The notes below the pieces were generated by a model. The model was given only the letters and a program-made list of their open reading frames with translations. It was not told the DNA's origin and did not search any database. Shown here in pieces: positions 1-56,712 of a stretch of DNA of 56,712 nt. Origin of the DNA: a virus; the IMG/VR virus record IMGVR_UViG_3300038701_002640, positions 1 to 56,712 of that record, one strand, 5' to 3'. The position numbers and the translations under genes are program-made. Numbering within the stretch: position 1 is the stretch's first letter; each line of letters starts with the position of its first letter.

Positions 1-127
1 GGGCAGCTTTATACAAATTAGCTCCAGCCAAATCAGATCCAGACAAGTCAGCTTCAGACAAATCAGCTCCAGACAAATTAGCTTCAGACAAATTAGCTTC
101 AGACAAATTAGCTTCAGACAAATTAGC
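1..127. repeat. Terminal overlap, copy 1 (identical to 56586..56712)
   Basis: Base-by-base comparison of 1..127 with 56586..56712 shows 127/127 identity. Sequence diverges after 127. Confidence 0.9.
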
Positions 128-695
128 AAGAGACAAATTAGCTCTAAACAAATCAGCAAAAGATAAATTAGCAAGAGACAAATTAGCTTCATACAAATTA
201 GCTCTAGACAAGTCAGCTTCAGACAAATCAGCTCCAGACAAAGTAGCTTCAGACAAATTAGCTTTATACAAATTAGCTCTAGACAAGTCAGCTTCAGACA
301 AATCAGCTTCAGACAAATCAGCTCCAGACAAATCAGATCCAGACAAATTAGCTTCAGACAAATTAGATCCAGACAAATTAGCTCTTGGCAATTTAGCAAA
401 AGACAAATTAGCGTAAGACAAATTAGCTCTAAACAAATCAGCAAAAGATAAATTAGCAAGAGACAAATTAGCTTTATACAAATTAGCTCTAGACAAGTCA
501 GCTTCAGACAAATCAGCTCCAGACAAAGTAGCTTCAGACAAATTAGCTTTATACAAATTAGCTCTAGACAAGTCAGCTTCAGACAAATCAGCTCCAGACA
601 AATTAGCTTCAGACAAATTAGCTTCAGACAAATTAGCTTCAGACAAATTAGCTTCAGACAAATTAGCTTCAGACAAATTAGCTCCAGACAAATCA
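1..695 (-). repeat. Tandem 15-nt (5-codon) coding repeats of PRP-B, including an internal duplication (136..308 vs 421..593)
   Basis: Units such as gcttcagacaaatta are repeated dozens of times, and 601..675 holds 5 identical consecutive units. 136..308 matches 421..593 with one mismatch (190 c vs 475 t) at an offset of 285 nt (19 units). Confidence 0.9.
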
Positions 696-772
696 GCTCT
701 TTTACCTCTACTATTATCTTCTAACCATAACTTATGCTGTTCTAATATTTCATTTAATTCATTCTGATTCAT
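1..772 (-). CDS. Pentapeptide-repeat protein PRP-B, N-terminal part (gene crosses the circular junction; C-terminal part is 56362..56585; total 996 nt, 331 aa)
   Basis: Absent from the ORF track because it runs off the edge. Reverse-strand ATG at 772-770 reads [40 protein letters not shown]..., followed by uninterrupted A(D/N)LSx units down to position 1. The frame is continuous with ORF 56362..56706 through the 127-nt overlap (772-121=651, divisible by 3). Confidence 0.85.
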   Translation of the reverse strand, partial: MNQNELNEILEQHKLWLEDNSRGKRADLSGANLSEANLSEANLSEANLSEANLSEANLSGADLSEADLSRANLYKANLSEATLSGADLSEADLSRANLYKANLSLANLSFADLFRANLSYANLSFAKLPRANLSGSNLSEANLSGSDLSGADLSEADLSEADLSRANLYKANLSEATLSGADLSEADLSRANLYEANLSLANLSFADLFRANLSLANLSEANLSEANLSEANLSGADLSEADLSGSDLAGANLYKAA

Positions 773-807
773 ACCTACTCCCTATCTAGTAAACAAAATC
801 CTTTCCA

Positions 808-963
808 CTACTCTAACACCAGTTTATTAATTTCGTCAAGCACTTTTTCATCTTTAGTAACATTATATTCCAATAACAAACTCTTAATCTTCTCCAACTT
901 AATTTGCAATTCTTCATGATCAGTCATAAGATTTCTAACTATCCATGATTGTCCGATTCTCAT
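808..963 (-). CDS. Small hypothetical protein (51 aa), below the ORF-track size cutoff
   Basis: ATG at 963-961 is preceded by AGGAGG (rc of 971..976) and by the conserved GTGCCGGAGTTAGCTTATAGGAGG element. Translation is MRIGQSWIVRNLMTDHEELQIKLEKIKSLLLEYNVTKDEKVLDEINKLVLE, with TAG at 810-808. Confidence 0.5.
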   Translation of the reverse strand: MRIGQSWIVRNLMTDHEELQIKLEKIKSLLLEYNVTKDEKVLDEINKLVLE

Positions 964-1114
964 ACTATCCTCCTATAAGCTAACTCCGGCACTAAAGCCC
1001 AACAGTCTAAAACCTTAATAGTCTCCAATTTAAAATCTCCCTACAGTAAAGTATTTGCCCATTTTAGTTACTTTACAGCCTAAAATCCCCCTATAGGGAG
1101 ATCCCTCCAAAAGT

Positions 1115-1705
1115 CTAAGACTCCAATACCCTAAAAATCTCGGCTTCATTCCAAGCCTCCAACACTCTATGATCTTTATCAAAATATCTTTCAAATACTC
1201 CATCCCAACCGGAATCAAAGCACTTATTTACTCGGTATGTTATAAACCTTAAGATCATATTAGCTCCAAAAGCCCTTAAGGTGAAGTAAGAAAGTAATAA
1301 TCCTGTAGTATGCGGAATACCATCAGAGTCTCTTCGCATTCGTAAAGCACTGTAAATTCGATCAACACAATATAAGAGCCAGAATGGTGCTCCTAAGCTT
1401 CCCAGTCCTCTTTCGTATAGGTAGACATAGAGAAAGAAGCAAAAGTTGCTAGGATGCCAACTGTGACGTCCCCAGAGAGGTGTTTTGATGGGATCAATGC
1501 CGAAGTTAGCTTTCCATGCTGCAATTAGTTTTAGATTGTCATGGCTGAAGTTATAATTGACTTCCCTACCCGAATTGGCTTTGAAGTCTCCGAGGTAGGT
1601 AACTATCTGTTTATATGTTGAATCCGTGACCCAATCTTTTAATAGGTCAACTTGGCAGTCAAACATGATCTCGTTATCTGTTCTATTTGGTATATCAGTG
1701 CTCAT
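1115..1705 (-). CDS. Hypothetical protein (196 aa)
   Basis: ORF track 1115..1780. I prefer the internal ATG at 1705 (MSTDIPNRTDNE...) because an AAGAGGA RBS lies 9 nt upstream and it abuts the stop of the upstream gene at 1710. Confidence 0.6.
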   Translation of the reverse strand: MSTDIPNRTDNEIMFDCQVDLLKDWVTDSTYKQIVTYLGDFKANSGREVNYNFSHDNLKLIAAWKANFGIDPIKTPLWGRHSWHPSNFCFFLYVYLYERGLGSLGAPFWLLYCVDRIYSALRMRRDSDGIPHTTGLLLSYFTLRAFGANMILRFITYRVNKCFDSGWDGVFERYFDKDHRVLEAWNEAEIFRVLES

Positions 1706-1709
1706 ACAA

Positions 1710-2057
1710 TTAATCCTCTTGTAGTCTACAACCATGATCTCTAAAAACCCTAAAAAGCGCACACAATCTACCAAGATCATTCCTATTGGTATCAGTTGCC
1801 CACTTTAGACTTTTCAGACAATCATTAAATATATCTTCGTCAACCATAATACTAATATCCTTATAATTAGATCCTACTCTTCTTAAATAAGACATTCCAC
1901 CGTCTACAGCTACAGCTCCACATTTACAATGAGACATATGATGCCTATGAGCACTATAAGGCTTATCACCGCACTGAAGACATTCGATCTGATTCGAAAG
2001 TATCTTGTACTTCCCAGACTGCTCAGACTTTTCAGACTGTATTTCTTTAGTTTTCAT
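1710..2057 (-). CDS. Hypothetical Cys/His-rich (zinc-binding-like) protein
   Basis: ORF track. The motif CLQCGD...HRHHMSHCKCG suggests a zinc-binding site. Function not recognised. Confidence 0.55.
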   Translation of the reverse strand: MKTKEIQSEKSEQSGKYKILSNQIECLQCGDKPYSAHRHHMSHCKCGAVAVDGGMSYLRRVGSNYKDISIMVDEDIFNDCLKSLKWATDTNRNDLGRLCALFRVFRDHGCRLQED

Positions 2058-2365
2058 ATCTCTTTTCCTATCCAGTTCAATGTTGATTCATATCCCTTGT
2101 AGGTCTGAGGAGGCAGAGTTCCATAGTCTACTAACTTTTCAAGGATTTGTGCCGAAATTAGCTCAACCAATACTGGATTATATGTTAATACTGCATGAGA
2201 CAATAATACTTTTTGTATGAGATCTAAGGCTACTGCTTCATGATCTACTACTGTAGACTTCCCAGACTGCTTAGACTTCTCAGACTTCTTAGACTTTTTG
2301 CCGAAGTTAACTTTCTTTACGTTACTCTCCATGAGTTTGAGTCCAGCCAGTACTTTTACCATCAA
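2054..2365 (-). CDS. Hypothetical protein with a basic KKSKKSEKSK tract
   Basis: ORF track, co-oriented and tightly packed. The start is uncertain (TTG/ATG at 2365/2362). Confidence 0.5.
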   Translation of the reverse strand: MMVKVLAGLKLMESNVKKVNFGKKSKKSEKSKQSGKSTVVDHEAVALDLIQKVLLSHAVLTYNPVLVELISAQILEKLVDYGTLPPQTYKGYESTLNWIGKEI

Positions 2366-2549
2366 GGCAACTTACAAATACATCAAACCCTTTAATAGTT
2401 TGTCTTATATCTAAGGTTACCACACCACCAAAAGGCTGACAAAACATATTGGCTTTTTCAAATGCTGTAACCTTCGTACGTTGTGGTATACTGCAACTTG
2501 TTAATGCTGTCGTTAGGATCAGTGCCGAAATTAGCTTCCAGATGTTCAT
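2322..2549 (-). CDS. Small lipoprotein
   Basis: N-terminus MNIWKLISALILTTALTSC has a signal peptide followed by lipobox L-T-S-C. Confidence 0.65.
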   Translation of the reverse strand: MNIWKLISALILTTALTSCSIPQRTKVTAFEKANMFCQPFGGVVTLDIRQTIKGFDVFVSCLDGKSTGWTQTHGE

Positions 2550-2550
2550 G

Positions 2551-2841
2551 TTAACTCTCCTCTTCAGGTTTTAGATTCTTTAAGATTTTTATTTCCTGCT
2601 CAAGCTTTTTCTTTTCTTTTTTTAATTCTGATAACTCATCTCTTGCATACTCGAGATCTCCTTGATCCCAAAGGGCTGCTTCCATTCGATTAGCTAATGT
2701 TTGAACCTCTTCAACTAGTCCCAATAGTGAACTAAAGCTTCTAGTTTCATAACAAGTTCTTATTTCTTTTAATACATCACACAAAGTACGATTTGGCACC
2801 TTTAGTCTCCTTCTACGAATGGTATAGTTTATATTCCTCAT
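2551..2841 (-). CDS. Hypothetical coiled-coil protein
   Basis: ORF track. The C-terminal half is charged and heptad-like (ELSELKKEKKKLEQEIKILK). Confidence 0.55.
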   Translation of the reverse strand: MRNINYTIRRRRLKVPNRTLCDVLKEIRTCYETRSFSSLLGLVEEVQTLANRMEAALWDQGDLEYARDELSELKKEKKKLEQEIKILKNLKPEEES

Positions 2842-3076
2842 TGAATTTTTCCAGGGGGATAGAATAATAACGTTTGTAGTTATGAACGACTACAGAGCTG
2901 TCTCTATGATTATAATACAAAACGTGTACTAAGTCTACTTTGTTTTTAGATATGTAGACTTCATTAACTCTAACCTCAATCGGCTTACTACTACTTATAT
3001 TGTTATGAATTCGTTTTAATATGAAAAAACAAACTACAGATATTAATAATATAATTAGATATTCAATATTCATCAT
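2813..3076 (-). CDS. Hypothetical membrane protein (one N-terminal TM segment)
   Basis: ORF track. Hydrophobic stretch YLIILLISVVCFFIL. Confidence 0.55.
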   Translation of the reverse strand: MMNIEYLIILLISVVCFFILKRIHNNISSSKPIEVRVNEVYISKNKVDLVHVLYYNHRDSSVVVHNYKRYYSIPLEKFNEEYKLYHS

Positions 3077-3225
3077 TCCTCCTCCATTATGACTTCATCA
3101 TATTCTAACTCTATGTCTCCATCATTAGCCCATGACAAGGTAGTTAAATTTATTCCCGAATACACATCCACTACTACTCCGTAGACTGCATAGGTTTCAT
3201 CCATATCGTAAGCATATTTAAACAT
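3073..3225 (-). CDS. Small hypothetical acidic protein (50 aa), below the ORF-track cutoff
   Basis: Manual translation: MFKYAYDMDETYAVYGVVVDVYSGINLTTLSWANDGDIELEYDEVIMEEE. Its TGA overlaps the ATG of the next gene (ATGA). The RBS is weak. Confidence 0.35.
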   Translation of the reverse strand: MFKYAYDMDETYAVYGVVVDVYSGINLTTLSWANDGDIELEYDEVIMEEE

Positions 3226-3317
3226 ATCTTACACCAATAACCCAGTTAGATCTGCCATGCAATAAAGCAATAACAGAATAAGTAATATTAGTAAATAATC
3301 TTCGTTGTCCATAAGCC

Positions 3318-3512
3318 CTACTGATCTATTTTAGATATTATAGTCTCTAGCTTTTCTTTAACTTCGTAGACTTTAACACCGTTTTTAGTTTTCTCATTTT
3401 TGCAAAACACTTTGGAGAATCCGTCAGCCTGCTCCATTTCTAATATGGTTCCAGGTCTAATAGCGTAAACTCTATTTGTAATGTTACCTGTCACTGTAAT
3501 AAAATCATTCAC
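3318..3512 (-). CDS. Hypothetical protein (GTG start)
   Basis: ORF track. GTG at 3512-3510 is preceded by AGGAG. Confidence 0.5.
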   Translation of the reverse strand: MNDFITVTGNITNRVYAIRPGTILEMEQADGFSKVFCKNEKTKNGVKVYEVKEKLETIISKIDQ

Positions 3513-3618
3513 GCTCTTCTCCTAGTTGATGTTGGTCAGACTCTAGTGCCGAAATTAGCTCCCAAACCTGATACTCATACTCTTGTAGTTCTTCACTGTA
3601 TTCATAAACCTTTGACAT
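3505..3618 (-). CDS. Small hypothetical acidic protein (37 aa), below the ORF-track cutoff
   Basis: ATG at 3618-3616 has a GGAGG RBS. Translation is MSKVYEYSEELQEYEYQVWELISALESDQHQLGEERE. It contains one copy of the dispersed GTGCCGAAATTAGCT motif. Confidence 0.4.
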   Translation of the reverse strand: MSKVYEYSEELQEYEYQVWELISALESDQHQLGEERE

Positions 3619-3637
3619 ATAACCTCCATATGTAAAG

Positions 3638-3835
3638 TTACTTCATAGCTAATAGTTTACTGATTCGCAACCATAGCTTAGGATCACTATTTTGTATTTT
3701 CTTTAAACCTTCAACATGCTTGTATCTCGTAACAACTTTTTGAAATCTTCTTCTTGCTTCATGCTCAGTAATGTAACCAGACTGAACAGCGTTAGCTAAG
3801 TTAGATGCAATATTTAAGGCAGTTTGTTTATTCAT
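3638..3835 (-). CDS. Hypothetical protein
   Basis: ORF track, co-oriented. Confidence 0.5.
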   Translation of the reverse strand: MNKQTALNIASNLANAVQSGYITEHEARRRFQKVVTRYKHVEGLKKIQNSDPKLWLRISKLLAMK

Positions 3836-3866
3836 AATGTCTCCAGTAATTATATTGTACTACAGT

Positions 3867-4070
3867 TTATTTTTTAAAACAAGACTTTTTACAATCTTTT
3901 TTCTTTTTTATTCTACAATCTGTAATGCAATCTAACCTATTGAATTCACTGTCAATCTGCTTAGATAACTTCCCAACCCCCCATGTTGTAACACTGAGGT
4001 AAGTAAAAAAACTCACCAACAGCATTGCAACTAAGGAACTTTTTAGTATTGTTCTAGTACGATTACTCAC
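3867..4070 (-). CDS. Hypothetical membrane protein with a basic Cys-rich tail
   Basis: ORF track. TM segment LVAMLLVSFFTYLSV and C-terminus CITDCRIKKKKDCKKSCFKK. Confidence 0.5.
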   Translation of the reverse strand: MSNRTRTILKSSLVAMLLVSFFTYLSVTTWGVGKLSKQIDSEFNRLDCITDCRIKKKKDCKKSCFKK

Positions 4071-4081
4071 TTCAACTCCTA

Positions 4082-4567
4082 TTATAGTTCTTTAAACTGT
4101 CTAGTAGCAACAATCTCATTTAGGTTAGCGTTATTTTGATTGGCAAACACACTAATTTTCATGATCAACTTGCCCTCAACGACTTTAATTAAAAAATCAA
4201 CTCTCTTTCGACCTGTAATGTTAGAACCATTAACGTCTTCTTCGACATCTTGTCCCGATGTAAAGTTAAGATCTCTTGTAAATCTAATCTCACCGTCGAT
4301 CACTACAAGATTAGTAGCACTGATTCTTGGAAACTGTCCAATAGTATCATTCTGAGGATTAATAGTCAGTAAGTTTTGACACTCAGATTCTAGATCTACA
4401 AGATGCTCAAACTTTTGAGTTAGTCTAATACAATTTGTATCAGATGGTCCATCTAGTAGAAAGTACCCATCGAAAACTCTAGGCTCTTCTGTTGGTGCGT
4501 AATTGTGAACTTTGTCACCACAACTAATTAAACTAACTAACATAACTAAACTAATTAACTTCTTCAT
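4082..4567 (-). CDS. Lipoprotein (161 aa)
   Basis: ATG at 4567 is preceded by AAGGAG. MKKLISLVMLVSLISCGDK has a signal peptide plus lipobox L-I-S-C. The track ORF (GTG at 4600) includes upstream repeat sequence. Confidence 0.7.
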   Translation of the reverse strand: MKKLISLVMLVSLISCGDKVHNYAPTEEPRVFDGYFLLDGPSDTNCIRLTQKFEHLVDLESECQNLLTINPQNDTIGQFPRISATNLVVIDGEIRFTRDLNFTSGQDVEEDVNGSNITGRKRVDFLIKVVEGKLIMKISVFANQNNANLNEIVATRQFKEL

Positions 4568-4580
4568 AAATTCTCCTTTA

Positions 4581-4760
4581 TTATTTATTATTAGATCCAC
4601 ATTTAGACCTAAACTTAAACCTAGACAAAGACCGAGACCAAGACCCAGACCCAGCCTGAGACCAAGATGCAGACCAAGGTACAGACCCAGATCTAGACCA
4701 ACGCCAAAACCCAGCCACAGACCCAGACCTATTAGACTTTTGTTTCTTACCTTTAATCAT
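4581..4760 (-). CDS. (X-Ser)n Trp/Arg/Gly-rich micropeptide B (59 aa)
   Basis: Manual translation: MIKGKKQKSNRSGSVAGFWRWSRSGSVPWSASWSQAGSGSWSRSLSRFKFRSKCGSNNK. Its ATG overlaps the upstream TAA (TAATG), and a TAA TAA double stop sits just before the next RBS. Paralogous to 5040..5207. Confidence 0.5.
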   Translation of the reverse strand: MIKGKKQKSNRSGSVAGFWRWSRSGSVPWSASWSQAGSGSWSRSLSRFKFRSKCGSNNK

Positions 4761-5026
4761 TACTTAAGCACCCCAAAACTTTCAATACAGTTTTTAGCAA
4801 TAAAAAATTCTTCAACACCTAGACTCTGTTCATCCTGATACTTATCAGCAGTAAAAGCTCCTGTTTGAAATACAATAGCAGGATTTTCTAAAAGAACAGA
4901 ATCTCCATTAACTCCGGTTAGTTTTCCTACATAAATGTAATTAAGACAAAAGAATGTAACCCTCTTACCCATTAAAGATTCTAATGCTGTTTCACCTGTT
5001 TCAACTACTTGTACTAACTTCTTCAT
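4760..5026 (-). CDS. Hypothetical protein (88 aa), possibly Sm/OB-like small beta-barrel
   Basis: ATG at 5026 follows AAGGAG (MKKLVQVVETGE...). The pattern GKRVTFFCLNYIYVGKLTGVNGDSVLLENPAIV loosely resembles an Sm-fold signature, which is a weak guess. The track ORF extends upstream into the repeat tract. Confidence 0.55.
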   Translation of the reverse strand: MKKLVQVVETGETALESLMGKRVTFFCLNYIYVGKLTGVNGDSVLLENPAIVFQTGAFTADKYQDEQSLGVEEFFIAKNCIESFGVLK

Positions 5027-5039
5027 AAACTCTCCTTTA

Positions 5040-5207
5040 TTATTTATTATTAGACCCAAACCCAGCCTGAGACCCAGATCCAGACCAATACCCAGACACA
5101 GATCTAGACCAAGACCCAGATCCAGACCAAGACCAAGACACAGATCTAGACCAAGACTTAGACCCAGATTTAGACCCATTAAACTTTTTTCTTTTACCTC
5201 TAATCAT
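5040..5207 (-). CDS. (X-Ser)n Trp/Arg/Gly-rich micropeptide A (55 aa)
   Basis: Manual translation: MIRGKRKKFNGSKSGSKSWSRSVSWSWSGSGSWSRSVSGYWSGSGSQAGFGSNNK. GGGAGG lies 7 nt upstream, the ATG overlaps the upstream TAA (TAATG), and a TAA TAA stop precedes the next RBS. Confidence 0.5.
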   Translation of the reverse strand: MIRGKRKKFNGSKSGSKSWSRSVSWSWSGSGSWSRSVSGYWSGSGSQAGFGSNNK

Positions 5208-5359
5208 TACTCAGCCTCCCAATTATCACAGCGAAATTTTTCAACGTTAAAATCTAAACAGTTCATAATCTTCTTAACTTTTGTAATTTGAACATTATTA
5301 CTCTTAAAGATAACCATAGTCAAAATAATCATTGCCAATAGACAGATAAAGTTTTTCAT
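5207..5359 (-). CDS. Small membrane protein (50 aa)
   Basis: Internal ATG at 5359 with an AAAGGA RBS, downstream of the SLT stop (5388). MKNFICLLAMIILTMVIFK is an N-terminal TM segment. Confidence 0.5.
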   Translation of the reverse strand: MKNFICLLAMIILTMVIFKSNNVQITKVKKIMNCLDFNVEKFRCDNWEAE

Positions 5360-5387
5360 AAAGTTTCCTTTGTTGTGTAACTTCATA

Positions 5388-5882
5388 CTACATTGCCTTT
5401 TGAACCTTGTCAAGATATTTCTTAACTTTTTTCCAATTAATACAATTTTTTCTAGTACCACAATTGTACCTTTTAATAGCTTCCTCCAAGGGATAAGTAT
5501 CATAAAACCACTTTAGTATTTTAGTCCCTTGATCAAAACTATAATCCATGTCCGTCAATAGTCTCTGCTTATCTAAATTGGATCTATCAATATGCCAACT
5601 ATTAACTTGCATGATACCATAGTCATTAGAAGACTTATTAACAGCACCCAATTTGTAAGAACTCTCAACAAAAGCAATAGCCAAAATCAACCCTAAAGGA
5701 ACTTCATGTTTATTAGAAGCTTTAACCGCAGCTCTGTGAATCCTCAATGCATAATCAGAAGACATGTTCTGCTTATTTTCCACAATCTGCAATAGATTAT
5801 GAACACCACCCAACCCAGGTTTAATATACTTGCCCCAGGCATTGCCACATAACAACATACTAATCAACAATAATGATTTCAT
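5388..5882 (-). CDS. Secreted lytic transglycosylase (SLT domain)
   Basis: Signal peptide MKSLLLISMLLCGNAWG. The catalytic E-S motif (AIAFVESSYK) and DYGIMQVN are typical of goose-type/SLT family 1 transglycosylases. Confidence 0.85.
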   Translation of the reverse strand: MKSLLLISMLLCGNAWGKYIKPGLGGVHNLLQIVENKQNMSSDYALRIHRAAVKASNKHEVPLGLILAIAFVESSYKLGAVNKSSNDYGIMQVNSWHIDRSNLDKQRLLTDMDYSFDQGTKILKWFYDTYPLEEAIKRYNCGTRKNCINWKKVKKYLDKVQKAM

Positions 5883-6133
5883 TCGTACTCCTTTAATAGT
5901 TTTAATGTTTGAGCATCCAAAATATTATCAATGCTCTGATCTTCTAAACAACCAAGTAATTTATAATCCGCCTCGGCAAGAGACTTAGTAGTAGCGTAAG
6001 TTTTATACTGAACTTCTTCTTCTACCTTATTAGTGTTCACATACAACTGAGCTTCATCAATTGAAGTAGATGTAAATAAAATCTGTCCTTCAGAGATAAC
6101 TTCAAATAGTTTTCTGTTTCTTTTTATAATCAT
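5879..6133 (-). CDS. Hypothetical protein (84 aa), first gene of the leftward arm
   Basis: ATG at 6133 is preceded by AGGAGG (rc of 6138..6143) and lies downstream of the predicted promoter. The track start at 6175 would lie upstream of the predicted TSS. Confidence 0.55.
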   Translation of the reverse strand: MIIKRNRKLFEVISEGQILFTSTSIDEAQLYVNTNKVEEEVQYKTYATTKSLAEADYKLLGCLEDQSIDNILDAQTLKLLKEYE

Positions 6134-6154
6134 AAATCCTCCTGTTAGAACTAT

Positions 6155-6183
6155 ATTGTAAACCCTACACACCACACTGTCAA
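6155..6183 (-). promoter_or_regulatory. Sigma70-like promoter for the leftward arm (TTGACA-17-TACAAT)
   Basis: rc of 6178..6183 is TTGACA, rc of 6155..6160 is TACAAT, and the spacer is exactly 17 nt. It lies in the divergent intergenic region. Confidence 0.55.
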
Positions 6184-6197
6184 GAAAAAAATTACAT

Positions 6198-6226
6198 TTG
6201 CAATTAAAATAATAATGTATTAAAAT
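6198..6226 (+). promoter_or_regulatory. Sigma70-like promoter for the rightward arm (TTGCAA-17-TAAAAT)
   Basis: 6198..6203 is TTGCAA, 6221..6226 is TAAAAT, and the spacer is 17 nt. It sits about 58 nt upstream of the ATG at 6284. Confidence 0.45.
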
Positions 6227-6283
6227 AATACTAGTACAACGGATGTTTTCTGCATCAGTTAATTCACAAACAATGAGAACACA

Positions 6284-7066
6284 ATGAGTAAGAAATTTTT
6301 CGAGGACAAAGAGTTTGTTAAACTACAATCTGAATGGTATGACAAACTCAAAGATGAAGGTTTTGAAGACATAGAGTATTTTTCAGGTAGAAGTGCTCAC
6401 AGCTTAGATACTCCATATCTTGGCACAAAGAGACAACCTACCAGCGGCTCACTAAGACGCAGATACTCTTCACAGACTTCAAACCACTACAGAATGTGTA
6501 GAAATTTTCTGCAAAATGGTCCCTTTACGCCTATTTTATGGCAGAAATATAAGAATTCCGGTACTTTACAGACTTCCCACCCTACTTTTACTTCATTTAC
6601 TAGAACATTTGACCAAACTTTCAACAGAGCTGATTTCCACCTCTTTCGTTTATACACAGAAGGCTTGCCATTCTTGGAAATGTCCGAAGAACTTCGCAGA
6701 CTTTACAGACTAAACAAGATCTCCGTAGCTAAAAAGTCTAGGCAGCCATCCAAAGACAGAGAACCTTTCTCCGTTTTCTGGGTATTTAAACGAGTAAAAG
6801 AACTTAAGATAGAAATGTACCGCTGGAACTATACAGATTCCGAAGGCTTAGGAGAGTTAGAAGACGACAGAAGCTATGAAGAACGTATGATAGACGCCAT
6901 AGACGCCAAGACTAAAGGCTCTAGATGTAAACCAAGCTGTGCCTGTATCAATGCTGAAGACTGCCCACTCTTCCGAAGCTTTTCTTGTCCCGAAGACTGG
7001 GAAGCTGGAGAGTCTGAGAAGTCTGGAACCCCCCCTCGATTTAGAAAAAGGGAGATAGCCCCATGA
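6284..7066 (+). CDS. Hypothetical protein (260 aa), possible HTH/sigma-region-4-like segment and Cys-rich C-terminus
   Basis: ORF track, first rightward gene. LFRLYTEGLPFLEMSEELRRLY weakly resembles a sigma-70 region 4/LuxR HTH. The functional guess is low confidence. Confidence 0.55.
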   Translation: MSKKFFEDKEFVKLQSEWYDKLKDEGFEDIEYFSGRSAHSLDTPYLGTKRQPTSGSLRRRYSSQTSNHYRMCRNFLQNGPFTPILWQKYKNSGTLQTSHPTFTSFTRTFDQTFNRADFHLFRLYTEGLPFLEMSEELRRLYRLNKISVAKKSRQPSKDREPFSVFWVFKRVKELKIEMYRWNYTDSEGLGELEDDRSYEERMIDAIDAKTKGSRCKPSCACINAEDCPLFRSFSCPEDWEAGESEKSGTPPRFRKREIAP

Positions 7067-7219
7067 TATATCTATATACTAATATATATATACCACACTG
7101 TGGCACACCTGTTCGTCTAAGTAAAAACCCTCGAAGGGGTCGTATTGAGAAACCGAATGATATCAACCACATGCTAACTCGGGCACCCCAGTCTAACTTT
7201 TTTTTCTCGAGCAAAAAAA

Positions 7220-7266
7220 GCTTCCCAGACTCCCAAGACTCCCAAGCCCACCCCAGTCTGGGAAGC
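7220..7266. repeat. Hairpin/inverted repeat with a 12-bp stem (GCTTCCCAGACT ... AGTCTGGGAAGC)
   Basis: 7220..7231 is the exact reverse complement of 7255..7266, with a 23-nt loop. The same 12-mer pair recurs at 7863..7913. Confidence 0.7.
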
Positions 7267-7271
7267 CCAAC

Positions 7272-7481
7272 ATGACTAACAGATCTCGTCTAATTGCAGA
7301 ACTAGAATACTTACTTGCAAACTCATGCTACCAACAAGAACAACTCGCAAACCTACAAGACAAAACTCACATATGTTCATGCCCCCTACCGGAAACTCTA
7401 AGAACTTATGAAATCGAAGAGCTTATACATAGATTAAAAACTAAAAACTCTTTAACCCTATCGGAACCTCAAAATGACTAA
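7272..7481 (+). CDS. Hypothetical protein
   Basis: ORF track. Confidence 0.5.
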   Translation: MTNRSRLIAELEYLLANSCYQQEQLANLQDKTHICSCPLPETLRTYEIEELIHRLKTKNSLTLSEPQND

Positions 7482-7510
7482 CTACAACCTAACCCTATTG
7501 GAACCTACAA

Positions 7511-7888
7511 ATGAACAATAACGATGACATACAACAATCCAAAAAGCTTTCAGACACTCAGGCTAAAAAAGAACGCACTCGCCGACGAATAATTCCAACC
7601 AAAACCCAATCCACAGAAGTTGTAGTAATCCCATCCGTGGAAACCCTACTAGATGATGCAAAAGCCATCATAGGCTCTGAGCTCGCTCAGTATCGCTCCA
7701 AAACCAAGCGCGGCGTTACCCTAGACCCTAAGGAAGCTCGCGTCGTTACAGGCTATCTAGACGCTCTCACAAGGGCTTCCAAAGAGGCTCGCGAAGCTGC
7801 ACGTAGTCATGATCTGTCCTCCTTTTCCGATGAGGAGTTAATTCAACTACTTACGTCTAAGAAGTCTGGGAAGCCCTCCGATGACTAA
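7511..7888 (+). CDS. Hypothetical basic protein
   Basis: ORF track. Basic N-terminus (KKERTRRR). Function not recognised. Confidence 0.55.
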   Translation: MNNNDDIQQSKKLSDTQAKKERTRRRIIPTKTQSTEVVVIPSVETLLDDAKAIIGSELAQYRSKTKRGVTLDPKEARVVTGYLDALTRASKEAREAARSHDLSSFSDEELIQLLTSKKSGKPSDD

Positions 7889-7913
7889 GGTGCCGCAGTT
7901 AGCTTCCCAGACT
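7863..7913. repeat. Hairpin/inverted repeat with a 12-bp stem (AGTCTGGGAAGC ... GCTTCCCAGACT)
   Basis: 7863..7874 is the exact reverse complement of 7902..7913. The 27-nt loop contains the stop codon of 7511..7888 and the GTGCCGCAGTTAGCT motif. Confidence 0.7.
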
Positions 7914-8031
7914 CCAAAAATATCCCCACCCCTCGGAGGTAAAATAGATACTAATATCGTACTATCGATAAGACCTTTTACTACAATAACAATCGCACAT
8001 TAATAGCGACAACAACACACTCGGAGCAACC

Positions 8032-8259
8032 ATGAGCAGCAAAAAACCCAAATCACTATCAGCCGTCCAACCGGACATTTCTCAGTTTCTAAATCAAAAA
8101 TATCTCGAACTCTGCCAGCAACTCGGCGACGCTCAAATCAAACTCGATCAGCTCAATGAACATGTTGCCACCATCAAACAACAAATCAAAAATCTAAACG
8201 AAGCCCACCCATTAATGTTTCAATATCAAAATATATCTGACAAGCAAAAGGATTCCTAA
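8032..8259 (+). CDS. Hypothetical coiled-coil protein
   Basis: ORF track. Confidence 0.5.
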   Translation: MSSKKPKSLSAVQPDISQFLNQKYLELCQQLGDAQIKLDQLNEHVATIKQQIKNLNEAHPLMFQYQNISDKQKDS

Positions 8260-8702
8260 TGAGCAAAACAACCCCACCCATCAGACTACGTCCAGCCGGA
8301 GAAGAAGACATCGGTTTCATATTTAACTCCTGGCTTAAATCTTTCAAGACTTCAGGTTTTGCCAGAAATATCATAAATACTATCTATTATGCAGACCAGC
8401 ATAGAATCATCGAAAACCTACTAAAAAACCAAAAAACCGTAATAGCCTGCAACAATGAAGATCCATCTCAGATTTACGGATTCATCAACGCCGGTGAAGC
8501 CGAAGGTATTTTCTGCCTAAACTACGTATATATCAAACACAGCTTTCGAGGCTTAGGAATTGCAAAAGCTCTATTAGAATCTTTTAAGTCCGACTTTAGT
8601 ACAGCCTCAGTATTTACCCACCACACCCGAATGGCTGAAAAGCTTGCAGCAAAATACAACATGGTCTACCACCCTTATTTACTATTCAACATAGAAGAAT
8701 AA
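8259..8702 (+). CDS. GNAT-family N-acetyltransferase
   Basis: IRLRPAGEEDIGFIF at the N-terminus, plus the acetyl-CoA motif A-like YVYIKHSFRGLGIAKALLE. Confidence 0.7.
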   Translation: MSKTTPPIRLRPAGEEDIGFIFNSWLKSFKTSGFARNIINTIYYADQHRIIENLLKNQKTVIACNNEDPSQIYGFINAGEAEGIFCLNYVYIKHSFRGLGIAKALLESFKSDFSTASVFTHHTRMAEKLAAKYNMVYHPYLLFNIEE

Positions 8703-8706
8703 CCCC

Positions 8707-9282
8707 ATGGCAGAAAAACCAGAAAAGACCGACATAGAAAGAGAAAATACTCGATTAGAGTACTCATTCGAAAAAGGCATAAATTTCAAAGATCGAATAA
8801 TCCAAATCACCGGGTCGATTAAAGAAAGAGAATCTTTTGACTATCTAGACGCAGCTCTATGTGAAATGGAACGAGATTCTAAAAAGACAGTAACCCTAAG
8901 AATCAATTCGCCTGGCGGCTCTGTATACGAAGCCTTAGCAATGGTGGGTCGAATTGAAAACTCCAAATGTCACGTCACCACAGAATGCTACGGTCATGCT
9001 ATGTCTGCCGCCGGGCTACTACTAGCTTCAGGATCTAAACGCCGCATGTCTTCCAGAGCATGGTTCATGCACCATGAAATATCATCAGGACTATCAGGCT
9101 CTCTAACTGAAATGCAAGAAGAGCTGGCTCAACTACAAAGAGAACAAAACGCCTGGGCTTCTGCCATGGCTGACTTCTCAGAACAATCAGAAGACTTCTG
9201 GATGAAAGCAGCTAGAAAATCCGATTTCTACCTATCAGCTGAAGAATGCCTATCTCTAGGAGTAGTCGATGAACTCTTTTAA
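8707..9282 (+). CDS. ClpP-like serine protease (peptidase S14 family)
   Basis: Motifs RINSPGGSVYEA, catalytic Ser context GHAMSAAGLLL, His context WFMHHE, and C-terminal GVVDELF match the ClpP fold pattern. Confidence 0.85.
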   Translation: MAEKPEKTDIERENTRLEYSFEKGINFKDRIIQITGSIKERESFDYLDAALCEMERDSKKTVTLRINSPGGSVYEALAMVGRIENSKCHVTTECYGHAMSAAGLLLASGSKRRMSSRAWFMHHEISSGLSGSLTEMQEELAQLQREQNAWASAMADFSEQSEDFWMKAARKSDFYLSAEECLSLGVVDELF

Positions 9283-9565
9283 TTTACCAGACGCTATGAT
9301 GTCATGGGAAATCTTTGGCTGGTTGGCTGCACTATGTTTTTCAATATCAGGGCTTCCCCAAGCAATTAAATCCTATAGAGATAAACACTCCGATGGCATA
9401 TCCTGGGCATTTTTAATACTCTGGCTTTTGGGAGAAATATTTGCTACACTATACGTACTACCTAGAATGGACGTCCCACTTCTAGTCAATTATTTCGTAA
9501 ATGGTATATTCATAGCAATTATAATATACTACAAAACCAAAGGAAAACGCAATGAGCAAAACTGA
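9269..9565 (+). CDS. PQ-loop (SemiSWEET-like) 3-TM membrane protein
   Basis: 98 aa with three hydrophobic helices. The PQ-loop signature is SGLPQAIKSYRDKHSDGISWAFLILW. Confidence 0.7.
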   Translation: MNSFNLPDAMMSWEIFGWLAALCFSISGLPQAIKSYRDKHSDGISWAFLILWLLGEIFATLYVLPRMDVPLLVNYFVNGIFIAIIIYYKTKGKRNEQN

Positions 9566-9836
9566 AGAACAGAACACTAGTTCTGAAGAACAAACTCAAG
9601 AACAACTAGAATTAACTATGGAAGAGCACCTTAGAAAATTTAAAAAATCTTTCAAACACCACAGTAAATCAACTTTGATTTCACTATTATGGAATCAAGG
9701 CATCAGATATAACGAACTTCAAGTAGCTGCCAGACAACTTCTCGAAGAAAATAAAACCCTAAAAGGAGAAACAAATGCTGGAATCTCAGAAGAAGAAGAA
9801 ATCAAAAACGATGAAGCTATTGAAACTAATAGCTAG
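9552..9836 (+). CDS. Hypothetical acidic protein
   Basis: ORF track. It overlaps both neighbours slightly. Confidence 0.45.
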   Translation: MSKTEEQNTSSEEQTQEQLELTMEEHLRKFKKSFKHHSKSTLISLLWNQGIRYNELQVAARQLLEENKTLKGETNAGISEEEEIKNDEAIETNS

Positions 9837-10521
9837 CAGCTTAATACTTGCCGTAAGTCTATTGGTAATTTCGAACCTATCTTTAGACATCCACGAGCAA
9901 CTACTATACAGTGTAAAAGGAAACTCTGTAGTAAAACTAACAAAATCATTCGCAGGTAGATCAGGCGGAACAGGCTCTCAGATAGTAGCTCCATCAGGTA
10001 AAGAATTTATCCTAACTAATGCTCACGTATGCGGAGACAGAAAAGAACTAATAGCTCATACTCAACTAACTAAACCTAAAAAGGTAAAAGTAATAAGAGT
10101 ATACAAAAAACATGACCTATGTTTAGTAGAAGCAATCAAAGGACTTCCAGCTCTTAGAATTGCAAACTCTATCATACCTAGAGAAAAAGTATACGTCATA
10201 GGACACCCAGCTCTTAGACCACTAACACTGGAATCAGGACGGTTCGTATCCGATAAGACCATTTCCATGAGAGTACCATGTAGTACAAAAGTGAAACCCA
10301 CTATACTAATTAAATTTAGAAACTACAGATTAGCCATGTGTGTAAAAAGTTTTAAATCACAATTAGTAAACGCAATAATCTACCCTGGTAACTCAGGATC
10401 TCCACTACTAGATAAATTCGGAAACGTAGTAGGAGTAATATTCGCAGGACGTTTAGACCAACCAAACGCAGCTTACACTGTACCATTAAAGTCAGTTAAA
10501 GCATTTTTAAAAAACCACTAA
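9775..10521 (+). CDS. Membrane-anchored/secreted trypsin-like serine protease (S1 family)
   Basis: AAGGAG RBS before the ATG at 9775. Basic n-region plus hydrophobic LLKLIASSLILAVSLLVISN. Catalytic triad contexts are LTNAHVCG (His), HDLCLVE (Asp) and GNSGSPLLD (Ser). Confidence 0.75.
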   Translation: MLESQKKKKSKTMKLLKLIASSLILAVSLLVISNLSLDIHEQLLYSVKGNSVVKLTKSFAGRSGGTGSQIVAPSGKEFILTNAHVCGDRKELIAHTQLTKPKKVKVIRVYKKHDLCLVEAIKGLPALRIANSIIPREKVYVIGHPALRPLTLESGRFVSDKTISMRVPCSTKVKPTILIKFRNYRLAMCVKSFKSQLVNAIIYPGNSGSPLLDKFGNVVGVIFAGRLDQPNAAYTVPLKSVKAFLKNH

Positions 10522-10530
10522 GGAGAAAAT

Positions 10531-10815
10531 ATGAAAATCGTACACGTCAAAACACATGAAGCAGTAAAATTTGGAAACTCTCAAGAATTCAACTTCTACA
10601 ACTTCGCAACTATCCCAGGAAGAAAAACAGTAGACATCGTTCTTAACAAAGAACTAAACTGCATCGAACTAAAAACAGAACTAGACCATGTTCTAATCCC
10701 CATGGTTAACATTGCCTTCATGAAACTTGACAATAAAGCTCATCAAGACAAACAAGAAGCTAAGAAAAAACCAAAACCAAGTTCAAAGCCATCTGATATC
10801 AAAAGACCGAGGTAA
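10531..10815 (+). CDS. Hypothetical protein immediately upstream of terL
   Basis: ORF track with a basic C-terminal tail. A small-terminase role is possible from position only. Confidence 0.5.
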   Translation: MKIVHVKTHEAVKFGNSQEFNFYNFATIPGRKTVDIVLNKELNCIELKTELDHVLIPMVNIAFMKLDNKAHQDKQEAKKKPKPSSKPSDIKRPR

Positions 10816-10825
10816 ATAACCTTAA

Positions 10826-13345
10826 ATGTCAGATATCAGAAAAGAAGCCATATTAGCTGAACTTAACCAACGACTAAAAGCAGCAGAAGAGGAATCTAAA
10901 AAACCTAAGTTCCAATTTGAAGATCACTGTTTCGAAAAACAATCAGAATTCTTCAGAGGACAAGGTCCAAGATTCCGAGCCGCATGTTGCTCACGTCGTG
11001 CTGGAAAATGTAGAGAAGAAAACACTCTAGTAAAAACTCCTACAGGCTCCGTAAAGATTCAAGACCTAAAACCAGGCGATGACGTATACGGCTACGACAA
11101 CGACGGTAAAGTTCGAATATGCAAAGTCACACAACTTCACGATCAAGGAATAAAAGAAGTAGTAGACCTAATATGGAACAATCAAATCATGGCTACTTCA
11201 ACATTAGACCATCGTTGGTTAGCTCACAATACCTATCAAGAAAAAAGAGAAGTAAAAAGACTAAAAGATTTCAACTCAAGAGACCGAATAGCAGAAGAAT
11301 ACGTACCCATTCCAGGCGGATCTAAAACTGTAAAAGAAGCCTACGCCCTAGGAGCCCTGCTAGGAGATGGTTGCAGTAGAGAATCAGGAATAGTAATCTC
11401 ATCAGCTACCAAATCAATAGTAGAAAAAGTAGCCGACAGTCTTCAAGCTACCTCTATAGCAAAAAGAACTGGAAACTTCTCATGGAGCATAAAGGGCTTA
11501 TCCAAATCAGACGAATCTCTCTCATTATACAATCTATGGTGTAGAGACAAATACGCTCACGAAAAAACCTTTAATCTAGAAGAAGTACGAACCTGGAACA
11601 GAGAATCTCAACTAGAATTCATAGCAGGCTTAATAGACACAGATGGCAGCGTAGCAAAAACCAAAGACGGTAGACTACACATAAGACTATCAATGCAAGC
11701 AAAAACAGTAATAGAAAACTGTCAAATGCTAATATTAGACTTATTCCAATACAAACCAATTATAAAAATAGACAATAGAGACAAATACAAAAACGGACCA
11801 GTATACGAATTAAGTATATCAAATAACAAATTCTCAAAAAGAATACTAAAAGAACTACCACTATTATCAGAACAAAAAAAGTGGAACCCTTCATACGAAC
11901 AATTAAATGAAAGAAATACAAATCCTAAATACACAGGATTCAAACTATCCGAACCAAGAAAAGCACAATGCTATGACATTACGATAAACAACGATTCTCA
12001 TTTATTCTTAGACGCCAACGGTCTCATAGGTCATAACACAGTAGGTATCGCAGCTGACGCAATAGAAACCTGCAGAAACGAACCAGGAGTAACCTGCCTA
12101 TACATTACAATTACAAAACAGGCAGCTAGAAACATAATCTGGGCAGACGTACTGCAAATCATAGAAGCTTACAACTTAGAATGTAAAATAGACAACACCC
12201 GACTAACAGTAACTTTTCCCAATAGATCTAAATTTGTAATCGAAGGCGCAAAAGACAGAACCGAGATAGAAAAATACCGTGGATGGAAACTACGTAAATG
12301 TTACATCGACGAAGCCCAATCCTTTAGATCTTACATCGAAGACCTTGTTAACGATGTTGTAACCCCGGCACTTCGTGACCTTAAAGGAGAACTATACATA
12401 ACCGGAACCCCTGGTCCTGTAAAAGCTGGATACTTCTACAAAGTTACTCACTCAGACTTCTGGCACAACGTAGGCTGGACTGCATTTGATAACCCACACA
12501 TGCACCTACCTCCTGAAAAAGACCTAAACCAAACTCTTACAGAAGAACGTACCATGAAAGGCATCGCAGAAAACGATCCTTCATACCAACGAGAAACCTA
12601 CGGTGTTTGGATAGAAGACCTAGACTCCCTAGTCTTCAAATTTAACAGAGATAAAAACAAATACACCACACTACCAATCTTCAACGAACATGGAGAAAAA
12701 TACACCTATGATTACATCTTCGGAATAGACATAGGATACAACGACTCCGATGCTATAGCAGTATTAGCATACAATTACGAAGAGAAAAAAGTATTTTTAG
12801 TAGACGAATATGTAAAAGCAAAGCAGACCATTAGCTCCCTGGTATCAGAGATCAAAAGGTTGCAAAATCACTATAACCCTGTTAAAATGGTTATGGATGC
12901 AGGAGCCCTGGGAAAAAAAATACAAGAAGAAATCCTCTCAAGACACGGCATAAACCTCATTGCCGCTGAAAAAACAAGAAAAGTAGAATTCATAGAACTC
13001 CTAAACGACGACCTCCGAACAGAAAAATTTAAAGCTTTCCAGGGCTCTGTTTTCGAAGACGACTGCATGCTAGTACAATGGGATAAAGAAAGTAAAATAA
13101 GAAATCCCGAAAGACCCAAAATTTCCGATACATATCACTCGGATATTTGCGACGCCGTTTTATACGCTTGGAGGGAATGCAGGCATTTCCTCTCAGAAGC
13201 CGTAAAGAAACCCTTCGGCAAAAACAGCAATGAATACATGGACGAGTTAGAAGCCAAAGAAGCCGAAAGAATGGAAGAAAAGAAAACCAACCCATTTTAC
13301 GACTTCTATGACGACGACGATGACGATTATTCCGATATCTTCTAA
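10826..13345 (+). CDS. terL: Terminase large subunit, interrupted by an intein (mature extein about 496 aa)
   Basis: The Walker A motif SRRAGK|T is split by the intein. Walker B is CYIDEAQS and the RNaseH-like nuclease motif is GIDIGYNDSDAIAV. The gene lies directly upstream of the portal gene. Confidence 0.9.
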   Translation: MSDIRKEAILAELNQRLKAAEEESKKPKFQFEDHCFEKQSEFFRGQGPRFRAACCSRRAGKCREENTLVKTPTGSVKIQDLKPGDDVYGYDNDGKVRICKVTQLHDQGIKEVVDLIWNNQIMATSTLDHRWLAHNTYQEKREVKRLKDFNSRDRIAEEYVPIPGGSKTVKEAYALGALLGDGCSRESGIVISSATKSIVEKVADSLQATSIAKRTGNFSWSIKGLSKSDESLSLYNLWCRDKYAHEKTFNLEEVRTWNRESQLEFIAGLIDTDGSVAKTKDGRLHIRLSMQAKTVIENCQMLILDLFQYKPIIKIDNRDKYKNGPVYELSISNNKFSKRILKELPLLSEQKKWNPSYEQLNERNTNPKYTGFKLSEPRKAQCYDITINNDSHLFLDANGLIGHNTVGIAADAIETCRNEPGVTCLYITITKQAARNIIWADVLQIIEAYNLECKIDNTRLTVTFPNRSKFVIEGAKDRTEIEKYRGWKLRKCYIDEAQSFRSYIEDLVNDVVTPALRDLKGELYITGTPGPVKAGYFYKVTHSDFWHNVGWTAFDNPHMHLPPEKDLNQTLTEERTMKGIAENDPSYQRETYGVWIEDLDSLVFKFNRDKNKYTTLPIFNEHGEKYTYDYIFGIDIGYNDSDAIAVLAYNYEEKKVFLVDEYVKAKQTISSLVSEIKRLQNHYNPVKMVMDAGALGKKIQEEILSRHGINLIAAEKTRKVEFIELLNDDLRTEKFKAFQGSVFEDDCMLVQWDKESKIRNPERPKISDTYHSDICDAVLYAWRECRHFLSEAVKKPFGKNSNEYMDELEAKEAERMEEKKTNPFYDFYDDDDDDYSDIF
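11009..12037 (+). mobile_element. Intein (343 aa) with a LAGLIDADG homing endonuclease, inserted in the TerL P-loop
   Basis: It starts at Cys62 (tgt, 11009). Block B is TLDHRW. The two LAGLIDADG motifs are LGALLGDGC and IAGLIDTDGS. It ends ...LIGHN (aac, 12035..12037), followed by +1 Thr, which restores GK-T. Confidence 0.85.
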
Positions 13346-13372
13346 TAAAATAATTACAATATAGGAGCATAC

Positions 13373-13603
13373 ATGTTAAAAAACATTAAAGAAATTCAAG
13401 ATTTTGTAATCTGGTGTCAGAAAAACAAAGTAAAATCTTTTAAAAACAATGACTTAGAGTTTGAACTATCAGAACTAGGAATGGTGGAAACTCAAAACTT
13501 TGACGAGATTAACCTAGATGACTCAAAGACTTTCTCAGACTTCGATAACATGACAAAAGAAGAACAAGATGAACTACTATTCTGGTCTTCTGGAAAAAAA
13601 TAA
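13373..13603 (+). CDS. Hypothetical small acidic protein
   Basis: ORF track, between terL and portal. Confidence 0.5.
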   Translation: MLKNIKEIQDFVIWCQKNKVKSFKNNDLEFELSELGMVETQNFDEINLDDSKTFSDFDNMTKEEQDELLFWSSGKK

Positions 13604-13627
13604 AACTAAACACTAAAAGGAACCCTC

Positions 13628-15568
13628 ATGGCTTCATACGACGATCCCTACTCAGGCAATATAGTAAAAAACGGAATCCACTGGTGGAAATCTCCAGAAG
13701 GAACAATCCACGAAAACGTCTTCGCATATGTTGGTCACCTAGATAGAGATCAAAGCTACAAATCCTCAGATAACCTAAGATACATGAGACTCTACGGTAA
13801 CTACGAAATGCTAGGACTAGACAGTTACTCCTACACAAGAGTAGAATCATCAACAAACGTATCCCACAGGGTAACATTAAATGTTGTCCAGTCTATAATC
13901 GATACAGTTATTTCAAAACTGGCAAAAAACAAACCTAAACCAACATTCCTAACTGACGGCGGAGACTGGTCCCTACAACGAAGAGCCAAGAAACTCACAA
14001 AATTCTGTGAAGGAATCTTTAACTCTACTGAACTATATAAGATTTCACTAGAAGCTATGAAAGATGCCTGCATCTTCGGAACTGGCGCAGTAAAAATATT
14101 CAAAGAAAACGGAAACATCAAAGCTGAAAGAGTGTTCATCGAAGAAATCAAAGTTGACGATAGAGAAGCCTACTATTCCAAGCCTAGACAAATACACCAA
14201 GTAAAATATGTTCACCAAGACATTCTAAAAGAGATGTTTCCTAAAGCAAAATTCGAAATAGAACAAGTAAATAGCTCAGCCAACGACATGACCGCCTCAT
14301 CCCAAGCTCACTTAGAAAACATGGTCAAAGTAGTAGAATCATGGCATCTTCCATCTGGAAAGACTAAAGATAAAAACGGAAAACCAATAAAGCATGACGG
14401 AACACACACAATATGCATCAATAACAAAACATTATTCACAGAACCATATGAAAAACAATATTTCCCATTTGTATTCTTCAAGTGGAACGAAAAACCAATA
14501 GGATTCTGGGGTCTAGGACTATCTGAACAACTTCAAGGACTTCAATTAGAAATAAATAAAATCCTAAGAACTATACAAGTATCAATGCACCTATGCTCCA
14601 TACCTAAACTTTTAGTAGAAGCATCCTCTAAAGTAGTAACAGCTCACTTAAACAATAAAATTGGTGGAATCATCAAATACGCCGGCACACCGCCAAAATA
14701 TGAACCGCTCGGAGGAGTACCATCGGAATTATTTACTCACTTAGACCGACTATATGAACGAGCCTACGAAATATCAGGCGTTTCTCAACTAGCCGCCCAA
14801 TCTCAAAAACCAGGCGGATTAGATTCAGGTAAAGCCCTTAGAGAGTTCAACGACATTGAATCAGAAAGATTTATGGAAGTCGGACAAAGATACGAAAGAG
14901 CCTTCATGGATGCTGCAACCATAATGGTAGACATCGCTAGAGATATTTACAAATCAGACGAAGAATTTAAAGTACAAGTAAAAGGTAGAAAATTTATAGA
15001 AACCATCGACTGGTCAGAAGTAGACATGGAAGACGATAAATTCCTAATGGACATATTCCCTACCTCAGCTCTTTCAAATACTCCAGCTGGTAGACTACAA
15101 GACGTTCAAGATCTTCTCAGCGCAGGGTTCATATCTAAAGAAGACGGAATGAAACTACTTGATTTCCCAGACTTAGAATCCACCATGAGTCTACTAAACG
15201 CCGGTTTAGAAGATATAGAGAAACAAATCGAACTCATGGTAGAAAAAGGTGAATATCAAACTCCAGAACCTTATCAAAACCTAGAAATGGGAATCAAAAA
15301 ATGTCAACAGGCATACCTAAAATACAAAGCTGAAAACGCTCCAGATTCTAGATTAGAACTCTTAAGACGCTGGATGGAAGACGCTCAGAGTTTACTAACA
15401 AAAGCCGCCGAAGGCACCATGGCACCACCACCAATGCCTCAACAATCTGTACCACAGTCAAACGCTACACCAAACGACAGAGCAACCATGGTTCAACAAG
15501 AGCAGCTTGACGCCTTAGAGCAAACAAACCCTGCAGTAGCTCAAGATATACAAGATCCGCAAGGATAA
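13628..15568 (+). CDS. Portal protein
   Basis: 646-aa ORF immediately after terL and before the scaffold and capsid genes. The call rests on size and synteny. Confidence 0.7.
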   Translation: MASYDDPYSGNIVKNGIHWWKSPEGTIHENVFAYVGHLDRDQSYKSSDNLRYMRLYGNYEMLGLDSYSYTRVESSTNVSHRVTLNVVQSIIDTVISKLAKNKPKPTFLTDGGDWSLQRRAKKLTKFCEGIFNSTELYKISLEAMKDACIFGTGAVKIFKENGNIKAERVFIEEIKVDDREAYYSKPRQIHQVKYVHQDILKEMFPKAKFEIEQVNSSANDMTASSQAHLENMVKVVESWHLPSGKTKDKNGKPIKHDGTHTICINNKTLFTEPYEKQYFPFVFFKWNEKPIGFWGLGLSEQLQGLQLEINKILRTIQVSMHLCSIPKLLVEASSKVVTAHLNNKIGGIIKYAGTPPKYEPLGGVPSELFTHLDRLYERAYEISGVSQLAAQSQKPGGLDSGKALREFNDIESERFMEVGQRYERAFMDAATIMVDIARDIYKSDEEFKVQVKGRKFIETIDWSEVDMEDDKFLMDIFPTSALSNTPAGRLQDVQDLLSAGFISKEDGMKLLDFPDLESTMSLLNAGLEDIEKQIELMVEKGEYQTPEPYQNLEMGIKKCQQAYLKYKAENAPDSRLELLRRWMEDAQSLLTKAAEGTMAPPPMPQQSVPQSNATPNDRATMVQQEQLDALEQTNPAVAQDIQDPQG

Positions 15569-15634
15569 CAATATAACCACTATGCTTTAACACAAAGCTG
15601 GGCACCGCCCAAACTAGCAATTTAAGGAGAACCC

Positions 15635-16603
15635 ATGTCAGAAAACTCACACGATTACCAAGCTTCAGCCGCCGACGTTCCAGTTGAACAAGTATCCACC
15701 CAGGACGTATCTACCGCTTTTGATGAGAAACTATTCACAGACCAAAAAGAACTTCACCAAGAGTCCGGAGACATTGAAAAACAAGAACTTGCAGATCTCC
15801 AAGAGGCTCCAGAAGAAGAAGCCAAAGAATCTGATGAATTTAGTTCCAAGTTCGCTGCCCTTAGTAGAAAAGAAAAAGCTATCAGAGACAGAGAAAGACA
15901 AGTAGAACTAAAAATCAGAGAATTTGAAGAGAAAATGCAATCATTTCAACAACCTGAAGAAGAAGAACCAACGGAAAAAGAACCACCATTGGAATACAGA
16001 CTTAGAAAAGACCCTATTAAAACATTAGAATCTCTAGGACTCTCATATAAGGATTTAACAGATATAGTTTTAAACGACGGAGATCTTCCTCAAGATATGA
16101 GAATGAAACTCATGAGAGAAGAACTAGAGTCAGATTATAAGACAAGATTCGAACAATTAGAACAAAAACTACTAGATAAAGAAAAAGCAGAAGAAGAAGC
16201 CAATTATAACCAAACAATTAGCAATTTTAAAAATGACATCAATGAATTTGTAAACGGTAGCGAAGAATACGAACTAATCCAAGCCAACGATGCGTATGAC
16301 CTTGTTTATGATGTAATTGAATCTCATTACGAAGAATCCGGGCGGATACTGGAAACAGAAAATGCAGCCGCCCAAGTAGAGCAATACTTAGAAGAGGAAC
16401 TCAAGAAGGTTCTAAAGAAGTCTAAAAAAATTGGATCATGGAGACCCGAAGCTACAAAGCGAGTAGCTGAAACACCCAGTAGACAATCGCCAACACTGTC
16501 TAACTCCTTATCAGCTGAGGGAGCATCGAAAGCAGCTGCACCAGAGTTATCTAGAGAACAATCACTTCACAACGCAGCATCGCTGATAAGGTGGGAAGAT
16601 TAA
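15635..16603 (+). CDS. Scaffolding protein (acidic, coiled-coil)
   Basis: Highly charged E/K/Q-rich sequence located between portal and major capsid genes. Confidence 0.6.
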   Translation: MSENSHDYQASAADVPVEQVSTQDVSTAFDEKLFTDQKELHQESGDIEKQELADLQEAPEEEAKESDEFSSKFAALSRKEKAIRDRERQVELKIREFEEKMQSFQQPEEEEPTEKEPPLEYRLRKDPIKTLESLGLSYKDLTDIVLNDGDLPQDMRMKLMREELESDYKTRFEQLEQKLLDKEKAEEEANYNQTISNFKNDINEFVNGSEEYELIQANDAYDLVYDVIESHYEESGRILETENAAAQVEQYLEEELKKVLKKSKKIGSWRPEATKRVAETPSRQSPTLSNSLSAEGASKAAAPELSREQSLHNAASLIRWED

Positions 16604-16655
16604 GACCAAAAAACAATTATTTAAAACAACTTAACATCTTAAAAAGGATAAAAAA

Positions 16656-17861
16656 ATGTCACTAGATTTAACTTCATTCAGTAGCGCTCTTAAGCAGCAT
16701 TACACAAATGACCGTGTAGAAAACATGGTTTACAGAGACAACCCATTATTTGCTATGCTTCCTAAGTATGAGCAATTCGGTGGTGAAAACCTCAAACTAC
16801 CAATCAAATTTGGTATTCCTCAAGGTCGATCAGCTACTTTCAGTACTGCTCAGGCTAACAAGACTAACTCTCAGTACAAAGCTTTCTTACTTACAAGAAG
16901 CAAAGACTACTCACTAGCTTCTATCGACAACGAAACTATCGAAGCTTCTAAAGGTAACAGCAACGCATTCTTTGAAGCTGCTACTTCAGAAATCGACGGT
17001 GCTATCGAAGCTGCCACTAGATCACTAGCTATCGACCTTTACGGTAATGGTTCAGGTTCTAGAGGACAATCAACAGGATCTTCTACAGGTACTTCAATTA
17101 CTCTTAAGTCAGTTGAAGACGTTACTAACTTTGAAGTTGGAATGGAATTAGTATTCTCAACTGCAGAAGGTGGCGGAGCTGTTAAATCAGGAAAAGTTTC
17201 AGTTAACGGTGTTGACAGAGACCTCGGTGTTCTTACAGTTGACGCCATGACAGCTATCGACGGTGGAACAGGCGTTGCCGCTGACGACTTTATTTTTCAA
17301 GAAGGTGACTATGACCTTAAGATTTCTGGTCTTAGAGCATGGCTTCCTGAAGTAGCTCCTTCTGGTGCGGATAACTTCTTTGGAGTTAACAGATCTTCAG
17401 ACGTTACTCGTCTTGCTGGTATCAGATTTGACGGTTCAGCTCTTCCAATCGAAGAAGCTCTTGTTGAAGCTGCAGCTCGTGTTGCTAGAGAAGGTGGAAA
17501 GCCTGATTACTGCTTCATGTCTTACACAAAATTTGCAGAACTTGAAAAAGCTCTCGGTGCTAAAGTACAATACGTAGACAAGCATATCAATCCTGAAATC
17601 GGATTTAGAGGAATTAAGATTCACGGACCTCGTGGACCTATCACAGTTATTCCTGATCAAAACTGTCCACAAGACAGAGCTTTCATGCTTTCTATGTCTT
17701 ACTGGAAAATCTACTCTTTAGGAAAATGTCCTAAGATTTTAGACTCTGACGGTCTAAGAATGCTAAGAGAGTCTAACGCTGACGCTGTAGAAGTACGTGT
17801 TGGTTTTTATGCTCAACTTGGTTGTAGAGCTCCAGGTTTTAACGCCACAGTAGCCCTTTAA
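16656..17861 (+). CDS. Major capsid protein
   Basis: 401-aa ORF after the scaffold gene with an AAAGGA RBS, followed by a strong hairpin terminator. The call rests on position, size and composition. Confidence 0.7.
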   Translation: MSLDLTSFSSALKQHYTNDRVENMVYRDNPLFAMLPKYEQFGGENLKLPIKFGIPQGRSATFSTAQANKTNSQYKAFLLTRSKDYSLASIDNETIEASKGNSNAFFEAATSEIDGAIEAATRSLAIDLYGNGSGSRGQSTGSSTGTSITLKSVEDVTNFEVGMELVFSTAEGGGAVKSGKVSVNGVDRDLGVLTVDAMTAIDGGTGVAADDFIFQEGDYDLKISGLRAWLPEVAPSGADNFFGVNRSSDVTRLAGIRFDGSALPIEEALVEAAARVAREGGKPDYCFMSYTKFAELEKALGAKVQYVDKHINPEIGFRGIKIHGPRGPITVIPDQNCPQDRAFMLSMSYWKIYSLGKCPKILDSDGLRMLRESNADAVEVRVGFYAQLGCRAPGFNATVAL

Positions 17862-17868
17862 TAAAATT

Positions 17869-17905
17869 GCCTGGTAAGCTCTGATACAACTTACCAGGCT
17901 CTTAT
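17869..17905 (+). terminator. Hairpin after the capsid gene (10-bp stem)
   Basis: GCCTGGTAAG (17869..17878) pairs with CTTACCAGGC (17890..17899) across an 11-nt loop, followed by TCTTAT. Confidence 0.55.
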
Positions 17906-17920
17906 AACTAAGGAGTTCTC

Positions 17921-18100
17921 ATGGAGAAAAAACCTAAAAAAGGCTTTATTGCACTGCTAAAAAGAAAATTCAATAAGCAGAAGAGAGATAAATCAGACAA
18001 AGAAGGATCTACAGTTCCTGAATGGATGAAGAAACTACCAGACGCTGAAAGAAGAAAAGCAATAGCAGTACATAAAGCAAACAAAAAAAATAAAAAATAA
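17921..18100 (+). CDS. Small highly basic protein (59 aa), below the ORF-track cutoff
   Basis: AAGGAG lies 6 nt upstream of the ATG at 17921. Translation is MEKKPKKGFIALLKRKFNKQKRDKSDKEGSTVPEWMKKLPDAERRKAIAVHKANKKNKK. Confidence 0.5.
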   Translation: MEKKPKKGFIALLKRKFNKQKRDKSDKEGSTVPEWMKKLPDAERRKAIAVHKANKKNKK

Positions 18101-18145
18101 TAATTTGCTCCCCAGATACCCTGGCGAGACTAAAAGGAGTCCACA

Positions 18146-18481
18146 ATGGCTAACCGAAGATTTCAAAGATTACAAGCATTACAAAAAGAAGTTAAAAAAC
18201 TTCACGTTAAAATTTCAACAGACGGATCTGCAGACGTTTCTAGCATCTCTGGTGTTGGTATTTCAAGCGTAGCACACGCAGCTAACGTTTACACAATCAC
18301 ACTAGACGATAAATACAATGACTTCCTAGGAGCATCGGTTATCTCAGGTGTTGCTGCAAACTACAGCATTGACTCAGTAGACGTTCAAAACAAAACAGTA
18401 GCTATCGAAGCTTCAGTAGCTCAAGCTTCTACAGAAATTCTAGTAGAACTAATCCTGAAGAATACTAGCGTTGTTAAATAA
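18146..18481 (+). CDS. Hypothetical virion protein (possible capsid decoration/accessory)
   Basis: ORF track with an AAAGGAG RBS. It is adjacent to the capsid gene. The role is inferred from position only. Confidence 0.5.
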   Translation: MANRRFQRLQALQKEVKKLHVKISTDGSADVSSISGVGISSVAHAANVYTITLDDKYNDFLGASVISGVAANYSIDSVDVQNKTVAIEASVAQASTEILVELILKNTSVVK

Positions 18482-18494
18482 TTAGGAGGACAGC

Positions 18495-18794
18495 ATGCCT
18501 TTACCTCTTAAAGATCGAAAGATCGGAGCCGTAGAATACATCCTTAAAAAGATGAAAGGTTCCGACTCATACGATAAAATGAAAGACGATAACGAGTACG
18601 GATCTGAAAAACTCATGATGAGATCAGAACCAGAATCAGATTATCAAATCGGAATGAAGCAGGCAGTATCAGAAATGATGAGTGCAGTTGAATCAAAAAA
18701 CGCAGAGTCTTTCGAAAAAGGACTTAGAGGATTCATTAGCATGATGCTAGACGCTAACGAAGATGAGAAAAAACTAGAAAAAGAAAACGAATAA
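18495..18794 (+). CDS. Hypothetical acidic protein
   Basis: ORF track with an AGGAGG RBS. Confidence 0.55.
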   Translation: MPLPLKDRKIGAVEYILKKMKGSDSYDKMKDDNEYGSEKLMMRSEPESDYQIGMKQAVSEMMSAVESKNAESFEKGLRGFISMMLDANEDEKKLEKENE

Positions 18795-18800
18795 ACTCAA

Positions 18801-18826
18801 GGGGGCTCCGGCTCCCTTTTGTCGTT
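18801..18826 (+). terminator. Rho-independent terminator
   Basis: GGGGGC-TCCG-GCTCCC hairpin (one G-U pair) followed by TTTTGTCGTTT. Confidence 0.6.
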
Positions 18827-18886
18827 TCAAAGTAAACCAAAGCATACAAAACTTAAAATAACTCCCAAATGTATATTGGAGCTTAC

Positions 18887-19591
18887 ATGGCAAATTTAAC
18901 ATTATCTGAAATAAGACAGCGATGCCGTGAGCGAGCAGACATGAAAGAGTCTAACTTCGTAGAAGACCAAGAACTAACCTTCTACATAAACCAATCTATA
19001 GCAGAACTACATGATATGTTGGTACAATCCTACGGAGCAGACTACTACGTTAAAAGTATAGAATTTCAAACAGTAGGGCAACAAGAAGCCTACGATATAT
19101 CATCAGTAGTTACAGATGAAGATTTTTACAAGCTAAGAGCTATGGACGCTCAGTTAAACGGAGATGACTGGTTCACATTGCAAAGATTTAATTTCAATGA
19201 AAGAAACAGATTTCAACACTCAGGAGTCTGGGACTACCTAGGACTAACCAATGTTCGATACAGACTGGTAGGAGATAAAATTAGATTTGCTCCAGTACCT
19301 GACAGAGACATAACAGTTAGAATGTGGTATGTTCCAAGAGCAGCAACACTAGCTGCAGACACTGACACCTATAATGACTTCAATGGCTGGATAGAATACG
19401 TAATCGTAGACTGTGCCATCAAGATGTTAAGCAAGGAAGAATCAGACGTTTCTGTACTTCTAGCAGAGAAGCAACTGCTAAAAAGAAGAGTAGAAGAAGT
19501 AGCAAACAACAGAGACATCGGTGAGCCAGAAAGCATTCAAGACATCTACGTAGAAAACGACGACTACTTCTACGGAAAGACGAGGTCTTAA
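18887..19591 (+). CDS. Hypothetical virion protein (possible head-tail adaptor)
   Basis: ORF track 18869..19591. The ATG at 18887 (MANLTLSEIRQ) has a GGAG RBS. The role is inferred from position only. Confidence 0.5.
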   Translation: MANLTLSEIRQRCRERADMKESNFVEDQELTFYINQSIAELHDMLVQSYGADYYVKSIEFQTVGQQEAYDISSVVTDEDFYKLRAMDAQLNGDDWFTLQRFNFNERNRFQHSGVWDYLGLTNVRYRLVGDKIRFAPVPDRDITVRMWYVPRAATLAADTDTYNDFNGWIEYVIVDCAIKMLSKEESDVSVLLAEKQLLKRRVEEVANNRDIGEPESIQDIYVENDDYFYGKTRS

Positions 19592-19924
19592 ATGGGAGTA
19601 AACTCCGGTTCATTAATAAACTTAAAAAAGGTAGGAACTCAAGATAAAGATCTACAAAAAGTTCAACAAAATGTAGAAAACACAATTGAGCCTATCATAA
19701 GAAAAGAAATAGTAGACGGAGTATTACTAAAAAAAGTATGCCTAGAACCTGGAGTATCGAACGAAGTAAAACACAGTCTAGGTAGAAAACCCCTAGGCTG
19801 GATAGTAGTTAGAAAAAGAGCAGACGCAAGAATATGGGATGTACAAGACTTCAACAATAATCCATCGAAGACTTTATCAATCGCATGCTCACACAGCGTA
19901 ACGGTAGATTTATGGATTTTTTAG
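19592..19924 (+). CDS. Hypothetical virion protein
   Basis: ORF track. The start abuts the previous stop (TAAATG). Confidence 0.5.
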   Translation: MGVNSGSLINLKKVGTQDKDLQKVQQNVENTIEPIIRKEIVDGVLLKKVCLEPGVSNEVKHSLGRKPLGWIVVRKRADARIWDVQDFNNNPSKTLSIACSHSVTVDLWIF

Positions 19925-20070
19925 AAAAACAAAAACTAGAACAAATATTAAAACTAAATGATCATGTAATGCAATTACAAAATAAAGAAATCGAAAGATT
20001 GTCAAAGCTAGTAGATCACCTAGAAGACATTTTAAAATACAAACCAATTTTGATAGATAATAAGGAATAA
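19885..20070 (+). CDS. Small coiled-coil protein (start uncertain: 19885 or 19912)
   Basis: ORF track. It overlaps the upstream gene. Confidence 0.4.
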   Translation: MLTQRNGRFMDFLEKQKLEQILKLNDHVMQLQNKEIERLSKLVDHLEDILKYKPILIDNKE

Positions 20071-20072
20071 TA

Positions 20073-20729
20073 ATGGCAACAACCTTTTTAAACTTAGATC
20101 TGCCTACTGTATCAGTTACCTTAGGACCAACCTGGGCTACTCAAGTTAATGCCGCTTTTGAAACGATCGACTCCCATGATCATACATCAGGAAAAGGTGT
20201 ACAAGTTCCGACAGCAGGTTTAAATATAAATGCAGACTTAGATTTTAACGAATTTGCACTACAAAATGCATCTTACGTCAGCATGGAACAAAGAACCACC
20301 AGTCCATCAGGTAGTACTTTTGCAGCTTCTGTATCAGTATTCAACGGAGATCTATATTACACCAATACTTCCGGTGTAGCAGTTCAAGTAACCTCAGGCG
20401 GAGGAATAGTATCCAATCCTGGCAGCGCTCAGATTTTTGAAACTCAATCCGTAGCCGCTGATCTAGTTATAAACCCAGCAAGCTCATTCGTATACTTAAT
20501 TGTAGACACAACAGCAACAAGAGCAATTACCCTACCAGCAGCAAACGCAGTATCCGCAGGAAGAATCTACATAATCAAAGACTCCTCTGGACAATCGAAC
20601 ACAAACAACATTACACTAAACATTACCGGATCAGACACTATAGACGGAGACTCAGTTCAGACTCTAGATTCAAACCTAGGATCTTGGACAGTTGTAACCG
20701 ATGGTGTAGACAAATGGTACATTTCCTAA
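20073..20729 (+). CDS. Fibre/tail-associated protein sharing a C-terminal domain with 31417..32361
   Basis: C-terminus ITLPAANAVSAGRIYIIKDSSGQSNTNNITLNITGSDTIDGDS...GSWTVVTDGVDKWYIS aligns with VTLPAPSTDVFIRVKDISGNANTNNITVNPNAAETIDGSA...GSVVLVSDGTNWFIF. Confidence 0.55.
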   Translation: MATTFLNLDLPTVSVTLGPTWATQVNAAFETIDSHDHTSGKGVQVPTAGLNINADLDFNEFALQNASYVSMEQRTTSPSGSTFAASVSVFNGDLYYTNTSGVAVQVTSGGGIVSNPGSAQIFETQSVAADLVINPASSFVYLIVDTTATRAITLPAANAVSAGRIYIIKDSSGQSNTNNITLNITGSDTIDGDSVQTLDSNLGSWTVVTDGVDKWYIS

Positions 20730-20741
20730 TAGGAATATATA

Positions 20742-23711
20742 ATGCCTTTAGTAAAAAATAAATTACCAATTCCTTTCTCTCTAGGACTAGAAACTAAATC
20801 TGACGATTCTCAGCTTCAGATAAGTGGAGTAACAGTCTTAGAAAATACTCTATTCGATAATCCCAATAAAGTCATCAAAAGAAACGGATACGACATAGTA
20901 ACTACAAAACTAATAGATAATTCAGAAATAACAGGAGCAAAATTCCTAGCCAACTTTGAAGACGAATTAGGACTGCTAACTAGATCTAATTACTACGCTC
21001 AATCAGACTCTCTTAGCAAGTGGACAAATAAAGGAAATGTATTCACAGCAATTCCTACTACTAAGCCTATTCTAAGAAATTCTCGCCAGCAAAAAAACTT
21101 AGATGTTTTAAACATAGAAAACTTAAGTATTATAACATTTGAAGATTCCGAGGGAATAAAATACTCAGTAGTAGATAACTCAAACAATAACTTTCTCGTC
21201 AGCGACAGTCTTCTTTCTGCCTCAGGAATTAGACCCAGAGTAGCGAATATAGAAAACATAGCTTATATATTCTACATCGACTCAAATGAACTAAAATTTA
21301 GAAAAGTAAACATACTAACACCACAGTCTCCGACAACTGAACAAACTCTAGTCTCCGATGTTGAAACATCTGACAATGTATACGACGTAGTTACAATCTC
21401 AGATAGGATATTTACAGCATATAACTCAACTACTGGCGGCGGTTCTATATCATTGATTTATATAGACTCAGGAGACGTAACTTCCAGTGTATCCAATGTT
21501 GCAGGAGAAGATGCCTCAGTAGCTATTTCAACTAATACAGACGAATCCTCTAGATTTATAGTTTCATACAGTACTGGAACTGAGGTAAAAACACTAGGAT
21601 TCTCTTTTACTCTGGGCGTACAAGTATTACCAACTACGACAATAGAAACGATATCAAACGCAGTAAATCTAAACGTAATAGAATCCACACCAGCTTCTAA
21701 TACATACACAATGTTCTACGAGATTTCAGGAGCCACTGATAAAGAACACTACGTTAAAACTAACACGGTAGATTTAGCAGGTTCCATTGGTACACCCTCA
21801 GTAGTAAAAAGGTCCGTAGGACTAGCATCTAAAAGCTTTATGCACAACGATGAAGTCTATACTATATTAATCCACAGTAGTACATTACAATCTACCTATT
21901 TTACTGTAAACTCATCCGGAACAATAGTTTCCAAAATAAGCAATAACCTCGGCGGACAGCTCATAGACGAAAACGTTCTATCAAAAGTAGAATCAATCTC
22001 AGACGATCAATTCATATTCGTATCACAACTAAAAGGCAGAGCAACCATTGATGACGATCAGTTTTTCAGTCTCCTAGGTGTAAGCTTAACAACTTTAGAC
22101 TTCAACCCCAGTGTAATATTTCAAAACGAAAAACTAGGAGAAAACCTACATATAGCAGGAGGATTCCTTCAACAATATGACGGTAATGAAATAGTAGAAC
22201 ATGGATTTCACGTATTTCCAGAAGACCTTACAACAGGATCAGACGCTACCACTGGCGGATTCATGTCCGATGGTGAATATCAATTTATAGCTGTCTATGC
22301 CTGGACAGACAATAACGGACAATTACATAGATCGGCACCGTCAATAGGTCATACAGTAACCCTAGCAGGCGGTACAAACACACAAGTAGTAGATATAAAT
22401 ATTCCTACTCTCAGATTAACACAAAAAACAGATGTGGTGATAGAAATCTACAGAACGGAAATAGCTGGAACCATATTCTACAAGGAGACTGAAATATCTT
22501 CTCCGCTGTTAAACGATCCAACCGTAGACAGCGTAACCTTTCAATCATCTATATCAGATACTGATCTAATACAAAGAGAAGTACTATACACAACTGGAGG
22601 AGTTCTAGACAACATTGCCGCTCCTAGTTCTACAATTATAGAATCTTTTTCAGACAGAATATTCTTAGCCGGAACAGAAGATCAAAACAAGTTAATATTT
22701 TCAAAAATCCGATTCGAAGGAGCACCAGTAGAGTTCTCTGACATCTTGTCAATTGCAGTAAACTCCAGAGGCGGCAAAATAACTGCACTAAAGACTATGG
22801 ATGAAAAATTAATAATCTTTAAAGAGTCCGCAGTATACTACCTATCCGGAGATGGTCCGAACAACCTAGGTGAACAAGACACATTCATTAAACCAGAATT
22901 AGTAAGCTCTGACATCGGTTGTATAAACGTAAACAGCGTAGTACTAACTCCAATCGGACTCATGTTCAAATCAAAAAAAGGCATATACCTATTAGAGAGA
23001 AACCTAAACTTAACCTACATCGGTGCCGGCGTAGAAAAATTTAACGATCTAACAGTATCATCGGCAAAAGTACTTTCAGAAGAAAATCAAGTAAGATTTA
23101 CCACCACCACAGGAGACGCACTAGTATATAACTACTTCGTCAGAAAATGGGCATCTTTTCCAAATCACAGAGCCCTAAGCGCTGTAAACATAGGATTCAC
23201 GTATTATTATCTAAGATCAGACGGAATACTTTACAAAGAGAATGAAACAAGTTATACTGATAATGGAAGTCCTATAAACATGAAAGTAACCACAGGTTGG
23301 CTATCCATGGCAGGAGTACAAGGCTTTCAAAGAATATATAAACTATTGTTATTAGGAGAATTTAAATCTCCACATAAAGTCAAATTTAGCATAGCATACG
23401 ACTTTAACGAAGCTTTTGTTCAAGAAGTAGTAGTAGATACAGCGGATTTTAACGATAACTCTCGCTACGGTGACGATTCCCCATACGGAGAACCAACAAC
23501 TAAAGCATACGGTGGAGACGGAAACGTACATCAAATGAGAATAGACTTAAAAAGGCAAAAATGCCAAGCTATAAAAATAAAAATTGAAGAGATTCAATCG
23601 GACCCTGCAAACTTCGGAGAAGGACTATCTATGTCAAATCTCATGATAGAAGTAGGTCAGAAAATTGGAGTCAACAAAATAAGCACAGGACGACAATATG
23701 GAACAGAGTAA
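20742..23711 (+). CDS. Large virion/tail structural protein (989 aa)
   Basis: Largest ORF of the structural module, with beta-rich composition. A tail tube/nozzle-type role is inferred from size and position only. Confidence 0.5.
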   Translation: MPLVKNKLPIPFSLGLETKSDDSQLQISGVTVLENTLFDNPNKVIKRNGYDIVTTKLIDNSEITGAKFLANFEDELGLLTRSNYYAQSDSLSKWTNKGNVFTAIPTTKPILRNSRQQKNLDVLNIENLSIITFEDSEGIKYSVVDNSNNNFLVSDSLLSASGIRPRVANIENIAYIFYIDSNELKFRKVNILTPQSPTTEQTLVSDVETSDNVYDVVTISDRIFTAYNSTTGGGSISLIYIDSGDVTSSVSNVAGEDASVAISTNTDESSRFIVSYSTGTEVKTLGFSFTLGVQVLPTTTIETISNAVNLNVIESTPASNTYTMFYEISGATDKEHYVKTNTVDLAGSIGTPSVVKRSVGLASKSFMHNDEVYTILIHSSTLQSTYFTVNSSGTIVSKISNNLGGQLIDENVLSKVESISDDQFIFVSQLKGRATIDDDQFFSLLGVSLTTLDFNPSVIFQNEKLGENLHIAGGFLQQYDGNEIVEHGFHVFPEDLTTGSDATTGGFMSDGEYQFIAVYAWTDNNGQLHRSAPSIGHTVTLAGGTNTQVVDINIPTLRLTQKTDVVIEIYRTEIAGTIFYKETEISSPLLNDPTVDSVTFQSSISDTDLIQREVLYTTGGVLDNIAAPSSTIIESFSDRIFLAGTEDQNKLIFSKIRFEGAPVEFSDILSIAVNSRGGKITALKTMDEKLIIFKESAVYYLSGDGPNNLGEQDTFIKPELVSSDIGCINVNSVVLTPIGLMFKSKKGIYLLERNLNLTYIGAGVEKFNDLTVSSAKVLSEENQVRFTTTTGDALVYNYFVRKWASFPNHRALSAVNIGFTYYYLRSDGILYKENETSYTDNGSPINMKVTTGWLSMAGVQGFQRIYKLLLLGEFKSPHKVKFSIAYDFNEAFVQEVVVDTADFNDNSRYGDDSPYGEPTTKAYGGDGNVHQMRIDLKRQKCQAIKIKIEEIQSDPANFGEGLSMSNLMIEVGQKIGVNKISTGRQYGTE

Positions 23712-24090
23712 TTACAATTCAGAACTTGATAGCATGTATGCTGCATACAAACAAGAGTTCGAGAATGTTCACACAGTATACGAACCAGGAAGAGGATTTG
23801 CCAATTTCAAGCTAGAAAAAAATCTAGATCAAAGCATTGAAATCTACGTTCAAGAAGTATACGTTAAGCCTCATAAAAGAGGTAAAAAAACCGCTGCAGA
23901 ATTAACAGATTACTGCATAGCAGAAGCAGAACTTATTTACGATAAACCAGTTTCTAAAATATACACAACAGTTGGCATAGGTGGAAACACAGTAGACGCT
24001 AGCTTAAGAGCCATTACAGCATACGGATTTAAGTTATTATCCTCCAATTCAGAACTAATTTATTTTTACAAGGAGATAACCAATGAGTAA
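23698..24090 (+). CDS. Small GNAT-like protein (130 aa) inside the virion module
   Basis: VYVKPHKRGKKTAAELTDY resembles the GNAT motif A (R-x-x-G-x-A). This is a weak, motif-only call. Confidence 0.35.
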   Translation: MEQSNYNSELDSMYAAYKQEFENVHTVYEPGRGFANFKLEKNLDQSIEIYVQEVYVKPHKRGKKTAAELTDYCIAEAELIYDKPVSKIYTTVGIGGNTVDASLRAITAYGFKLLSSNSELIYFYKEITNE

Positions 24091-25594
24091 GGCTATTAAG
24101 TCTGTAACAAAAGCTGTAAAAGGCGTAGGAAAATCTATATTTGGAGGAGGATCTTCCCCCGGAATGGCAGGAACAGGAAAATTTACAGCTACAAAAAGAA
24201 AGATAGACAAAAACGCATTCAAAATAAAAGAATCTGAAGAAGCTGCCAAACGCGCTAGATCTAAAGAACAAGAATCCGCATCTAGATCTCAACAAGCCCA
24301 AACAGATCGTAGATCTCTTATTCAAGACTTACAAGGTCAAGCAGCTGGCACAGCTCCTAGTCTAGCACAAGCTCAACTTAAATCTGCATCTGAAAGAAAC
24401 TTAGCCCAACAGCTCGCAGCCGCTCAGTCTCAACGTGGAGGAAACGCTGCAGCAACTCAAAGACAACTCATGAGAGGTCAAGCCCAATCAGGTAGAGAAC
24501 TAGCTCAAGACTCAGCAACCGCTAGACTACAAGAACAACAACAAGCTCAACAACTCTTAGCGGATCAAATCTCACAAGAACAACAATTATCGGATCAGCT
24601 AGTTCAAAACTATCTTGCTCAAGGATTTAACATCGAACAAGCCAGGCAACAAGCTCAAGCTGATTTCGAAAAATTATCTACAGACCAGCAAATGGCAGCC
24701 GAAGGTGCAAACCTTTCAGGATTTCAATCTGCAGCAACTCAAAGAGCAGGACTTACAGGCGGTATAATGCAAGGTGTCGGTGCCGCCATGATGTCAGACA
24801 AGAACACAAAAACAAAAATTAAAAAAGCAAAAAATAATGACATTGAAAAAGCTATGAAATCTATGTCTTCAAAAAACACAAAAAAGAACATTAAAAAAAC
24901 AGGAATAAAAGACGAATCTGGAAAACTTAAAAAAGGTGTAGTATCGTCAGGGAAGACCTCTAAAAAAGACTTTACCCGAATCCGATCTAAAAAAACAGAA
25001 GAAGGTCAAAAATCTGAAGAATCTAAAATAAAAAACGAAAAAGGAAAAAAACAATTTGCAGATCTTATGAAAAACCAAGCAGGAACTGGAAAAACTGGAG
25101 CAACAATAGGATACGGTATTGGATCTTTAATAAAAGCTTCAGATACTGAAATAAAAGTCAACAAAAATAAAGTAAAAGATACAGACCTACAAAAACACGT
25201 TAAACCATATCAACCACCAGCGAAAGAAAATAAAGTTGATCCAGCAAAAGCAGCAGCTTTAGCTGAAAAAGCAGGACCAGCCTTAGCAGCAATGTCTGAC
25301 AAAGAAGCAAAAACAGACATCAAAAAGGATTTTCTAGATAAACTACAAGCGTATACATATGAATACAAAGACAAGCACAAGAAAAATCCTATAGCAGGTA
25401 AAGGTACTCACATGTCCGTCATGGCTCAAGATTTAGAAAAAGCTGGACCTTTGGGAAAAAACATGGTATCTGAAAATGAAGAAGGTATAAAAGTAGTAGA
25501 TTACGCAAAAGGCTACGGAGCAATTTTAGCTGCTCAGACTCATTTAAACAAAAGATTAGACGAAATAGAAAAAAAGACTAAAAAGAGGAAATAA
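24083..25594 (+). CDS. Gln/Ala-rich virion protein with a C-terminal peptidase-S74 intramolecular chaperone domain
   Basis: From about 25295: SDKEAKTDIKKDFLDKLQAYTYEYKDK...GTHMSVMAQDLEKAGPLGKNMV...VVDYAKGYGAILAAQTHLNKRLDEIE. This matches the S74 pattern: SDxxxKxxI, the Y-x-Y-K motif, an (I/V)-A-Q-(D/E)-(L/V) segment (VMAQDL here), a V-x-Y segment (VVDY here) and a C-terminal helix. Confidence 0.65.
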   Translation: MSKAIKSVTKAVKGVGKSIFGGGSSPGMAGTGKFTATKRKIDKNAFKIKESEEAAKRARSKEQESASRSQQAQTDRRSLIQDLQGQAAGTAPSLAQAQLKSASERNLAQQLAAAQSQRGGNAAATQRQLMRGQAQSGRELAQDSATARLQEQQQAQQLLADQISQEQQLSDQLVQNYLAQGFNIEQARQQAQADFEKLSTDQQMAAEGANLSGFQSAATQRAGLTGGIMQGVGAAMMSDKNTKTKIKKAKNNDIEKAMKSMSSKNTKKNIKKTGIKDESGKLKKGVVSSGKTSKKDFTRIRSKKTEEGQKSEESKIKNEKGKKQFADLMKNQAGTGKTGATIGYGIGSLIKASDTEIKVNKNKVKDTDLQKHVKPYQPPAKENKVDPAKAAALAEKAGPALAAMSDKEAKTDIKKDFLDKLQAYTYEYKDKHKKNPIAGKGTHMSVMAQDLEKAGPLGKNMVSENEEGIKVVDYAKGYGAILAAQTHLNKRLDEIEKKTKKRK

Positions 25595-25595
25595 A

Positions 25596-27197
25596 ATGGC
25601 TGACAACAATTTCGTAGAACAAAAGCCCGAAAGTCCTATCGATCAGTTCGTAGACGAAGTAGGAATACCCGATACTCCCACAGACGTCAAAGGTCCATCT
25701 ACTCCAGAATCTCAAGAAAGAGCCTCTAAAGAACAAGAGTTTACTTCTCAGATTAAGAAGAAACAACAAGAACAAAAAAGACTAACAAATAAAGAACCTT
25801 CTTTTACTGAAGCCCAACACGCTGTACTGGAGGATTTAAAGACTAGTAAAGAACAACAAGCTCAAAAAGATCTCCAAGCTCAGGCTTTAAAAAATGAACA
25901 AGAGCAAAAAAAAGAACTAGAAATCACAGAAGCCCTTGAAAAATACCAACAAGGAAAAGAATTTGCAGCTCAAGAAGGAATTCCATTTAAAGTTGACGAA
26001 GAGTTCGAAGCCGCAATTGCTCAAAGAGAACAAAGACAGTCTGCAGCTTTAGAAATGCAAGAAAAACAACTTCTTCAAGAAGAGCAAGATCAACAACAAT
26101 TAGAACAAGCCAAAATAGACCAGCAAGCTAAAATAGAAGAAGAGCAGATAAGAAAACAAACTGCATTACAACAAGCTAAATTACAAGCAGACTTAAAACA
26201 AAAAGAAGCATTTCAACAAAGACAGCAAAAACTTCAAGAATCTCTAAGTAGAGAAAACGAAGAACTAAACAGTATAGATCCTAATAGATTTTGGAACAGT
26301 AAATCTACAGGAGAAAAAATAGTAGCTTCCATTGGACTAATACTAGCAGGCGCAGGAGCAGGACTGTCTGGACAACCAAACCAAGCAATACAATTACTAC
26401 AAAAACAAATAGATAACGACATAGAATCTCAAAAATTAACAAATGAACAAAAACTAGCCAAAAAGCAACATGCCCTAAAGCTAGTAGAATTAGACCTAAA
26501 AAAATTAGAATCTAAGACTCAAAATGACCTTAGAAAAACTCAAATAAATAAAATGATCAGTGAAATGCAACAAGGTCAAAAACAACTACAAAATGACCGC
26601 ATGGCAGCTAAAAAACTGGCATCTACAGACGGTCTAACTAGAGAAGAAGTATTTGCACTAGACGATAAGATGCAAAAGAAAATGGTTATCCTCGGAGACG
26701 GTAGATTCAGACCAGCTGTAAATGCAGAGCTAGCTAAAAAACTAAACATGGAAACAATACCTCAAGCTAAAGATTCCATCAGAGGTTTAACAAGACTAAA
26801 TGAAATACTAGACATGCCAATGGCAGAAGCCAATCCAGTTCTCAGAGCTGAGGCAGCTACAATTAAACAAGCCTTAAAAGGTGCCCTAAGACTTGAACTA
26901 TTTGGTCCAGGTGTTATGACTGATTTCGAATCAAAAATGGCTGACAAAATCATCGGAGATCCAACAGCAGTCCTAACTTTTGACGCTAGAGAAAGAGCAA
27001 GATTAAACGCCCTAATGAGCAAAGTCAAACAAGGTACTAGAGATAAAATAAGACAATCAGGTGTAGCACTTCCTAAAACAAGAAATGAAAAAATGCTAGA
27101 CCAATTTACATCTAAAAACAAAAGTATCAAACGACCAGAAGCTATAAACGCTCTTAGAAAACTAGGATACTGGGACGAAAACGAATCTCCATTTTAG
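25596..27197 (+). CDS. Gln/Glu/Lys-rich coiled-coil virion protein with a central TM-like segment (candidate ejection/internal protein)
   Basis: ORF track. Low-complexity coiled coil with hydrophobic IVASIGLILAGAGAGLSG. Confidence 0.5.
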   Translation: MADNNFVEQKPESPIDQFVDEVGIPDTPTDVKGPSTPESQERASKEQEFTSQIKKKQQEQKRLTNKEPSFTEAQHAVLEDLKTSKEQQAQKDLQAQALKNEQEQKKELEITEALEKYQQGKEFAAQEGIPFKVDEEFEAAIAQREQRQSAALEMQEKQLLQEEQDQQQLEQAKIDQQAKIEEEQIRKQTALQQAKLQADLKQKEAFQQRQQKLQESLSRENEELNSIDPNRFWNSKSTGEKIVASIGLILAGAGAGLSGQPNQAIQLLQKQIDNDIESQKLTNEQKLAKKQHALKLVELDLKKLESKTQNDLRKTQINKMISEMQQGQKQLQNDRMAAKKLASTDGLTREEVFALDDKMQKKMVILGDGRFRPAVNAELAKKLNMETIPQAKDSIRGLTRLNEILDMPMAEANPVLRAEAATIKQALKGALRLELFGPGVMTDFESKMADKIIGDPTAVLTFDARERARLNALMSKVKQGTRDKIRQSGVALPKTRNEKMLDQFTSKNKSIKRPEAINALRKLGYWDENESPF

Positions 27198-27208
27198 GAA
27201 TATACTAC

Positions 27209-29566
27209 ATGGCTGATAATAAAACAAAATACAACATTGAAGGTCTTGAAGAAGTCGCAAATGAGTCACTGGCTCAAGCAAAACAAGACGAAGTAACTGA
27301 AGTTCTAACAGATAACCAAATGCAAGAGGTTAATCAAGAAATAGAGCTTGAAAAAGAATACGGAAATGCTCCCATTCGTACAGCTATAGAATCAGGGGTA
27401 TCAGCAGCTACCTTTGGTATCTCAGATCAAGCTATATCTAAATTCGGCGGAGAAGACGCTAAAAAAGCACTTAGAGAACGAAGACAAAGAAACGAAGAAG
27501 CTGCCCTAGTAGGAGAAGTAGCCGGTGTTCTTGGTCCTGCTCTAGCATCCGGAGGAACATCCCTAGCTGCAAAAGTAGGAACATCAGGTATCAAAACAGC
27601 AGCAAAAATAGGAACCGCTGCAGAAAAACTAACCGCTAAACAACTTGCAAAAATAATCAACGAAACAGGAAAAAAGAAACTTGCAAAAGAAGTAATACTA
27701 AAATCTATTCCAAAAACAGCAGGATCAGCAGTAGAAGGTTCCTTTTACGGTATTGGAGAATTAATAAAAGAAGATGCCTTAGGCACTGCAGAGTTTAACG
27801 CAGAAAACCTCATCGCATCAGCTGGCACAGGAGCCATGTTCGGTGGAGCCGCAGGCGGACTCTTTGGATCAGCTCAAGCCCTTATACCAGTTATTAAAAA
27901 TAATAAGCTTGTAGACGTAATAAGTAAAAAAATAAATACAAACGTAGACAAAAGACTAGCCGGTGCCAAACTTGCTAAAATGACTCCATCAGAAATAAAC
28001 AAACTAAAAGACACCAACTGGGGTCAGCAAATATATGACAACATACCAAACTACTTTACTAAAAACTTAAATCTAAAAGTAACCGATAACTTAGATAAAC
28101 TATACAAAAAATCTTCAAGTGAACTAAACAGACTAGGCAACGAAATCGGAGAAACAGCTCTAAAAATAGACGATCTAGCAGCAGGTACAAATCTACTTCC
28201 TACAAAATCTAAAGTAGCTCTTAGAGTTCAAACCGCCCTAGCAGAATTAGAAGAACAATTCTTAAAAAACCCAGACGAAGTAGCCGCCAAAAGCTTAAAC
28301 AAAATAAGAAAAAGAGCAGCCTCATGGGATAAGTGGTTATCAGATAGTACACAACTAAACGCCACAGGAATTAAAGAATTAAAAACTAATTTACAAAAAG
28401 CTGCCAAATGGAACAGATCTATAGATCAAATACCTCTAGACGGAAAACTAGATAGAAAAGTAGCAGAAGCTGTCAGACAAGAGTTCATGGATTTAGCAGA
28501 CAACGTCTCCACACTAGACGCAGACCTAGGCAGTAAGTTAAGAAAACTGAATGTTGACTACGGAACAGGACTAACCTTAACAGATAAATTAAAGAAAGCA
28601 GTAAACAAAGAAGCAACAAAAGATTCCATAGGCTTTAAAGACTTACTAGTAGCTGACATACTATCTGACGTAACCGGAGGCTTCGGAGCTGCCACAGGCG
28701 CAGTAGTAACTAAGAAATTCTTAGAATCTGACTTCAAAAGAAAACTAACACTACTAACTAACATAGAAAAAGCAAATAACAAAGTAACCTCCGGCATCTC
28801 AAAAGGACTAAAAGGATTTTTCTCAAAAGCCAAAACAGCAGCAGTCCCTACATCTACAAAAGTGCTCATGTCTACAAGCTTTGAAATACCAGACGAATCT
28901 GGCAAAACTAGAAAAAAACCTAAAAACAAAAAAGAAGCCTTAAAAAACCTAGCAGATGATCTAAATAAACTTTCTTCAAATCCAGAAGAATTAACAAATT
29001 ACCTAGCTAAAAACTCCCTAAGACTAGAAGGCGTAGCACCGCAGACTGCATCAGCCATGGACACTACACTGTCTTCAGCCATCATGTTCTTAGCTAACAA
29101 GATTCCAAAAAACCAATCTATAGATTCTGGATTATTCAAAAGACCATGGGAACCAAGCTCAATAGAAGTAGCTAAATTCGAACGATACTTAGAAGCTATA
29201 AACAATCCCATGTCAATCATGGAAGATCTACAATCAGGCTCTCTTACTAGAGAATCCGTAGAAGCAGTAAAAGCCGTTTACCCAGACTTATATACTAGAA
29301 TACAACAAGAAGCAATAAACCTTATATCTGAAAACCAAGACGTATCTTACGAAAAAAGACTACAAATAGGAACACTATTAGATATAAACAGTGACGCAAG
29401 CCTACAAGCTTCTAACATCACAGCCTTACAACAAACATTCGCAGATTTAGAACAACAACAAAATGCCGCAAGAAAAGAACAAGATATTAACCCAGAAGCA
29501 GTGCAGAAATCTGACAAACCAGATTCTATTAAATCAGAAACCCAAAAAGTCGCAACAAGAGAGTAA
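27209..29566 (+). CDS. Large virion protein with Ala/Gly-rich hydrophobic segments (candidate ejection/internal or tape-measure-like protein)
   Basis: ORF track. Segments AALVGEVAGVLGPALASGGTSLAA and ASAGTGAMFGGAAGGLFGSAQALIP. Confidence 0.5.
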   Translation: MADNKTKYNIEGLEEVANESLAQAKQDEVTEVLTDNQMQEVNQEIELEKEYGNAPIRTAIESGVSAATFGISDQAISKFGGEDAKKALRERRQRNEEAALVGEVAGVLGPALASGGTSLAAKVGTSGIKTAAKIGTAAEKLTAKQLAKIINETGKKKLAKEVILKSIPKTAGSAVEGSFYGIGELIKEDALGTAEFNAENLIASAGTGAMFGGAAGGLFGSAQALIPVIKNNKLVDVISKKINTNVDKRLAGAKLAKMTPSEINKLKDTNWGQQIYDNIPNYFTKNLNLKVTDNLDKLYKKSSSELNRLGNEIGETALKIDDLAAGTNLLPTKSKVALRVQTALAELEEQFLKNPDEVAAKSLNKIRKRAASWDKWLSDSTQLNATGIKELKTNLQKAAKWNRSIDQIPLDGKLDRKVAEAVRQEFMDLADNVSTLDADLGSKLRKLNVDYGTGLTLTDKLKKAVNKEATKDSIGFKDLLVADILSDVTGGFGAATGAVVTKKFLESDFKRKLTLLTNIEKANNKVTSGISKGLKGFFSKAKTAAVPTSTKVLMSTSFEIPDESGKTRKKPKNKKEALKNLADDLNKLSSNPEELTNYLAKNSLRLEGVAPQTASAMDTTLSSAIMFLANKIPKNQSIDSGLFKRPWEPSSIEVAKFERYLEAINNPMSIMEDLQSGSLTRESVEAVKAVYPDLYTRIQQEAINLISENQDVSYEKRLQIGTLLDINSDASLQASNITALQQTFADLEQQQNAARKEQDINPEAVQKSDKPDSIKSETQKVATRE

Positions 29567-29688
29567 AAACATGACTATTTTAGCAATCGTACTAGTATCC
29601 TTATACCTATGGGAAGCCTTAGATTAGAATAATATAATCACAAGGTAGAACCTAGTGTTACCACACTAACCTAACCGGAGGACTCGCC

Positions 29689-30060
29689 TTGGCAAGAAAA
29701 AACGTAGTTCCAGCCCACAAAATGCTGGATAACATAGACTTAACTAGCACTCAAACCTCAGAATCCACACATACAGCCAATTTAGACAGAGCTTCAGTAT
29801 CCATCGAATGGTCCGGATCTGACGCTGTAGGCACTATTGAATTTGAAGCCAAAAAGGCTAAAAAAGACGTATCTACACCAGAACTAGACTGGACAACCTT
29901 AGACTTCGGAGCTACCATTGACATCACAGGAGCCTCTGGAAATCATGAAATTATCTTTGATGCCTTAGATTTCACAGACTTACGAGTCAAATTCAACTCA
30001 ACATCCGGTACAGTAGGAAACCTTTCTGCAGTATTAACCGCCAAACAAATAGGAGGATAA
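29689..30060 (+). CDS. Hypothetical virion protein (TTG start)
   Basis: ORF track. GGAGG lies 7 nt upstream of the TTG. Confidence 0.5.
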   Translation: MARKNVVPAHKMLDNIDLTSTQTSESTHTANLDRASVSIEWSGSDAVGTIEFEAKKAKKDVSTPELDWTTLDFGATIDITGASGNHEIIFDALDFTDLRVKFNSTSGTVGNLSAVLTAKQIGG

Positions 30061-30063
30061 CCC

Positions 30064-30813
30064 ATGGCTTTATTTAGATACCCAGCCTCTCAAGTATCCA
30101 TCGTAGGCGGTGCCACAGAAGCAAAACAAGACCTTATGATATCAGAACTCGAAGATATCAATACAGAGCTTGATTCTCAATCCACAACTTTAAGCACAAT
30201 TAGCTCAAATACCTCAGATAACGCTACAGAAACTACCCTGGCAGCCTTAGATGCTAAGGTAACTGCAGTAGATACCACAGGAAAAGCCACCGAGGCTAAA
30301 CAAGACTCCATTATAACAGAGCTTCAAGACATCGATGCTAACACAGCCGATAACGCTACAGAAACCACATTATCTGCCCTAAATGCTAAGGTTACAGCTG
30401 TAGACACTACAGGAAAAGCTACCGAAGCAAAACAAGATGATGCAATCACACAGCTTACATCTATTGCATCTGGCGTATCTGACAATGCTACAGAAACTAC
30501 CTTATCAGCTTTAAACGCCAAGGTAACCGCAGTAGATACAACAGATAAATCAACAGCTACAAATCAAGCTACAGCCAATGCTAGTTTATCAAATATCGAA
30601 ACCGATATTAGCAGTCTCCAAGCTCGACTTGCTGGTAACTTAGTTCCAGAGACTTTTGACTACATTGCCCTAACATATGTTGCAGCTGGCAACGGTACTG
30701 GAGAAATAGAAACAGTTACATATAAAACTGGCGGAGCTGCAGGATCTACAGTAGCAACTCTAACTCTAGCTTACGACGCTAGTAATAGAATAAACTCAGT
30801 AACTAGGAGTTAG
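30064..30813 (+). CDS. Fibre-like protein with 44-aa tandem repeats
   Basis: The unit DNATETTL(A/S)AL(D/N)AKVTAVDTTGKATEAKQD is repeated with a 132-nt period. Confidence 0.6.
   Translation: MALFRYPASQVSIVGGATEAKQDLMISELEDINTELDSQSTTLSTISSNTSDNATETTLAALDAKVTAVDTTGKATEAKQDSIITELQDIDANTADNATETTLSALNAKVTAVDTTGKATEAKQDDAITQLTSIASGVSDNATETTLSALNAKVTAVDTTDKSTATNQATANASLSNIETDISSLQARLAGNLVPETFDYIALTYVAAGNGTGEIETVTYKTGGAAGSTVATLTLAYDASNRINSVTRS
30217..30575 (+). repeat. About 2.7 tandem copies of a 132-nt coding repeat
   Basis: Unit starts at 30217, 30349 and 30481 (gataacgctacagaaac...). The copies are diverged mostly at synonymous positions. Confidence 0.8.
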
Positions 30814-30815
30814 AT

Positions 30816-31433
30816 TTGTTTGAGCCTGTACAAATCGATATAAACACTACTAAAAGAGATTCAAAGTGGATATTAATATGCCCCAAATGTCAATATGAGA
30901 GAGAAGGATCTTACTGCCAGGCGAGGAATATTATTAATAAAAAAAGTTCAGGAAAGTGTAAGAAATGCGCCAATGTCAATAACGGAAAAAACTCAAGATT
31001 TCAAAAAGGCACAACTCCTTGGAACAAAGGCAAAAAACATAAAATAGATAGAAGTTACGATAAAAATAAAAAACAAATGGAAACAGTAAACGCATTCGGT
31101 GGACTGGTTTTTACACAAGAAATAAAAAATAAAATGTCAAACAAGAAAAAAGGTTTAAGAGGAGACCAATGTAACAATTGGCAAGATGGAATAAGCATCG
31201 TAAACAGAAAAGAAAGAGCGAAAAAAGAAACAAGAATATGGAGAAAACTAGTACTAAAGAGGGACAACGATACATGTCAAGAGTGCGGTAATAAAGAAAA
31301 TCTTCATGCCCACCACATAAAAAAATGGTCAGATTACCCAGACTTAAGACATGACGTAACCAACGGTATAACACTTTGTAAAGATTGTCATATTAACAAA
31401 CATAAAAGAGGATCTAATGGCATTCAAATTTAA
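30816..31433 (+). CDS. HNH homing-type endonuclease (TTG start)
   Basis: N-terminal zinc-ribbon (CPKCQ...CKKC) and HNH core CQECG...HAHHIKKWSDYPDLRHDVTNGITLCKDCHINKH. AGGAG precedes the TTG. Confidence 0.85.
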   Translation: MFEPVQIDINTTKRDSKWILICPKCQYEREGSYCQARNIINKKSSGKCKKCANVNNGKNSRFQKGTTPWNKGKKHKIDRSYDKNKKQMETVNAFGGLVFTQEIKNKMSNKKKGLRGDQCNNWQDGISIVNRKERAKKETRIWRKLVLKRDNDTCQECGNKENLHAHHIKKWSDYPDLRHDVTNGITLCKDCHINKHKRGSNGIQI

Positions 31434-32361
31434 TTTTTTTACATCGAATTTTGATGACGTAGCGGACGTCGCTGAAAAAATAGAACCATCAAGTACTCCG
31501 GTAACTGACAACTCTATAGTTAGATTTGATTCTACAACTGGAAAACTTGTTCAAGATTCGCAAGTAACCATAGATGACTCCGGTAACATGATTATCACCG
31601 GAGACCTCACAGTCAACGGAACTACTACAACAATAAACACTGCAAATTTAGACGTAGAAGACGCCAACATTAGCGTTAACATTAACGGAAACGATGCAAG
31701 CTCTGAGGGATCAGGACTAACAATTAATCGTACCGGAACAGATGGATCTTTTGTCTACGAAGATGCCCTTACTACTAAGTTTAAAATAGGAGCTCTAGGA
31801 TCTGAAGTAGAAATAGCAGACATTTCAAGTGCTCAAACCTTGACTAATAAAACCATCGATGCTGACAACAATACTATTTCAGACATTGCAAATGCTAACA
31901 TTGCTTCAGCAGCCGCGATAAGCATGTCAAAATTAGAAGCTCTTACAGCCAACAGAGTACCGTTATTAGATGCATCAGGATTTTTAATTTCTTCTAGCAT
32001 TACTAACATAGAACTAGGCTACCTATCAGGAGTAACTTCTTCCATCCAAAGTCAATTAGATGGCAAGGCAGCTATAGCAGATATTTACAGTACAAACTCA
32101 AACTCAGGAGCCTTCTCAGGAGTAAACAATGAAACTCATCTAATAAACACATCTGGAGGAACTGCTACAGTTACTCTACCTGCACCATCTACAGACGTAT
32201 TTATCAGAGTTAAAGATATAAGTGGAAATGCAAACACAAACAATATTACAGTTAACCCAAATGCTGCAGAAACCATAGATGGATCAGCAAGTCTAATATT
32301 AGACTCTGACTACGGATCAGTAGTTTTAGTATCTGACGGCACTAACTGGTTTATATTTTAA
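31417..32361 (+). CDS. Tail fibre protein
   Basis: Fibre-like beta-rich sequence (TGDLTVNGTTTTINTANLDVEDANISVN). Its C-terminal domain is shared with 20073..20729. Confidence 0.6.
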   Translation: MAFKFNFFTSNFDDVADVAEKIEPSSTPVTDNSIVRFDSTTGKLVQDSQVTIDDSGNMIITGDLTVNGTTTTINTANLDVEDANISVNINGNDASSEGSGLTINRTGTDGSFVYEDALTTKFKIGALGSEVEIADISSAQTLTNKTIDADNNTISDIANANIASAAAISMSKLEALTANRVPLLDASGFLISSSITNIELGYLSGVTSSIQSQLDGKAAIADIYSTNSNSGAFSGVNNETHLINTSGGTATVTLPAPSTDVFIRVKDISGNANTNNITVNPNAAETIDGSASLILDSDYGSVVLVSDGTNWFIF

Positions 32362-32401
32362 CCCGACAGTTTTACAACTATAAGCTTACCCAGGAGATAA
32401 C

Positions 32402-34348
32402 ATGGCTTACATCGGAAAGAACCCCAATTTAAACACATTAAAATTTAATGGTCAATCAGCAAGACCTTCCAATCCAGTAGAAGGAATGGTCTACTATGAC
32501 GACGGAACTACAAACACAGAAGGACTATGGAAATATCAAAACGCCGCATGGGAATTCATAGGCGATGTTGTAGACTATAAAAAACTCATTCCTCAAGCTG
32601 CAGATCCTTCAAGTCCTGTAGAAGGTCAAGTATTCTATTCAGACGGCACTGCTAGAGCAGAAGGTCTATGGGTATACGACGGAACAGACTGGGTCTCCGT
32701 AGGAGCAGGAATCTCTGATAAATCAGTCTACGGTCAATTCGATGCTGAAGATAAAAATGTTACAGGTTTTACAAATATCACCATTACAACATCTAGTCCA
32801 ATCAATGAAGCTAATTCATACTCAGTAGATTCTTACACAGCCTCCCTACCAGCAGTATCTCTAAATGATCGAAACAAAAATAAAACAAACAGTGTAACAT
32901 TACACTACACTATGACATCTGGTACTGCAAAACTAGTAGTAAAAGATAACACAGCAGCTGAAATTGCAGAATTAGAAATTGAATCAAGCTCAATTGCTCA
33001 AAAGGTAACCGTACCTTATGGAGTTACATCAGCTATGACTTCAGTTCAATTAGAAATCCAAGACGTTTCCAGTGCTACAGGACTTAAAATTGACGACGTT
33101 ATATTCTCAGACGATCCGTTTGTTTATAAAGATTTAGTAAACAATACAGAATGGGTATCCTATACTCCAAGCTCCTCTCAAGGTCTTGGCACATTAGCAA
33201 ACATAGATTTACGTTGGAGAAGAGAAGGTTCTGAAGTTCTAATAAGAGGTCAACTCGATGTAGGAACAACCACAGCTTCAGAAGCAAGACTTCAACTACC
33301 TGACGGATTGGTAGCTTCTTCTAACATGTCCACTTTAGAAATCGTAGGACAAACTGGACGAGATTCAGTAGGTGATGGAGACTATAAATTATTCTGTGAA
33401 CCAGGAGTAAATTACATTACATTTGGTCGTGGTCGTGGAGCAAACGTTAGTTTTGGTAAGCTAACTGGCGCAGCAGTTTACGCTTCAGGAGACACTGCAG
33501 GTATTATAGCTAGAATTCCTATCGAAGGTTGGACAGCAGCATCCGAGCATGTAATAACGCCTGCTCAGAGTTCAGAGACAATTACTAAAACACTAAGCTC
33601 CGACGTTACGTCTGACGGTACAATAGCCGATTTAACGGTTAGTGATTTAAAAATTGGTGAAGAGTACGAAGTAATGCTTCAAGCAGACTTAAGGACACAA
33701 GCTTCAGGAGCTCCTCCTCGAATCGATATTACTCATGATTCTACAATTATTGGTAGGGCTCAGTGGGACTCAAATTCAGCGGATCAAGACGGCGGTACAG
33801 TCTCAAGTACTATTGCTAAATTTGTTGCAACAGCAACCTCTATTACGTTTGTAGGTGCAAGCCTTGGAGCCTCTAGTCCTGTTGGCGGAAACGGTACAAG
33901 AGAAGAAACCTACGTTCAGGTAAAGAAAATCAAGGGTAATTTTCTCGCAGCAATTCCATTAAACTACTCACAAGAAAAGATACTTAGCTCTGATCAATCA
34001 TCTTCAGGTACGTTAACAGATTTAACATTTAATAATTTAATAGTTGGAAAAAGATACTCAGTATATCTTAAAGCAGCTTTCGGAGACGTAACAAGTGGAT
34101 CATCGGCATTAATTCAAATTTCCCATGATTCAAGCGTAATAGAGCAAGTAGATTGGGATCCGACTTCAGGATCTAATAACATGAGAGTCTCCATGAGTGT
34201 GGTAGCTGAATTTACGGCAACAGCCTCAACTGTAACTTTTCCATGTACAGTAGGTGCAGGTGCAAACATTAGAGGTAACAATACTGTAGTAGAAACCTAC
34301 GCTAGAATCACAGAACTAAACTACACTAAAGAAACGGATAGATTCTAA
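32402..34348 (+). CDS. Tail fibre/receptor-binding protein with internal domain duplications
   Basis: N-terminal duplicated motif P(S)NPVEG(M/Q)V(Y/F)Y.DGT...EGLW.Y. Two C-terminal domains of about 125 aa are paralogous (LSSDVTSDGTIADLTVSDLKIGEEYEV... vs LSSDQSSSGTLTDLTFNNLIVGKRYSV...). Confidence 0.6.
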   Translation: MAYIGKNPNLNTLKFNGQSARPSNPVEGMVYYDDGTTNTEGLWKYQNAAWEFIGDVVDYKKLIPQAADPSSPVEGQVFYSDGTARAEGLWVYDGTDWVSVGAGISDKSVYGQFDAEDKNVTGFTNITITTSSPINEANSYSVDSYTASLPAVSLNDRNKNKTNSVTLHYTMTSGTAKLVVKDNTAAEIAELEIESSSIAQKVTVPYGVTSAMTSVQLEIQDVSSATGLKIDDVIFSDDPFVYKDLVNNTEWVSYTPSSSQGLGTLANIDLRWRREGSEVLIRGQLDVGTTTASEARLQLPDGLVASSNMSTLEIVGQTGRDSVGDGDYKLFCEPGVNYITFGRGRGANVSFGKLTGAAVYASGDTAGIIARIPIEGWTAASEHVITPAQSSETITKTLSSDVTSDGTIADLTVSDLKIGEEYEVMLQADLRTQASGAPPRIDITHDSTIIGRAQWDSNSADQDGGTVSSTIAKFVATATSITFVGASLGASSPVGGNGTREETYVQVKKIKGNFLAAIPLNYSQEKILSSDQSSSGTLTDLTFNNLIVGKRYSVYLKAAFGDVTSGSSALIQISHDSSVIEQVDWDPTSGSNNMRVSMSVVAEFTATASTVTFPCTVGAGANIRGNNTVVETYARITELNYTKETDRF

Positions 34349-34357
34349 GGATAACCT

Positions 34358-34642
34358 ATGAAAGACTTGTTAGAAAGAGCCATTCATCAGTTAGATAAAA
34401 TAGACGACAAAATGGAATCTGTCGATAAAACTCTCGTAAGACAAGAAGAAAACTTACGAGAACACATGAGAAGAACAGAACTTTTAGAAATTCAACATGA
34501 GGATCTAAAACACAATTTAAACACTGAACTAGAACCTGTAAAATCACACATAAACCAAGTAAAAGGTGCTGTAAAAATATTATCCTTCGCTATACCCATC
34601 ATTGGAGCAATCGCTGGAGCAATATACAAATACCTTCACTAA
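34358..34642 (+). CDS. Coiled-coil protein with a C-terminal TM anchor (XhlA-like architecture)
   Basis: 94 aa: a charged helical region followed by ILSFAIPIIGAIAGAIY. The call rests on architecture only. Confidence 0.4.
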   Translation: MKDLLERAIHQLDKIDDKMESVDKTLVRQEENLREHMRRTELLEIQHEDLKHNLNTELEPVKSHINQVKGAVKILSFAIPIIGAIAGAIYKYLH

Positions 34643-34654
34643 CGGAAACGCTAC

Positions 34655-35113
34655 ATGGCAGACTGCAATGATAACATTCAGAAAAGAGGGTCCGGAAATC
34701 CTATACAGTCTAAGATAATTGAAAACAACCATGGTTCCTCTGGAGGTTCCACAGGTGATAATACAATATCAGATGTCACATGTGATTCCACAGTATCCGT
34801 AGGTAACATAGTACGACTAAATGGATCAACGTTCATAAATGCCTTAGCAGACGGATTCACTAACTCAAAAGCAATAGGCATATGTGTTTCAAAAACAGAC
34901 CCGACTACATGCGATGTTCAGGTAACAGGTTTTACAGACACAATATTTGCAGGTCTTACTAGTGAAACCAATTACTTCCTAAGCGATTCCACAGCCGGAG
35001 CCATTACAAGCACTCCACCTACAGCTTCGGGATCTTACGTAATTAGAATAGGAACAGCATACGAAACAAATAAGATTATAATAAACATAGAAAGAATAGT
35101 CAACAGAGCATAG
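34655..35113 (+). CDS. Small fibre-tip-like protein, related to the C-terminus of 35460..37061
   Basis: VGNIVRLNGS...AIGICVSK...VQVTGFT...NYFLSD...GAITSTPP...IRIGTA parallels KGDLLYYSAA...AVGIALET...KYYWDG...LTTTIPSGSG...WQVGIA. Confidence 0.5.
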   Translation: MADCNDNIQKRGSGNPIQSKIIENNHGSSGGSTGDNTISDVTCDSTVSVGNIVRLNGSTFINALADGFTNSKAIGICVSKTDPTTCDVQVTGFTDTIFAGLTSETNYFLSDSTAGAITSTPPTASGSYVIRIGTAYETNKIIINIERIVNRA

Positions 35114-35121
35114 GAGTATTT

Positions 35122-35460
35122 ATGGACGAAATAGAAAAAATAGAAAAAACCTTAACAGAAGCAGAAATCTGTAAAATTGAAATAACACAATTAGAAATAA
35201 AACTACTAGAAAGTTCCATAATGGAGTTAAAAAAAGACATACTAGTAGGAGAACTCCAAAAGCAAATAAACTCTCTTAAAAATGAACTACTAACAAAAAA
35301 CGTTGCAGATATTAAAAGAAAAATATCAGAAAAGCAATCAGAAATAAGTAGTAAAAAAGAGGACATCAAAGGCAACAATAAAGAGTTAGCCAAAAAATAC
35401 AAGATTGAGGGAGCATGGGGATATAACCCAGAAACAGGTACTATAATCGAGGAGGATTAA
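35122..35460 (+). CDS. Coiled-coil protein (possible fibre assembly/chaperone)
   Basis: ORF track. Heptad-rich E/K/I sequence. Confidence 0.45.
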   Translation: MDEIEKIEKTLTEAEICKIEITQLEIKLLESSIMELKKDILVGELQKQINSLKNELLTKNVADIKRKISEKQSEISSKKEDIKGNNKELAKKYKIEGAWGYNPETGTIIEED

Positions 35461-37061
35461 TGTCACAGAAATTTGTATACGTAGACGTCAACGGCGACTA
35501 CACAGAAACAGCAGGTGCATTCGAAGAATCGGATCACGTAAACTCGTCAGCCGGTGTAGCCGACGCAGGAAAACCCATTGTACTAGACGCAGCAGGGCTT
35601 ATCGACTCTACTATGATCGACTTTGGATCTATTGATCACGGAGCCCTTTCAGGTCTCGGAGATGATGACCACACACAGTACATTCTAGTAGACGGCACTA
35701 GAGCATTTACAGGAGATCAGTCACTAGGTAACAACAACATTACAAACCTAGCAGACGGTGTATCAGACCAAGACGCAGTAAACGTAAGACAGCTTGTAAA
35801 CGCTGTTAACGGTATCGACTGGAAAGAATCAGCAAGAGTAGCCACAACAGCTAACATTAACCTTGCATCTGCTCCAGCAGCTATCGACGGCGTCACACTA
35901 GCATCAGGTGAAAGAGTCTTAGTAAAAGACCAAACTACTTTATCTGAAAACGGTATCTACGTATTCAACGGCGCTGCCGCTGCAATGACTAGATCAGAAG
36001 ATGCCGATGAGGATTCAGAAGTAACAGCCATGATGACCGTAGGTGTATCCGAAGGTACAGTTCATGCTGATCAAGTTTGGACAGTTACATCAAATGACCC
36101 ACTTACAGTAGGAACATCTGACATGGTCTTTGGACTACTACCAGTCAACAGCTTCATCGGCGGTGACGGTATCGATATCACTGGATCAACAATCAGTGCA
36201 GACTTACTAGCTTCAGGTGGATTAAAGTTTGACGGCGGAGAAATCGCAGTAGAACCAGCAGATTTCGCAGGTAACGGTCTAATCGACGATGGATCAGACA
36301 ACTTAGCAATTGATTTTGCAACAGTATTCACAATAGATGCTGCAGACGCTAAAGCCCTAAAAGCAGACGATCTTGCATCAACTGCAAATGGCGAAGGTGC
36401 TAGCATTGTAGGTATCGAAGATGCTTCAGCTTATTTCGCAGGAACAAACCTTGAATCAGTTCTAGACGAATTAGAAGCTCAAGTTGGCGGAGACACTTCA
36501 TCAACTTTTAACTTCACAGAAGAAAACGTCCTAGCTGACAATGATTCTGTATACCCTGCATTAGAAAAACTAGACCTAAAGTTTGGTGACCTAGCTTCAG
36601 TTTCAAACGGTGAAGGTGCTTCTCTAGTAGGTATCGAAGACGCAGCTGGAAATTACACAGCAACTAACGTTGAAGCTGCCCTAGCAGAAGTTTACGATCT
36701 TGCTTCAGTATCTACAGGTGAATCAGCAACCGTTGCAGCAGGTGGAGTTACTAAAGGTGACTTACTATACTACAGCGCTGCAGATACAGTAGCTCCAATG
36801 CCAATCAACACTGGTAACAGAGCAGTAGGTATTGCACTAGAAACAGTAGCAGCAGCTGGAACAGTTAAATACGCCCGATGGGATGAATGTGTAGAAGGAG
36901 TACTTTCAGGAGCTTCTTTTAACACAAAATACTACTGGGATGGTTCAGCACTAACAACTACGATTCCTTCAGGATCTGGTCAGTACGTTTGGCAAGTAGG
37001 TATTGCTAAAAATGCTACAGACATGTTGGCAACTGTAGAATTCGTAAAGAAAAACGTTTAA
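35460..37061 (+). CDS. Tail fibre protein
   Basis: Internal repeat LAS(T/V)(A/S)NGEGAS(I/L)VGIEDA...TN(L/V)E..L.E, with Gly/Ala/Asp-rich beta sequence. Followed by a strong terminator. Confidence 0.6.
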   Translation: MSQKFVYVDVNGDYTETAGAFEESDHVNSSAGVADAGKPIVLDAAGLIDSTMIDFGSIDHGALSGLGDDDHTQYILVDGTRAFTGDQSLGNNNITNLADGVSDQDAVNVRQLVNAVNGIDWKESARVATTANINLASAPAAIDGVTLASGERVLVKDQTTLSENGIYVFNGAAAAMTRSEDADEDSEVTAMMTVGVSEGTVHADQVWTVTSNDPLTVGTSDMVFGLLPVNSFIGGDGIDITGSTISADLLASGGLKFDGGEIAVEPADFAGNGLIDDGSDNLAIDFATVFTIDAADAKALKADDLASTANGEGASIVGIEDASAYFAGTNLESVLDELEAQVGGDTSSTFNFTEENVLADNDSVYPALEKLDLKFGDLASVSNGEGASLVGIEDAAGNYTATNVEAALAEVYDLASVSTGESATVAAGGVTKGDLLYYSAADTVAPMPINTGNRAVGIALETVAAAGTVKYARWDECVEGVLSGASFNTKYYWDGSALTTTIPSGSGQYVWQVGIAKNATDMLATVEFVKKNV

Positions 37062-37067
37062 CAACTT

Positions 37068-37096
37068 AGGGGTGGGAAACTGCCCCTATTTTTTTA
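37068..37096 (+). terminator. Rho-independent terminator
   Basis: AGGGGT-GGGAAACT-GCCCCT hairpin followed by ATTTTTTT. Confidence 0.65.
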
Positions 37097-37103
37097 GGAA
37101 AAC

Positions 37104-37637
37104 ATGGCAGATAACGTAAAAGTCAAAATTACAGAAAAAAACGGAGTCGAATTAGACTTCACAGAAGAGTATGACCTCATTGCAGAAAATATCCCCTACG
37201 ATCCTTCAGATTCTGGACTAACTGCAACCGATGTTAAAGCTGGATTAGACGAATTATCCACTAACATTGCCACCTCCGCTTCTCCAGGATTCTCATGGGG
37301 TAGATCAGGAAATTTATCAACTAACACATGGCTTCAAAATGAAGGCGTATCCAGTAACAGAGCTGGCAGAACTGTAACATTTTCTAGTCCAGAAATAACA
37401 AGAATATTTACAGCCTCAGAAGACCTAAACACTTACACAATAACAATATATGAACATGAAGGCGATAGTATAAATTTAACAGCCTTAACAACCCTAAGTG
37501 CCACTGCTTCCAGAACAGCCGACAGTGGAACAATATCTGTCACAGTCACTCAAGGTAGACAACTTGCAATAAGAATAACATCAGGATCAGCCAAAAATCT
37601 AGTAGTAGGTATGACACTAGCAGGAGAGAATTCATAA
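37104..37637 (+). CDS. Hypothetical virion/fibre-associated protein
   Basis: ORF track. Confidence 0.5.
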
Positions 37638-38539
37638 TGAGCAAAATATTAAAAAACAATACCGCATCCATAGTAGACATAGACGACGTAGGAGTATCAG
37701 TCCCAGCATCCGGTCAAATAACAATAAACACAACAGATTTCGACGATTTTGCAGCATCAGACGATGTAGTAACCCTAGTAGGAAACGCAACTCTCACAGT
37801 AAACAATGGATCAGAAGATTTATCTATATCAGAAGGCATAAGACTATTACAAGGCGGATTCACAAATAAACTACAATTTGAAGACTCTCTAATATCTGCC
37901 AACGGACTAAGACTAGATATAGATGACGCTTTAACAGGTCCACAAGGTCCACAAGGCATCCAAGGAGATACAGGTCCACAAGGTCCACAAGGTATCCAAG
38001 GTGAACAAGGCATCCAAGGAGATACAGGTCCACAAGGCATCCAAGGAGATACAGGTCCACAAGGCATCCAAGGAGATACAGGTCCACAAGGCATCCAAGG
38101 TGAGCAAGGTATCCAAGGTGAACAAGGCATCCAAGGAGATACAGGTCCACAAGGTCCAGTAGCCACATTTGGATCAGAATTTCAACAAGCAGAATCTTTA
38201 ACAGAGTCGTCTACAGGAAGTACTACATTTCAACAAAAACTAACATACACCACTACAAGTCTTCCATCTGGAACATACTACATAGCATTAAGATATAGAT
38301 GGAGAAAGTCATCAGCATCTAATGATTTTAGCGCCAGACTACAACTCAATAATTCGACTACTTTAATGGAACACCAGCAGGAAGCTAAAGACGGAGGAGC
38401 CGACCAAAGACATTTTTTAACATGGTTTGGAACAGAAACTTTAAGTGGAGTAAACCAGTTAGATGTAGACTTTAGAGAACAATCAGGAGGAACCTCCTTC
38501 ATCGCAGAAGTAAAACTGATACTATGGAGGATTAGCTAA
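37637..38539 (+). CDS. Collagen-like repeat fibre protein
   Basis: 25 uninterrupted G-X-Y triplets ([15 protein letters not shown]...GPV), flanked by non-collagen N- and C-terminal domains. Confidence 0.75.
37937..38161 (+). repeat. Collagen G-X-Y coding repeat (25 triplets of 9-nt-periodic DNA)
   Basis: ggtccacaaggcatccaaggagatacaggt units. All antisense ORFs here are repeat artefacts. Confidence 0.9.
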
Positions 38540-39336
38540 TGAGTTCCTACAACTACAGTATATCCGCAGATACATCAAACGCATTACTAAACAATGAAGT
38601 GCTAGCAAGCTCTGTAGTCAGCAGTACTATTAATAAATCACTACAAGATATTAAGTCAGATGGAGACACATTATCAGTAGTGTTTGAAAGCGCACTTTCT
38701 ACCGAAGAACAGGCGACATTAGATGCCCTAATAGCAGCTCACGACGGAACCCCTAGCCCAGAAATTGCAGAACTAGAAATAGACGACGACGGCAGACAGG
38801 TTACAAAAACAGCAACAACATACAAAGGTTGGAGATACTTAGCCCATGTTATAGAAGTAGAAACCGCTAAATTAAATGGAATATTTAGTGCGAACTGGGA
38901 CGGATCTTCTAGAACAGATTTTGAAATGAAATTCTACGACGACCAAGACGCTGAACTAGTAGCTGGAACTCAAGCAGAATTAGACTCCGATTGTGTAAAA
39001 ACCGTAATCACAATAGCTCCATCACATGATTACGATATAATCGGCGGCAATATACATCAACATACTACTCCCACAGAAAACATAAGACTATGGGTAATAG
39101 CAGGAGCAACCGATTTAGCCCACGTTCCAGGAACCGTAAAAGAGTTTGTTGGCGGTTTAAATATGAAATTTATGGGTATAAACGAACAAATAGAAACAGA
39201 TGGCAGAGCTTCAGCCAGGCTAAACTTAGAAACCGAAGGACTACCAGTGCCTACTAATAAAATGCAATATATCATTACACATCCAGCAGGTCATCAACAC
39301 GAATTAATGATCGTACTCGAATACTTCAGACAATAA
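38539..39336 (+). CDS. Hypothetical virion/fibre-associated protein
   Basis: ORF track. The start overlaps the previous stop (TAATG). Confidence 0.5.
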   Translation: MSSYNYSISADTSNALLNNEVLASSVVSSTINKSLQDIKSDGDTLSVVFESALSTEEQATLDALIAAHDGTPSPEIAELEIDDDGRQVTKTATTYKGWRYLAHVIEVETAKLNGIFSANWDGSSRTDFEMKFYDDQDAELVAGTQAELDSDCVKTVITIAPSHDYDIIGGNIHQHTTPTENIRLWVIAGATDLAHVPGTVKEFVGGLNMKFMGINEQIETDGRASARLNLETEGLPVPTNKMQYIITHPAGHQHELMIVLEYFRQ

Positions 39337-39337
39337 C

Positions 39338-39847
39338 ATGAGAGAATTAAAAATAGTATTTACAAAATCCAAAAAAAAAATCCCCATACTATCATGGCTT
39401 ATAATGTTATGGACGAAAAAGCCGTATTCTCACGTTGCGTTAAAGTTTGAATCTAGAATATTTAAAAGTCCGACATACTATCAAGCTTCTGACGGACTGG
39501 TAAATTATATGTCAGGGACTCAATTTGATAAAAAACATGAAATAGTAAATCAATACGAAATAGAAATAGAGGACGATAGCTACTATAAAATAAGAGAAGA
39601 GTGTCATGAGGAAGCCGGTGCTAACTATGGGCTTATGCAAAATGTAGGAATAATGATAACAGACGTACTTTCTTTTTTTGGTATAAAAACTAAAAACCCA
39701 TTCAAAAAAGGAAGAAACTGCTCAGAGCTTATTTACATAAAAGTACTAAAACCCATGTTCCCTACACTAAAGTATAATCCAGACACTATAAAGCCCCACC
39801 AAGTAGAAAACATACTAATAGAGAAAGGCTACCAAGAATCTAAATAA
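39338..39847 (+). CDS. Permuted papain-like (NlpC/P60-related, YiiX/C92-type) amidase; candidate endolysin
   Basis: His context KKPYSHVAL, then GANYG, then Cys context GRNCSELIYIKV. This is the same order as E. coli YiiX (SHTGML ... GKPYD ... YCSEVV). Confidence 0.6.
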   Translation: MRELKIVFTKSKKKIPILSWLIMLWTKKPYSHVALKFESRIFKSPTYYQASDGLVNYMSGTQFDKKHEIVNQYEIEIEDDSYYKIREECHEEAGANYGLMQNVGIMITDVLSFFGIKTKNPFKKGRNCSELIYIKVLKPMFPTLKYNPDTIKPHQVENILIEKGYQESK

Positions 39848-39896
39848 TAACAGAACAATCTATAACCTCCCAACTGGGAAAACTAAGGAGACCAAC

Positions 39897-40067
39897 ATGA
39901 TGGTAATATTGAAACAAGTAGGTAAAGCACTATTATCTGCGCTACTAACAGAAGCTTTTATTAAAGAAATAATCGTCTTCCTTTTAGAAAAACTAGCAAA
40001 AAAGACTACAAACGATGTTGACGACGTAATTGTTGATAAGATCAAAAAAGCTTTAAAAGTAGACTAA
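39897..40067 (+). CDS. Small amphipathic/hydrophobic protein (56 aa), below the ORF-track cutoff
   Basis: AAGGAG lies 7 nt upstream. Translation is MMVILKQVGKALLSALLTEAFIKEIIVFLLEKLAKKTTNDVDDVIVDKIKKALKVD. It is co-oriented with its neighbours, unlike the antisense track ORF 39860..40045. Confidence 0.5.
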   Translation: MMVILKQVGKALLSALLTEAFIKEIIVFLLEKLAKKTTNDVDDVIVDKIKKALKVD

Positions 40068-40074
40068 TCCAAAA

Positions 40075-40099
40075 GCCCGGCTACGGTCGGGCATTTACC
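40075..40099 (+). terminator. Possible terminator hairpin
   Basis: GCCCGGC-TACG-GTCGGGC (7-bp stem with one G-U pair) followed by ATTT. The T-tract is weak. Confidence 0.35.
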
Positions 40100-40100
40100 T

Positions 40101-40625
40101 ATGAAGAGCATAATTCAAATCCCCATAAAGCCATTATCAATAAACGAAATGTACTGTAGAAACAGATCATACACTTCAACTTCATACAAACAATGGCTCC
40201 CTAAAATATTTCATTTTTTATCCAACGATGAACATTCAATGTCTGAGTTTAAAAAAATTAGAGATAATTTTGATCCAAAAAAAGAAGCTTTTTTAGTAAA
40301 TATAAACTGGTTCTATCCAAAAGAAATACTATACACTAAACAAGGCATCATGTCTGCGAGAGCCCATGACCTAACCAATATTGAAAAGCCATTAGTAGAC
40401 TTAATATTTTTACCAAAATTCTACAAAACACCTTCACCTTATGGATGTAAAAATATAAACCAAGATGACAAGTTTATAAAAAAAGTAACGTCTGAGCAAT
40501 TTCCACACGATTCCTTTTTAATTGAATTAGAAATAGAAATTATAAACTCAGACGATTACAATGAAAAAATAAATAAAACTCCAATAGAACTTAAGCCCAC
40601 GGAGCATCATGAATCACAAGAATAA
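40101..40625 (+). CDS. RusA-like Holliday junction resolvase
   Basis: KPLSINEMY (cf. RusA PPSNNRYY), RAHDLTNIEKPLVDLIF (cf. RRRDLDNLQKAAFDAL) and DDKFIKKV (cf. DDAQVV). Confidence 0.6.
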   Translation: MKSIIQIPIKPLSINEMYCRNRSYTSTSYKQWLPKIFHFLSNDEHSMSEFKKIRDNFDPKKEAFLVNINWFYPKEILYTKQGIMSARAHDLTNIEKPLVDLIFLPKFYKTPSPYGCKNINQDDKFIKKVTSEQFPHDSFLIELEIEIINSDDYNEKINKTPIELKPTEHHESQE

Positions 40626-40911
40626 CCTTTCCTGTTTCCATGTTAGTAGTAACCATAATATTACCATACTCAGATAACTTTTCAATCCAAGCTTTACCAG
40701 TCTTAGGCAGCTCCCATTCAACTATAGTAAGATCATTATACTTATCTTTTAACTCTTTTTCCAAAGCTGTCAATTCTTTCTCAACCTCATCTCCGAATTT
40801 CCCATGCTTCTCACATATGGCATCAAAACCATTTTGCCAATCTAGCTTATAAGCATCAGCTTGCTCATGTTCAATAGGGTTACCAGACATTCTTATAACT
40901 TGTACTTTCAT
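40591..40911 (-). CDS. Hypothetical protein (last gene of the leftward arm)
   Basis: ORF track. It converges on and overlaps 40101..40625 by 35 nt. Confidence 0.5.
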   Translation of the reverse strand: MKVQVIRMSGNPIEHEQADAYKLDWQNGFDAICEKHGKFGDEVEKELTALEKELKDKYNDLTIVEWELPKTGKAWIEKLSEYGNIMVTTNMETGKVILVIHDAPWA

Positions 40912-41450
40912 AAAGCCTCCATATCAATATCGTTATCAATTATATCGTCTAAATATAAAGCTCTTTTAGTATGCTTATATCTAAACACCTTCGGTTCTGC
41001 ATAAACCTCCAAGAGATCTTCAGCTCTTACTATACCTAGTATATCCGCCTCTAAGTTTTCTACACTGACCATAAGAATATAATCATCATCTTGTGGCAAT
41101 TTAACTAGGGAATCAGACTTTTGAAATAACCAAGAGCTACCATACTTCTTACGACTATCTTGACTCTGAGACTTCACATGGACATTAAGCCCACAATCTG
41201 TAACCAAGTCAGCTCCATAAGACTTCCTCCTTGTCTCATATATTTCAAAGTCAGGTTTCTTCACCTTGTATCCTCTATCTATCAAATACTGATAAGCAGC
41301 AACCTCGCCTAGTTTTCCAACTATAATATCCTGAATAATCTTCTCAACTCTAGGCTCACCTCGATGCTTATACAATCTAGAAGAGTTCTGAACTTGTAGA
41401 TTTGCAAACTCTTCACATTTATTATAAAAATACTTACTTAACTTAATCAT
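40908..41450 (-). CDS. Hypothetical protein, possible PD-(D/E)XK-type nuclease
   Basis: GKLGEVAAYQYL ... GADLVTD ... NVHVKS resembles an E/D...D...(E/Q/H)xK arrangement. Motif-level guess only. Confidence 0.4.
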   Translation of the reverse strand: MIKLSKYFYNKCEEFANLQVQNSSRLYKHRGEPRVEKIIQDIIVGKLGEVAAYQYLIDRGYKVKKPDFEIYETRRKSYGADLVTDCGLNVHVKSQSQDSRKKYGSSWLFQKSDSLVKLPQDDDYILMVSVENLEADILGIVRAEDLLEVYAEPKVFRYKHTKRALYLDDIIDNDIDMEAL

Positions 41451-41459
41451 ACCAGGCTC

Positions 41460-41771
41460 CTACAGTAGCAATAACAATAACAACAATGTACTAACGGAAA
41501 TACCACCAGTAATAGCTTTCTTAGTCTCACCATGAGATTCTTTTATTTCTTTATCCTGAAGCTTAATAAGCTCATCCTGCTTCTTAATAACCTTCTTCTG
41601 TTGACCAATAGTATTACCTTGCTTCTCAACCGCAATAGCGCACTTTTCTAATGCAATATCACAATTCGGTTTTGTCGGATTTGCTAGACTTGTACTCATC
41701 ATAGTAAGATTTAAAATCATCGACAGCATTAGTAGACTCTTTTTCCACATGTTCCAATTTATTCTTTTCAC
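41460..41771 (-). CDS. Membrane protein with an N-terminal signal-like segment, coiled coil and C-terminal poly-Leu TM
   Basis: ORF track. SLLMLSMILNLTMMSTSLA at the N-terminus and ISVSTLLLLLLLL at the C-terminus. Confidence 0.45.
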   Translation of the reverse strand: MKRINWNMWKKSLLMLSMILNLTMMSTSLANPTKPNCDIALEKCAIAVEKQGNTIGQQKKVIKKQDELIKLQDKEIKESHGETKKAITGGISVSTLLLLLLLL

Positions 41772-41871
41772 TCTTAATCTCCTTACGTAATTGACTAGAC
41801 TTAAAATGATACCAGTATCTTCTAATTATTCCCTTAATAATAGAAACTAAAAAATTTATATAAGCCTTCAT
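41659..41871 (-). CDS. Small protein with a hydrophobic N-terminus and charged tail, overlapping 41460..41771 out of frame
   Basis: ORF track. AYINFLVSIIKGII followed by a K/E-rich sequence. The overlap is 113 nt. Confidence 0.4.
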   Translation of the reverse strand: MKAYINFLVSIIKGIIRRYWYHFKSSQLRKEIKSEKNKLEHVEKESTNAVDDFKSYYDEYKSSKSDKTEL

Positions 41872-41873
41872 AA

Positions 41874-42194
41874 TTATTTTCCTTTTACTTCTTTTTTACA
41901 ATCTGGACAAAACCAAAACTCTAAAGTAGTAAATATTTTATTTAAATAAGCATCCTCATGCTTACAAGGAATATCGGGTAAATCGGACACTATAAGAGAC
42001 AATTCCTTCTCTTCGGCAAAAGAGACCAACATGTTATCCTGAACTTCATCATACTTTATTCGATACTCCATCTCTCCTACAAAGTTTAAGTCAAAAACTT
42101 CCACCACTGTTGCAAGACTAGATTTATTAACCAGCACTCTATCCCCAGGCTTAAACTTAGCGTTACCTAAAAAGTGTAATTGATCATTCGACAT
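41874..42194 (-). CDS. Hypothetical protein
   Basis: ORF track. C-terminal CPDCKK zinc-knuckle-like motif. Confidence 0.5.
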   Translation of the reverse strand: MSNDQLHFLGNAKFKPGDRVLVNKSSLATVVEVFDLNFVGEMEYRIKYDEVQDNMLVSFAEEKELSLIVSDLPDIPCKHEDAYLNKIFTTLEFWFCPDCKKEVKGK

Positions 42195-42202
42195 ACAACC
42201 CC

Positions 42203-44503
42203 CTAATGAGCTTCGTAAAAGTCTAATCCAATCTCAGCAGGAGCCTTCAAAGGAATAGATATCTTATATGTATTTTCCATTAAATATTGAACTGTCTTCT
42301 GCCATTTCTTAGCTTCAGACTTAGGTACTCTAACCACAATCTGATCATGAATCTGGGCACATACATAGCCTTTAGACCCTTGTCTCTTTAACTCTCTAGC
42401 TATAGCAATACAAGCTCTATTAGTAATAGAAGCTGCCAAGCTCTGTATTTGAAAGTTCTTAGCATTATTCAAAAAGTTCTTTAACTGCTTCCTCTTCCAC
42501 TTCAAACTATCGTATTTCTTAGGATTGTCATTCCACTTTTCCCATAATTTCAAAGGATCAATAACAGTTCCATCCGCATTAAATAAACAATTTCGATCTA
42601 CTTCATTGTACCAGAAAGCTTTAGCCATTTTAAATCGTCTAGTTCTGCCAGCTTCTGACTTAACTTGCCCCTTATGAATACACTGCTCATTACTTCTATC
42701 CATCCATCTAGCCAAGTTAGGATAAGCAGCTAGATACTTCGCAATAAGTTTCTCAGCTTCTCTCTGCCTAACATCAATAGTCTTAGACAATTTAAAAGCC
42801 TCCATACCATACGGTATACCTAATGCATAAGCTTTTGCCTGCTGTCGTTTTAACTTATCTACCTTACCTAGATAATCTTCAGACTTTTTATCAGCACTGA
42901 CTCCATCTAAGTTCTCAGTATCAATAGCAATAGTAGAGTAAAAATCATTCCCTTTTAAGAAAATATCTTTAAGACCTTTGTCCCCACTAACATGAGCAAA
43001 CACATGCGGCTCCAGAGACTCATAATCGGCATCAACAAACACATGATCCTCACCCGATATAAAAAACTTCCTCATTCTATTTGTATGCTTAATCACAACA
43101 TCAGAAGCTTGTCCCGGCTCCAACGGTCTGGGAATCTGCTGTATATCAGATCCATACCTTCCACTAATAGTCCTATGCTGGAAAAACCTAGGGTAAAAAA
43201 TCCCCTCTTCTTGATCGTCTAAGAATCTGTCAATATAAGAACCTTTAAGTTTAATAAGCTTATTGTAATCCAACAGCAAAGGAACCCAATCGTACTTGTC
43301 TTTAACAGAGTGTAAAAATAAGTGATCAACTTGAGGGTTACCCTTAGCAGTCTTAGAAATAGGAGTCTCCTTCAAATGGTCAAAAAACAACTTCTTCAAA
43401 TGATGCTTAGAAGACAAGTTAAACATATGCTCATCTCCAAACTCTTCTTTAAACAAACACATTTGAACGTCTTTAATGACATCATCAGGCAGAGTAGACT
43501 CCTCACCCAATAAATAATCCTTATAAAAAGAAGGCTCCAATCGCTCAAGGTTAGAATTAGTCAAACTGAAACGACCAGATTTGGTCTTAGGTAAATCCAG
43601 TTGAGCATACTCAGAGAGCACCTGAGCGAAGGAGCCAGATCTTTTAGGAGGGAATTTCAGCCATAAAAACCAATGCTCAAAATCCTCAAGCATAGGTTTA
43701 ATAGCGGACTGAATCTCACTTTCTAAGGTATTTAGATCTTTAATTATATCTTCTTTTGCTATCTTCAAAGAAGGAACATCTACAGGTATACCTCTTTGTT
43801 CCATCGGTATAGTAACGTTCTTCAATAAAGGCATTACTTCATCTTTATAGAAAAAGCTTTCGAGTCTTTCTTCTCGAAGCTGTTTATTATAATAGTTAAA
43901 TATTCTTAATGTCAAATCAACATCGGCACAAGCATAGACACCTATCTTGTACATGTCAGCTTTATATAGTTCATATTTTCCTTTAGTAACGGAGCCGCCA
44001 TTAGCTTTAATAGACTCTACCATGTCTATCTGCTCTTGATTAGCTTCCTTTTCTACATCCAATCCAATATGTTTTTGTATCTTCTTAGCAATAGGCTTAA
44101 GTCCAAAAGGCATCTCCTCATCAACCGTATGCTTGAGCAATATAGTATCACAATACAATGCAGGAATCAAATCAACTTTAAAATTAGAATAGGTTATTCG
44201 ACAATCATAACTAGCATTATGCATGATCAGTTTCTTAGTCAATAACACTTTTAACATTTCCATAGCTCTTTTTTCACCCAAACTATGAAAAGGCTTTAAC
44301 TCCATATTTTCCCAGAAATATAAAGGAAGATAATACCCCACACCTTCAGCTCCACTAAAAGAAAAACCAATTACAGTATCCTTTCTTACGTTTAAACCAG
44401 TTGTCTCTGTATCGTAAGCCACAAACTCAGAAGCATTTAAATGCTCCATAGCAGCCCTAAAATCAGTAGAGTCTATTATAACTTTATAGTTCTTATCATT
44501 CAT
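42203..44503 (-). CDS. Family A DNA polymerase with a 3'-5' exonuclease domain
   Basis: Exo I AYDTETTGL, pol motif A DADYESLEPHVFAH, motif B RQQAKAYALGIPYG, motif C CAQIHDQIVV. Confidence 0.9.
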   Translation of the reverse strand: MNDKNYKVIIDSTDFRAAMEHLNASEFVAYDTETTGLNVRKDTVIGFSFSGAEGVGYYLPLYFWENMELKPFHSLGEKRAMEMLKVLLTKKLIMHNASYDCRITYSNFKVDLIPALYCDTILLKHTVDEEMPFGLKPIAKKIQKHIGLDVEKEANQEQIDMVESIKANGGSVTKGKYELYKADMYKIGVYACADVDLTLRIFNYYNKQLREERLESFFYKDEVMPLLKNVTIPMEQRGIPVDVPSLKIAKEDIIKDLNTLESEIQSAIKPMLEDFEHWFLWLKFPPKRSGSFAQVLSEYAQLDLPKTKSGRFSLTNSNLERLEPSFYKDYLLGEESTLPDDVIKDVQMCLFKEEFGDEHMFNLSSKHHLKKLFFDHLKETPISKTAKGNPQVDHLFLHSVKDKYDWVPLLLDYNKLIKLKGSYIDRFLDDQEEGIFYPRFFQHRTISGRYGSDIQQIPRPLEPGQASDVVIKHTNRMRKFFISGEDHVFVDADYESLEPHVFAHVSGDKGLKDIFLKGNDFYSTIAIDTENLDGVSADKKSEDYLGKVDKLKRQQAKAYALGIPYGMEAFKLSKTIDVRQREAEKLIAKYLAAYPNLARWMDRSNEQCIHKGQVKSEAGRTRRFKMAKAFWYNEVDRNCLFNADGTVIDPLKLWEKWNDNPKKYDSLKWKRKQLKNFLNNAKNFQIQSLAASITNRACIAIARELKRQGSKGYVCAQIHDQIVVRVPKSEAKKWQKTVQYLMENTYKISIPLKAPAEIGLDFYEAH

Positions 44504-44524
44504 GTTGATCCTTACAAATATAGT

Positions 44525-44716
44525 TTACTCTTTTCTCTCTAACTCTTCTTTACACATTCCTATAGTATCTTTAGCAGATAGTCCAAAACTATTTAAATAA
44601 AAAGTATGACACTCTCTCTTAACTTCTCTCCAAGATTGAGGCTTCTTAACCTCGACAACTTTTTTAGAAGCACAACTAGTTAAAGCAATTAATAAAAAAC
44701 AAATTAAAACTTTCAT
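44525..44716 (-). CDS. Small lipoprotein
   Basis: MKVLICFLLIALTSCASKK has a signal peptide plus lipobox L-T-S-C. Confidence 0.65.
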   Translation of the reverse strand: MKVLICFLLIALTSCASKKVVEVKKPQSWREVKRECHTFYLNSFGLSAKDTIGMCKEELERKE

Positions 44717-44803
44717 AAAACCCTCCAGTCCTCCGTAGTATTAGGGCAGTTTAAAGTCATACCCCAGGACTAAAAGCAGGCTTATTTCGGAGGAAAAATA
44801 AAT

Positions 44804-45208
44804 CTACTCAGCACCGTAAGCTACTTCAAAATTATGAGCTTCCTTACCTTTTCTAGGACCGCCTTGAATGACAACTTTACCATTGTAAGCAATCTGACAT
44901 AGGTCACCTGGACCGACGTTCTTCATAACAAAGTTAAGGTTACCAGCTCCGTTAACTACAACAGTAGTACCTTCACCAATTTCTCTTTCGTATCTGTCTT
45001 CGTCTTTATCTACACCGACGATTTTAGTTTTAGTATCTGCGATGATTTTAAAGTCTAGTTTACTATCATCATACTGATTAGGAAGAGATTCTACAAACTC
45101 TCCTTCTACTAAAATACCAGTAAAATTGGCTCTAGATAAGTCAGCCGGCTTTACAAATACAATACTTTGATCTGTAGATCCTGACTTGTGCTTAAAACGA
45201 TTACTCAT
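44804..45208 (-). CDS. Hypothetical protein (134 aa); an ssDNA-binding role is possible from position only
   Basis: ATG at 45208 is preceded by AAGGAG (MSNRFKHKSG...). It lies between the pol and exonuclease genes. No motif recognised. Confidence 0.5.
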   Translation of the reverse strand: MSNRFKHKSGSTDQSIVFVKPADLSRANFTGILVEGEFVESLPNQYDDSKLDFKIIADTKTKIVGVDKDEDRYEREIGEGTTVVVNGAGNLNFVMKNVGPGDLCQIAYNGKVVIQGGPRKGKEAHNFEVAYGAE

Positions 45209-45665
45209 TACATGCTCCTTTTCTTCCTTTCGAAGATTCTTGTTGTTCTGACCACATTTGTTCGAGGTCATTCTCAGTTATATTAGTTTGATGAACTACC
45301 TTACTTGGTAAATCATATTTTGTTCTATCATCTAGATTCTTACAAGTATAATCGTATTCTATTAACATTGCAACATTGGCTGCAGCATGCCATAAATGAC
45401 TTAGTCCAGACTCTTCATCAAAATCTGATTCAAAGGGAGAAGCCCACTTGTATACATGTCTTAATAGACATCCCAATACTGTAGTCCATTTCATGCCTCT
45501 TTCCCAGTTTCGAGCAGAGTACTTCTGAGCACCTACCCTTAAGACTTCACCCACTGCAAATACTAAACTCGGCGGTACCAATTCTAAGGGAATTTTATCA
45601 GAGTTCTTTCTCTCACCCTGACCATCTACCTTATTGCTCACACGAAACCCCAGCAGTACCGTCAT
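45201..45665 (-). CDS. dATP/dGTP diphosphohydrolase-like protein (DUF5664 / MazZ N-terminal-domain family)
   Basis: DKIPLELVPPSLVFAVGEVLRVGAQKYSARNWERGMKWTTVLGCLLRHVYKW...ESGLSHLWHAAANVAMLIEY matches the family pattern as I recall it (P..L.P...L..VA.VL.FGA.KY...NW..G......A..RH...W...ESG..HL.H...N...L). Confidence 0.55.
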   Translation of the reverse strand: MTVLLGFRVSNKVDGQGERKNSDKIPLELVPPSLVFAVGEVLRVGAQKYSARNWERGMKWTTVLGCLLRHVYKWASPFESDFDEESGLSHLWHAAANVAMLIEYDYTCKNLDDRTKYDLPSKVVHQTNITENDLEQMWSEQQESSKGRKGACNE

Positions 45666-45852
45666 CCAACATGTTTAGCAGCTTATGAAGTTCTTCGTCT
45701 GTCATTTTAATTAATCTTTTTAAATCAGAGTTAGAAAACAATGACGTATACTGATCTGTGTACAGTCTACCATATACTTGCTTTAATAATCTTAAATCCC
45801 TAATTCTTTCTAAAACTTTACTAGTTTTCATCTTACACCTCCAAAATTTCAT
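45631..45852 (-). CDS. Hypothetical protein
   Basis: ORF track. Confidence 0.45.
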   Translation of the reverse strand: MKFWRCKMKTSKVLERIRDLRLLKQVYGRLYTDQYTSLFSNSDLKRLIKMTDEELHKLLNMLDDGTAGVSCEQ

Positions 45853-46645
45853 AATCTTCGTCTAATACTATATTATCAGATTTATCCTTATTTGTCCAAA
45901 TGCCTGTTTCCTTACATTGCTTATATATATCTAAAGCCTTTTTTACCATGATATTACCTTTAACCATTGTATCCTGAGAAGCAAGGTAGACTTCGCACAT
46001 TTTATCCTTTTTACCCAACACAATGAAATAAAACTTAAAAGGCTTACCATAAAACTGACTAAAAAGTTTACAATAAAGTGCAGCCGATAAATCATATTTT
46101 AAGTTCTCAATGACCATTTTAAAACTATCCACATCAGAACCGTAACTAGTTGTTTTAACATCAGCTATATATCCCTTATCAATATTGATATAATCGGCTC
46201 TTACTTTTATATTAACTCCATCTATTATACCAGCAATCGAATGCTCAGGCAAGCCTCCAGATATTAGGTTCTTAGCGCAGCTCCTCTGCTCGTAAGCTTT
46301 AACCCATTGCTCAACCCTATGCTTCTGAGGCTTAGAAAGTATAATCTTACCTTGATTATCTTCCTTAAAAGTTTTCCAAACTGCTCCAGCCTTTCTAAAA
46401 CCGTCGAAAAAAGCGTACTCCTCAGGAATGTTCTGTGGCTCTAAGATTAAACTATGAGCATAATTTCCTTCGTCAAAAGCATTCTTCTGGATATTCTCTC
46501 GATTACCATCTAGAATTTCATGCTTAAACTTTTCTACATCAGTAAGTAATAATTTTAAATTTGAAGAACTAAGAAAGTTCTTGTCACCATGGTACTCATT
46601 ATTAGTACAATTGTTGACACCCATTTTAAGTTTAAAATCACTCAT
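45833..46645 (-). CDS. PD-(D/E)XK exonuclease (Exo VIII / DUF3799-like)
   Basis: ATG at 46645 follows AAGGAG (MSDFKLKMG...). Motifs are NEYHGDKNFLSSSNLKLL and ADYINIDKGYIADVKTT. Confidence 0.6.
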   Translation of the reverse strand: MSDFKLKMGVNNCTNNEYHGDKNFLSSSNLKLLLTDVEKFKHEILDGNRENIQKNAFDEGNYAHSLILEPQNIPEEYAFFDGFRKAGAVWKTFKEDNQGKIILSKPQKHRVEQWVKAYEQRSCAKNLISGGLPEHSIAGIIDGVNIKVRADYINIDKGYIADVKTTSYGSDVDSFKMVIENLKYDLSAALYCKLFSQFYGKPFKFYFIVLGKKDKMCEVYLASQDTMVKGNIMVKKALDIYKQCKETGIWTNKDKSDNIVLDEDYEILEV

Positions 46646-46829
46646 CGTTATTCTCCTTATAGGCATCAAAAGCAACACCTTCTAAATCTAAAAAACATTC
46701 TTCACATACCCAATCAATCCCATGATCCCTGAAGAAATCTTTCCTAGAATGAAGAGTTTTTTTAACATCTTTTTGACAATTATCACATTTATGATCCATA
46801 GCTATTCTCCTAATATGATCAATTTCCAC
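46638..46829 (-). CDS. Small zinc-ribbon protein
   Basis: CDNCQKD ... WVCEECF. Confidence 0.5.
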   Translation of the reverse strand: MEIDHIRRIAMDHKCDNCQKDVKKTLHSRKDFFRDHGIDWVCEECFLDLEGVAFDAYKENNDE

Positions 46830-48163
46830 ACTTGTCTGTCGCCATCTAAAAGCTTTTTTACTTTAAAAGATTCAGGATACATAGCAGACAAAGTTTGAAA
46901 AGCGCCTCTTCCTGGTCTACACCTAGATCCAAACTCAGACTCTACTTCAAAACTAGCATCTTTAACTGTAACTTCCTTACCTTTATTAGAGTAGCAATAT
47001 TCTTCAATAAACCATTCTTGCCATACGTTAAGACTAGCAGACCTAATAACTTCAGTTCTATTAGATCTGAAAACACTCATCATTTTATTCTTATCGACTT
47101 CTCTAGTAAACAGAAAAAAAGCAAGCTGCTCAATATTCTCAGGCTCTAATAAACTACCTATTTTATTTTCGTCAAAAACACTAACTAGTTTTTTATCAGT
47201 AAGTTCGACTATACTAAATCTTCTATCATCCGAAGGTATTCTAATTGAATCTAAGTTATTAGAAGAGAAGTACAAACTACTGTAGTTTCTAGAAAGCTTT
47301 GCATCTACGCCTTTAGCTTCCACTTCAATATAATCATTTATAAGATCTTTAAGTTTGTTCTCCTGGTCAACCGAAGTTACCTTAAGCTCATCCAAATACA
47401 CAAGCCTCTTATCTTTTAACTGACCATTAAAGTCTTTAGTTATAAGCTTCTTATCCGTCTTAGAAAAGTTTGACTTACCTACTAGATTTTGCATTATAGA
47501 ACCAAGAACACCTTTACCGATACCTTGATTTCCAATAGTAGTCAGAATACAGTAATTTCTATTTTGCAGCATGTTAGATAACCAATCAATCAAGTACGTA
47601 TAAGACTCCTTATGATCATTAACTAAGTGCATAAAGAAAGTATGATACAATTTAGGTATCTTTTTAACAACCGGAATAGCTTTCTTACCTCCAGAGTAGA
47701 AAAAATCCTCAGCCCAAAACGGACACTTATACGTATTGAATTTCCACTGACCGTCAAACTTATGTAAGATTTTAGGAATATATGGATCATATTCAAATAA
47801 ACAAGTATACTTCTTATGAGACCACTTTAACTTCGGATCTATAATACCAGTTAATCTAGAAGGATTAATAGTAACAATATCTCTCTTCCTCAAATTAAAC
47901 ATATAGTATTTTTCTTCTTCAGCATCTTTATCTAAGATTATTTTAGAATCCATAAAAAACTGAATGAGGTCATAGTCAGGGTAATCATCACACACTCGCT
48001 CAACAGACTCATCTATTAAAATAGAATCATCTAAATTTTTAGCCAGAGCTCTTTTGATATCATCCTTAGAATAACCAAAAGGAATCAAGCTTCTTATCTT
48101 ATTTTCTATATCAAACGGCTTCACGCTTGTATCTCCCTTTTTGTTTGTAAGCATGCTGAACAC
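46802..48163 (-). CDS. SF3 (D5/VirE-like) replicative helicase
   Basis: Walker A TIGNQGIGKGVLGS and Walker B RLVYLDEL. It lies directly downstream of the AEP primase gene. Confidence 0.75.
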   Translation of the reverse strand: MFSMLTNKKGDTSVKPFDIENKIRSLIPFGYSKDDIKRALAKNLDDSILIDESVERVCDDYPDYDLIQFFMDSKIILDKDAEEEKYYMFNLRKRDIVTINPSRLTGIIDPKLKWSHKKYTCLFEYDPYIPKILHKFDGQWKFNTYKCPFWAEDFFYSGGKKAIPVVKKIPKLYHTFFMHLVNDHKESYTYLIDWLSNMLQNRNYCILTTIGNQGIGKGVLGSIMQNLVGKSNFSKTDKKLITKDFNGQLKDKRLVYLDELKVTSVDQENKLKDLINDYIEVEAKGVDAKLSRNYSSLYFSSNNLDSIRIPSDDRRFSIVELTDKKLVSVFDENKIGSLLEPENIEQLAFFLFTREVDKNKMMSVFRSNRTEVIRSASLNVWQEWFIEEYCYSNKGKEVTVKDASFEVESEFGSRCRPGRGAFQTLSAMYPESFKVKKLLDGDRQVWKLIILGE

Positions 48164-49058
48164 CTACGTACAACTTATGCCTAGGGTATCCTCTTTTAAT
48201 CAAACTAGAAAAAGTATACTGTTCCAAAAATTCGATAAATAATTCAAAAGAAACTCCAGTACTATCAATAGCCCATAAAGAAAGTTTATACAATTCGTTA
48301 TACATTCCAGCACTGGCAGCCCACGTTACTATAGTCAACTTTCTTAACAACTCAGCAGGGCAGGCAGCCTTAAAATCTTCTACAGAAAAGAACTCTTGCT
48401 CCGGAATAGAAGATTCCTCAAAAACAGTCTCAGCTATTTCAGGACATTCCCTTAACAAATCTTCAAACTTATAACGCTCCATTCGAGTACCGAGATATTT
48501 AACTTCTTGGACCTTACCGTTATCTCTAGTGAACCCAGGAAATCTAGATAATCTACTAGGATTCTTACAACTCTGATCTATATAGCCATTAGCAGGATAC
48601 TCTAATCTACCAGACTCTTTTATCTCTCTATTTAACAAAGCAGCCAGTCGTTTCCACACATGCTTATACTTCTGTATTCCGTCTAAAGTATGACATTCTC
48701 CAGCCACACTAGGTTCCACAGACAATATTGCATGCATTGATTTTCCACCCGAATAAACAATACTAGTAAATGGGATCTTAGAGTTTTTAAAAAACTCAAG
48801 CTGCAAATCTAATGGAACGTCATCCATTTCAAACATAAAGTTCCTAAACGCAATTACATTTAAATCAGCTCTTCTAGGCTTAGACTCTTCATACCTGTCT
48901 TTTAAAAAGAACCCATGATCCTTATGCAAGTCCAACGGATTAATAGTAAAAAAAGGACTAGGCTTAGGAACATCAGTTATTTTATTAGAATACTGATCAC
49001 CACAACATACACCTTCGCCTTCATTAAACAGTAATGAAAAAAATTCTTCCTGACTCAT
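48111..49058 (-). CDS. Archaeo-eukaryotic-type (AEP) primase
   Basis: Metal-binding motif FMFEMDD (DxD-like) and motif III VYSGGKSMHAIL (SGxxxH). Confidence 0.6.
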   Translation of the reverse strand: MSQEEFFSLLFNEGEGVCCGDQYSNKITDVPKPSPFFTINPLDLHKDHGFFLKDRYEESKPRRADLNVIAFRNFMFEMDDVPLDLQLEFFKNSKIPFTSIVYSGGKSMHAILSVEPSVAGECHTLDGIQKYKHVWKRLAALLNREIKESGRLEYPANGYIDQSCKNPSRLSRFPGFTRDNGKVQEVKYLGTRMERYKFEDLLRECPEIAETVFEESSIPEQEFFSVEDFKAACPAELLRKLTIVTWAASAGMYNELYKLSLWAIDSTGVSFELFIEFLEQYTFSSLIKRGYPRHKLYVGVQHAYKQKGRYKREAV

Positions 49059-49366
49059 CTATTGTCTCCTTTTCCAGAGATCTTACCTCGGTTTTTTCTA
49101 TCTTCAAGTTTACTTAAATTAGCTTCAGCGACTTCATCTAATTCCATCCCATAACAACGAGATAGTTGACTTAAATACCACAGTACATCTCCTAGTTCTT
49201 TTTGAAGATCATGCAGGCTCAAAGTTCCATCTCTGATACTTTTTTTAAGTTTTTCCATAACCTCACCAGTCTCACCGGATAAACCTAAAGCAAAATACAC
49301 AGAACTATTTTCTACAGATGGCAGAACAAATTCACTAGCTTTCTTTTGATACTCATTTAAATCCAT
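49055..49366 (-). CDS. mazG: MazG-like nucleotide pyrophosphohydrolase
   Basis: GLSGETGEVMEKLKK ... ELGDVLWYLSQL ... NLSKLEDR, the typical all-alpha MazG motifs. Confidence 0.8.
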   Translation of the reverse strand: MDLNEYQKKASEFVLPSVENSSVYFALGLSGETGEVMEKLKKSIRDGTLSLHDLQKELGDVLWYLSQLSRCYGMELDEVAEANLSKLEDRKNRGKISGKGDNR

Positions 49367-49983
49367 TCTAATGCCTTTGCTATTATTGGAAACTCTTTAC
49401 TAAATATTTCTTTACATTGTTTTGCAATTTCAATATGCTCTTTCTGCGTACCATTAGAAGTTCTAAGATTTATATAATGCATCCAGCTACGAAGATTACC
49501 ATTCATATAAAGCTTGCTAGTAGTACTCATAGGAAGTAAAAACCTAGCCTGTTCCTTTGCAATACCTCTATTCAAGGCTTCCTGATACATTTTATCGCTA
49601 TTGTTTTGCACCATCTGTTGAGCTAGTTCAAACCAATTCTTATCTTCATCTGACATATCATCAATAGAGTTTTGCCTATTCTTAGAATCTTGTCTTCTAG
49701 CATTGTAAGTTTCAAAACCTTGAGTCTTAGCATATCTTTGAGAAAATTCTTGAAAACAAAAACTTCTATGTCTCAATATCTGAGCACTAATAGCTCTAGA
49801 GGTTTCGATCTCTAAGCACATATTAGCCATTTCAAAAATACTCCAATGACCATGCTTAATACAATAACTTAACAACTTTGTATTCTTAGATCCTTGATGG
49901 CTACTAGATACTCTAGCACAATGCATAATTATATCTTCGGCATCCGGTGTAGCCGAAATTAGGTTTACTTTACTCATCTTCAA
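49357..49983 (-). CDS. thyX: Flavin-dependent thymidylate synthase ThyX
   Basis: ThyX signature RHRSFCFQEFSQRY (RHRxxSxxxxSxRY). Confidence 0.9.
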   Translation of the reverse strand: MKMSKVNLISATPDAEDIIMHCARVSSSHQGSKNTKLLSYCIKHGHWSIFEMANMCLEIETSRAISAQILRHRSFCFQEFSQRYAKTQGFETYNARRQDSKNRQNSIDDMSDEDKNWFELAQQMVQNNSDKMYQEALNRGIAKEQARFLLPMSTTSKLYMNGNLRSWMHYINLRTSNGTQKEHIEIAKQCKEIFSKEFPIIAKALEWI

Positions 49984-50194
49984 CTCCTTCTCTAAGCCAA
50001 GGTCTATTAAGAAATTCTAAAGATTGCAAGTCAAGTCCCCAATCTCTCTGTAGTATGTATATAATATTGTCCGATATGTTGTCAACAGTTCCATAGGAGA
50101 TACTATGGTCATGAAAACTTAATCCATGCTGAACAATTCCAGAAATTTCTTTTTTTAAGTCATCTACTTTATCGGACATGCTCCCCCCTCGCAC
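49970..50194 (-). CDS. Hypothetical small protein
   Basis: ORF track. It overlaps the RNR 3' end, and the likely start is the internal MSDKVDD. Confidence 0.45.
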   Translation of the reverse strand: MRGGSMSDKVDDLKKEISGIVQHGLSFHDHSISYGTVDNISDNIIYILQRDWGLDLQSLEFLNRPWLREGVEDE

Positions 50195-52065
50195 CCTACT
50201 TGATCTGAGCTAATATCGGTTTCCCTAATCTCAGCAGACTTAATAGGTTTAACGTTTTTAACCATTTTATCATACTCTTCTTTAGTAATCTCTTCCAACG
50301 GAGCCTGATCAAAACCATGCTCACTATGTAGTAAAAAAGATACCGTCTTAACATTCGTATTAAAGTTTTGCTTTAACCATCTTTTAATTTTAGGTAACTC
50401 ATCCTTACTATAATATATAGTACAAGATACACTATTATCCGACCAATTAGTCTGAAGTTCTTTTATAATCTCCAACTGATCTATAGCAGTACAGTCTTCT
50501 GCCACAACAGTATGCTTAGGAAATTTACACGGAAACTCAACAACAACAGTCCCATGATCCTCAGACCCATCAAACTTACGAGCAAACTCTACGTTATACC
50601 CATGATCTTTACAAACTTGGACCAAAGGGATATTGCTAGCCATACGAACCCTGCGGATGTGATAATGACTGTAACCAGGATGGCAACCAGGAGTAACTCC
50701 AGATAATAAGCTAAGGGTTCCCGAAGGTTTAACCGTCGTAAGCTTGATTGAATTAGGATATCCATGCTTCTTACTATATTTTTCATCATACCCCCTCAGA
50801 TATTCATAACATTTCTTTAACCAAGATTTTTGCTTTTTAGTAGCCATACAATATCCAGTAACACCAATACCCATACGCATGTTCTTATGAACGATAGCCT
50901 CTGTTGTTTCTTGATGACATTTGATAGCTAAACTATGCTTATTAATTCTATACAAGTACGTAGACACTTCCTTCAATTCTTCTTCAGATTCTATATTAGG
51001 AAGATGAATCTCCGCTAAACAGCAGGTTTCATAATCAGCCAGCGATTGCTCAGCACAAGGATTATAACCCTTAACATCCGGATCAGGATAATTAGTATCT
51101 CCAGCTCTACCCACTTCCTGAGAAAGTTTTAAATTTATAAGCCCATAAGGCTCTCCGTTACCCATGTAACCTTGCCAAAACTGATCAGGCAGATCCTCAA
51201 TGTTGTTACACACAACACTGTTATTAGACATAGCTCTCCAGTTAGGTATATTCCCTAAGTCCCACCTCTTGGCATTAAGAAACTGTAGATCGTCCATGTC
51301 TCCAATTGCTATTTGAGCAGACCGTCTAACATTACCAGCCACAACTATTGAACCAATGATGTTCATTATATCCAAACAATCTACAGAACGGAGCTTCTTC
51401 CCTGATCTATTATTGAGCACTCCATTGATTTGTTCGATTCCTGTACATAATTCTTCAGGTCCGCTAGCAAGACCTCCAAAACCTTTAATAGTGGTCCCTT
51501 TCCCCCTGACGCAGATTGTAGAATAAGTGAAACCTCTTCCTGTGTGGAAACTAGCTTCGAGCGTTCTTCGCAATAACTCAACCCACCCTTCTCTGGAATC
51601 CGGGACAATAAAGTCTGCATCCTTTGTATCGAGTCTAGTAATTTTAACTTTTCGTCTAACTTTTGGGATCTCATAAACGTACTCCTTCTGTATGTTATAA
51701 CCGACACCACTACCTAACATTAAAGCATCCATAGCCCACGTAAAAGGCTCCACAGGTTTATCCACCACTACAAACGCGCAATTTTGTAAAGAAAATAATC
51801 CAAGCTTATCCACTGTCTTAGTGCCTAATTGCCAAAAAAACCTACCTGCTACCGTTCCCTTTAAGGACAGTAATATCTCTCGTAGTCTCTTTTCTTCTGA
51901 AGGCTTAAAACCGACTTTAAGCTGCTTAGAACATCCTTCTACAATACGATCAACTGTTTGAGGATATTCCTCCGTTAAAGAATTAGGATCTGAATCCTTA
52001 AGCCTTCTAGAATAGGTTCGCTTGTAAACTATATATCCTAATGGTCCCCATGGGGTATCTGTCAT
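50164..52065 (-). CDS. nrdJ: Class II (adenosylcobalamin-dependent) ribonucleotide reductase, monomeric type
   Basis: N-terminal WGPLGYIVYKRTYSRR, active-site GYNPCAEQSL and C-terminal redox pair CEGGACPIK. Confidence 0.85.
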   Translation of the reverse strand: MTDTPWGPLGYIVYKRTYSRRLKDSDPNSLTEEYPQTVDRIVEGCSKQLKVGFKPSEEKRLREILLSLKGTVAGRFFWQLGTKTVDKLGLFSLQNCAFVVVDKPVEPFTWAMDALMLGSGVGYNIQKEYVYEIPKVRRKVKITRLDTKDADFIVPDSREGWVELLRRTLEASFHTGRGFTYSTICVRGKGTTIKGFGGLASGPEELCTGIEQINGVLNNRSGKKLRSVDCLDIMNIIGSIVVAGNVRRSAQIAIGDMDDLQFLNAKRWDLGNIPNWRAMSNNSVVCNNIEDLPDQFWQGYMGNGEPYGLINLKLSQEVGRAGDTNYPDPDVKGYNPCAEQSLADYETCCLAEIHLPNIESEEELKEVSTYLYRINKHSLAIKCHQETTEAIVHKNMRMGIGVTGYCMATKKQKSWLKKCYEYLRGYDEKYSKKHGYPNSIKLTTVKPSGTLSLLSGVTPGCHPGYSHYHIRRVRMASNIPLVQVCKDHGYNVEFARKFDGSEDHGTVVVEFPCKFPKHTVVAEDCTAIDQLEIIKELQTNWSDNSVSCTIYYSKDELPKIKRWLKQNFNTNVKTVSFLLHSEHGFDQAPLEEITKEEYDKMVKNVKPIKSAEIRETDISSDQVGCEGGACPIK

Positions 52066-52084
52066 GTAATCTCCTTGTATATTA

Positions 52085-52112
52085 ATAGTATCATAAAACT
52101 TTTAAAAATCAA
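52085..52112 (-). promoter_or_regulatory. Possible sigma70-like promoter for nrdJ (TTGATT-16-TACTAT)
   Basis: rc of 52107..52112 is TTGATT and rc of 52085..52090 is TACTAT, with a 16-nt spacer. It lies just upstream of the RBS AAGGAG and the ATG at 52065. Confidence 0.3.
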
Positions 52113-52116
52113 TTTA

Positions 52117-52361
52117 GTACAAGTACACTGTACTTTTTCACAGGTACAGTTCATGGTACAGCGATAAATTTTTGAAATCATTAAGAAAGTACAGGGTACA
52201 GCAAAACAGTACTACACTACGCCACGCCAGCGCCCCTATTATATACTTTTTTACTTCTAAATATATATAAACTATCTGTACACTGTACATACTCTTTTAT
52301 TTCCTATACTTAATAGACTTCTTAGACTGTACTACTTCCTGTACCAATACGGTAATAGTAC
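52117..52361. repeat. Cluster of 13 GTAC(A) motifs (iteron/operator-like)
   Basis: GTAC at 52117, 52123, 52130, 52144, 52156, 52189, 52196, 52209, 52278, 52285, 52329, 52341 and 52358. GTACAG occurs 4 times in the left half and CTGTAC 4 times in the right half. The 11-mer GTACACTGTAC occurs twice. Confidence 0.8.
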
Positions 52362-52392
52362 AACTACTTCTTTTATGCTCATAGCAAAAGCA

Positions 52393-52656
52393 TCATTCTT
52401 TAGAATGTTTTTTCTCATACCCTTCATCTAATACATTTCCTTTAAGATCCAATACTCTACCGTGTCTTTTATCAGAATTCAAAGAAGAAAACATATTTTT
52501 AAGAAAAGTATAGCTTTTTTTGTCACAACTTCTTGCTTTAGATAAAATACTAAATTGAGTTCCCGAAAAACCTTTAGTTTTAGCTTTCATTATTCCTCCT
52601 ACGGATATATAAAATACTAGAATCAGAATTATTACTGACCCTAATGGAAAAAACAT
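52393..52656 (-). CDS. Hypothetical protein with an N-terminal TM segment
   Basis: ORF track. Confidence 0.45.
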   Translation of the reverse strand: MFFPLGSVIILILVFYISVGGIMKAKTKGFSGTQFSILSKARSCDKKSYTFLKNMFSSLNSDKRHGRVLDLKGNVLDEGYEKKHSKE

Positions 52657-52847
52657 TACTTAACTTCCTTACGTACATTGTAACCTAGTAAAAAACTAAG
52701 AATACTAGAAACACCAAAGTACAATAGTAAAAATAAACCACCATACTTACCGCCAGAAGCTAATTCAACAAACATACTACCTACAATCACCGGCAACGGC
52801 ATAAAAACCCACAATATAAAAAACAATCCTATATTAAAAGCTTTCAT
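52656..52847 (-). CDS. Small 2-TM membrane protein
   Basis: ORF track. Hydrophobic segments FNIGLFFILWVFMPLPVIVGSMFV and GGLFLLLYFGVSSILSFLLGY. Confidence 0.5.
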   Translation of the reverse strand: MKAFNIGLFFILWVFMPLPVIVGSMFVELASGGKYGGLFLLLYFGVSSILSFLLGYNVRKEVK

Positions 52848-53151
52848 AATTGTCCATCTGCTCTTCTACAAGAACATAATTTATATGCTGCTCAACATTT
52901 TCATGTTTATTAAAAAAATCTATAATATCCATTGCTGACCAATCGCAAAGAATAAAATCATAAATACCTACAACACCAGTCAAGTCTCCAGGATACTCAG
53001 AATTATGATCATCTTGCATCTTAGAAATAATCAACTCTGGTTTCCAAAACTGAGATATTACTTTCTCAACAGCTTCGGTCTCTCCAAATGCTTCAACTAA
53101 CCAGTCTAATTTCTCATATAAACCAATAGTGTCTAGATCTATCTTAGCCAT
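52834..53151 (-). CDS. Hypothetical acidic protein
   Basis: ATG at 53151 (MAKIDLDT...) is preceded by AGGAGG. The track start at 53193 lacks an RBS. Confidence 0.5.
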   Translation of the reverse strand: MAKIDLDTIGLYEKLDWLVEAFGETEAVEKVISQFWKPELIISKMQDDHNSEYPGDLTGVVGIYDFILCDWSAMDIIDFFNKHENVEQHINYVLVEEQMDNYESF

Positions 53152-53219
53152 GCTGCCTCCTAAATTGTTACCTATAAATACATAATAGCCCAATCTAACA
53201 TATCTGTCAATACCTATAA

Positions 53220-53906
53220 CTACTTGATTTTACTGGAAATACCTAAATCTACTGAAGAAAAACTAACCGTAATATACTTATCATTAGATCTCGGCATCTC
53301 TCCAATATGTCCATATACGAAATTACTAGGAAATACCAATATAGACCCCCTAACTGGACTAACGCTAAACCCTTGATTAAAGAACCTAGTTTCGCCACCT
53401 AAGCTTACATCATTCAAATAACAAATAATAGTCAAAGATCTCTGTGGCACCAATCCTCCCACAGCATCTTGATGTGGACTAAAATGCCCTCTATCTTTCT
53501 CATATAGACTCATGATACAAGACTTCGGATCAACTTCGGAATTCTCACCAATCACATGCTGGTAATCTGCCAAGTAATCTCTCAGCACTGGCAAAATGTA
53601 AAGTCTGTGAAGCCTAGAGCTAAGATCGTCCCACCTTTCATGATCGTACAAATGAAGATCCTTAGCAACTAAAAACTCATCAGACCTGTACTCATCATGC
53701 TCCTCATTACTAACGAATCCGTCTATAACTTCTCCAAGAGCAAAACCCTTATGAAACTCTCTTATAAGTCTATCGCAAAACCGATCATCTATAGCATTAG
53801 CATAAACAGCAATATCGCCAATCTTCAAACGACTACCAACACCATGTTCAAACATCATTGGTTTCTCAACTTGATTACAATACCTAAATAACTTATCTCG
53901 ATCCAC
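53220..53906 (-). CDS. 2OG-Fe(II) oxygenase (prolyl-hydroxylase-like)
   Basis: HxD motif HFSPHQDAV, distal His in FPSNFVYGHIGE, and GGETRFF. Confidence 0.65.
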   Translation of the reverse strand: MDRDKLFRYCNQVEKPMMFEHGVGSRLKIGDIAVYANAIDDRFCDRLIREFHKGFALGEVIDGFVSNEEHDEYRSDEFLVAKDLHLYDHERWDDLSSRLHRLYILPVLRDYLADYQHVIGENSEVDPKSCIMSLYEKDRGHFSPHQDAVGGLVPQRSLTIICYLNDVSLGGETRFFNQGFSVSPVRGSILVFPSNFVYGHIGEMPRSNDKYITVSFSSVDLGISSKIK

Positions 53907-54087
53907 TCTCTTCTCCTATATAAATAGATTCCCAAAGAACTTTTTTAGTAAAATGATGCCTAAGCTGAACCTTATTCTTATAAACCCACACCTGACCCTT
54001 AAGCTCATTAGACCACTTATGATGCCCATCCTTAAACCGACCGACAATTTCTTCAAGCTCCAAAACACTAAGCTCTGTATGATACAA
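53893..54087 (-). CDS. Hypothetical protein (TTG start, uncertain)
   Basis: ORF track. The reading frame stays open upstream without an ATG. Confidence 0.4.
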   Translation of the reverse strand: MYHTELSVLELEEIVGRFKDGHHKWSNELKGQVWVYKNKVQLRHHFTKKVLWESIYIGEESGSR

Positions 54088-54130
54088 AGCTCTTTCTATA
54101 AACTCTGGATTACTTAAATAATATTGAACT

Positions 54131-54292
54131 TTAATCTTCTTTCTCCCATGCTACACTATCTTTACCCACATGCTCCACAATCCCCACTATTTTCTCAGCT
54201 ACCCAGTCTTCAGAATACAAGTATCCAAGTTTATCAATTGCATCCTCTTCTAGAAATAAAGTAATCTTTTTAATTAATTCTGATTTTTTCAT
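54131..54292 (-). CDS. Small hypothetical protein (53 aa), below the ORF-track cutoff
   Basis: ATG at 54292-54290 is preceded by AGGAGG and the conserved GTGCCGAAGTTAGCTTATAGGAGG element. Translation is MKKSELIKKITLFLEEDAIDKLGYLYSEDWVAEKIVGIVEHVGKDSVAWEKED. Confidence 0.5.
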   Translation of the reverse strand: MKKSELIKKITLFLEEDAIDKLGYLYSEDWVAEKIVGIVEHVGKDSVAWEKED

Positions 54293-54330
54293 ACTACAAC
54301 CTCCTATAAGCTAACTTCGGCACCATAGTC

Positions 54331-54726
54331 TCAAACCGGACACCAACTATTACCACATGGTGACTTACAAAACCCACAAGACTTAAGACCTAACTTCGGC
54401 TCCACAGACTCCTCAGACTTTAAATTAACAGACTTTTCTAACCCCTCATGCTGCGTAGACTGTAAGCTTTCAGCCTCAGACTCCTGATGTTGATCAAACT
54501 CCACAAAATCAATTTTACTAAAGTCTGCGAAGTCTATCCACCTATCATCTAGTAGTATTACTTTTACTTTTATATCTCGTTGGTATTCTCCGTAGTATCT
54601 TATTTCTTTGACTTGGGCGCCGAAATTAGCTTCGTCTCTAGTAGTATACCAACATGGTCCAACCTTTAACCAGTCTGCCCTTAGATACGTTATGTTGGTA
54701 GCTTTGCAATTATCATTATGGCTCAT
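54331..54726 (-). CDS. Hypothetical protein with a C-terminal Cys cluster
   Basis: ORF track. C-terminus CGFCKSPCGNSWCPV. Confidence 0.5.
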   Translation of the reverse strand: MSHNDNCKATNITYLRADWLKVGPCWYTTRDEANFGAQVKEIRYYGEYQRDIKVKVILLDDRWIDFADFSKIDFVEFDQHQESEAESLQSTQHEGLEKSVNLKSEESVEPKLGLKSCGFCKSPCGNSWCPV

Positions 54727-54754
54727 TTCCTACTCCTTCTATAGATCCTTATTC

Positions 54755-55360
54755 TTATACTATCTCGTACTGGGAGAAAGTTTTTATCATTGTTAGGTAA
54801 AGCTCCATTTCATCCTCATTAAAACCATTAGTCTCGCCTATATACTGATAATTATCTAACCAGTGCTGAATAGAATGATCTATACAACCTATCTTAACCC
54901 TATATTGGTCCTCATATCTATAATAGACTAAGGTATATTTTTCACCAGTAAAACTAAGTATGCCTTTTGTATGCTGCGTGTTCGATACAGACAAATTAGC
55001 TCTATACAAATTAGCTTTATACAGATTAGCGAAGGACAAATTAGCTTTATACAAATCAGCATTAGACAAGTCAGCTCTAAACAAATTAGCATTAGGCAAA
55101 CTAGATTCAGACAAATTAGCTTTATACAAATTAGCTTTATACAAATTAGCAAAAGGCAAATTAGCTTTATGCAAATTAACTTTATACAAATTAGCTTCAG
55201 ACAAATTAACTCCAGACAAATTAGCGTAAGACAAATTAGCTCTAAACAAATCAGCTCTAAACAAATCAGCTCTAGACAAATCAGCTCTATTACCTTTACT
55301 ATTATCCTCTAACCATAACTGATGCTGCTCTAATATTTCATTTAATTCATTCTGGTTCAT
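54755..55360 (-). CDS. Pentapeptide-repeat protein PRP-A (201 aa)
   Basis: ATG at 55360 (MNQNELNEILEQHQLWLEDNSKGNRADLS...). About 20 A(D/N)LxX units are followed by a C-terminal domain [39 protein letters not shown]... that is shared with PRP-B. Confidence 0.85.
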   Translation of the reverse strand: MNQNELNEILEQHQLWLEDNSKGNRADLSRADLFRADLFRANLSYANLSGVNLSEANLYKVNLHKANLPFANLYKANLYKANLSESSLPNANLFRADLSNADLYKANLSFANLYKANLYRANLSVSNTQHTKGILSFTGEKYTLVYYRYEDQYRVKIGCIDHSIQHWLDNYQYIGETNGFNEDEMELYLTMIKTFSQYEIV

Positions 55361-55383
55361 ACCTACTCCCTTACCTATTTCTA

Positions 55384-56349
55384 TTAAAGCACAAAATCCT
55401 TTCCACAGCAAGGACACGTCACAGCCCTAGCTTCCTTTAACTTCTTCCTCTTACCTGCCTTAGTGACCTTATTCTTGTCTGCTTCCTTAGCCTGTTCTTG
55501 GCTAATTGCCGAAGCCGTTACGGGAACTTCCATTTCCTCATTCTTCCTGTAGTGTCGTACGTTTACCGTACAAAGATGATTACTATAAAAATTTAGGGCA
55601 TTAGTAAAAGCATCCGGCTGCCTCATCTCAGACAAATCAGTAAACAAAGGTTCTTTATGCTGCTCCTTATCGAACTCAACCAGTCTCTTAAGAGCTAGAT
55701 CAACTGGTACTTTGTCAGCAATCAGCTCACCACATAAAGAGCTAAGGGCATGGTTCCTTCCCGAAGTCATAGAGCCTTTACCATCACTTTCCAAATCGCC
55801 AAATTTCGCCTTTAGCTTCGACTCTAGATTAGACACTAGAAAAGGTGGTAAAAGTGGTAAACTACCTAGATCTACATCTAATAGGGTTTTATCCGTGGTC
55901 CAGACATAAGAACAACCATTAGGATGTTTACTTGGGGGTAAGGTTGTCTTCTTATTAGAAGATAAAACCTCTAGAACAACTGAACCATTGAGCTTAACTA
56001 TCTGGGTATGTTCACCTTTGTAGCGAAAAAATCGCGTAAAACCCGTACTACCTCGCTTCTCTACTGGGCTCTCGGGCAGTATGCCTTTTATTATTTCTAG
56101 GATTTGTGGGTCGTCTGTATCAACATCTAGGGCTATGATTCCAGACTGCTCGCCTAAACATAGAGCTATGTTATTTTCTGGGTAAGCTTCAGACCAGAGA
56201 GCCACCTCGTGCCCTTTAGGTAGTTTGTAGCAATAATCAGCATAACCTTTTATCATAGCCTTTTTGCTGGCGTATCTGTCAGGTATTAAGCTCAATCCCC
56301 TGTCTATATACTGTTTACCTAATTGACTGTATATGTTTTTAGTTTGCAT
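55384..56349 (-). CDS. Prim-Pol-type (bifunctional primase/polymerase N-terminal domain) AEP protein
   Basis: GLSLIP..., NIALCLGEQSGIIALDVDTDD (DxD) and TLPPSKHPNGCSYVW, the characteristic Prim-Pol motifs. Basic C-terminus with CPCCG. Confidence 0.7.
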   Translation of the reverse strand: MQTKNIYSQLGKQYIDRGLSLIPDRYASKKAMIKGYADYCYKLPKGHEVALWSEAYPENNIALCLGEQSGIIALDVDTDDPQILEIIKGILPESPVEKRGSTGFTRFFRYKGEHTQIVKLNGSVVLEVLSSNKKTTLPPSKHPNGCSYVWTTDKTLLDVDLGSLPLLPPFLVSNLESKLKAKFGDLESDGKGSMTSGRNHALSSLCGELIADKVPVDLALKRLVEFDKEQHKEPLFTDLSEMRQPDAFTNALNFYSNHLCTVNVRHYRKNEEMEVPVTASAISQEQAKEADKNKVTKAGKRKKLKEARAVTCPCCGKDFVL

Positions 56350-56361
56350 ATCTATTCCTTT

Positions 56362-56712
56362 CTACGTTATCTCATATTTAGACATAAACTTTATTTGAGA
56401 TATATATAATTCTATTCCATCCTCATTAAAACCATTCTCCTGACCTATCTTACGATAATTATCTAACCAATATTGAATTGGATGATCCATACAACCTATT
56501 TTAACCCTATACTGGTCTTCATATCTATAATAGATTAGAGTATAGTTTTCACCAGTAAAACTAAGTATGCCTTTTGTATGTCCTAGGGCAGCTTTATACA
56601 AATTAGCTCCAGCCAAATCAGATCCAGACAAGTCAGCTTCAGACAAATCAGCTCCAGACAAATTAGCTTCAGACAAATTAGCTTCAGACAAATTAGCTTC
56701 AGACAAATTAGC
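56362..56712 (-). CDS. Pentapeptide-repeat protein PRP-B, C-terminal part (same gene as 1..772; 56586..56712 duplicates 1..127)
   Basis: ORF track 56362..56706. It reads ...[75 protein letters not shown]... and has no genuine start inside the window end. Confidence 0.85.
56586..56712. repeat. Terminal overlap, copy 2 (identical to 1..127)
   Basis: 127/127 identity with 1..127. Confidence 0.9.

Follow-up and report, generated by a model that had tools for sequence, protein, structure and literature searches.

Results

Two repeat-encoded micropeptide genes at one locus

The window, which is the whole stretch of 56,712 nucleotides of viral DNA analysed here, carries two short genes for peptides of 55 and 59 residues (peptides A and B), both present in the ORF list as the initial annotation had quoted them (Table 1). 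Each start codon lies in a TAATG that overlaps the stop codon of the gene upstream, a 47-aa gene for peptide A and an 88-aa gene for peptide B; each peptide ends in GSNNK followed by TAA TAA and contains five Trp, again as annotated. The computed net charge is +10 for peptide A (pI 12) and +13 for peptide B. The position and the start/stop overlap of the peptide B gene are typical for the family described below. The 88-aa gene between the two peptide genes, overlooked in the initial annotation, is the conserved partner.

Each peptide gene is followed by a block of about 40 nt, tctaataataaataataaaggaga[g/a]tttatgaagaagtta. Behind peptide A the block comprises the last Ser codon, the NNK codons, TAATAA, an AAGGAGA ribosome-binding site, and the codons with which the partner gene begins (MKKL); behind peptide B it provides the downstream lipoprotein gene with its ribosome-binding site and MKKL start. 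The two copies had been described as identical; the block is indeed duplicated together with the ribosome-binding site and start of the next gene, but one base differs. The lipoprotein had no match in Pfam or PHROG. The same 47-aa gene is called in two syntenic loci (L256 and L257), where the synteny with the SLT gene is also repeated, and the minus-strand arm that holds the module in the window also carries PolA, RNR and Prim-Pol.

Table 1. Genes and repeat features of the micropeptide locus in the window.
Feature	Position	Strand	Basis or remark
Peptide A gene, 55 aa	5040..5207	(-)	ORF list; sequence MIRGKRKKFNGS(X-S)n...GSNNK
Peptide B gene, 59 aa	4581..4760	(-)	ORF list; sequence MIKGKKQKSNRS(X-S)n...GSNNK
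Partner gene, 88 aa, between both peptide genes	4760..5026	(-)	Predicted Sm/LSm-like fold, acidic
Tract A, (NNN-TCT)n hexanucleotide repeat with 42-nt higher-order repeat	5052..5177	(-)	TRF; pattern against shuffles
Tract B, hexanucleotide repeat, more degenerate	4619..4729	(-)	TRF; pattern against shuffles
Shared 3' block behind peptide A	5015..5054	(-)	One base off the copy at 4556-4595
Shared 3' block behind peptide B	4556..4595	(-)	Sequence comparison with 5015-5054
47-aa predicted membrane protein gene, stop overlapping the peptide A start	5207..5350	(-)	ORF list, sequence
161-aa predicted lipoprotein (MKKLISLVMLVSLISC...), downstream of peptide B	4082..4567	(-)	ORF list; lipobox read from sequence
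Secreted SLT-domain transglycosylase, upstream side of the module	5388..5882	(-)	Pfam SLT, E 5.5e-17

In TRF analysis, tract A contains a period-6 array of 19.5 copies (5052-5168) and a 42-nt higher-order repeat (91% match). The period-6 array of tract B has 18.5 copies with a match of only 61% and includes sub-arrays of period 12 and 24. The strict 6-nt periodicity reported earlier is therefore a fair description of tract A but is overstated for tract B. A pattern of six AGANNN units with at most one mismatch gave 20 matches in the window, all of them inside the two tracts, and none in 100 dinucleotide-preserving shuffles.

Selection acts on the X-Ser reading frame

Stop avoidance was counted over 4,136 repeat units in 236 tracts. 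TAG was absent where about 91 occurrences were expected (P = 7e-42), and TGA occurred once against about 25 expected (P = 4e-10); stops in the reverse Arg-Pro frame were not avoided. A start codon in the X-Ser frame precedes 180 of 193 tracts (164 ATG), mostly 8-11 codons upstream, and a stop in the same frame follows 1-5 codons past the tract end, while just 20 of 191 tracts have an ATG in the +1 frame. Starts and stops thus bracket the tract in the X-Ser frame only. The X codons are nearly always NGG, with the variation at one base. Because this base falls on the wobble site of the +1 and reverse frames, both had looked attractive. In orthologues that repeat the peptide-partner-peptide layout, the Ser codon is TCA, which fills the reverse frame with TGA and turns the +1 frame into Gly-His/Gln. 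The +1 (Gly-Leu) and reverse (Arg-Pro) frames are ruled out by the start/stop architecture, the stops in the reverse frame and these orthologues.

All six Ser codons are found across the unbiased set. Homologous tracts are built on TCT, TCA, TCG, TCC, AGC or AGT units, some tracts consisting entirely of AGC or AGT units, and one GenBank relative mixes TCG, TCT and TCA. Such codon diversity, together with stop avoidance in one frame, indicates that the tracts are peptide genes and not a DNA or RNA word. Judged from the homologous tracts, the X-Ser frame is the selected frame, which bears out the earlier view of two paralogous micropeptides encoded in this minus-strand frame and answers the question, raised with it, of which frame is constrained in relatives. 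The nonsynonymous site is saturated and the synonymous sites are nearly frozen, an unusual evolutionary signature, and the extreme usage of NGG and of a single Ser codon per tract is explained only partly.

A signal purely at the DNA level, also suggested in the initial annotation, would be an array of protein-binding or restriction words or a recombinogenic microsatellite. Within TCT tracts five of the six unit positions are nearly invariant, tract length is unstable, and the plus-strand word AGACC is the type III site of EcoP1I. The word, however, differs between orthologous tracts, where GGTCA, GGTCG, GGTCC, GGAGC and GGAGT stand in place of GGTCT, and the ORF architecture and stop avoidance apply to one frame only. 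An EcoP1I-site array is ruled out by the Ser-codon diversity, and we reject the DNA-level explanation as hardly credible.

Tract length changes in frame

Contigs with 100% identical partner genes carry tracts that differ in length by 24, 48, 84, 90 or 132 nt, always in frame. Six such contig pairs were found, and in the complete pairs the difference is always a multiple of 6. The proposed check on whether indels come in multiples of 6 or of 3 has come out in favour of the peptide frame, and the tract behaves as a hypermutable in-frame hexanucleotide microsatellite that grows and shrinks by slippage. With a 6-nt unit and the frame kept in all changes, the outcome is graded length variation and not ON/OFF switching. 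Phase-variable contingency loci in bacterial and phage genes also contain slippage-prone simple-sequence repeats that change length at high frequency, but the phage tracts differ from them in the 6-nt unit, the constant frame, and the lack of switching. Borg extrachromosomal elements are described as carrying near-perfect coding tandem repeats with units divisible by three, fast-evolving and disordered (PMC9879509). They resemble the phage tracts as in-ORF tandem repeats of a mobile element that give a low-complexity disordered peptide. The Borg units are diverse and occur in many unrelated archaeal-element proteins (PMC9879509), whereas in hundreds of phages one specific dipeptide pattern makes up a whole dedicated micro-gene with a fixed partner.

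A family of polycationic (X-Ser)n peptides

Family members begin with a short, basic leader (consensus M-[IR]-R-[GS]-K-[KQ]-[QK]-K-[WY]), followed by (X-Ser)n, and are stand-alone peptides of 27-94 residues with no other domain. In the unbiased set, X is almost exclusively Gly (606), Trp (504) or Arg (453). Arg takes about 29% of the X positions and outnumbers Lys by far (453 versus 27). Trp and Arg make up 12.5% and 13.6% of all residues, Ser and Gly together account for half, and the median net charge is +10. Low-complexity sequences that bind nucleic acid or form condensates typically have such an Arg/Trp composition. The family peptides have neither a signal peptide nor a hydrophobic segment, the longest hydrophobic run being three residues or fewer in 65 of 69. 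The genes sometimes form tandem arrays of 2-7 copies. For the hosts of the family, the search returned metagenome bins only, spread over many phyla.

The partner is predicted to adopt an acidic Sm-like fold

The AlphaFold2 model of the 88-aa partner (pLDDT 93.3, pTM 0.82) contains a helix at residues 14-17 followed by six strands. In a Foldseek search, the top 50 PDB matches were all Sm, LSm or SmAP proteins, with probability 1.00 and target-normalised TM scores up to about 0.8. The predicted fold is accordingly Sm/LSm-like, with a short N-terminal helix and a strongly bent antiparallel β-sheet barrel. By sequence, the partner matched no Pfam family at E values up to 0.1, and hence no LSM or Hfq model, and no PHROG; a PDB profile search returned nothing significant. 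The family comprises 488 clusters at 50% identity. The window partner has a pI of 4.8, and across the family the median pI is 5.0, with 91% of members below pI 6. Members with two tandem domains exist, and their occurrence hints that the predicted barrel may assemble into an oligomeric ring. The acidic pI calls for caution about a hexameric or heptameric RNA-binding ring of the Sm/Hfq kind, and with no Sm/Hfq sequence model matched either, the protein may not bind any RNA.

If the repeat acted in the mRNA, the peptide would be incidental, and an (NGGNNN)n platform would recruit the Sm-like ring in a TRAP-like manner to bring about autoregulation or coupling. With NGG at nearly every X codon, a GG, and nothing else of the unit, does recur every 6 nt whichever Ser codon is used; the predicted fold of the partner is that of RNA-binding rings, and for TCT-type tracts strong structure is predicted (z about -8). 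The avoidance of stops and the retention of Ser through six codons, including AGY, argue instead for selection on the translated product. Predicted structure is absent in the TCA, TCG, AGC and AGT tract classes (median z +3.7 for TCA, +2.0 for TCG and -0.2 for AGC), so that RNA structure is not conserved among the classes, and the range of tract length, 27-94 codons, implies no fixed stoichiometry. We consider such an RNA element improbable.

Peptide and partner genes are coupled

An (X-S)n peptide follows 69 of 74 partner homologues in an unbiased sample; the other five are mostly cut by contig ends. Conversely, the upstream neighbours of tracts found by pattern belong to one family in 70 of 113 cases, or 83 of 121 when an HMM is used. 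The acidic gene comes first and the basic gene second, the commonest junction being a 4-nt ATGA overlap, and the charges of the two products are complementary. For most of the MIKKSIYKRNIWS-array subfamily of peptides, no partner was detectable in the 1.5 kb around them. No natural fusion of partner and peptide was found. A -1 frameshift fusion at A-AAA-TGA was considered and set aside, the window junction CTT AAG TAA TG being not slippery and peptide A following a different gene.

Taken together, the tracts very probably belong to a widespread family of phage micropeptide genes that are translated, in which selection on the peptide keeps a slippage-prone in-frame microsatellite open and holds it to a (W/R/G)-Ser pattern, and whose members are translationally coupled to a partner with a predicted Sm-like fold.

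Genes flanking the module include SSB, Erf, RecT, RusA, helicases, nucleases, ParB-like proteins, methyltransferases and DUF932. DNA-metabolism genes dominate, and the only constant neighbour of the peptide is the Sm-like protein. The window and the two loci syntenic with it are an exception: here the module is flanked by the SLT transglycosylase and 47-aa membrane protein genes on one side and the lipoprotein gene on the other.

This setting, and the cationic, Trp/Arg-rich composition, would suit a membrane-active peptide that helps lysis as an outer-membrane disruptor or spanin substitute, as the initial annotation proposed. Phage phiKT encodes a cationic lysis peptide, 'disruptin', which like Trp/Arg-rich antimicrobial peptides shares with the phage peptides a small size and this composition, and in the window a transglycosylase gene is nearby. 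Across the family the proposal finds no support: a lysis enzyme (one amidase) occurs once among 148 flanking genes, and in five other loci (L002 and L005-L008) the module sits between Erf-like and SSB-like genes. The phage peptides further differ from the antimicrobial ones in having Ser at every second residue, no hydrophobic face or segment, and a constant partner of cytoplasmic type. A role in lysis is therefore unlikely.

A conserved leader with a variable core, at times in tandem copies, would also be compatible with a modified-peptide precursor, in which a RiPP-like leader precedes a repetitive core that undergoes Ser/Trp modification, and variation concentrated at one base of NGG with the variable region of a diversity-generating retroelement. 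The module has no modifying enzyme as a regular neighbour (radical SAM in 2 of 148), and the Sm-like partner is unlike any leader-recognition domain. Retroelement mutagenesis is adenine-specific, yet within tracts no adenine of a TCA, AGC or AGT unit varies, which speaks against such a variable region, and no reverse transcriptase was seen among the scanned ORFs, a subset of those in the window. Both possibilities are very unlikely.

Discussion

The reading we prefer, at a probability of roughly 0.35, is that the Sm-like ring and a disordered polycation-aromatic peptide act jointly on nucleic acid. The peptide would be an intrinsically disordered, multivalent 'tail supplied in trans', whose conserved basic head, or overall charge, binds the acidic ring. 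Early in infection, in the phase of DNA metabolism, ring and peptide together would bind nucleic acid (most likely RNA), chaperone it or condense it, a role functionally analogous to that of the RG/RS-rich tails on Sm, LSm and SR proteins of eukaryotes. Valency would be set by repeat number and tuned rapidly by slippage. The gene pairing, the predicted partner fold, the opposite charges, the peptide composition and the DNA-metabolism neighbours speak for this reading. Against it count the acidic partner with no Sm/Hfq sequence match, the lack of natural fusions, the mostly partner-less MIKKSIYKRNIWS subfamily, the setting beside SLT enzyme, membrane protein and lipoprotein in the window and its two syntenic loci, and the codon usage that is only partly explained. 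When peptide A was fused to the partner and modelled as an AlphaFold2 monomer, without a peptide alignment, leader residues 1-16 stayed undocked (pLDDT <50) and the repeat formed a low-confidence β-hairpin (pLDDT about 65). More tentatively, hundreds of phages may carry a two-component system in which an acidic Sm-like ring uses at least one polycationic (Trp/Arg/Gly-Ser)n micropeptide, encoded by a self-renewing hexanucleotide microsatellite, as detachable tails for multivalent RNA or ssDNA binding or condensates, with slippage retuning valency and composition within a few generations. Such a system would be the viral equivalent, in split form, of the Sm/SR-type proteins of eukaryotes.

The partner and the peptide could alternatively form an antidote and effector pair. 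The peptide would then be a putative host-directed polycation that inhibits, for example, a defence system, the nucleoid or translation, or that serves as a decoy. The acidic Sm-like protein would only neutralise, store or deliver it, as nucleoplasmin does with protamines or in the way of an antitoxin whose gene precedes that of its toxin, and would have no RNA role of its own. The opposite charges of the two products would fit such a pair, as would the acidic-then-basic gene order with its 4-nt overlap; acidic-first order with overlap resembles type II toxin-antitoxin organisation. Rapid change in peptide length is compatible with an arms race. The module also occupies variable positions among accessory early genes (ParB-like, methyltransferases, DUF932), and some peptides have no partner nearby. 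The near-obligatory pairing seen from the partner side suits a joint machine equally well, however, and in the fold comparison the partner matches RNA-binding Sm rings best. This explanation is plausible, though we doubt it.

The nearest known systems are the Sm/LSm proteins of eukaryotes and archaea with Arg/Gly-rich tails (SmB, SmD1, SmD3, LSm4) and bacterial Hfq with its disordered C-terminal region. They have in common with the phage pair an Sm barrel (predicted here) and an accompanying low-complexity, Arg/Gly-rich disordered sequence; the tandem-domain variants hint at a possible oligomeric ring in the phage family too. In contrast, the phage barrel is acidic and lacks an Sm1/Sm2 or Hfq signature, and its 'tail' is encoded by a separate gene in the -1 frame, never fused, alternates with Ser, is Trp-rich, and arises from a hypermutable hexanucleotide repeat. 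The RS domains of SR splicing factors and RGG/RG motifs are disordered, multivalent dipeptide-type repeats, and the Arg-Ser and Gly-Ser dipeptides and the preference for Arg over Lys are similar in the phage peptides. These, however, are bacterial-viral and stand alone, with no RRM and no linked kinase, and Trp and Gly are as common as Arg at X; long Arg-Ser runs on an RRM protein, as in SR-protein RS domains, were not found. Nucleoplasmin, an acidic ring chaperone, and the Arg/Ser/Gly-rich protamines and histones likewise combine an acidic small β-protein with a basic peptide, in unrelated folds and organisms and as an analogy only. [quoted passage not shown] Their fold, too, was recognised by structure prediction only and an effect on RNA is suspected, but they belong to a different sequence family, have extra C-terminal domains, and are reported without mention of an associated repeat peptide (PMC12152347).

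If the module works in this way, bacterial viruses would provide a case in which a peptide made purely of low-complexity dipeptide repeats carries a function while being encoded apart from its folded partner, and a coding microsatellite would vary protein valency while selection holds frame and residue pattern. A large Sm-like family detectable only by structure would be added to phage biology, along with a class of real genes that systematically escape domain databases, low-complexity filters and gene callers. The pair is in any case small and easily synthesised, which allows direct tests.

The initial annotation had recognised no named family for the peptides, and none matched in our searches. 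We found no name for this widespread phage gene pair of an acidic Sm-like protein and at least one fast-changing peptide, and neither the peptides nor the module are described in the literature searched (open-access papers and bioRxiv). A DNA search of the region against annotated phages, an SLT-based locus search, and an exact search with 24 nt of the shared block gave no match. In a database of 5.8 billion proteins, where low complexity and uncalled micro-ORFs limit the search, peptide A had no match and the family profile had 21, all unnamed. The partner protein retrieved one uncultured record among annotated phages; this record carries no annotation for the partner and lists one peptide copy as a 'hypothetical protein'.

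Two repeat-encoded peptides flank a small gene in a podovirus-like phage genome

The phage genome in the window, podovirus-like and ~56.7 kb long, looks complete. It encodes a family A DNA polymerase, a ribonucleotide reductase (RNR), a Prim-Pol and an SU10-type portal, and its terminase has a LAGLIDADG insert; no close relative was found among annotated phages. The two minus-strand (X-Ser)n peptides of the initial annotation, in which Ser alternates with a residue X, were recovered with exactly the reported sequences. Their shared gene structure was also confirmed: a TAATG overlap at the start, GSNNK-TAATAA at the end, and a 3′ block of ~40 nt, with a one-base difference between the copies, that brings the RBS and MKKL start of the next gene. 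TRF detected both hexanucleotide repeats (tracts A and B) as period-6 arrays; tract A shows an additional higher-order repeat of 42 nt, and tract B, at 61% match, is the more degenerate of the two. All 20 matches to a six-unit periodic pattern fell within these tracts, versus 0 in 100 shuffles.

Coordinates of the features discussed (window unless a locus is named)
Feature	Coordinates	Strand
SLT transglycosylase	5388-5882	minus
47-aa membrane protein	5207-5350	minus
Peptide A	5040-5207	minus
88-aa partner gene	4760-5026	minus
Peptide B	4581-4760	minus
Lipoprotein	4082-4567	minus
Period-6 array, tract A	5052-5168	
Period-6 array, tract B	4619-4729	
Paired copies compared	5015-5211 vs 4556-4764	
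Paired copies compared, L130	848-1078 vs 1366-1530	
Paired copies compared, L256	both sides of 3001-3273	
Predicted TCT-tract hairpin	5052-5177	minus
Predicted TCT-tract hairpin, L001	1110-1229	
MIKKSIYKRNIWS-head array, L069	about 1900-6200	
MIKKSIYKRNIWS-head array, L113	about 5000-8800	
(Trp-Ser)n transmembrane protein, L012	near 4660	
15-nt repeat arrays	5-698; 54989-55286; 56590-56712	
Pentapeptide-repeat ORF	54755-55417	minus
Large terminase	10826-13345	plus
Collagen-repeat protein	37637-38539	plus
27-nt tandem repeat	37945-38154	
260-aa ORF	6284-7066	plus

The X-Ser frame is favoured by independent tests

An NGGTCT hexamer can be read without a stop in four frames. Only one of its bases varies freely, and in the +1 (Gly-Leu) and reverse (Arg-Pro) frames that base falls at the wobble position, so the peptide reading is not given in advance. 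Five independent tests, based on stops, ORF architecture, orthologues, Ser codons and length changes, favour the X-Ser frame. Among 4,136 units in 236 unique tracts, collected from viral contigs regardless of frame, G-to-A change at position 2 occurred 200 times as GAG, AAG or CAG and 0 times as TAG (91 expected, P = 7e-42), and TGA was observed once (25 expected, P = 4e-10); stops were not avoided in the reverse frame. A start in the X-Ser frame was present for 180 of 193 tracts (164 ATG), most often 8–11 codons 5′ of the tract, with an X-Ser stop 1–5 codons 3′; only 20 of 191 tracts have an ATG in the +1 frame. Three viral loci (L130, L131 and L132) with the peptide-gene-peptide layout of the window and a partner 80% identical to its own carry (DGGTCA)n tracts, in which the reverse frame is a run of TGA, the +1 frame reads Gly-His/Gln and X-Ser alone survives. 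In the unbiased set, sampled via the partner-protein profile and not via the repeat, Ser is encoded by TCT (608), TCG (545), TCA (178), AGC (114), AGT (68) and TCC (45), with whole tracts on AGC or AGT; in one GenBank relative, TCG, TCT and TCA occur together in a single tract. Between contigs with 100% identical neighbouring genes, tract lengths lie 24 to 132 nt apart, always in frame.

The proposed micropeptide reading is supported by stop avoidance, start/stop architecture, the TCA orthologues and the six Ser codons, and relatives show the frame constraint, in-frame indels included, expected of coding tracts. These codon patterns argue strongly that the tracts are real, selected peptide genes. 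The suggestion of a purely DNA-level signal is ruled out by the Ser codons, which vary across all six classes; a fixed DNA word, including an AGACC restriction site, is excluded because all six are used and the X-Ser frame is selected. RNA structure was rejected as a conserved feature: folding is strong for TCT tracts (z about −8) but poor for TCA, TCG, AGC and AGT tracts. The RNA-platform reading, like those as a RiPP or DGR, is weak or rejected. For the TCT-type tract RNAs of the window and of the viral locus L001, structure prediction gives a long, imperfect hairpin (z about −8) that arises from self-pairing of GGUCU through G-U wobbles; this could affect expression locally despite its absence in other codon classes.

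The repeats evolve as an in-frame microsatellite

Heterozygosity within tracts is 0.71, at saturation, for the non-synonymous first base of X and 0.05 and 0.02 for the almost frozen synonymous third bases. Codon usage is extreme relative to the adjacent partner gene: GGG makes up 85% of Gly codons in the peptide versus 15% in the partner, AGG and CGG together make up 80% of Arg codons versus 33%, and a single codon accounts for nearly all Ser in each peptide (median 97%). Trp, Arg and Gly are the residues one step apart via NGG. The simplest reading would be that units are homogenised by repeated slippage or expansion, and that selection keeps or rapidly restores the Trp/Arg/Gly mix. The in-frame length differences between contigs show that the peptides are encoded by a hypermutable in-frame microsatellite. 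In two-copy genomes, the copies are closer to each other in head, tail and 3′ intergenic block than to orthologues, which indicates concerted evolution. The paired copies are direct repeats either side of the Sm-like gene and could mediate its loss or duplication.

A widespread family of basic peptides

Viral-collection scans for six perfect units returned at least 120 matches for TCT units and at least 120 for TCA, TCC or TCG units. Most of the matches listed are ORFs of 27–110 aa with a short basic head, typically MIRGKKQKWS, MVTKRTKYRS or MKRSLKQKWS, followed by (X-Ser)n; a second head type is MNxAxLRxGYDxS. Among the matches listed, most loci have one copy and some have tandem arrays of up to 6–7. 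The X positions of the unbiased set are filled by Gly (606), Trp (504) or Arg (453), with all others rare (Lys 27), and the peptides (medians: 61 aa, net charge +10, pI 12) contain no hydrophobic segment. No source names the peptide, which, where called, is annotated 'hypothetical protein'.

A subfamily with the head MIKKSIYKRNIWS forms arrays of up to 7 copies (L069, L113, L033, L048 and L075) and has an Sm-like gene within 1.5 kb upstream in just 3 of 16 cases; it may work with a different partner or on its own. The DNA pattern of the scans additionally matches an unrelated protein with a (Trp-Ser)n N-terminus and a Leu/Ala-rich transmembrane segment (L012, L047 and L080), and Arg-Ser runs within larger giant-virus proteins (L020, L068, L081 and L082).

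The peptide is paired with an acidic, predicted Sm-like protein

One family, the homologues of the 88-aa gene, accounts for 70 of 113 genes directly upstream of pattern-found peptides (83 of 121 by HMM). From the partner side, 74 unique loci were collected with a profile of the 88-aa protein, and the peptide lies directly downstream in 69, mostly with an ATGA overlap; the other five comprise three contig-end cuts, one peptide upstream and one short remnant. Independently fetched loci agree with this pairing: both peptide copies and the synteny of the window recur in L256 and L257, the peptide of L258 lies upstream, and the tract of L260 is of the TCC type. The family (488 clusters at 50% identity) is nearly always stand-alone, about 88 aa long and acidic throughout (median pI 5.0), and no member carries a fused repeat tail; P0129, P0130 and P0177 contain a tandem domain duplication in one polypeptide. 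No sequence match was found in Pfam, PHROG or PDB. The predicted structure (pLDDT 93.3) has Sm/LSm/SmAP proteins as all 50 of its top 50 PDB structural neighbours. The peptide thus has an acidic partner with a predicted Sm-like fold; the pairing is obligatory from the partner side and occurs by translational coupling.

The 148 flanking genes from the loci, scanned as one batch, encode mainly SSB, Erf/RecT, RusA, helicases, nucleases, ParB-like proteins, methyltransferases, dCMP deaminase and DUF932. No constant third gene was found among them, so the module consists of the Sm-like gene and its peptide(s), and it is inserted at differing sites of early/DNA-metabolism regions. In the window, the genes for the polymerase, RNR and Prim-Pol lie in the same minus-strand arm as the module. 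The suggested lysis-accessory role is not supported by this mostly DNA-metabolic setting, with one amidase among the 148 genes; in the window and L256/L257 the module does adjoin SLT and lipoprotein genes. Matches in bacterial genomes are metagenome bins only, from many phyla.

In our tentative proposal (probability roughly one in three), the peptide would serve as a tail in trans that is disordered, multivalent and both cationic and aromatic; it would associate with the putative Sm-like ring, and the two would act on RNA or ssDNA at an early stage of infection. A monomer AlphaFold2 model of a fusion between peptide A and the partner has a confident Sm domain and an undocked leader. The main rival, which we consider somewhat less likely, would have the peptide act as an effector directed at the host, with the partner serving as chaperone or antidote.

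The closest known systems are Sm/LSm proteins with RG-rich tails, Hfq, T4 GoF-type LSm-like proteins (PMC12152347), RS domains, Trp/Arg-rich antimicrobial peptides, contingency loci and Borg coding repeats (PMC9879509); the module misses at least one defining feature of each. Because every close system is mismatched and no description was found in the open-access literature, the only literature covered, we regard the Sm-like gene with its repeat peptide(s) as a phage gene module of a new kind, with a putative function.

Other features of the window

No tRNA genes or Rfam families (gathering thresholds) were found in the whole window. The 260-aa ORF, locally GC-richer and without a Pfam match, lies at the switch between minus- and plus-strand gene arms. 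The large terminase probably contains an intein, its insert being LAGLIDADG homing-endonuclease-like. A tandem repeat with a 27-nt unit codes for a collagen triple-helix repeat protein. The 15-nt tandem repeat AGCTTCAGACAAATT forms long arrays and is present at each end of the window, which makes circular permutation or terminal redundancy of the contig probable; one ORF encodes a pentapeptide-repeat protein (Pfam PF00805, E 1e-32), and a second such gene probably spans the window ends.

What the first reader, a model, noticed from the sequence alone, without database searches (positions are those of the whole stretch)
52066..52392. Largest non-coding gap carries 13 GTAC(A) motifs in mirror-like orientation around a GC-rich core and an AT-rich stretch
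Within 245 bp (52117..52361) GTAC occurs 13 times. My rough composition-based expectation for an AT-rich sequence is about one.

The arrangement is ordered:
- GTACAG is repeated 4 times on the left (52144, 52156, 52189, 52196).
- Its complement CTGTAC is repeated 4 times on the right (52276, 52283, 52327, 52339).
- The 11-mer GTACACTGTAC occurs twice (52123..52133 and 52278..52288).
- TGTACA palindromes are present.

Between the two halves lie a GC-rich island (ctacgccacgccagcgcccc, about 52217..52237) and an AT-rich run (tattatatacttttttacttctaaatatatataaac). The region sits upstream of nrdJ and a plausible promoter (52085..52112).

Iterons plus an AT-rich unwinding element is the classical origin-of-replication layout. 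Alternatively this is a multi-operator regulatory hub for the nucleotide-metabolism and replication operon. GTAC is also a type II restriction/modification target sequence (e.g. RsaI), so its genome-wide distribution is worth checking.
Basis: partly seen in the sequence, partly recalled or inferred. Interest (0 to 1): 0.65.

Follow-up and report, generated by a model that had tools for sequence, protein, structure and literature searches.

The report
Iteron-type phage replication origin
A 250-bp non-coding stretch of an uncultured 56-kb phage carries two opposed arrays of the 6-bp word GTACAG around an AT-rich and G-rich core. The same layout, with different words, sits next to the primase-helicase genes of related phages, so it is most likely the phage's origin of DNA replication.

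Summary
There are 13 GTAC in 245 bp, against 0.6 expected. The next densest 245-bp window in the genome has 4. GTAC is neither enriched nor avoided genome-wide.

The unit is the hexamer GTACAG, present in 9 exact copies. Read in the direction of the flanking genes (minus strand), the order is:
- four forward copies;
- a 35-bp AT-rich block;
- a 21-bp G-rich block;
- four inverted copies;
- one extra forward copy.

The window is a circular assembly of a roughly 56.6-kb phage with no integrase found. The gap lies inside its replication module.

Relatives were found through the SF3/D5-like helicase (40-57% identical). In ten of them the same element lies 1-5 kb upstream of the primase-helicase gene pair. 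The spacing is nearly the same in the closest relatives, but the word differs between lineages: GTACAG, TTACAG, CTACAG, TGCTACC, CTACCA, AGCCGC, GCCACA, CACCG.

The helicase model resembles the NrS-1 and SaPI Rep helicases and ends in a winged-helix-like domain. SaPI origins have this design: 6-12 short iterons, half on each side of an AT-rich region, in opposite orientation.

Best reading: an iteron-type origin loaded by the phage's own helicase (confidence about 0.7). Nothing was tested experimentally. A regulated-promoter role is not excluded.

The parts
52339..52345 (-). Left-arm outer iteron 1 (GGTACAG on the gene-sense, minus strand)
52327..52332 (-). Left-arm outer iteron 2 (GTACAG), 12 bp from iteron 1
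   Evidence: The same 12-bp outer-pair spacing is seen in the right arms of L199, L200 and L201.
52276..52288 (-). Left-arm inner iteron pair (GTACAGTGTACAG, two copies 7 bp apart) abutting the AT-rich block
   Evidence: The inner pair is spaced 9 bp in L199, L200, L201, L214 and L295.
52238..52272 (.). AT-rich block (92% A+T in its best 25 bp), the proposed DNA-unwinding element. On the sense strand it ends in TATAAT.
52217..52237 (-). G-rich block on the sense strand (GGGGCGCTGGCGTGGCGTAG; G:C = 12:4 in its best 20 nt). It follows the AT block in W and in 7 of the 12 relatives tabulated. Its role is unknown.
52189..52201 (+). Right-arm inner iteron pair (GTACAG twice on the + strand, which reads CTGTAC on the sense strand), 7 bp apart
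52144..52161 (+). Right-arm outer iteron pair (GGTACAG...GGTACAG on the + strand), 12 bp apart and 33 bp from the inner pair
52117..52133 (-). Extra distal cluster: one exact copy in left-arm orientation (CTGTAC on +, 52128-52133) plus two degenerate GTAC words (52117, 52123)
   Evidence: Comparable extra outer copies in the opposite orientation occur in L203, L214, L219, L295 and L296.
52358..52361 (.). Degenerate GTAC word at the upstream edge. A further one lies at 52209-52212.
46802..48163 (-). SF3/D5-like helicase (DUF5906), the proposed initiator that recognises the iterons and loads itself
46814..47026 (-). C-terminal domain of the helicase (residues about 380-450) with winged-helix topology H-b-H-H-b-b, the proposed iteron reader
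   Evidence: Every top Foldseek hit is a winged-helix DNA binder, but E-values are only 0.05-0.5.
48111..49058 (-). Primase-like protein (315 aa), always directly upstream of the helicase gene in relatives
50164..52065 (-). Class II ribonucleotide reductase, first gene downstream of the element. It is part of an RNR/ThyX/MazG cassette present between the element and the primase only in some relatives.
42203..44503 (-). Family A DNA polymerase, which places the element inside the replication module
55384..56349 (-). Prim-Pol protein at the upstream end of the same gene block

Best explanation
The gap is the phage's origin of replication, of the iteron type used by self-loading SF3/D5-like helicases.

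Proposed mechanism (inferred):
1. The helicase encoded 4 kb downstream (46802-48163) binds the GTACAG words through its C-terminal winged-helix domain.
2. The two arms point in opposite directions, so two helicase assemblies are positioned on either side of the core.
3. The 35-bp AT-rich block between them melts.
4. The adjacent primase-like protein and the family A polymerase then start synthesis.

The G-rich block next to the AT block is a conserved but unexplained part of the core. It might limit melting to one side, or mark a priming or transcription start.

What is shown: the repeat array, its uniqueness in the genome, its conservation and linkage to the helicase-primase genes, the change of repeat word between lineages, and the helicase fold.

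What is inferred: that the helicase is the binder, that the AT block melts, and that replication starts here.
For: 1. The array is far beyond chance and unique in the 56.7-kb genome. A detector for opposed hexamer arrays finds exactly one hit in the window.

2. It lies within a co-oriented replication block: Prim-Pol, RNR, ThyX, MazG, primase-like protein, SF3 helicase, PD-(D/E)XK nuclease and PolA.

3. Relatives were fetched through the helicase.
- Ten non-redundant loci with helicases 47-57% identical carry the same architecture: L199, L200, L201, L203, L214, L215, L294, L295, L296, L297. It reads forward array, AT block, usually G-rich block, inverted array, and lies 1.1-5.1 kb upstream of the helicase.
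- L219 also carries it, as do more distant relatives L207, L208, L209 and L212.
- In six loci it sits directly before the primase-helicase pair.
- In L207 it sits directly after a fused primase-helicase gene.

4. The geometry is shared by L199 (TTACAG), L200 and L201 (GTACAG) and L214 and L295 (CTACAG): inner pair 9 bp apart, then 31-32 bp to the next group. The 12-bp outer pair is seen in L199, L200, L201 and the window. A conserved layout with a changing word is what a protein-DNA assembly site that co-evolves with its binder looks like.

5. Flanking genes differ between relatives. The element is therefore not tied to RNR or to any one downstream gene.

6. Helicase structure.
- The model has pLDDT 91.
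- It matches the NrS-1 helicase region (E 1e-22), SaPI5 PriRep (E 1e-10), PriRep1 with dsDNA, and poxvirus D5/E5.
- Its last 70 residues have winged-helix topology, and all top fold hits are winged-helix DNA binders.

7. PMC9371898 describes SaPI origins. They have 6-12 penta- or hexanucleotide iterons, half on each side of an AT-rich region. At least two on each side point in opposite directions. They are read by the C-terminal winged-helix domain of a self-loading Rep helicase. The present element fits that description.
Against: - There is no experimental evidence of binding or initiation.
- GC skew shows no change at the site. It is negative on both sides and follows gene orientation.
- Public data are assembler contigs only. 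Their depth varies 3-fold locally, so marker frequency cannot be read.
- The link between winged-helix sequence and iteron word is only suggestive. Same-iteron pairs are more alike than expected (residual +13 against sd 6, n = 7, non-independent). However, L199 and L219/L220 share TTACAG with unlike domains, and L297 has a window-like domain with a different word.
- The winged-helix fold matches have weak E-values (0.05-0.5).
- Several relatives with 39-45% identical helicases show no such array within 8 kb. Two closer ones, L268 and L287, show none in the short upstream sequence available.
- The element sits at a boundary between gene clusters, where a regulated promoter would also be expected.
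Confidence: 0.7

Rival explanations
1. A regulated promoter region at the boundary between the early genes and the replication genes. A phage regulator would bind the two arrays of GTACAG operators and repress or activate a promoter in the AT-rich core, perhaps by looping. This could also coexist with origin function.
For: - The element lies between two co-oriented gene clusters.
- The AT block ends in a TATAAT-like hexamer just before the G-rich block, in the window and in most relatives.
- A small basic protein (65 aa, pI 9.9) is conserved one to three genes upstream of the element in several relatives.
- Known systems such as parC of plasmid R1 have two repeat clusters flanking a promoter (own knowledge).
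Against: - No GTACAG pair occurs at any other intergenic site in the genome. A regulator would thus have a single target with 9-13 sites.
- No consistent -35/-10 pair is found in the core. Sense and antisense strands score alike, 6-9 of 12.
- The downstream gene differs between relatives, whereas linkage to primase-helicase holds.
- No recognisable transcription-factor domain was found in the neighbouring small proteins.
Confidence: 0.17
2. A packaging (pac) recognition site. The small terminase subunit would bind clusters of hexamers on both sides of a cleavage region, as at the P1 pac site.
For: - The hexamer-cluster layout resembles P1 pac (own knowledge).
- In run X1 the depth of adjoining assembler contigs steps from 2793 to 5228 across 52161/52193.
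Against: - The element is embedded in the replication module, about 15 kb (across the assembly junction) from the large terminase gene at 10826-13345. In relatives it follows the primase-helicase genes.
- Contig depth varies from 3400 to 10700 elsewhere without any pattern, and run X2 is flat.
- No read ends were available.
Confidence: 0.04
3. A plasmid-prophage partition centromere or an integrase attachment site with arm-type binding sites around a core.
For: Both kinds of site consist of short repeats on two sides of a core (own knowledge).
Against: - No integrase, ParA/ParM or ParB/ParR domain was found among the 46 ORFs scanned.
- The G-rich core is not a tRNA or tmRNA fragment by Rfam.
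- The core sequence is not conserved between relatives, whereas the geometry is.
Confidence: 0.03
4. Chance, or a by-product of GTAC-specific restriction/modification pressure.
Against: - Poisson P is about 2e-13.
- Genome-wide GTAC is at expectation.
- Relatives have the same layout with words that lack GTAC.
Confidence: 0.01

Closest known systems
SaPI (Staphylococcus aureus pathogenicity island) ori with Pri and the Rep self-loading helicase
   Same: - Short (5-6 bp) iterons, 6-12 copies, split into two sets around an AT-rich region, with the sets pointing in opposite directions (PMC9371898).
- A separate primase gene sits next to the helicase gene.
- The helicase has the same fold (Foldseek E 1e-10 to 7OLA/7OM0, and 7PDS) and a C-terminal winged-helix-like domain.
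   Different: - The SaPI ori lies immediately downstream of rep. Here the element lies 1-5 kb upstream of the primase-helicase pair (downstream only in the distant L207).
- The host element is a 56-kb phage with its own polymerase and no integrase found, not a satellite.
- There is a conserved G-rich block beside the AT block.
- The helicase is much closer to the NrS-1 type (E 1e-22) than to SaPI Rep.
- Binding has not been tested.
Phage P4 ori/crr with the alpha primase-helicase
   Same: An SF3/D5-like primase-helicase with a C-terminal winged-helix domain binds multiple copies of a short repeat (an octamer) at the origin (own knowledge).
   Different: - P4 has two separate sites (ori and crr).
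- Its primase and helicase are fused.
- Its repeat word and layout are different.
- No sequence relationship was tested here.
Phage NrS-1 primase-polymerase/helicase
   Same: It is the closest solved structure to the helicase here (6K9C/6K9E: profile E 5e-28, Foldseek E 1e-22).
   Different: NrS-1 fuses Prim-Pol to the helicase. I did not look for a description of its origin, so no comparison of origins is possible.
Phage lambda ori and iteron plasmids (RK2, R6K, P1 oriR)
   Same: Iterons plus an AT-rich unwinding region. Some plasmid origins also have a GC-rich stretch beside the AT-rich region (own knowledge; see also the reviews listed).
   Different: - Those iterons are 17-22 bp direct repeats on one side of the AT region.
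- They are bound by a dedicated initiator that recruits the host DnaB.
- Here the words are 6-7 bp, lie in two opposed arms, and the helicase itself is the likely binder.
Origins of SV40/polyomavirus and papillomavirus, and archaeal oriC with inverted ORB elements
   Same: Short recognition words or boxes in inverted orientation flank the melting region, so that two helicase assemblies are loaded facing opposite ways. SF3 helicases carry their own origin-binding domain (own knowledge).
   Different: Different proteins, words and hosts. This is an analogy of design only.

Membership tests
SaPI-type iteron origin (self-loading Rep helicase) | Penta- or hexanucleotide iterons, 6-12 copies | tested here: met
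   Nine exact GTACAG copies plus four degenerate GTAC words. There are 10-12 copies in L199, L200, L201, L294 and L295.
SaPI-type iteron origin (self-loading Rep helicase) | Iterons split into two sets around an AT-rich region | tested here: met
   Four copies on each side of 52238-52272, which is 92% A+T in its best 25 bp.
SaPI-type iteron origin (self-loading Rep helicase) | At least two iterons on each side pointing in opposite directions | tested here: met
   All four left copies are in one orientation and all four right copies in the other.
SaPI-type iteron origin (self-loading Rep helicase) | ori immediately downstream of the rep reading frame | tested here: not met
   The element is 4.0 kb upstream of the helicase start in the window and 1.1-5.1 kb upstream in close relatives. 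It is downstream only in the distant L207.
SaPI-type iteron origin (self-loading Rep helicase) | Helicase of the Rep/D5-like fold with a C-terminal winged-helix domain | tested here: inconclusive
   The fold match to SaPI5 PriRep is clear (E 1e-10) and the match to NrS-1 clearer (E 1e-22). The C-terminal domain has winged-helix topology and only winged-helix hits, but at E 0.05-0.5.
SaPI-type iteron origin (self-loading Rep helicase) | Helicase binds its own iterons specifically; the ori supports replication | not testable with these tools
   This needs EMSA or footprinting and a replication assay. The in-silico comparison of domain and iteron was inconclusive.
Lambda/plasmid-type iteron origin | [quoted passage not shown] | tested here: not met
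   The words are 6-7 bp in two inverted arms, in a non-coding gap.
Operator array of a transcription regulator | Sites overlap a recognisable promoter, and the regulator usually has further targets in the genome | tested here: inconclusive
   A TATAAT-like hexamer is present, but no consistent -35/-10 pair. There are no other GTACAG pairs in the genome. The host's promoter type is unknown.
pac site of the P1 type | Located in or beside the terminase genes; virion DNA ends map there | tested here: not met
   The large terminase gene is at 10826-13345, while the element lies in the replication module. DNA ends could not be tested because only assembler contigs were available.
attP with arm-type integrase sites | An integrase gene in the element; a core identical to a host site | tested here: not met
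   No integrase domain was found in the 46 ORFs scanned. There was no tRNA-like match.

The most novel reading that the evidence does not exclude
The conserved order is AT-rich block ending in a TATAAT-like hexamer, then a G-rich block, always in the direction of transcription. This could mean the origin is transcription-primed. A short G-rich RNA started in the core would form a stable R-loop that the iteron-loaded helicase and primase use, combining a SaPI-like self-loading helicase origin with a ColE1/T4 oriF-like RNA primer.

Separately, the series GTACAG / TTACAG / CTACAG with nearly identical geometry would be a natural specificity-swap set for working out how this winged-helix domain reads DNA.
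Probability: 0.12. Interest if true: 0.65.

Novelty: new member of a known kind. Interest (0 to 1): 0.45.

Why it matters
This phage lineage is widespread in metagenomes (marine, freshwater, sediment, algal) but has no close cultured relative in the collection searched. The best helicase match among 50,697 deposited phage records is about 26% identical over part of the protein. Neither this search nor the literature searches turned up a described origin for this lineage.

- A predicted origin with a clear candidate initiator gives a direct handle for replication studies and for building shuttle replicons.
- It helps annotate the largest non-coding gap in these genomes.
- The lineage-specific repeat words on a fixed scaffold offer a ready-made comparative set for studying how self-loading SF3 helicases recognise their origins.
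- The design principle known from staphylococcal satellites would extend to phages with their own polymerase and no integrase found.

Tried and rejected
- **Relatives anchored on the ribonucleotide reductase** (80 IMG/VR loci, 64-72% identical). They share neither synteny nor any GTAC cluster. RNR is a mobile cassette and a poor anchor.
- **Exact pattern scan** for GGTACAG-N5-GGTACAG in viral contigs. It returned only scattered, unrelated matches.
- **Single-protein helicase scan of IMG/VR.** It found nothing. The alignment-based scans worked.
- **Nucleotide search of deposited phages.** The only hit was a weak RNR match to a Maribacter phage.
- **Rfam** on the gap and its flanks. No match.
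- **Single-strand folding.** Not better than shuffles (z = -1.7), so a structured RNA or cruciform is not indicated.
- **GC skew.** Monotonic and follows gene orientation, so uninformative.
- **Marker frequency and termini from public runs.** Only assembler contigs exist. Depth is noisy (2.8k-10.7k) and no read ends are available.
- **Sigma-70-type promoter search** in the cores of 12 elements. No strand preference and no strong site.
- **Winged-helix domain against iteron word.** Suggestive but broken by counter-examples.
- **Primase-like protein as the specificity factor.** It is uniformly conserved with no variable domain.
- **Neighbouring small proteins.** No known domains.
- **The 50-aa ORF inside the gap.** Rejected as spurious because gene calls at the matching gap of relatives list no ORF there.

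Full report
**1. The observation**

The gap between the stop of the upstream ORF (52393) and the start of the ribonucleotide reductase gene (52065) is real. Both genes are on the minus strand. The gap holds 13 GTAC in 245 bp.

- The window has 143 GTAC in 56,712 bp. Dinucleotide-preserving shuffles give 138 +/- 12, so the tetramer is neither enriched nor avoided overall.
- The local expectation is 0.62. Poisson P(>=13) is about 2e-13. The next densest 245-bp window holds 4.
- The real unit is the hexamer GTACAG. Nine of its 25 occurrences (both strands) lie here: four on the + strand (52144, 52156, 52189, 52196) and five on the - strand (52128, 52276, 52283, 52327, 52339).

**2. Anatomy, read in the direction of the flanking genes (minus strand)**

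| Part | + strand coordinates | Note |
|---|---|---|
| Outer left pair, GGTACAG-N5-GTACAG | 52345-52327 | 12 bp apart |
| Inner left pair, GTACAGTGTACAG | 52288-52276 | 44 bp further on; 7 bp apart |
| AT-rich block | 52272-52238 | 35 bp; ends in TATAAT |
| G-rich block, GGGGCGCTGGCGTGGCGTAG | 52237-52217 | 21 bp |
| Inner right pair, inverted (CTGTACCCTGTAC) | 52201-52189 | 7 bp apart |
| Outer right pair, inverted | 52161-52144 | 33 bp further on; 12 bp apart |
| Extra cluster | 52133-52117 | one copy in left-arm orientation plus degenerate GTAC words |

The symmetry lies in the orientation and spacing of short words. It is not a long hairpin: arm complementarity is only 70-74%, and the single-strand fold is no better than shuffles (z = -1.7). 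Rfam finds nothing.

**3. Genomic context**

- The window ends overlap by 127 bp, so it is a circular assembly of about 56.6 kb.
- It comes from 'algae metagenome' runs.
- The plus-strand block (6.3-40.6 kb) encodes a large terminase with a LAGLIDADG insert, an SU10-like portal and capsid protein, and tail proteins.
- The minus-strand block (40.6-56.7 kb, continuing into 1-6.2 kb) encodes, in order: Prim-Pol, two pentapeptide-repeat proteins, a 2OG-Fe(II) oxygenase, small ORFs, the gap, class II RNR, ThyX, MazG, a primase-like protein, a DUF5906/D5-like SF3 helicase, a PD-(D/E)XK nuclease, a dNTP pyrophosphohydrolase and a family A polymerase.
- No integrase or partition protein was seen in the 46 ORFs scanned.
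- No cultured phage has a close helicase homologue. The polymerase is 45% identical to that of a Flavobacterium phage.

**4. Relatives**

Anchoring on RNR failed. The 80 loci found share neither gene order nor the cluster.

Anchoring on the helicase worked. It has 161 homologues, many on contigs of 53-58 kb. I fetched the surrounding DNA directly and by alignment-based scans of IMG/VR and JGI metagenomes.

A simple detector asked for at least 3 forward and 3 inverted copies of a hexamer, with forward copies left of inverted ones, inside 340 bp.
- It gives one hit in the whole window.
- It gives 5 hits scoring 8 or more in 1.72 Mb of unrelated phage DNA.
- It gives hits beside the helicase genes of many relatives.

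Ten non-redundant loci with helicases 47-57% identical carry the element:

| Locus | Repeat word |
|---|---|
| L200, L201 | GGTACAG |
| L199 | GTTACAG |
| L214, L295 | CTACAG |
| L294 | TGCTACC |
| L296 | CTACCA |
| L297 | (G/C)CACCG |
| L215 | GCCACA |
| L203 (= L216) | AGCCGC |

More distant relatives also carry it:

| Locus | Repeat word |
|---|---|
| L219, L220 | TTACAG |
| L207 | GGAAACC |
| L208, L209 | ATACCC / TATACC |
| L212 | GTAGCCA |

Weak versions occur in L204, L218 and L232.

Two closer relatives, L268 and L287, show none in the 2-4 kb of upstream sequence available. Several relatives at 39-45% identity show none within 8 kb.

**5. What is conserved**

- **Order.** Forward array, AT-rich block, inverted array. 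In W and in 7 of the 12 relatives tabulated, a G-rich block follows the AT block in the direction of transcription. G:C in the best 20 nt is 12:4, 10:3, 12:6, 11:2, 13:3, 8:3 and 6:4, with one exception at 5:8.
- **Geometry.**
  - In L199, L200, L201 and L295 the inner pairs are 9 bp apart and the next group begins 31 bp away.
  - L214 matches in its left arm (9 and 32 bp), but its right arm is degenerate.
  - In L199, L200 and L201 the right-arm outer pair is 12 bp apart.
  - The window differs slightly (7, 44/33 and 12 bp).
- **Position.** Always upstream of the primase-like plus helicase gene pair.
  - It lies directly before the pair (1.1 kb from the helicase start) in six loci.
  - It lies 1.8-5.1 kb away where RNR/ThyX/MazG or small ORFs are inserted.
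  - In L207, a fused primase-helicase, it lies directly downstream of the gene.

What changes is the repeat word, and the flanking genes also differ. The core sequence itself is only about 51% identical between relatives. A fixed scaffold with a lineage-specific word is the signature of a protein assembly site that evolves together with its binder.

**6. The candidate binder**

- A profile of the helicase family matches only the NrS-1 primase-helicase in the PDB (E 5e-28).
- The AlphaFold model (pLDDT 91) matches the NrS-1 C-terminal region (Foldseek E 1e-22). It then matches SaPI5 PriRep (E 1e-10), PriRep1 with dsDNA, poxvirus D5/E5 and ASFV primase-helicase.
- Residues about 380-450 form helix-strand-helix-helix-strand-strand. 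Modelled alone (pLDDT 93), the domain's top Foldseek hits are almost all winged-helix DNA binders (RFX5, Rok, F-93, PadR, Fur, ORC/Cdc6/Cdt1). The E-values are only 0.05-0.5.
- I tested whether this domain tracks the repeat word. After regressing on ATPase-core identity, same-word pairs are 13 points more alike than expected (sd 6). There are only 7 such pairs and they are not independent. L199 against L219/L220 (same word, unlike domains) and L297 (window-like domain, different word) break the pattern. The test is inconclusive.
- The primase-like protein is uniformly conserved and has no variable domain, so it is a poorer candidate.

**7. Comparison with what is known**

PMC9371898 summarises SaPI origins.
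- They have six to twelve penta- or hexanucleotide iterons.
- An AT-rich region lies near the centre, with half the iterons on each side.
- At least two iterons on each side point in opposite directions.
- They are recognised by the winged-helix domain in the C-terminal domain of Rep, a self-loading helicase.

The element here meets each structural criterion, and the helicase shares the fold.

It differs in four ways:
- Position: upstream of pri-hel, not immediately downstream of rep.
- Host element: a 56-kb phage with its own polymerase.
- Core: a conserved G-rich block beside the AT block.
- Helicase subfamily: NrS-1-like.

I therefore file it as working like a SaPI-type origin and as a new member of the wider kind, iteron origins of self-loading SF3 helicases. 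It is not a member of the SaPI family proper.

**8. Rivals**

- **Regulated promoter.** This is the main rival. The site is a cluster boundary and the AT block ends in a -10-like hexamer. Against it:
  - There is no consistent sigma-70-type promoter in the cores.
  - No other GTACAG pair occurs in the genome.
  - The downstream gene varies, while the primase-helicase linkage holds.
  - A promoter and an origin could also coincide.
- **pac site.** The location argues against it, and the depth step in one run lies within the noise.
- **Partition site or attP.** These lack the required genes.
- **Restriction pressure.** Excluded by the genome-wide count and by relatives whose words lack GTAC.

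**9. Verdict**

It is a new member of a known kind, of moderate interest. Two features add value: the origin is predicted for a widespread uncultured phage lineage, and the repeat word varies naturally on a fixed scaffold.

Noticed in passing
window 1-127 and 56586-56712; also 5-698, 54989-55286, 56590-56712: The first and last 127 bases are identical, so the window is a circular assembly of about 56.6 kb. The junction lies inside a pentapeptide-repeat gene made of 15-bp repeats. Two paralogous pentapeptide-repeat proteins (54755-55417 and the gene spanning the junction) share a near-identical non-repeat C-terminal domain.
   Followed up: partly
window 10826-13345 (+): The large terminase ORF is 839 aa and carries a LAGLIDADG homing-endonuclease-like domain (residues about 262-344) upstream of the Terminase_3 match. 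This suggests an intein or an inserted endonuclease.
   Followed up: no
window 4619-4729 and 5052-5168; L201 10425-10605: The window holds hexamer arrays (AGACCN)n, which read (NGGTCT)n on the gene-sense strand. In L201 a similar 180-bp (GGTCTN)n array fills a called intergenic gap in the replication module. One contig of run X1 ends at window 5104 in a CTAGAC repeat. It was not settled whether these arrays are coding (Gly-Leu or Ser-Gly repeats) or non-coding.
   Followed up: no
window 52393-52590 (-), with hairpin at 52616-52645: The ORF just upstream of the element probably starts at the ATG at 52590 (AGGAGG ribosome-binding site). That gives a 65-aa basic protein (pI 9.9) ending in GRVLDLKGNVLDEG. 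It is preceded by a terminator-like hairpin. Homologues lie one to three genes upstream of the element in L199, L200, L201 and L295; L202 also encodes one, though no element was found there. No known domain. It is a possible accessory DNA-binding protein.
   Followed up: partly
L199 7380-7616, L200 7660-7929, L201 1812-2054, L295 1244-1489, L296 4672-4875: A small acidic protein (67-89 aa, motif W.F.W.GE.L.V...DWGW) is encoded immediately upstream of the element in five relatives. It is absent from the window. Function unknown.
   Followed up: partly
window 49055-52065; L201 2453-5479; L296 5260-7317: A nucleotide-metabolism cassette (class II RNR with MazG, and ThyX in the window and L201) sits between the element and the primase gene in the window, L201 and L296. 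It is absent at that place in L199, L200, L294, L295 and L297. In the 80 RNR-anchored viral contigs, ThyX and MazG lie upstream of RNR instead. The cassette behaves as a mobile module.
   Followed up: partly
window 52132-52193, run X1: The assembler's contigs break inside the element. Their word depth steps from 2793 (left) to 5228 (right). Depth elsewhere ranges from 3400 to 10700 with no pattern, and run X2 is flat, so I treat the step as noise. Raw reads would be needed to settle it.
   Followed up: partly
L220 2860-3110; L219 1330-1440: In these relatives a second word (GCTTAAGTG, about eight copies in L220) is interleaved with the TTACAG iterons in the left arm. This suggests a second binding protein or a composite site.
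   Followed up: no
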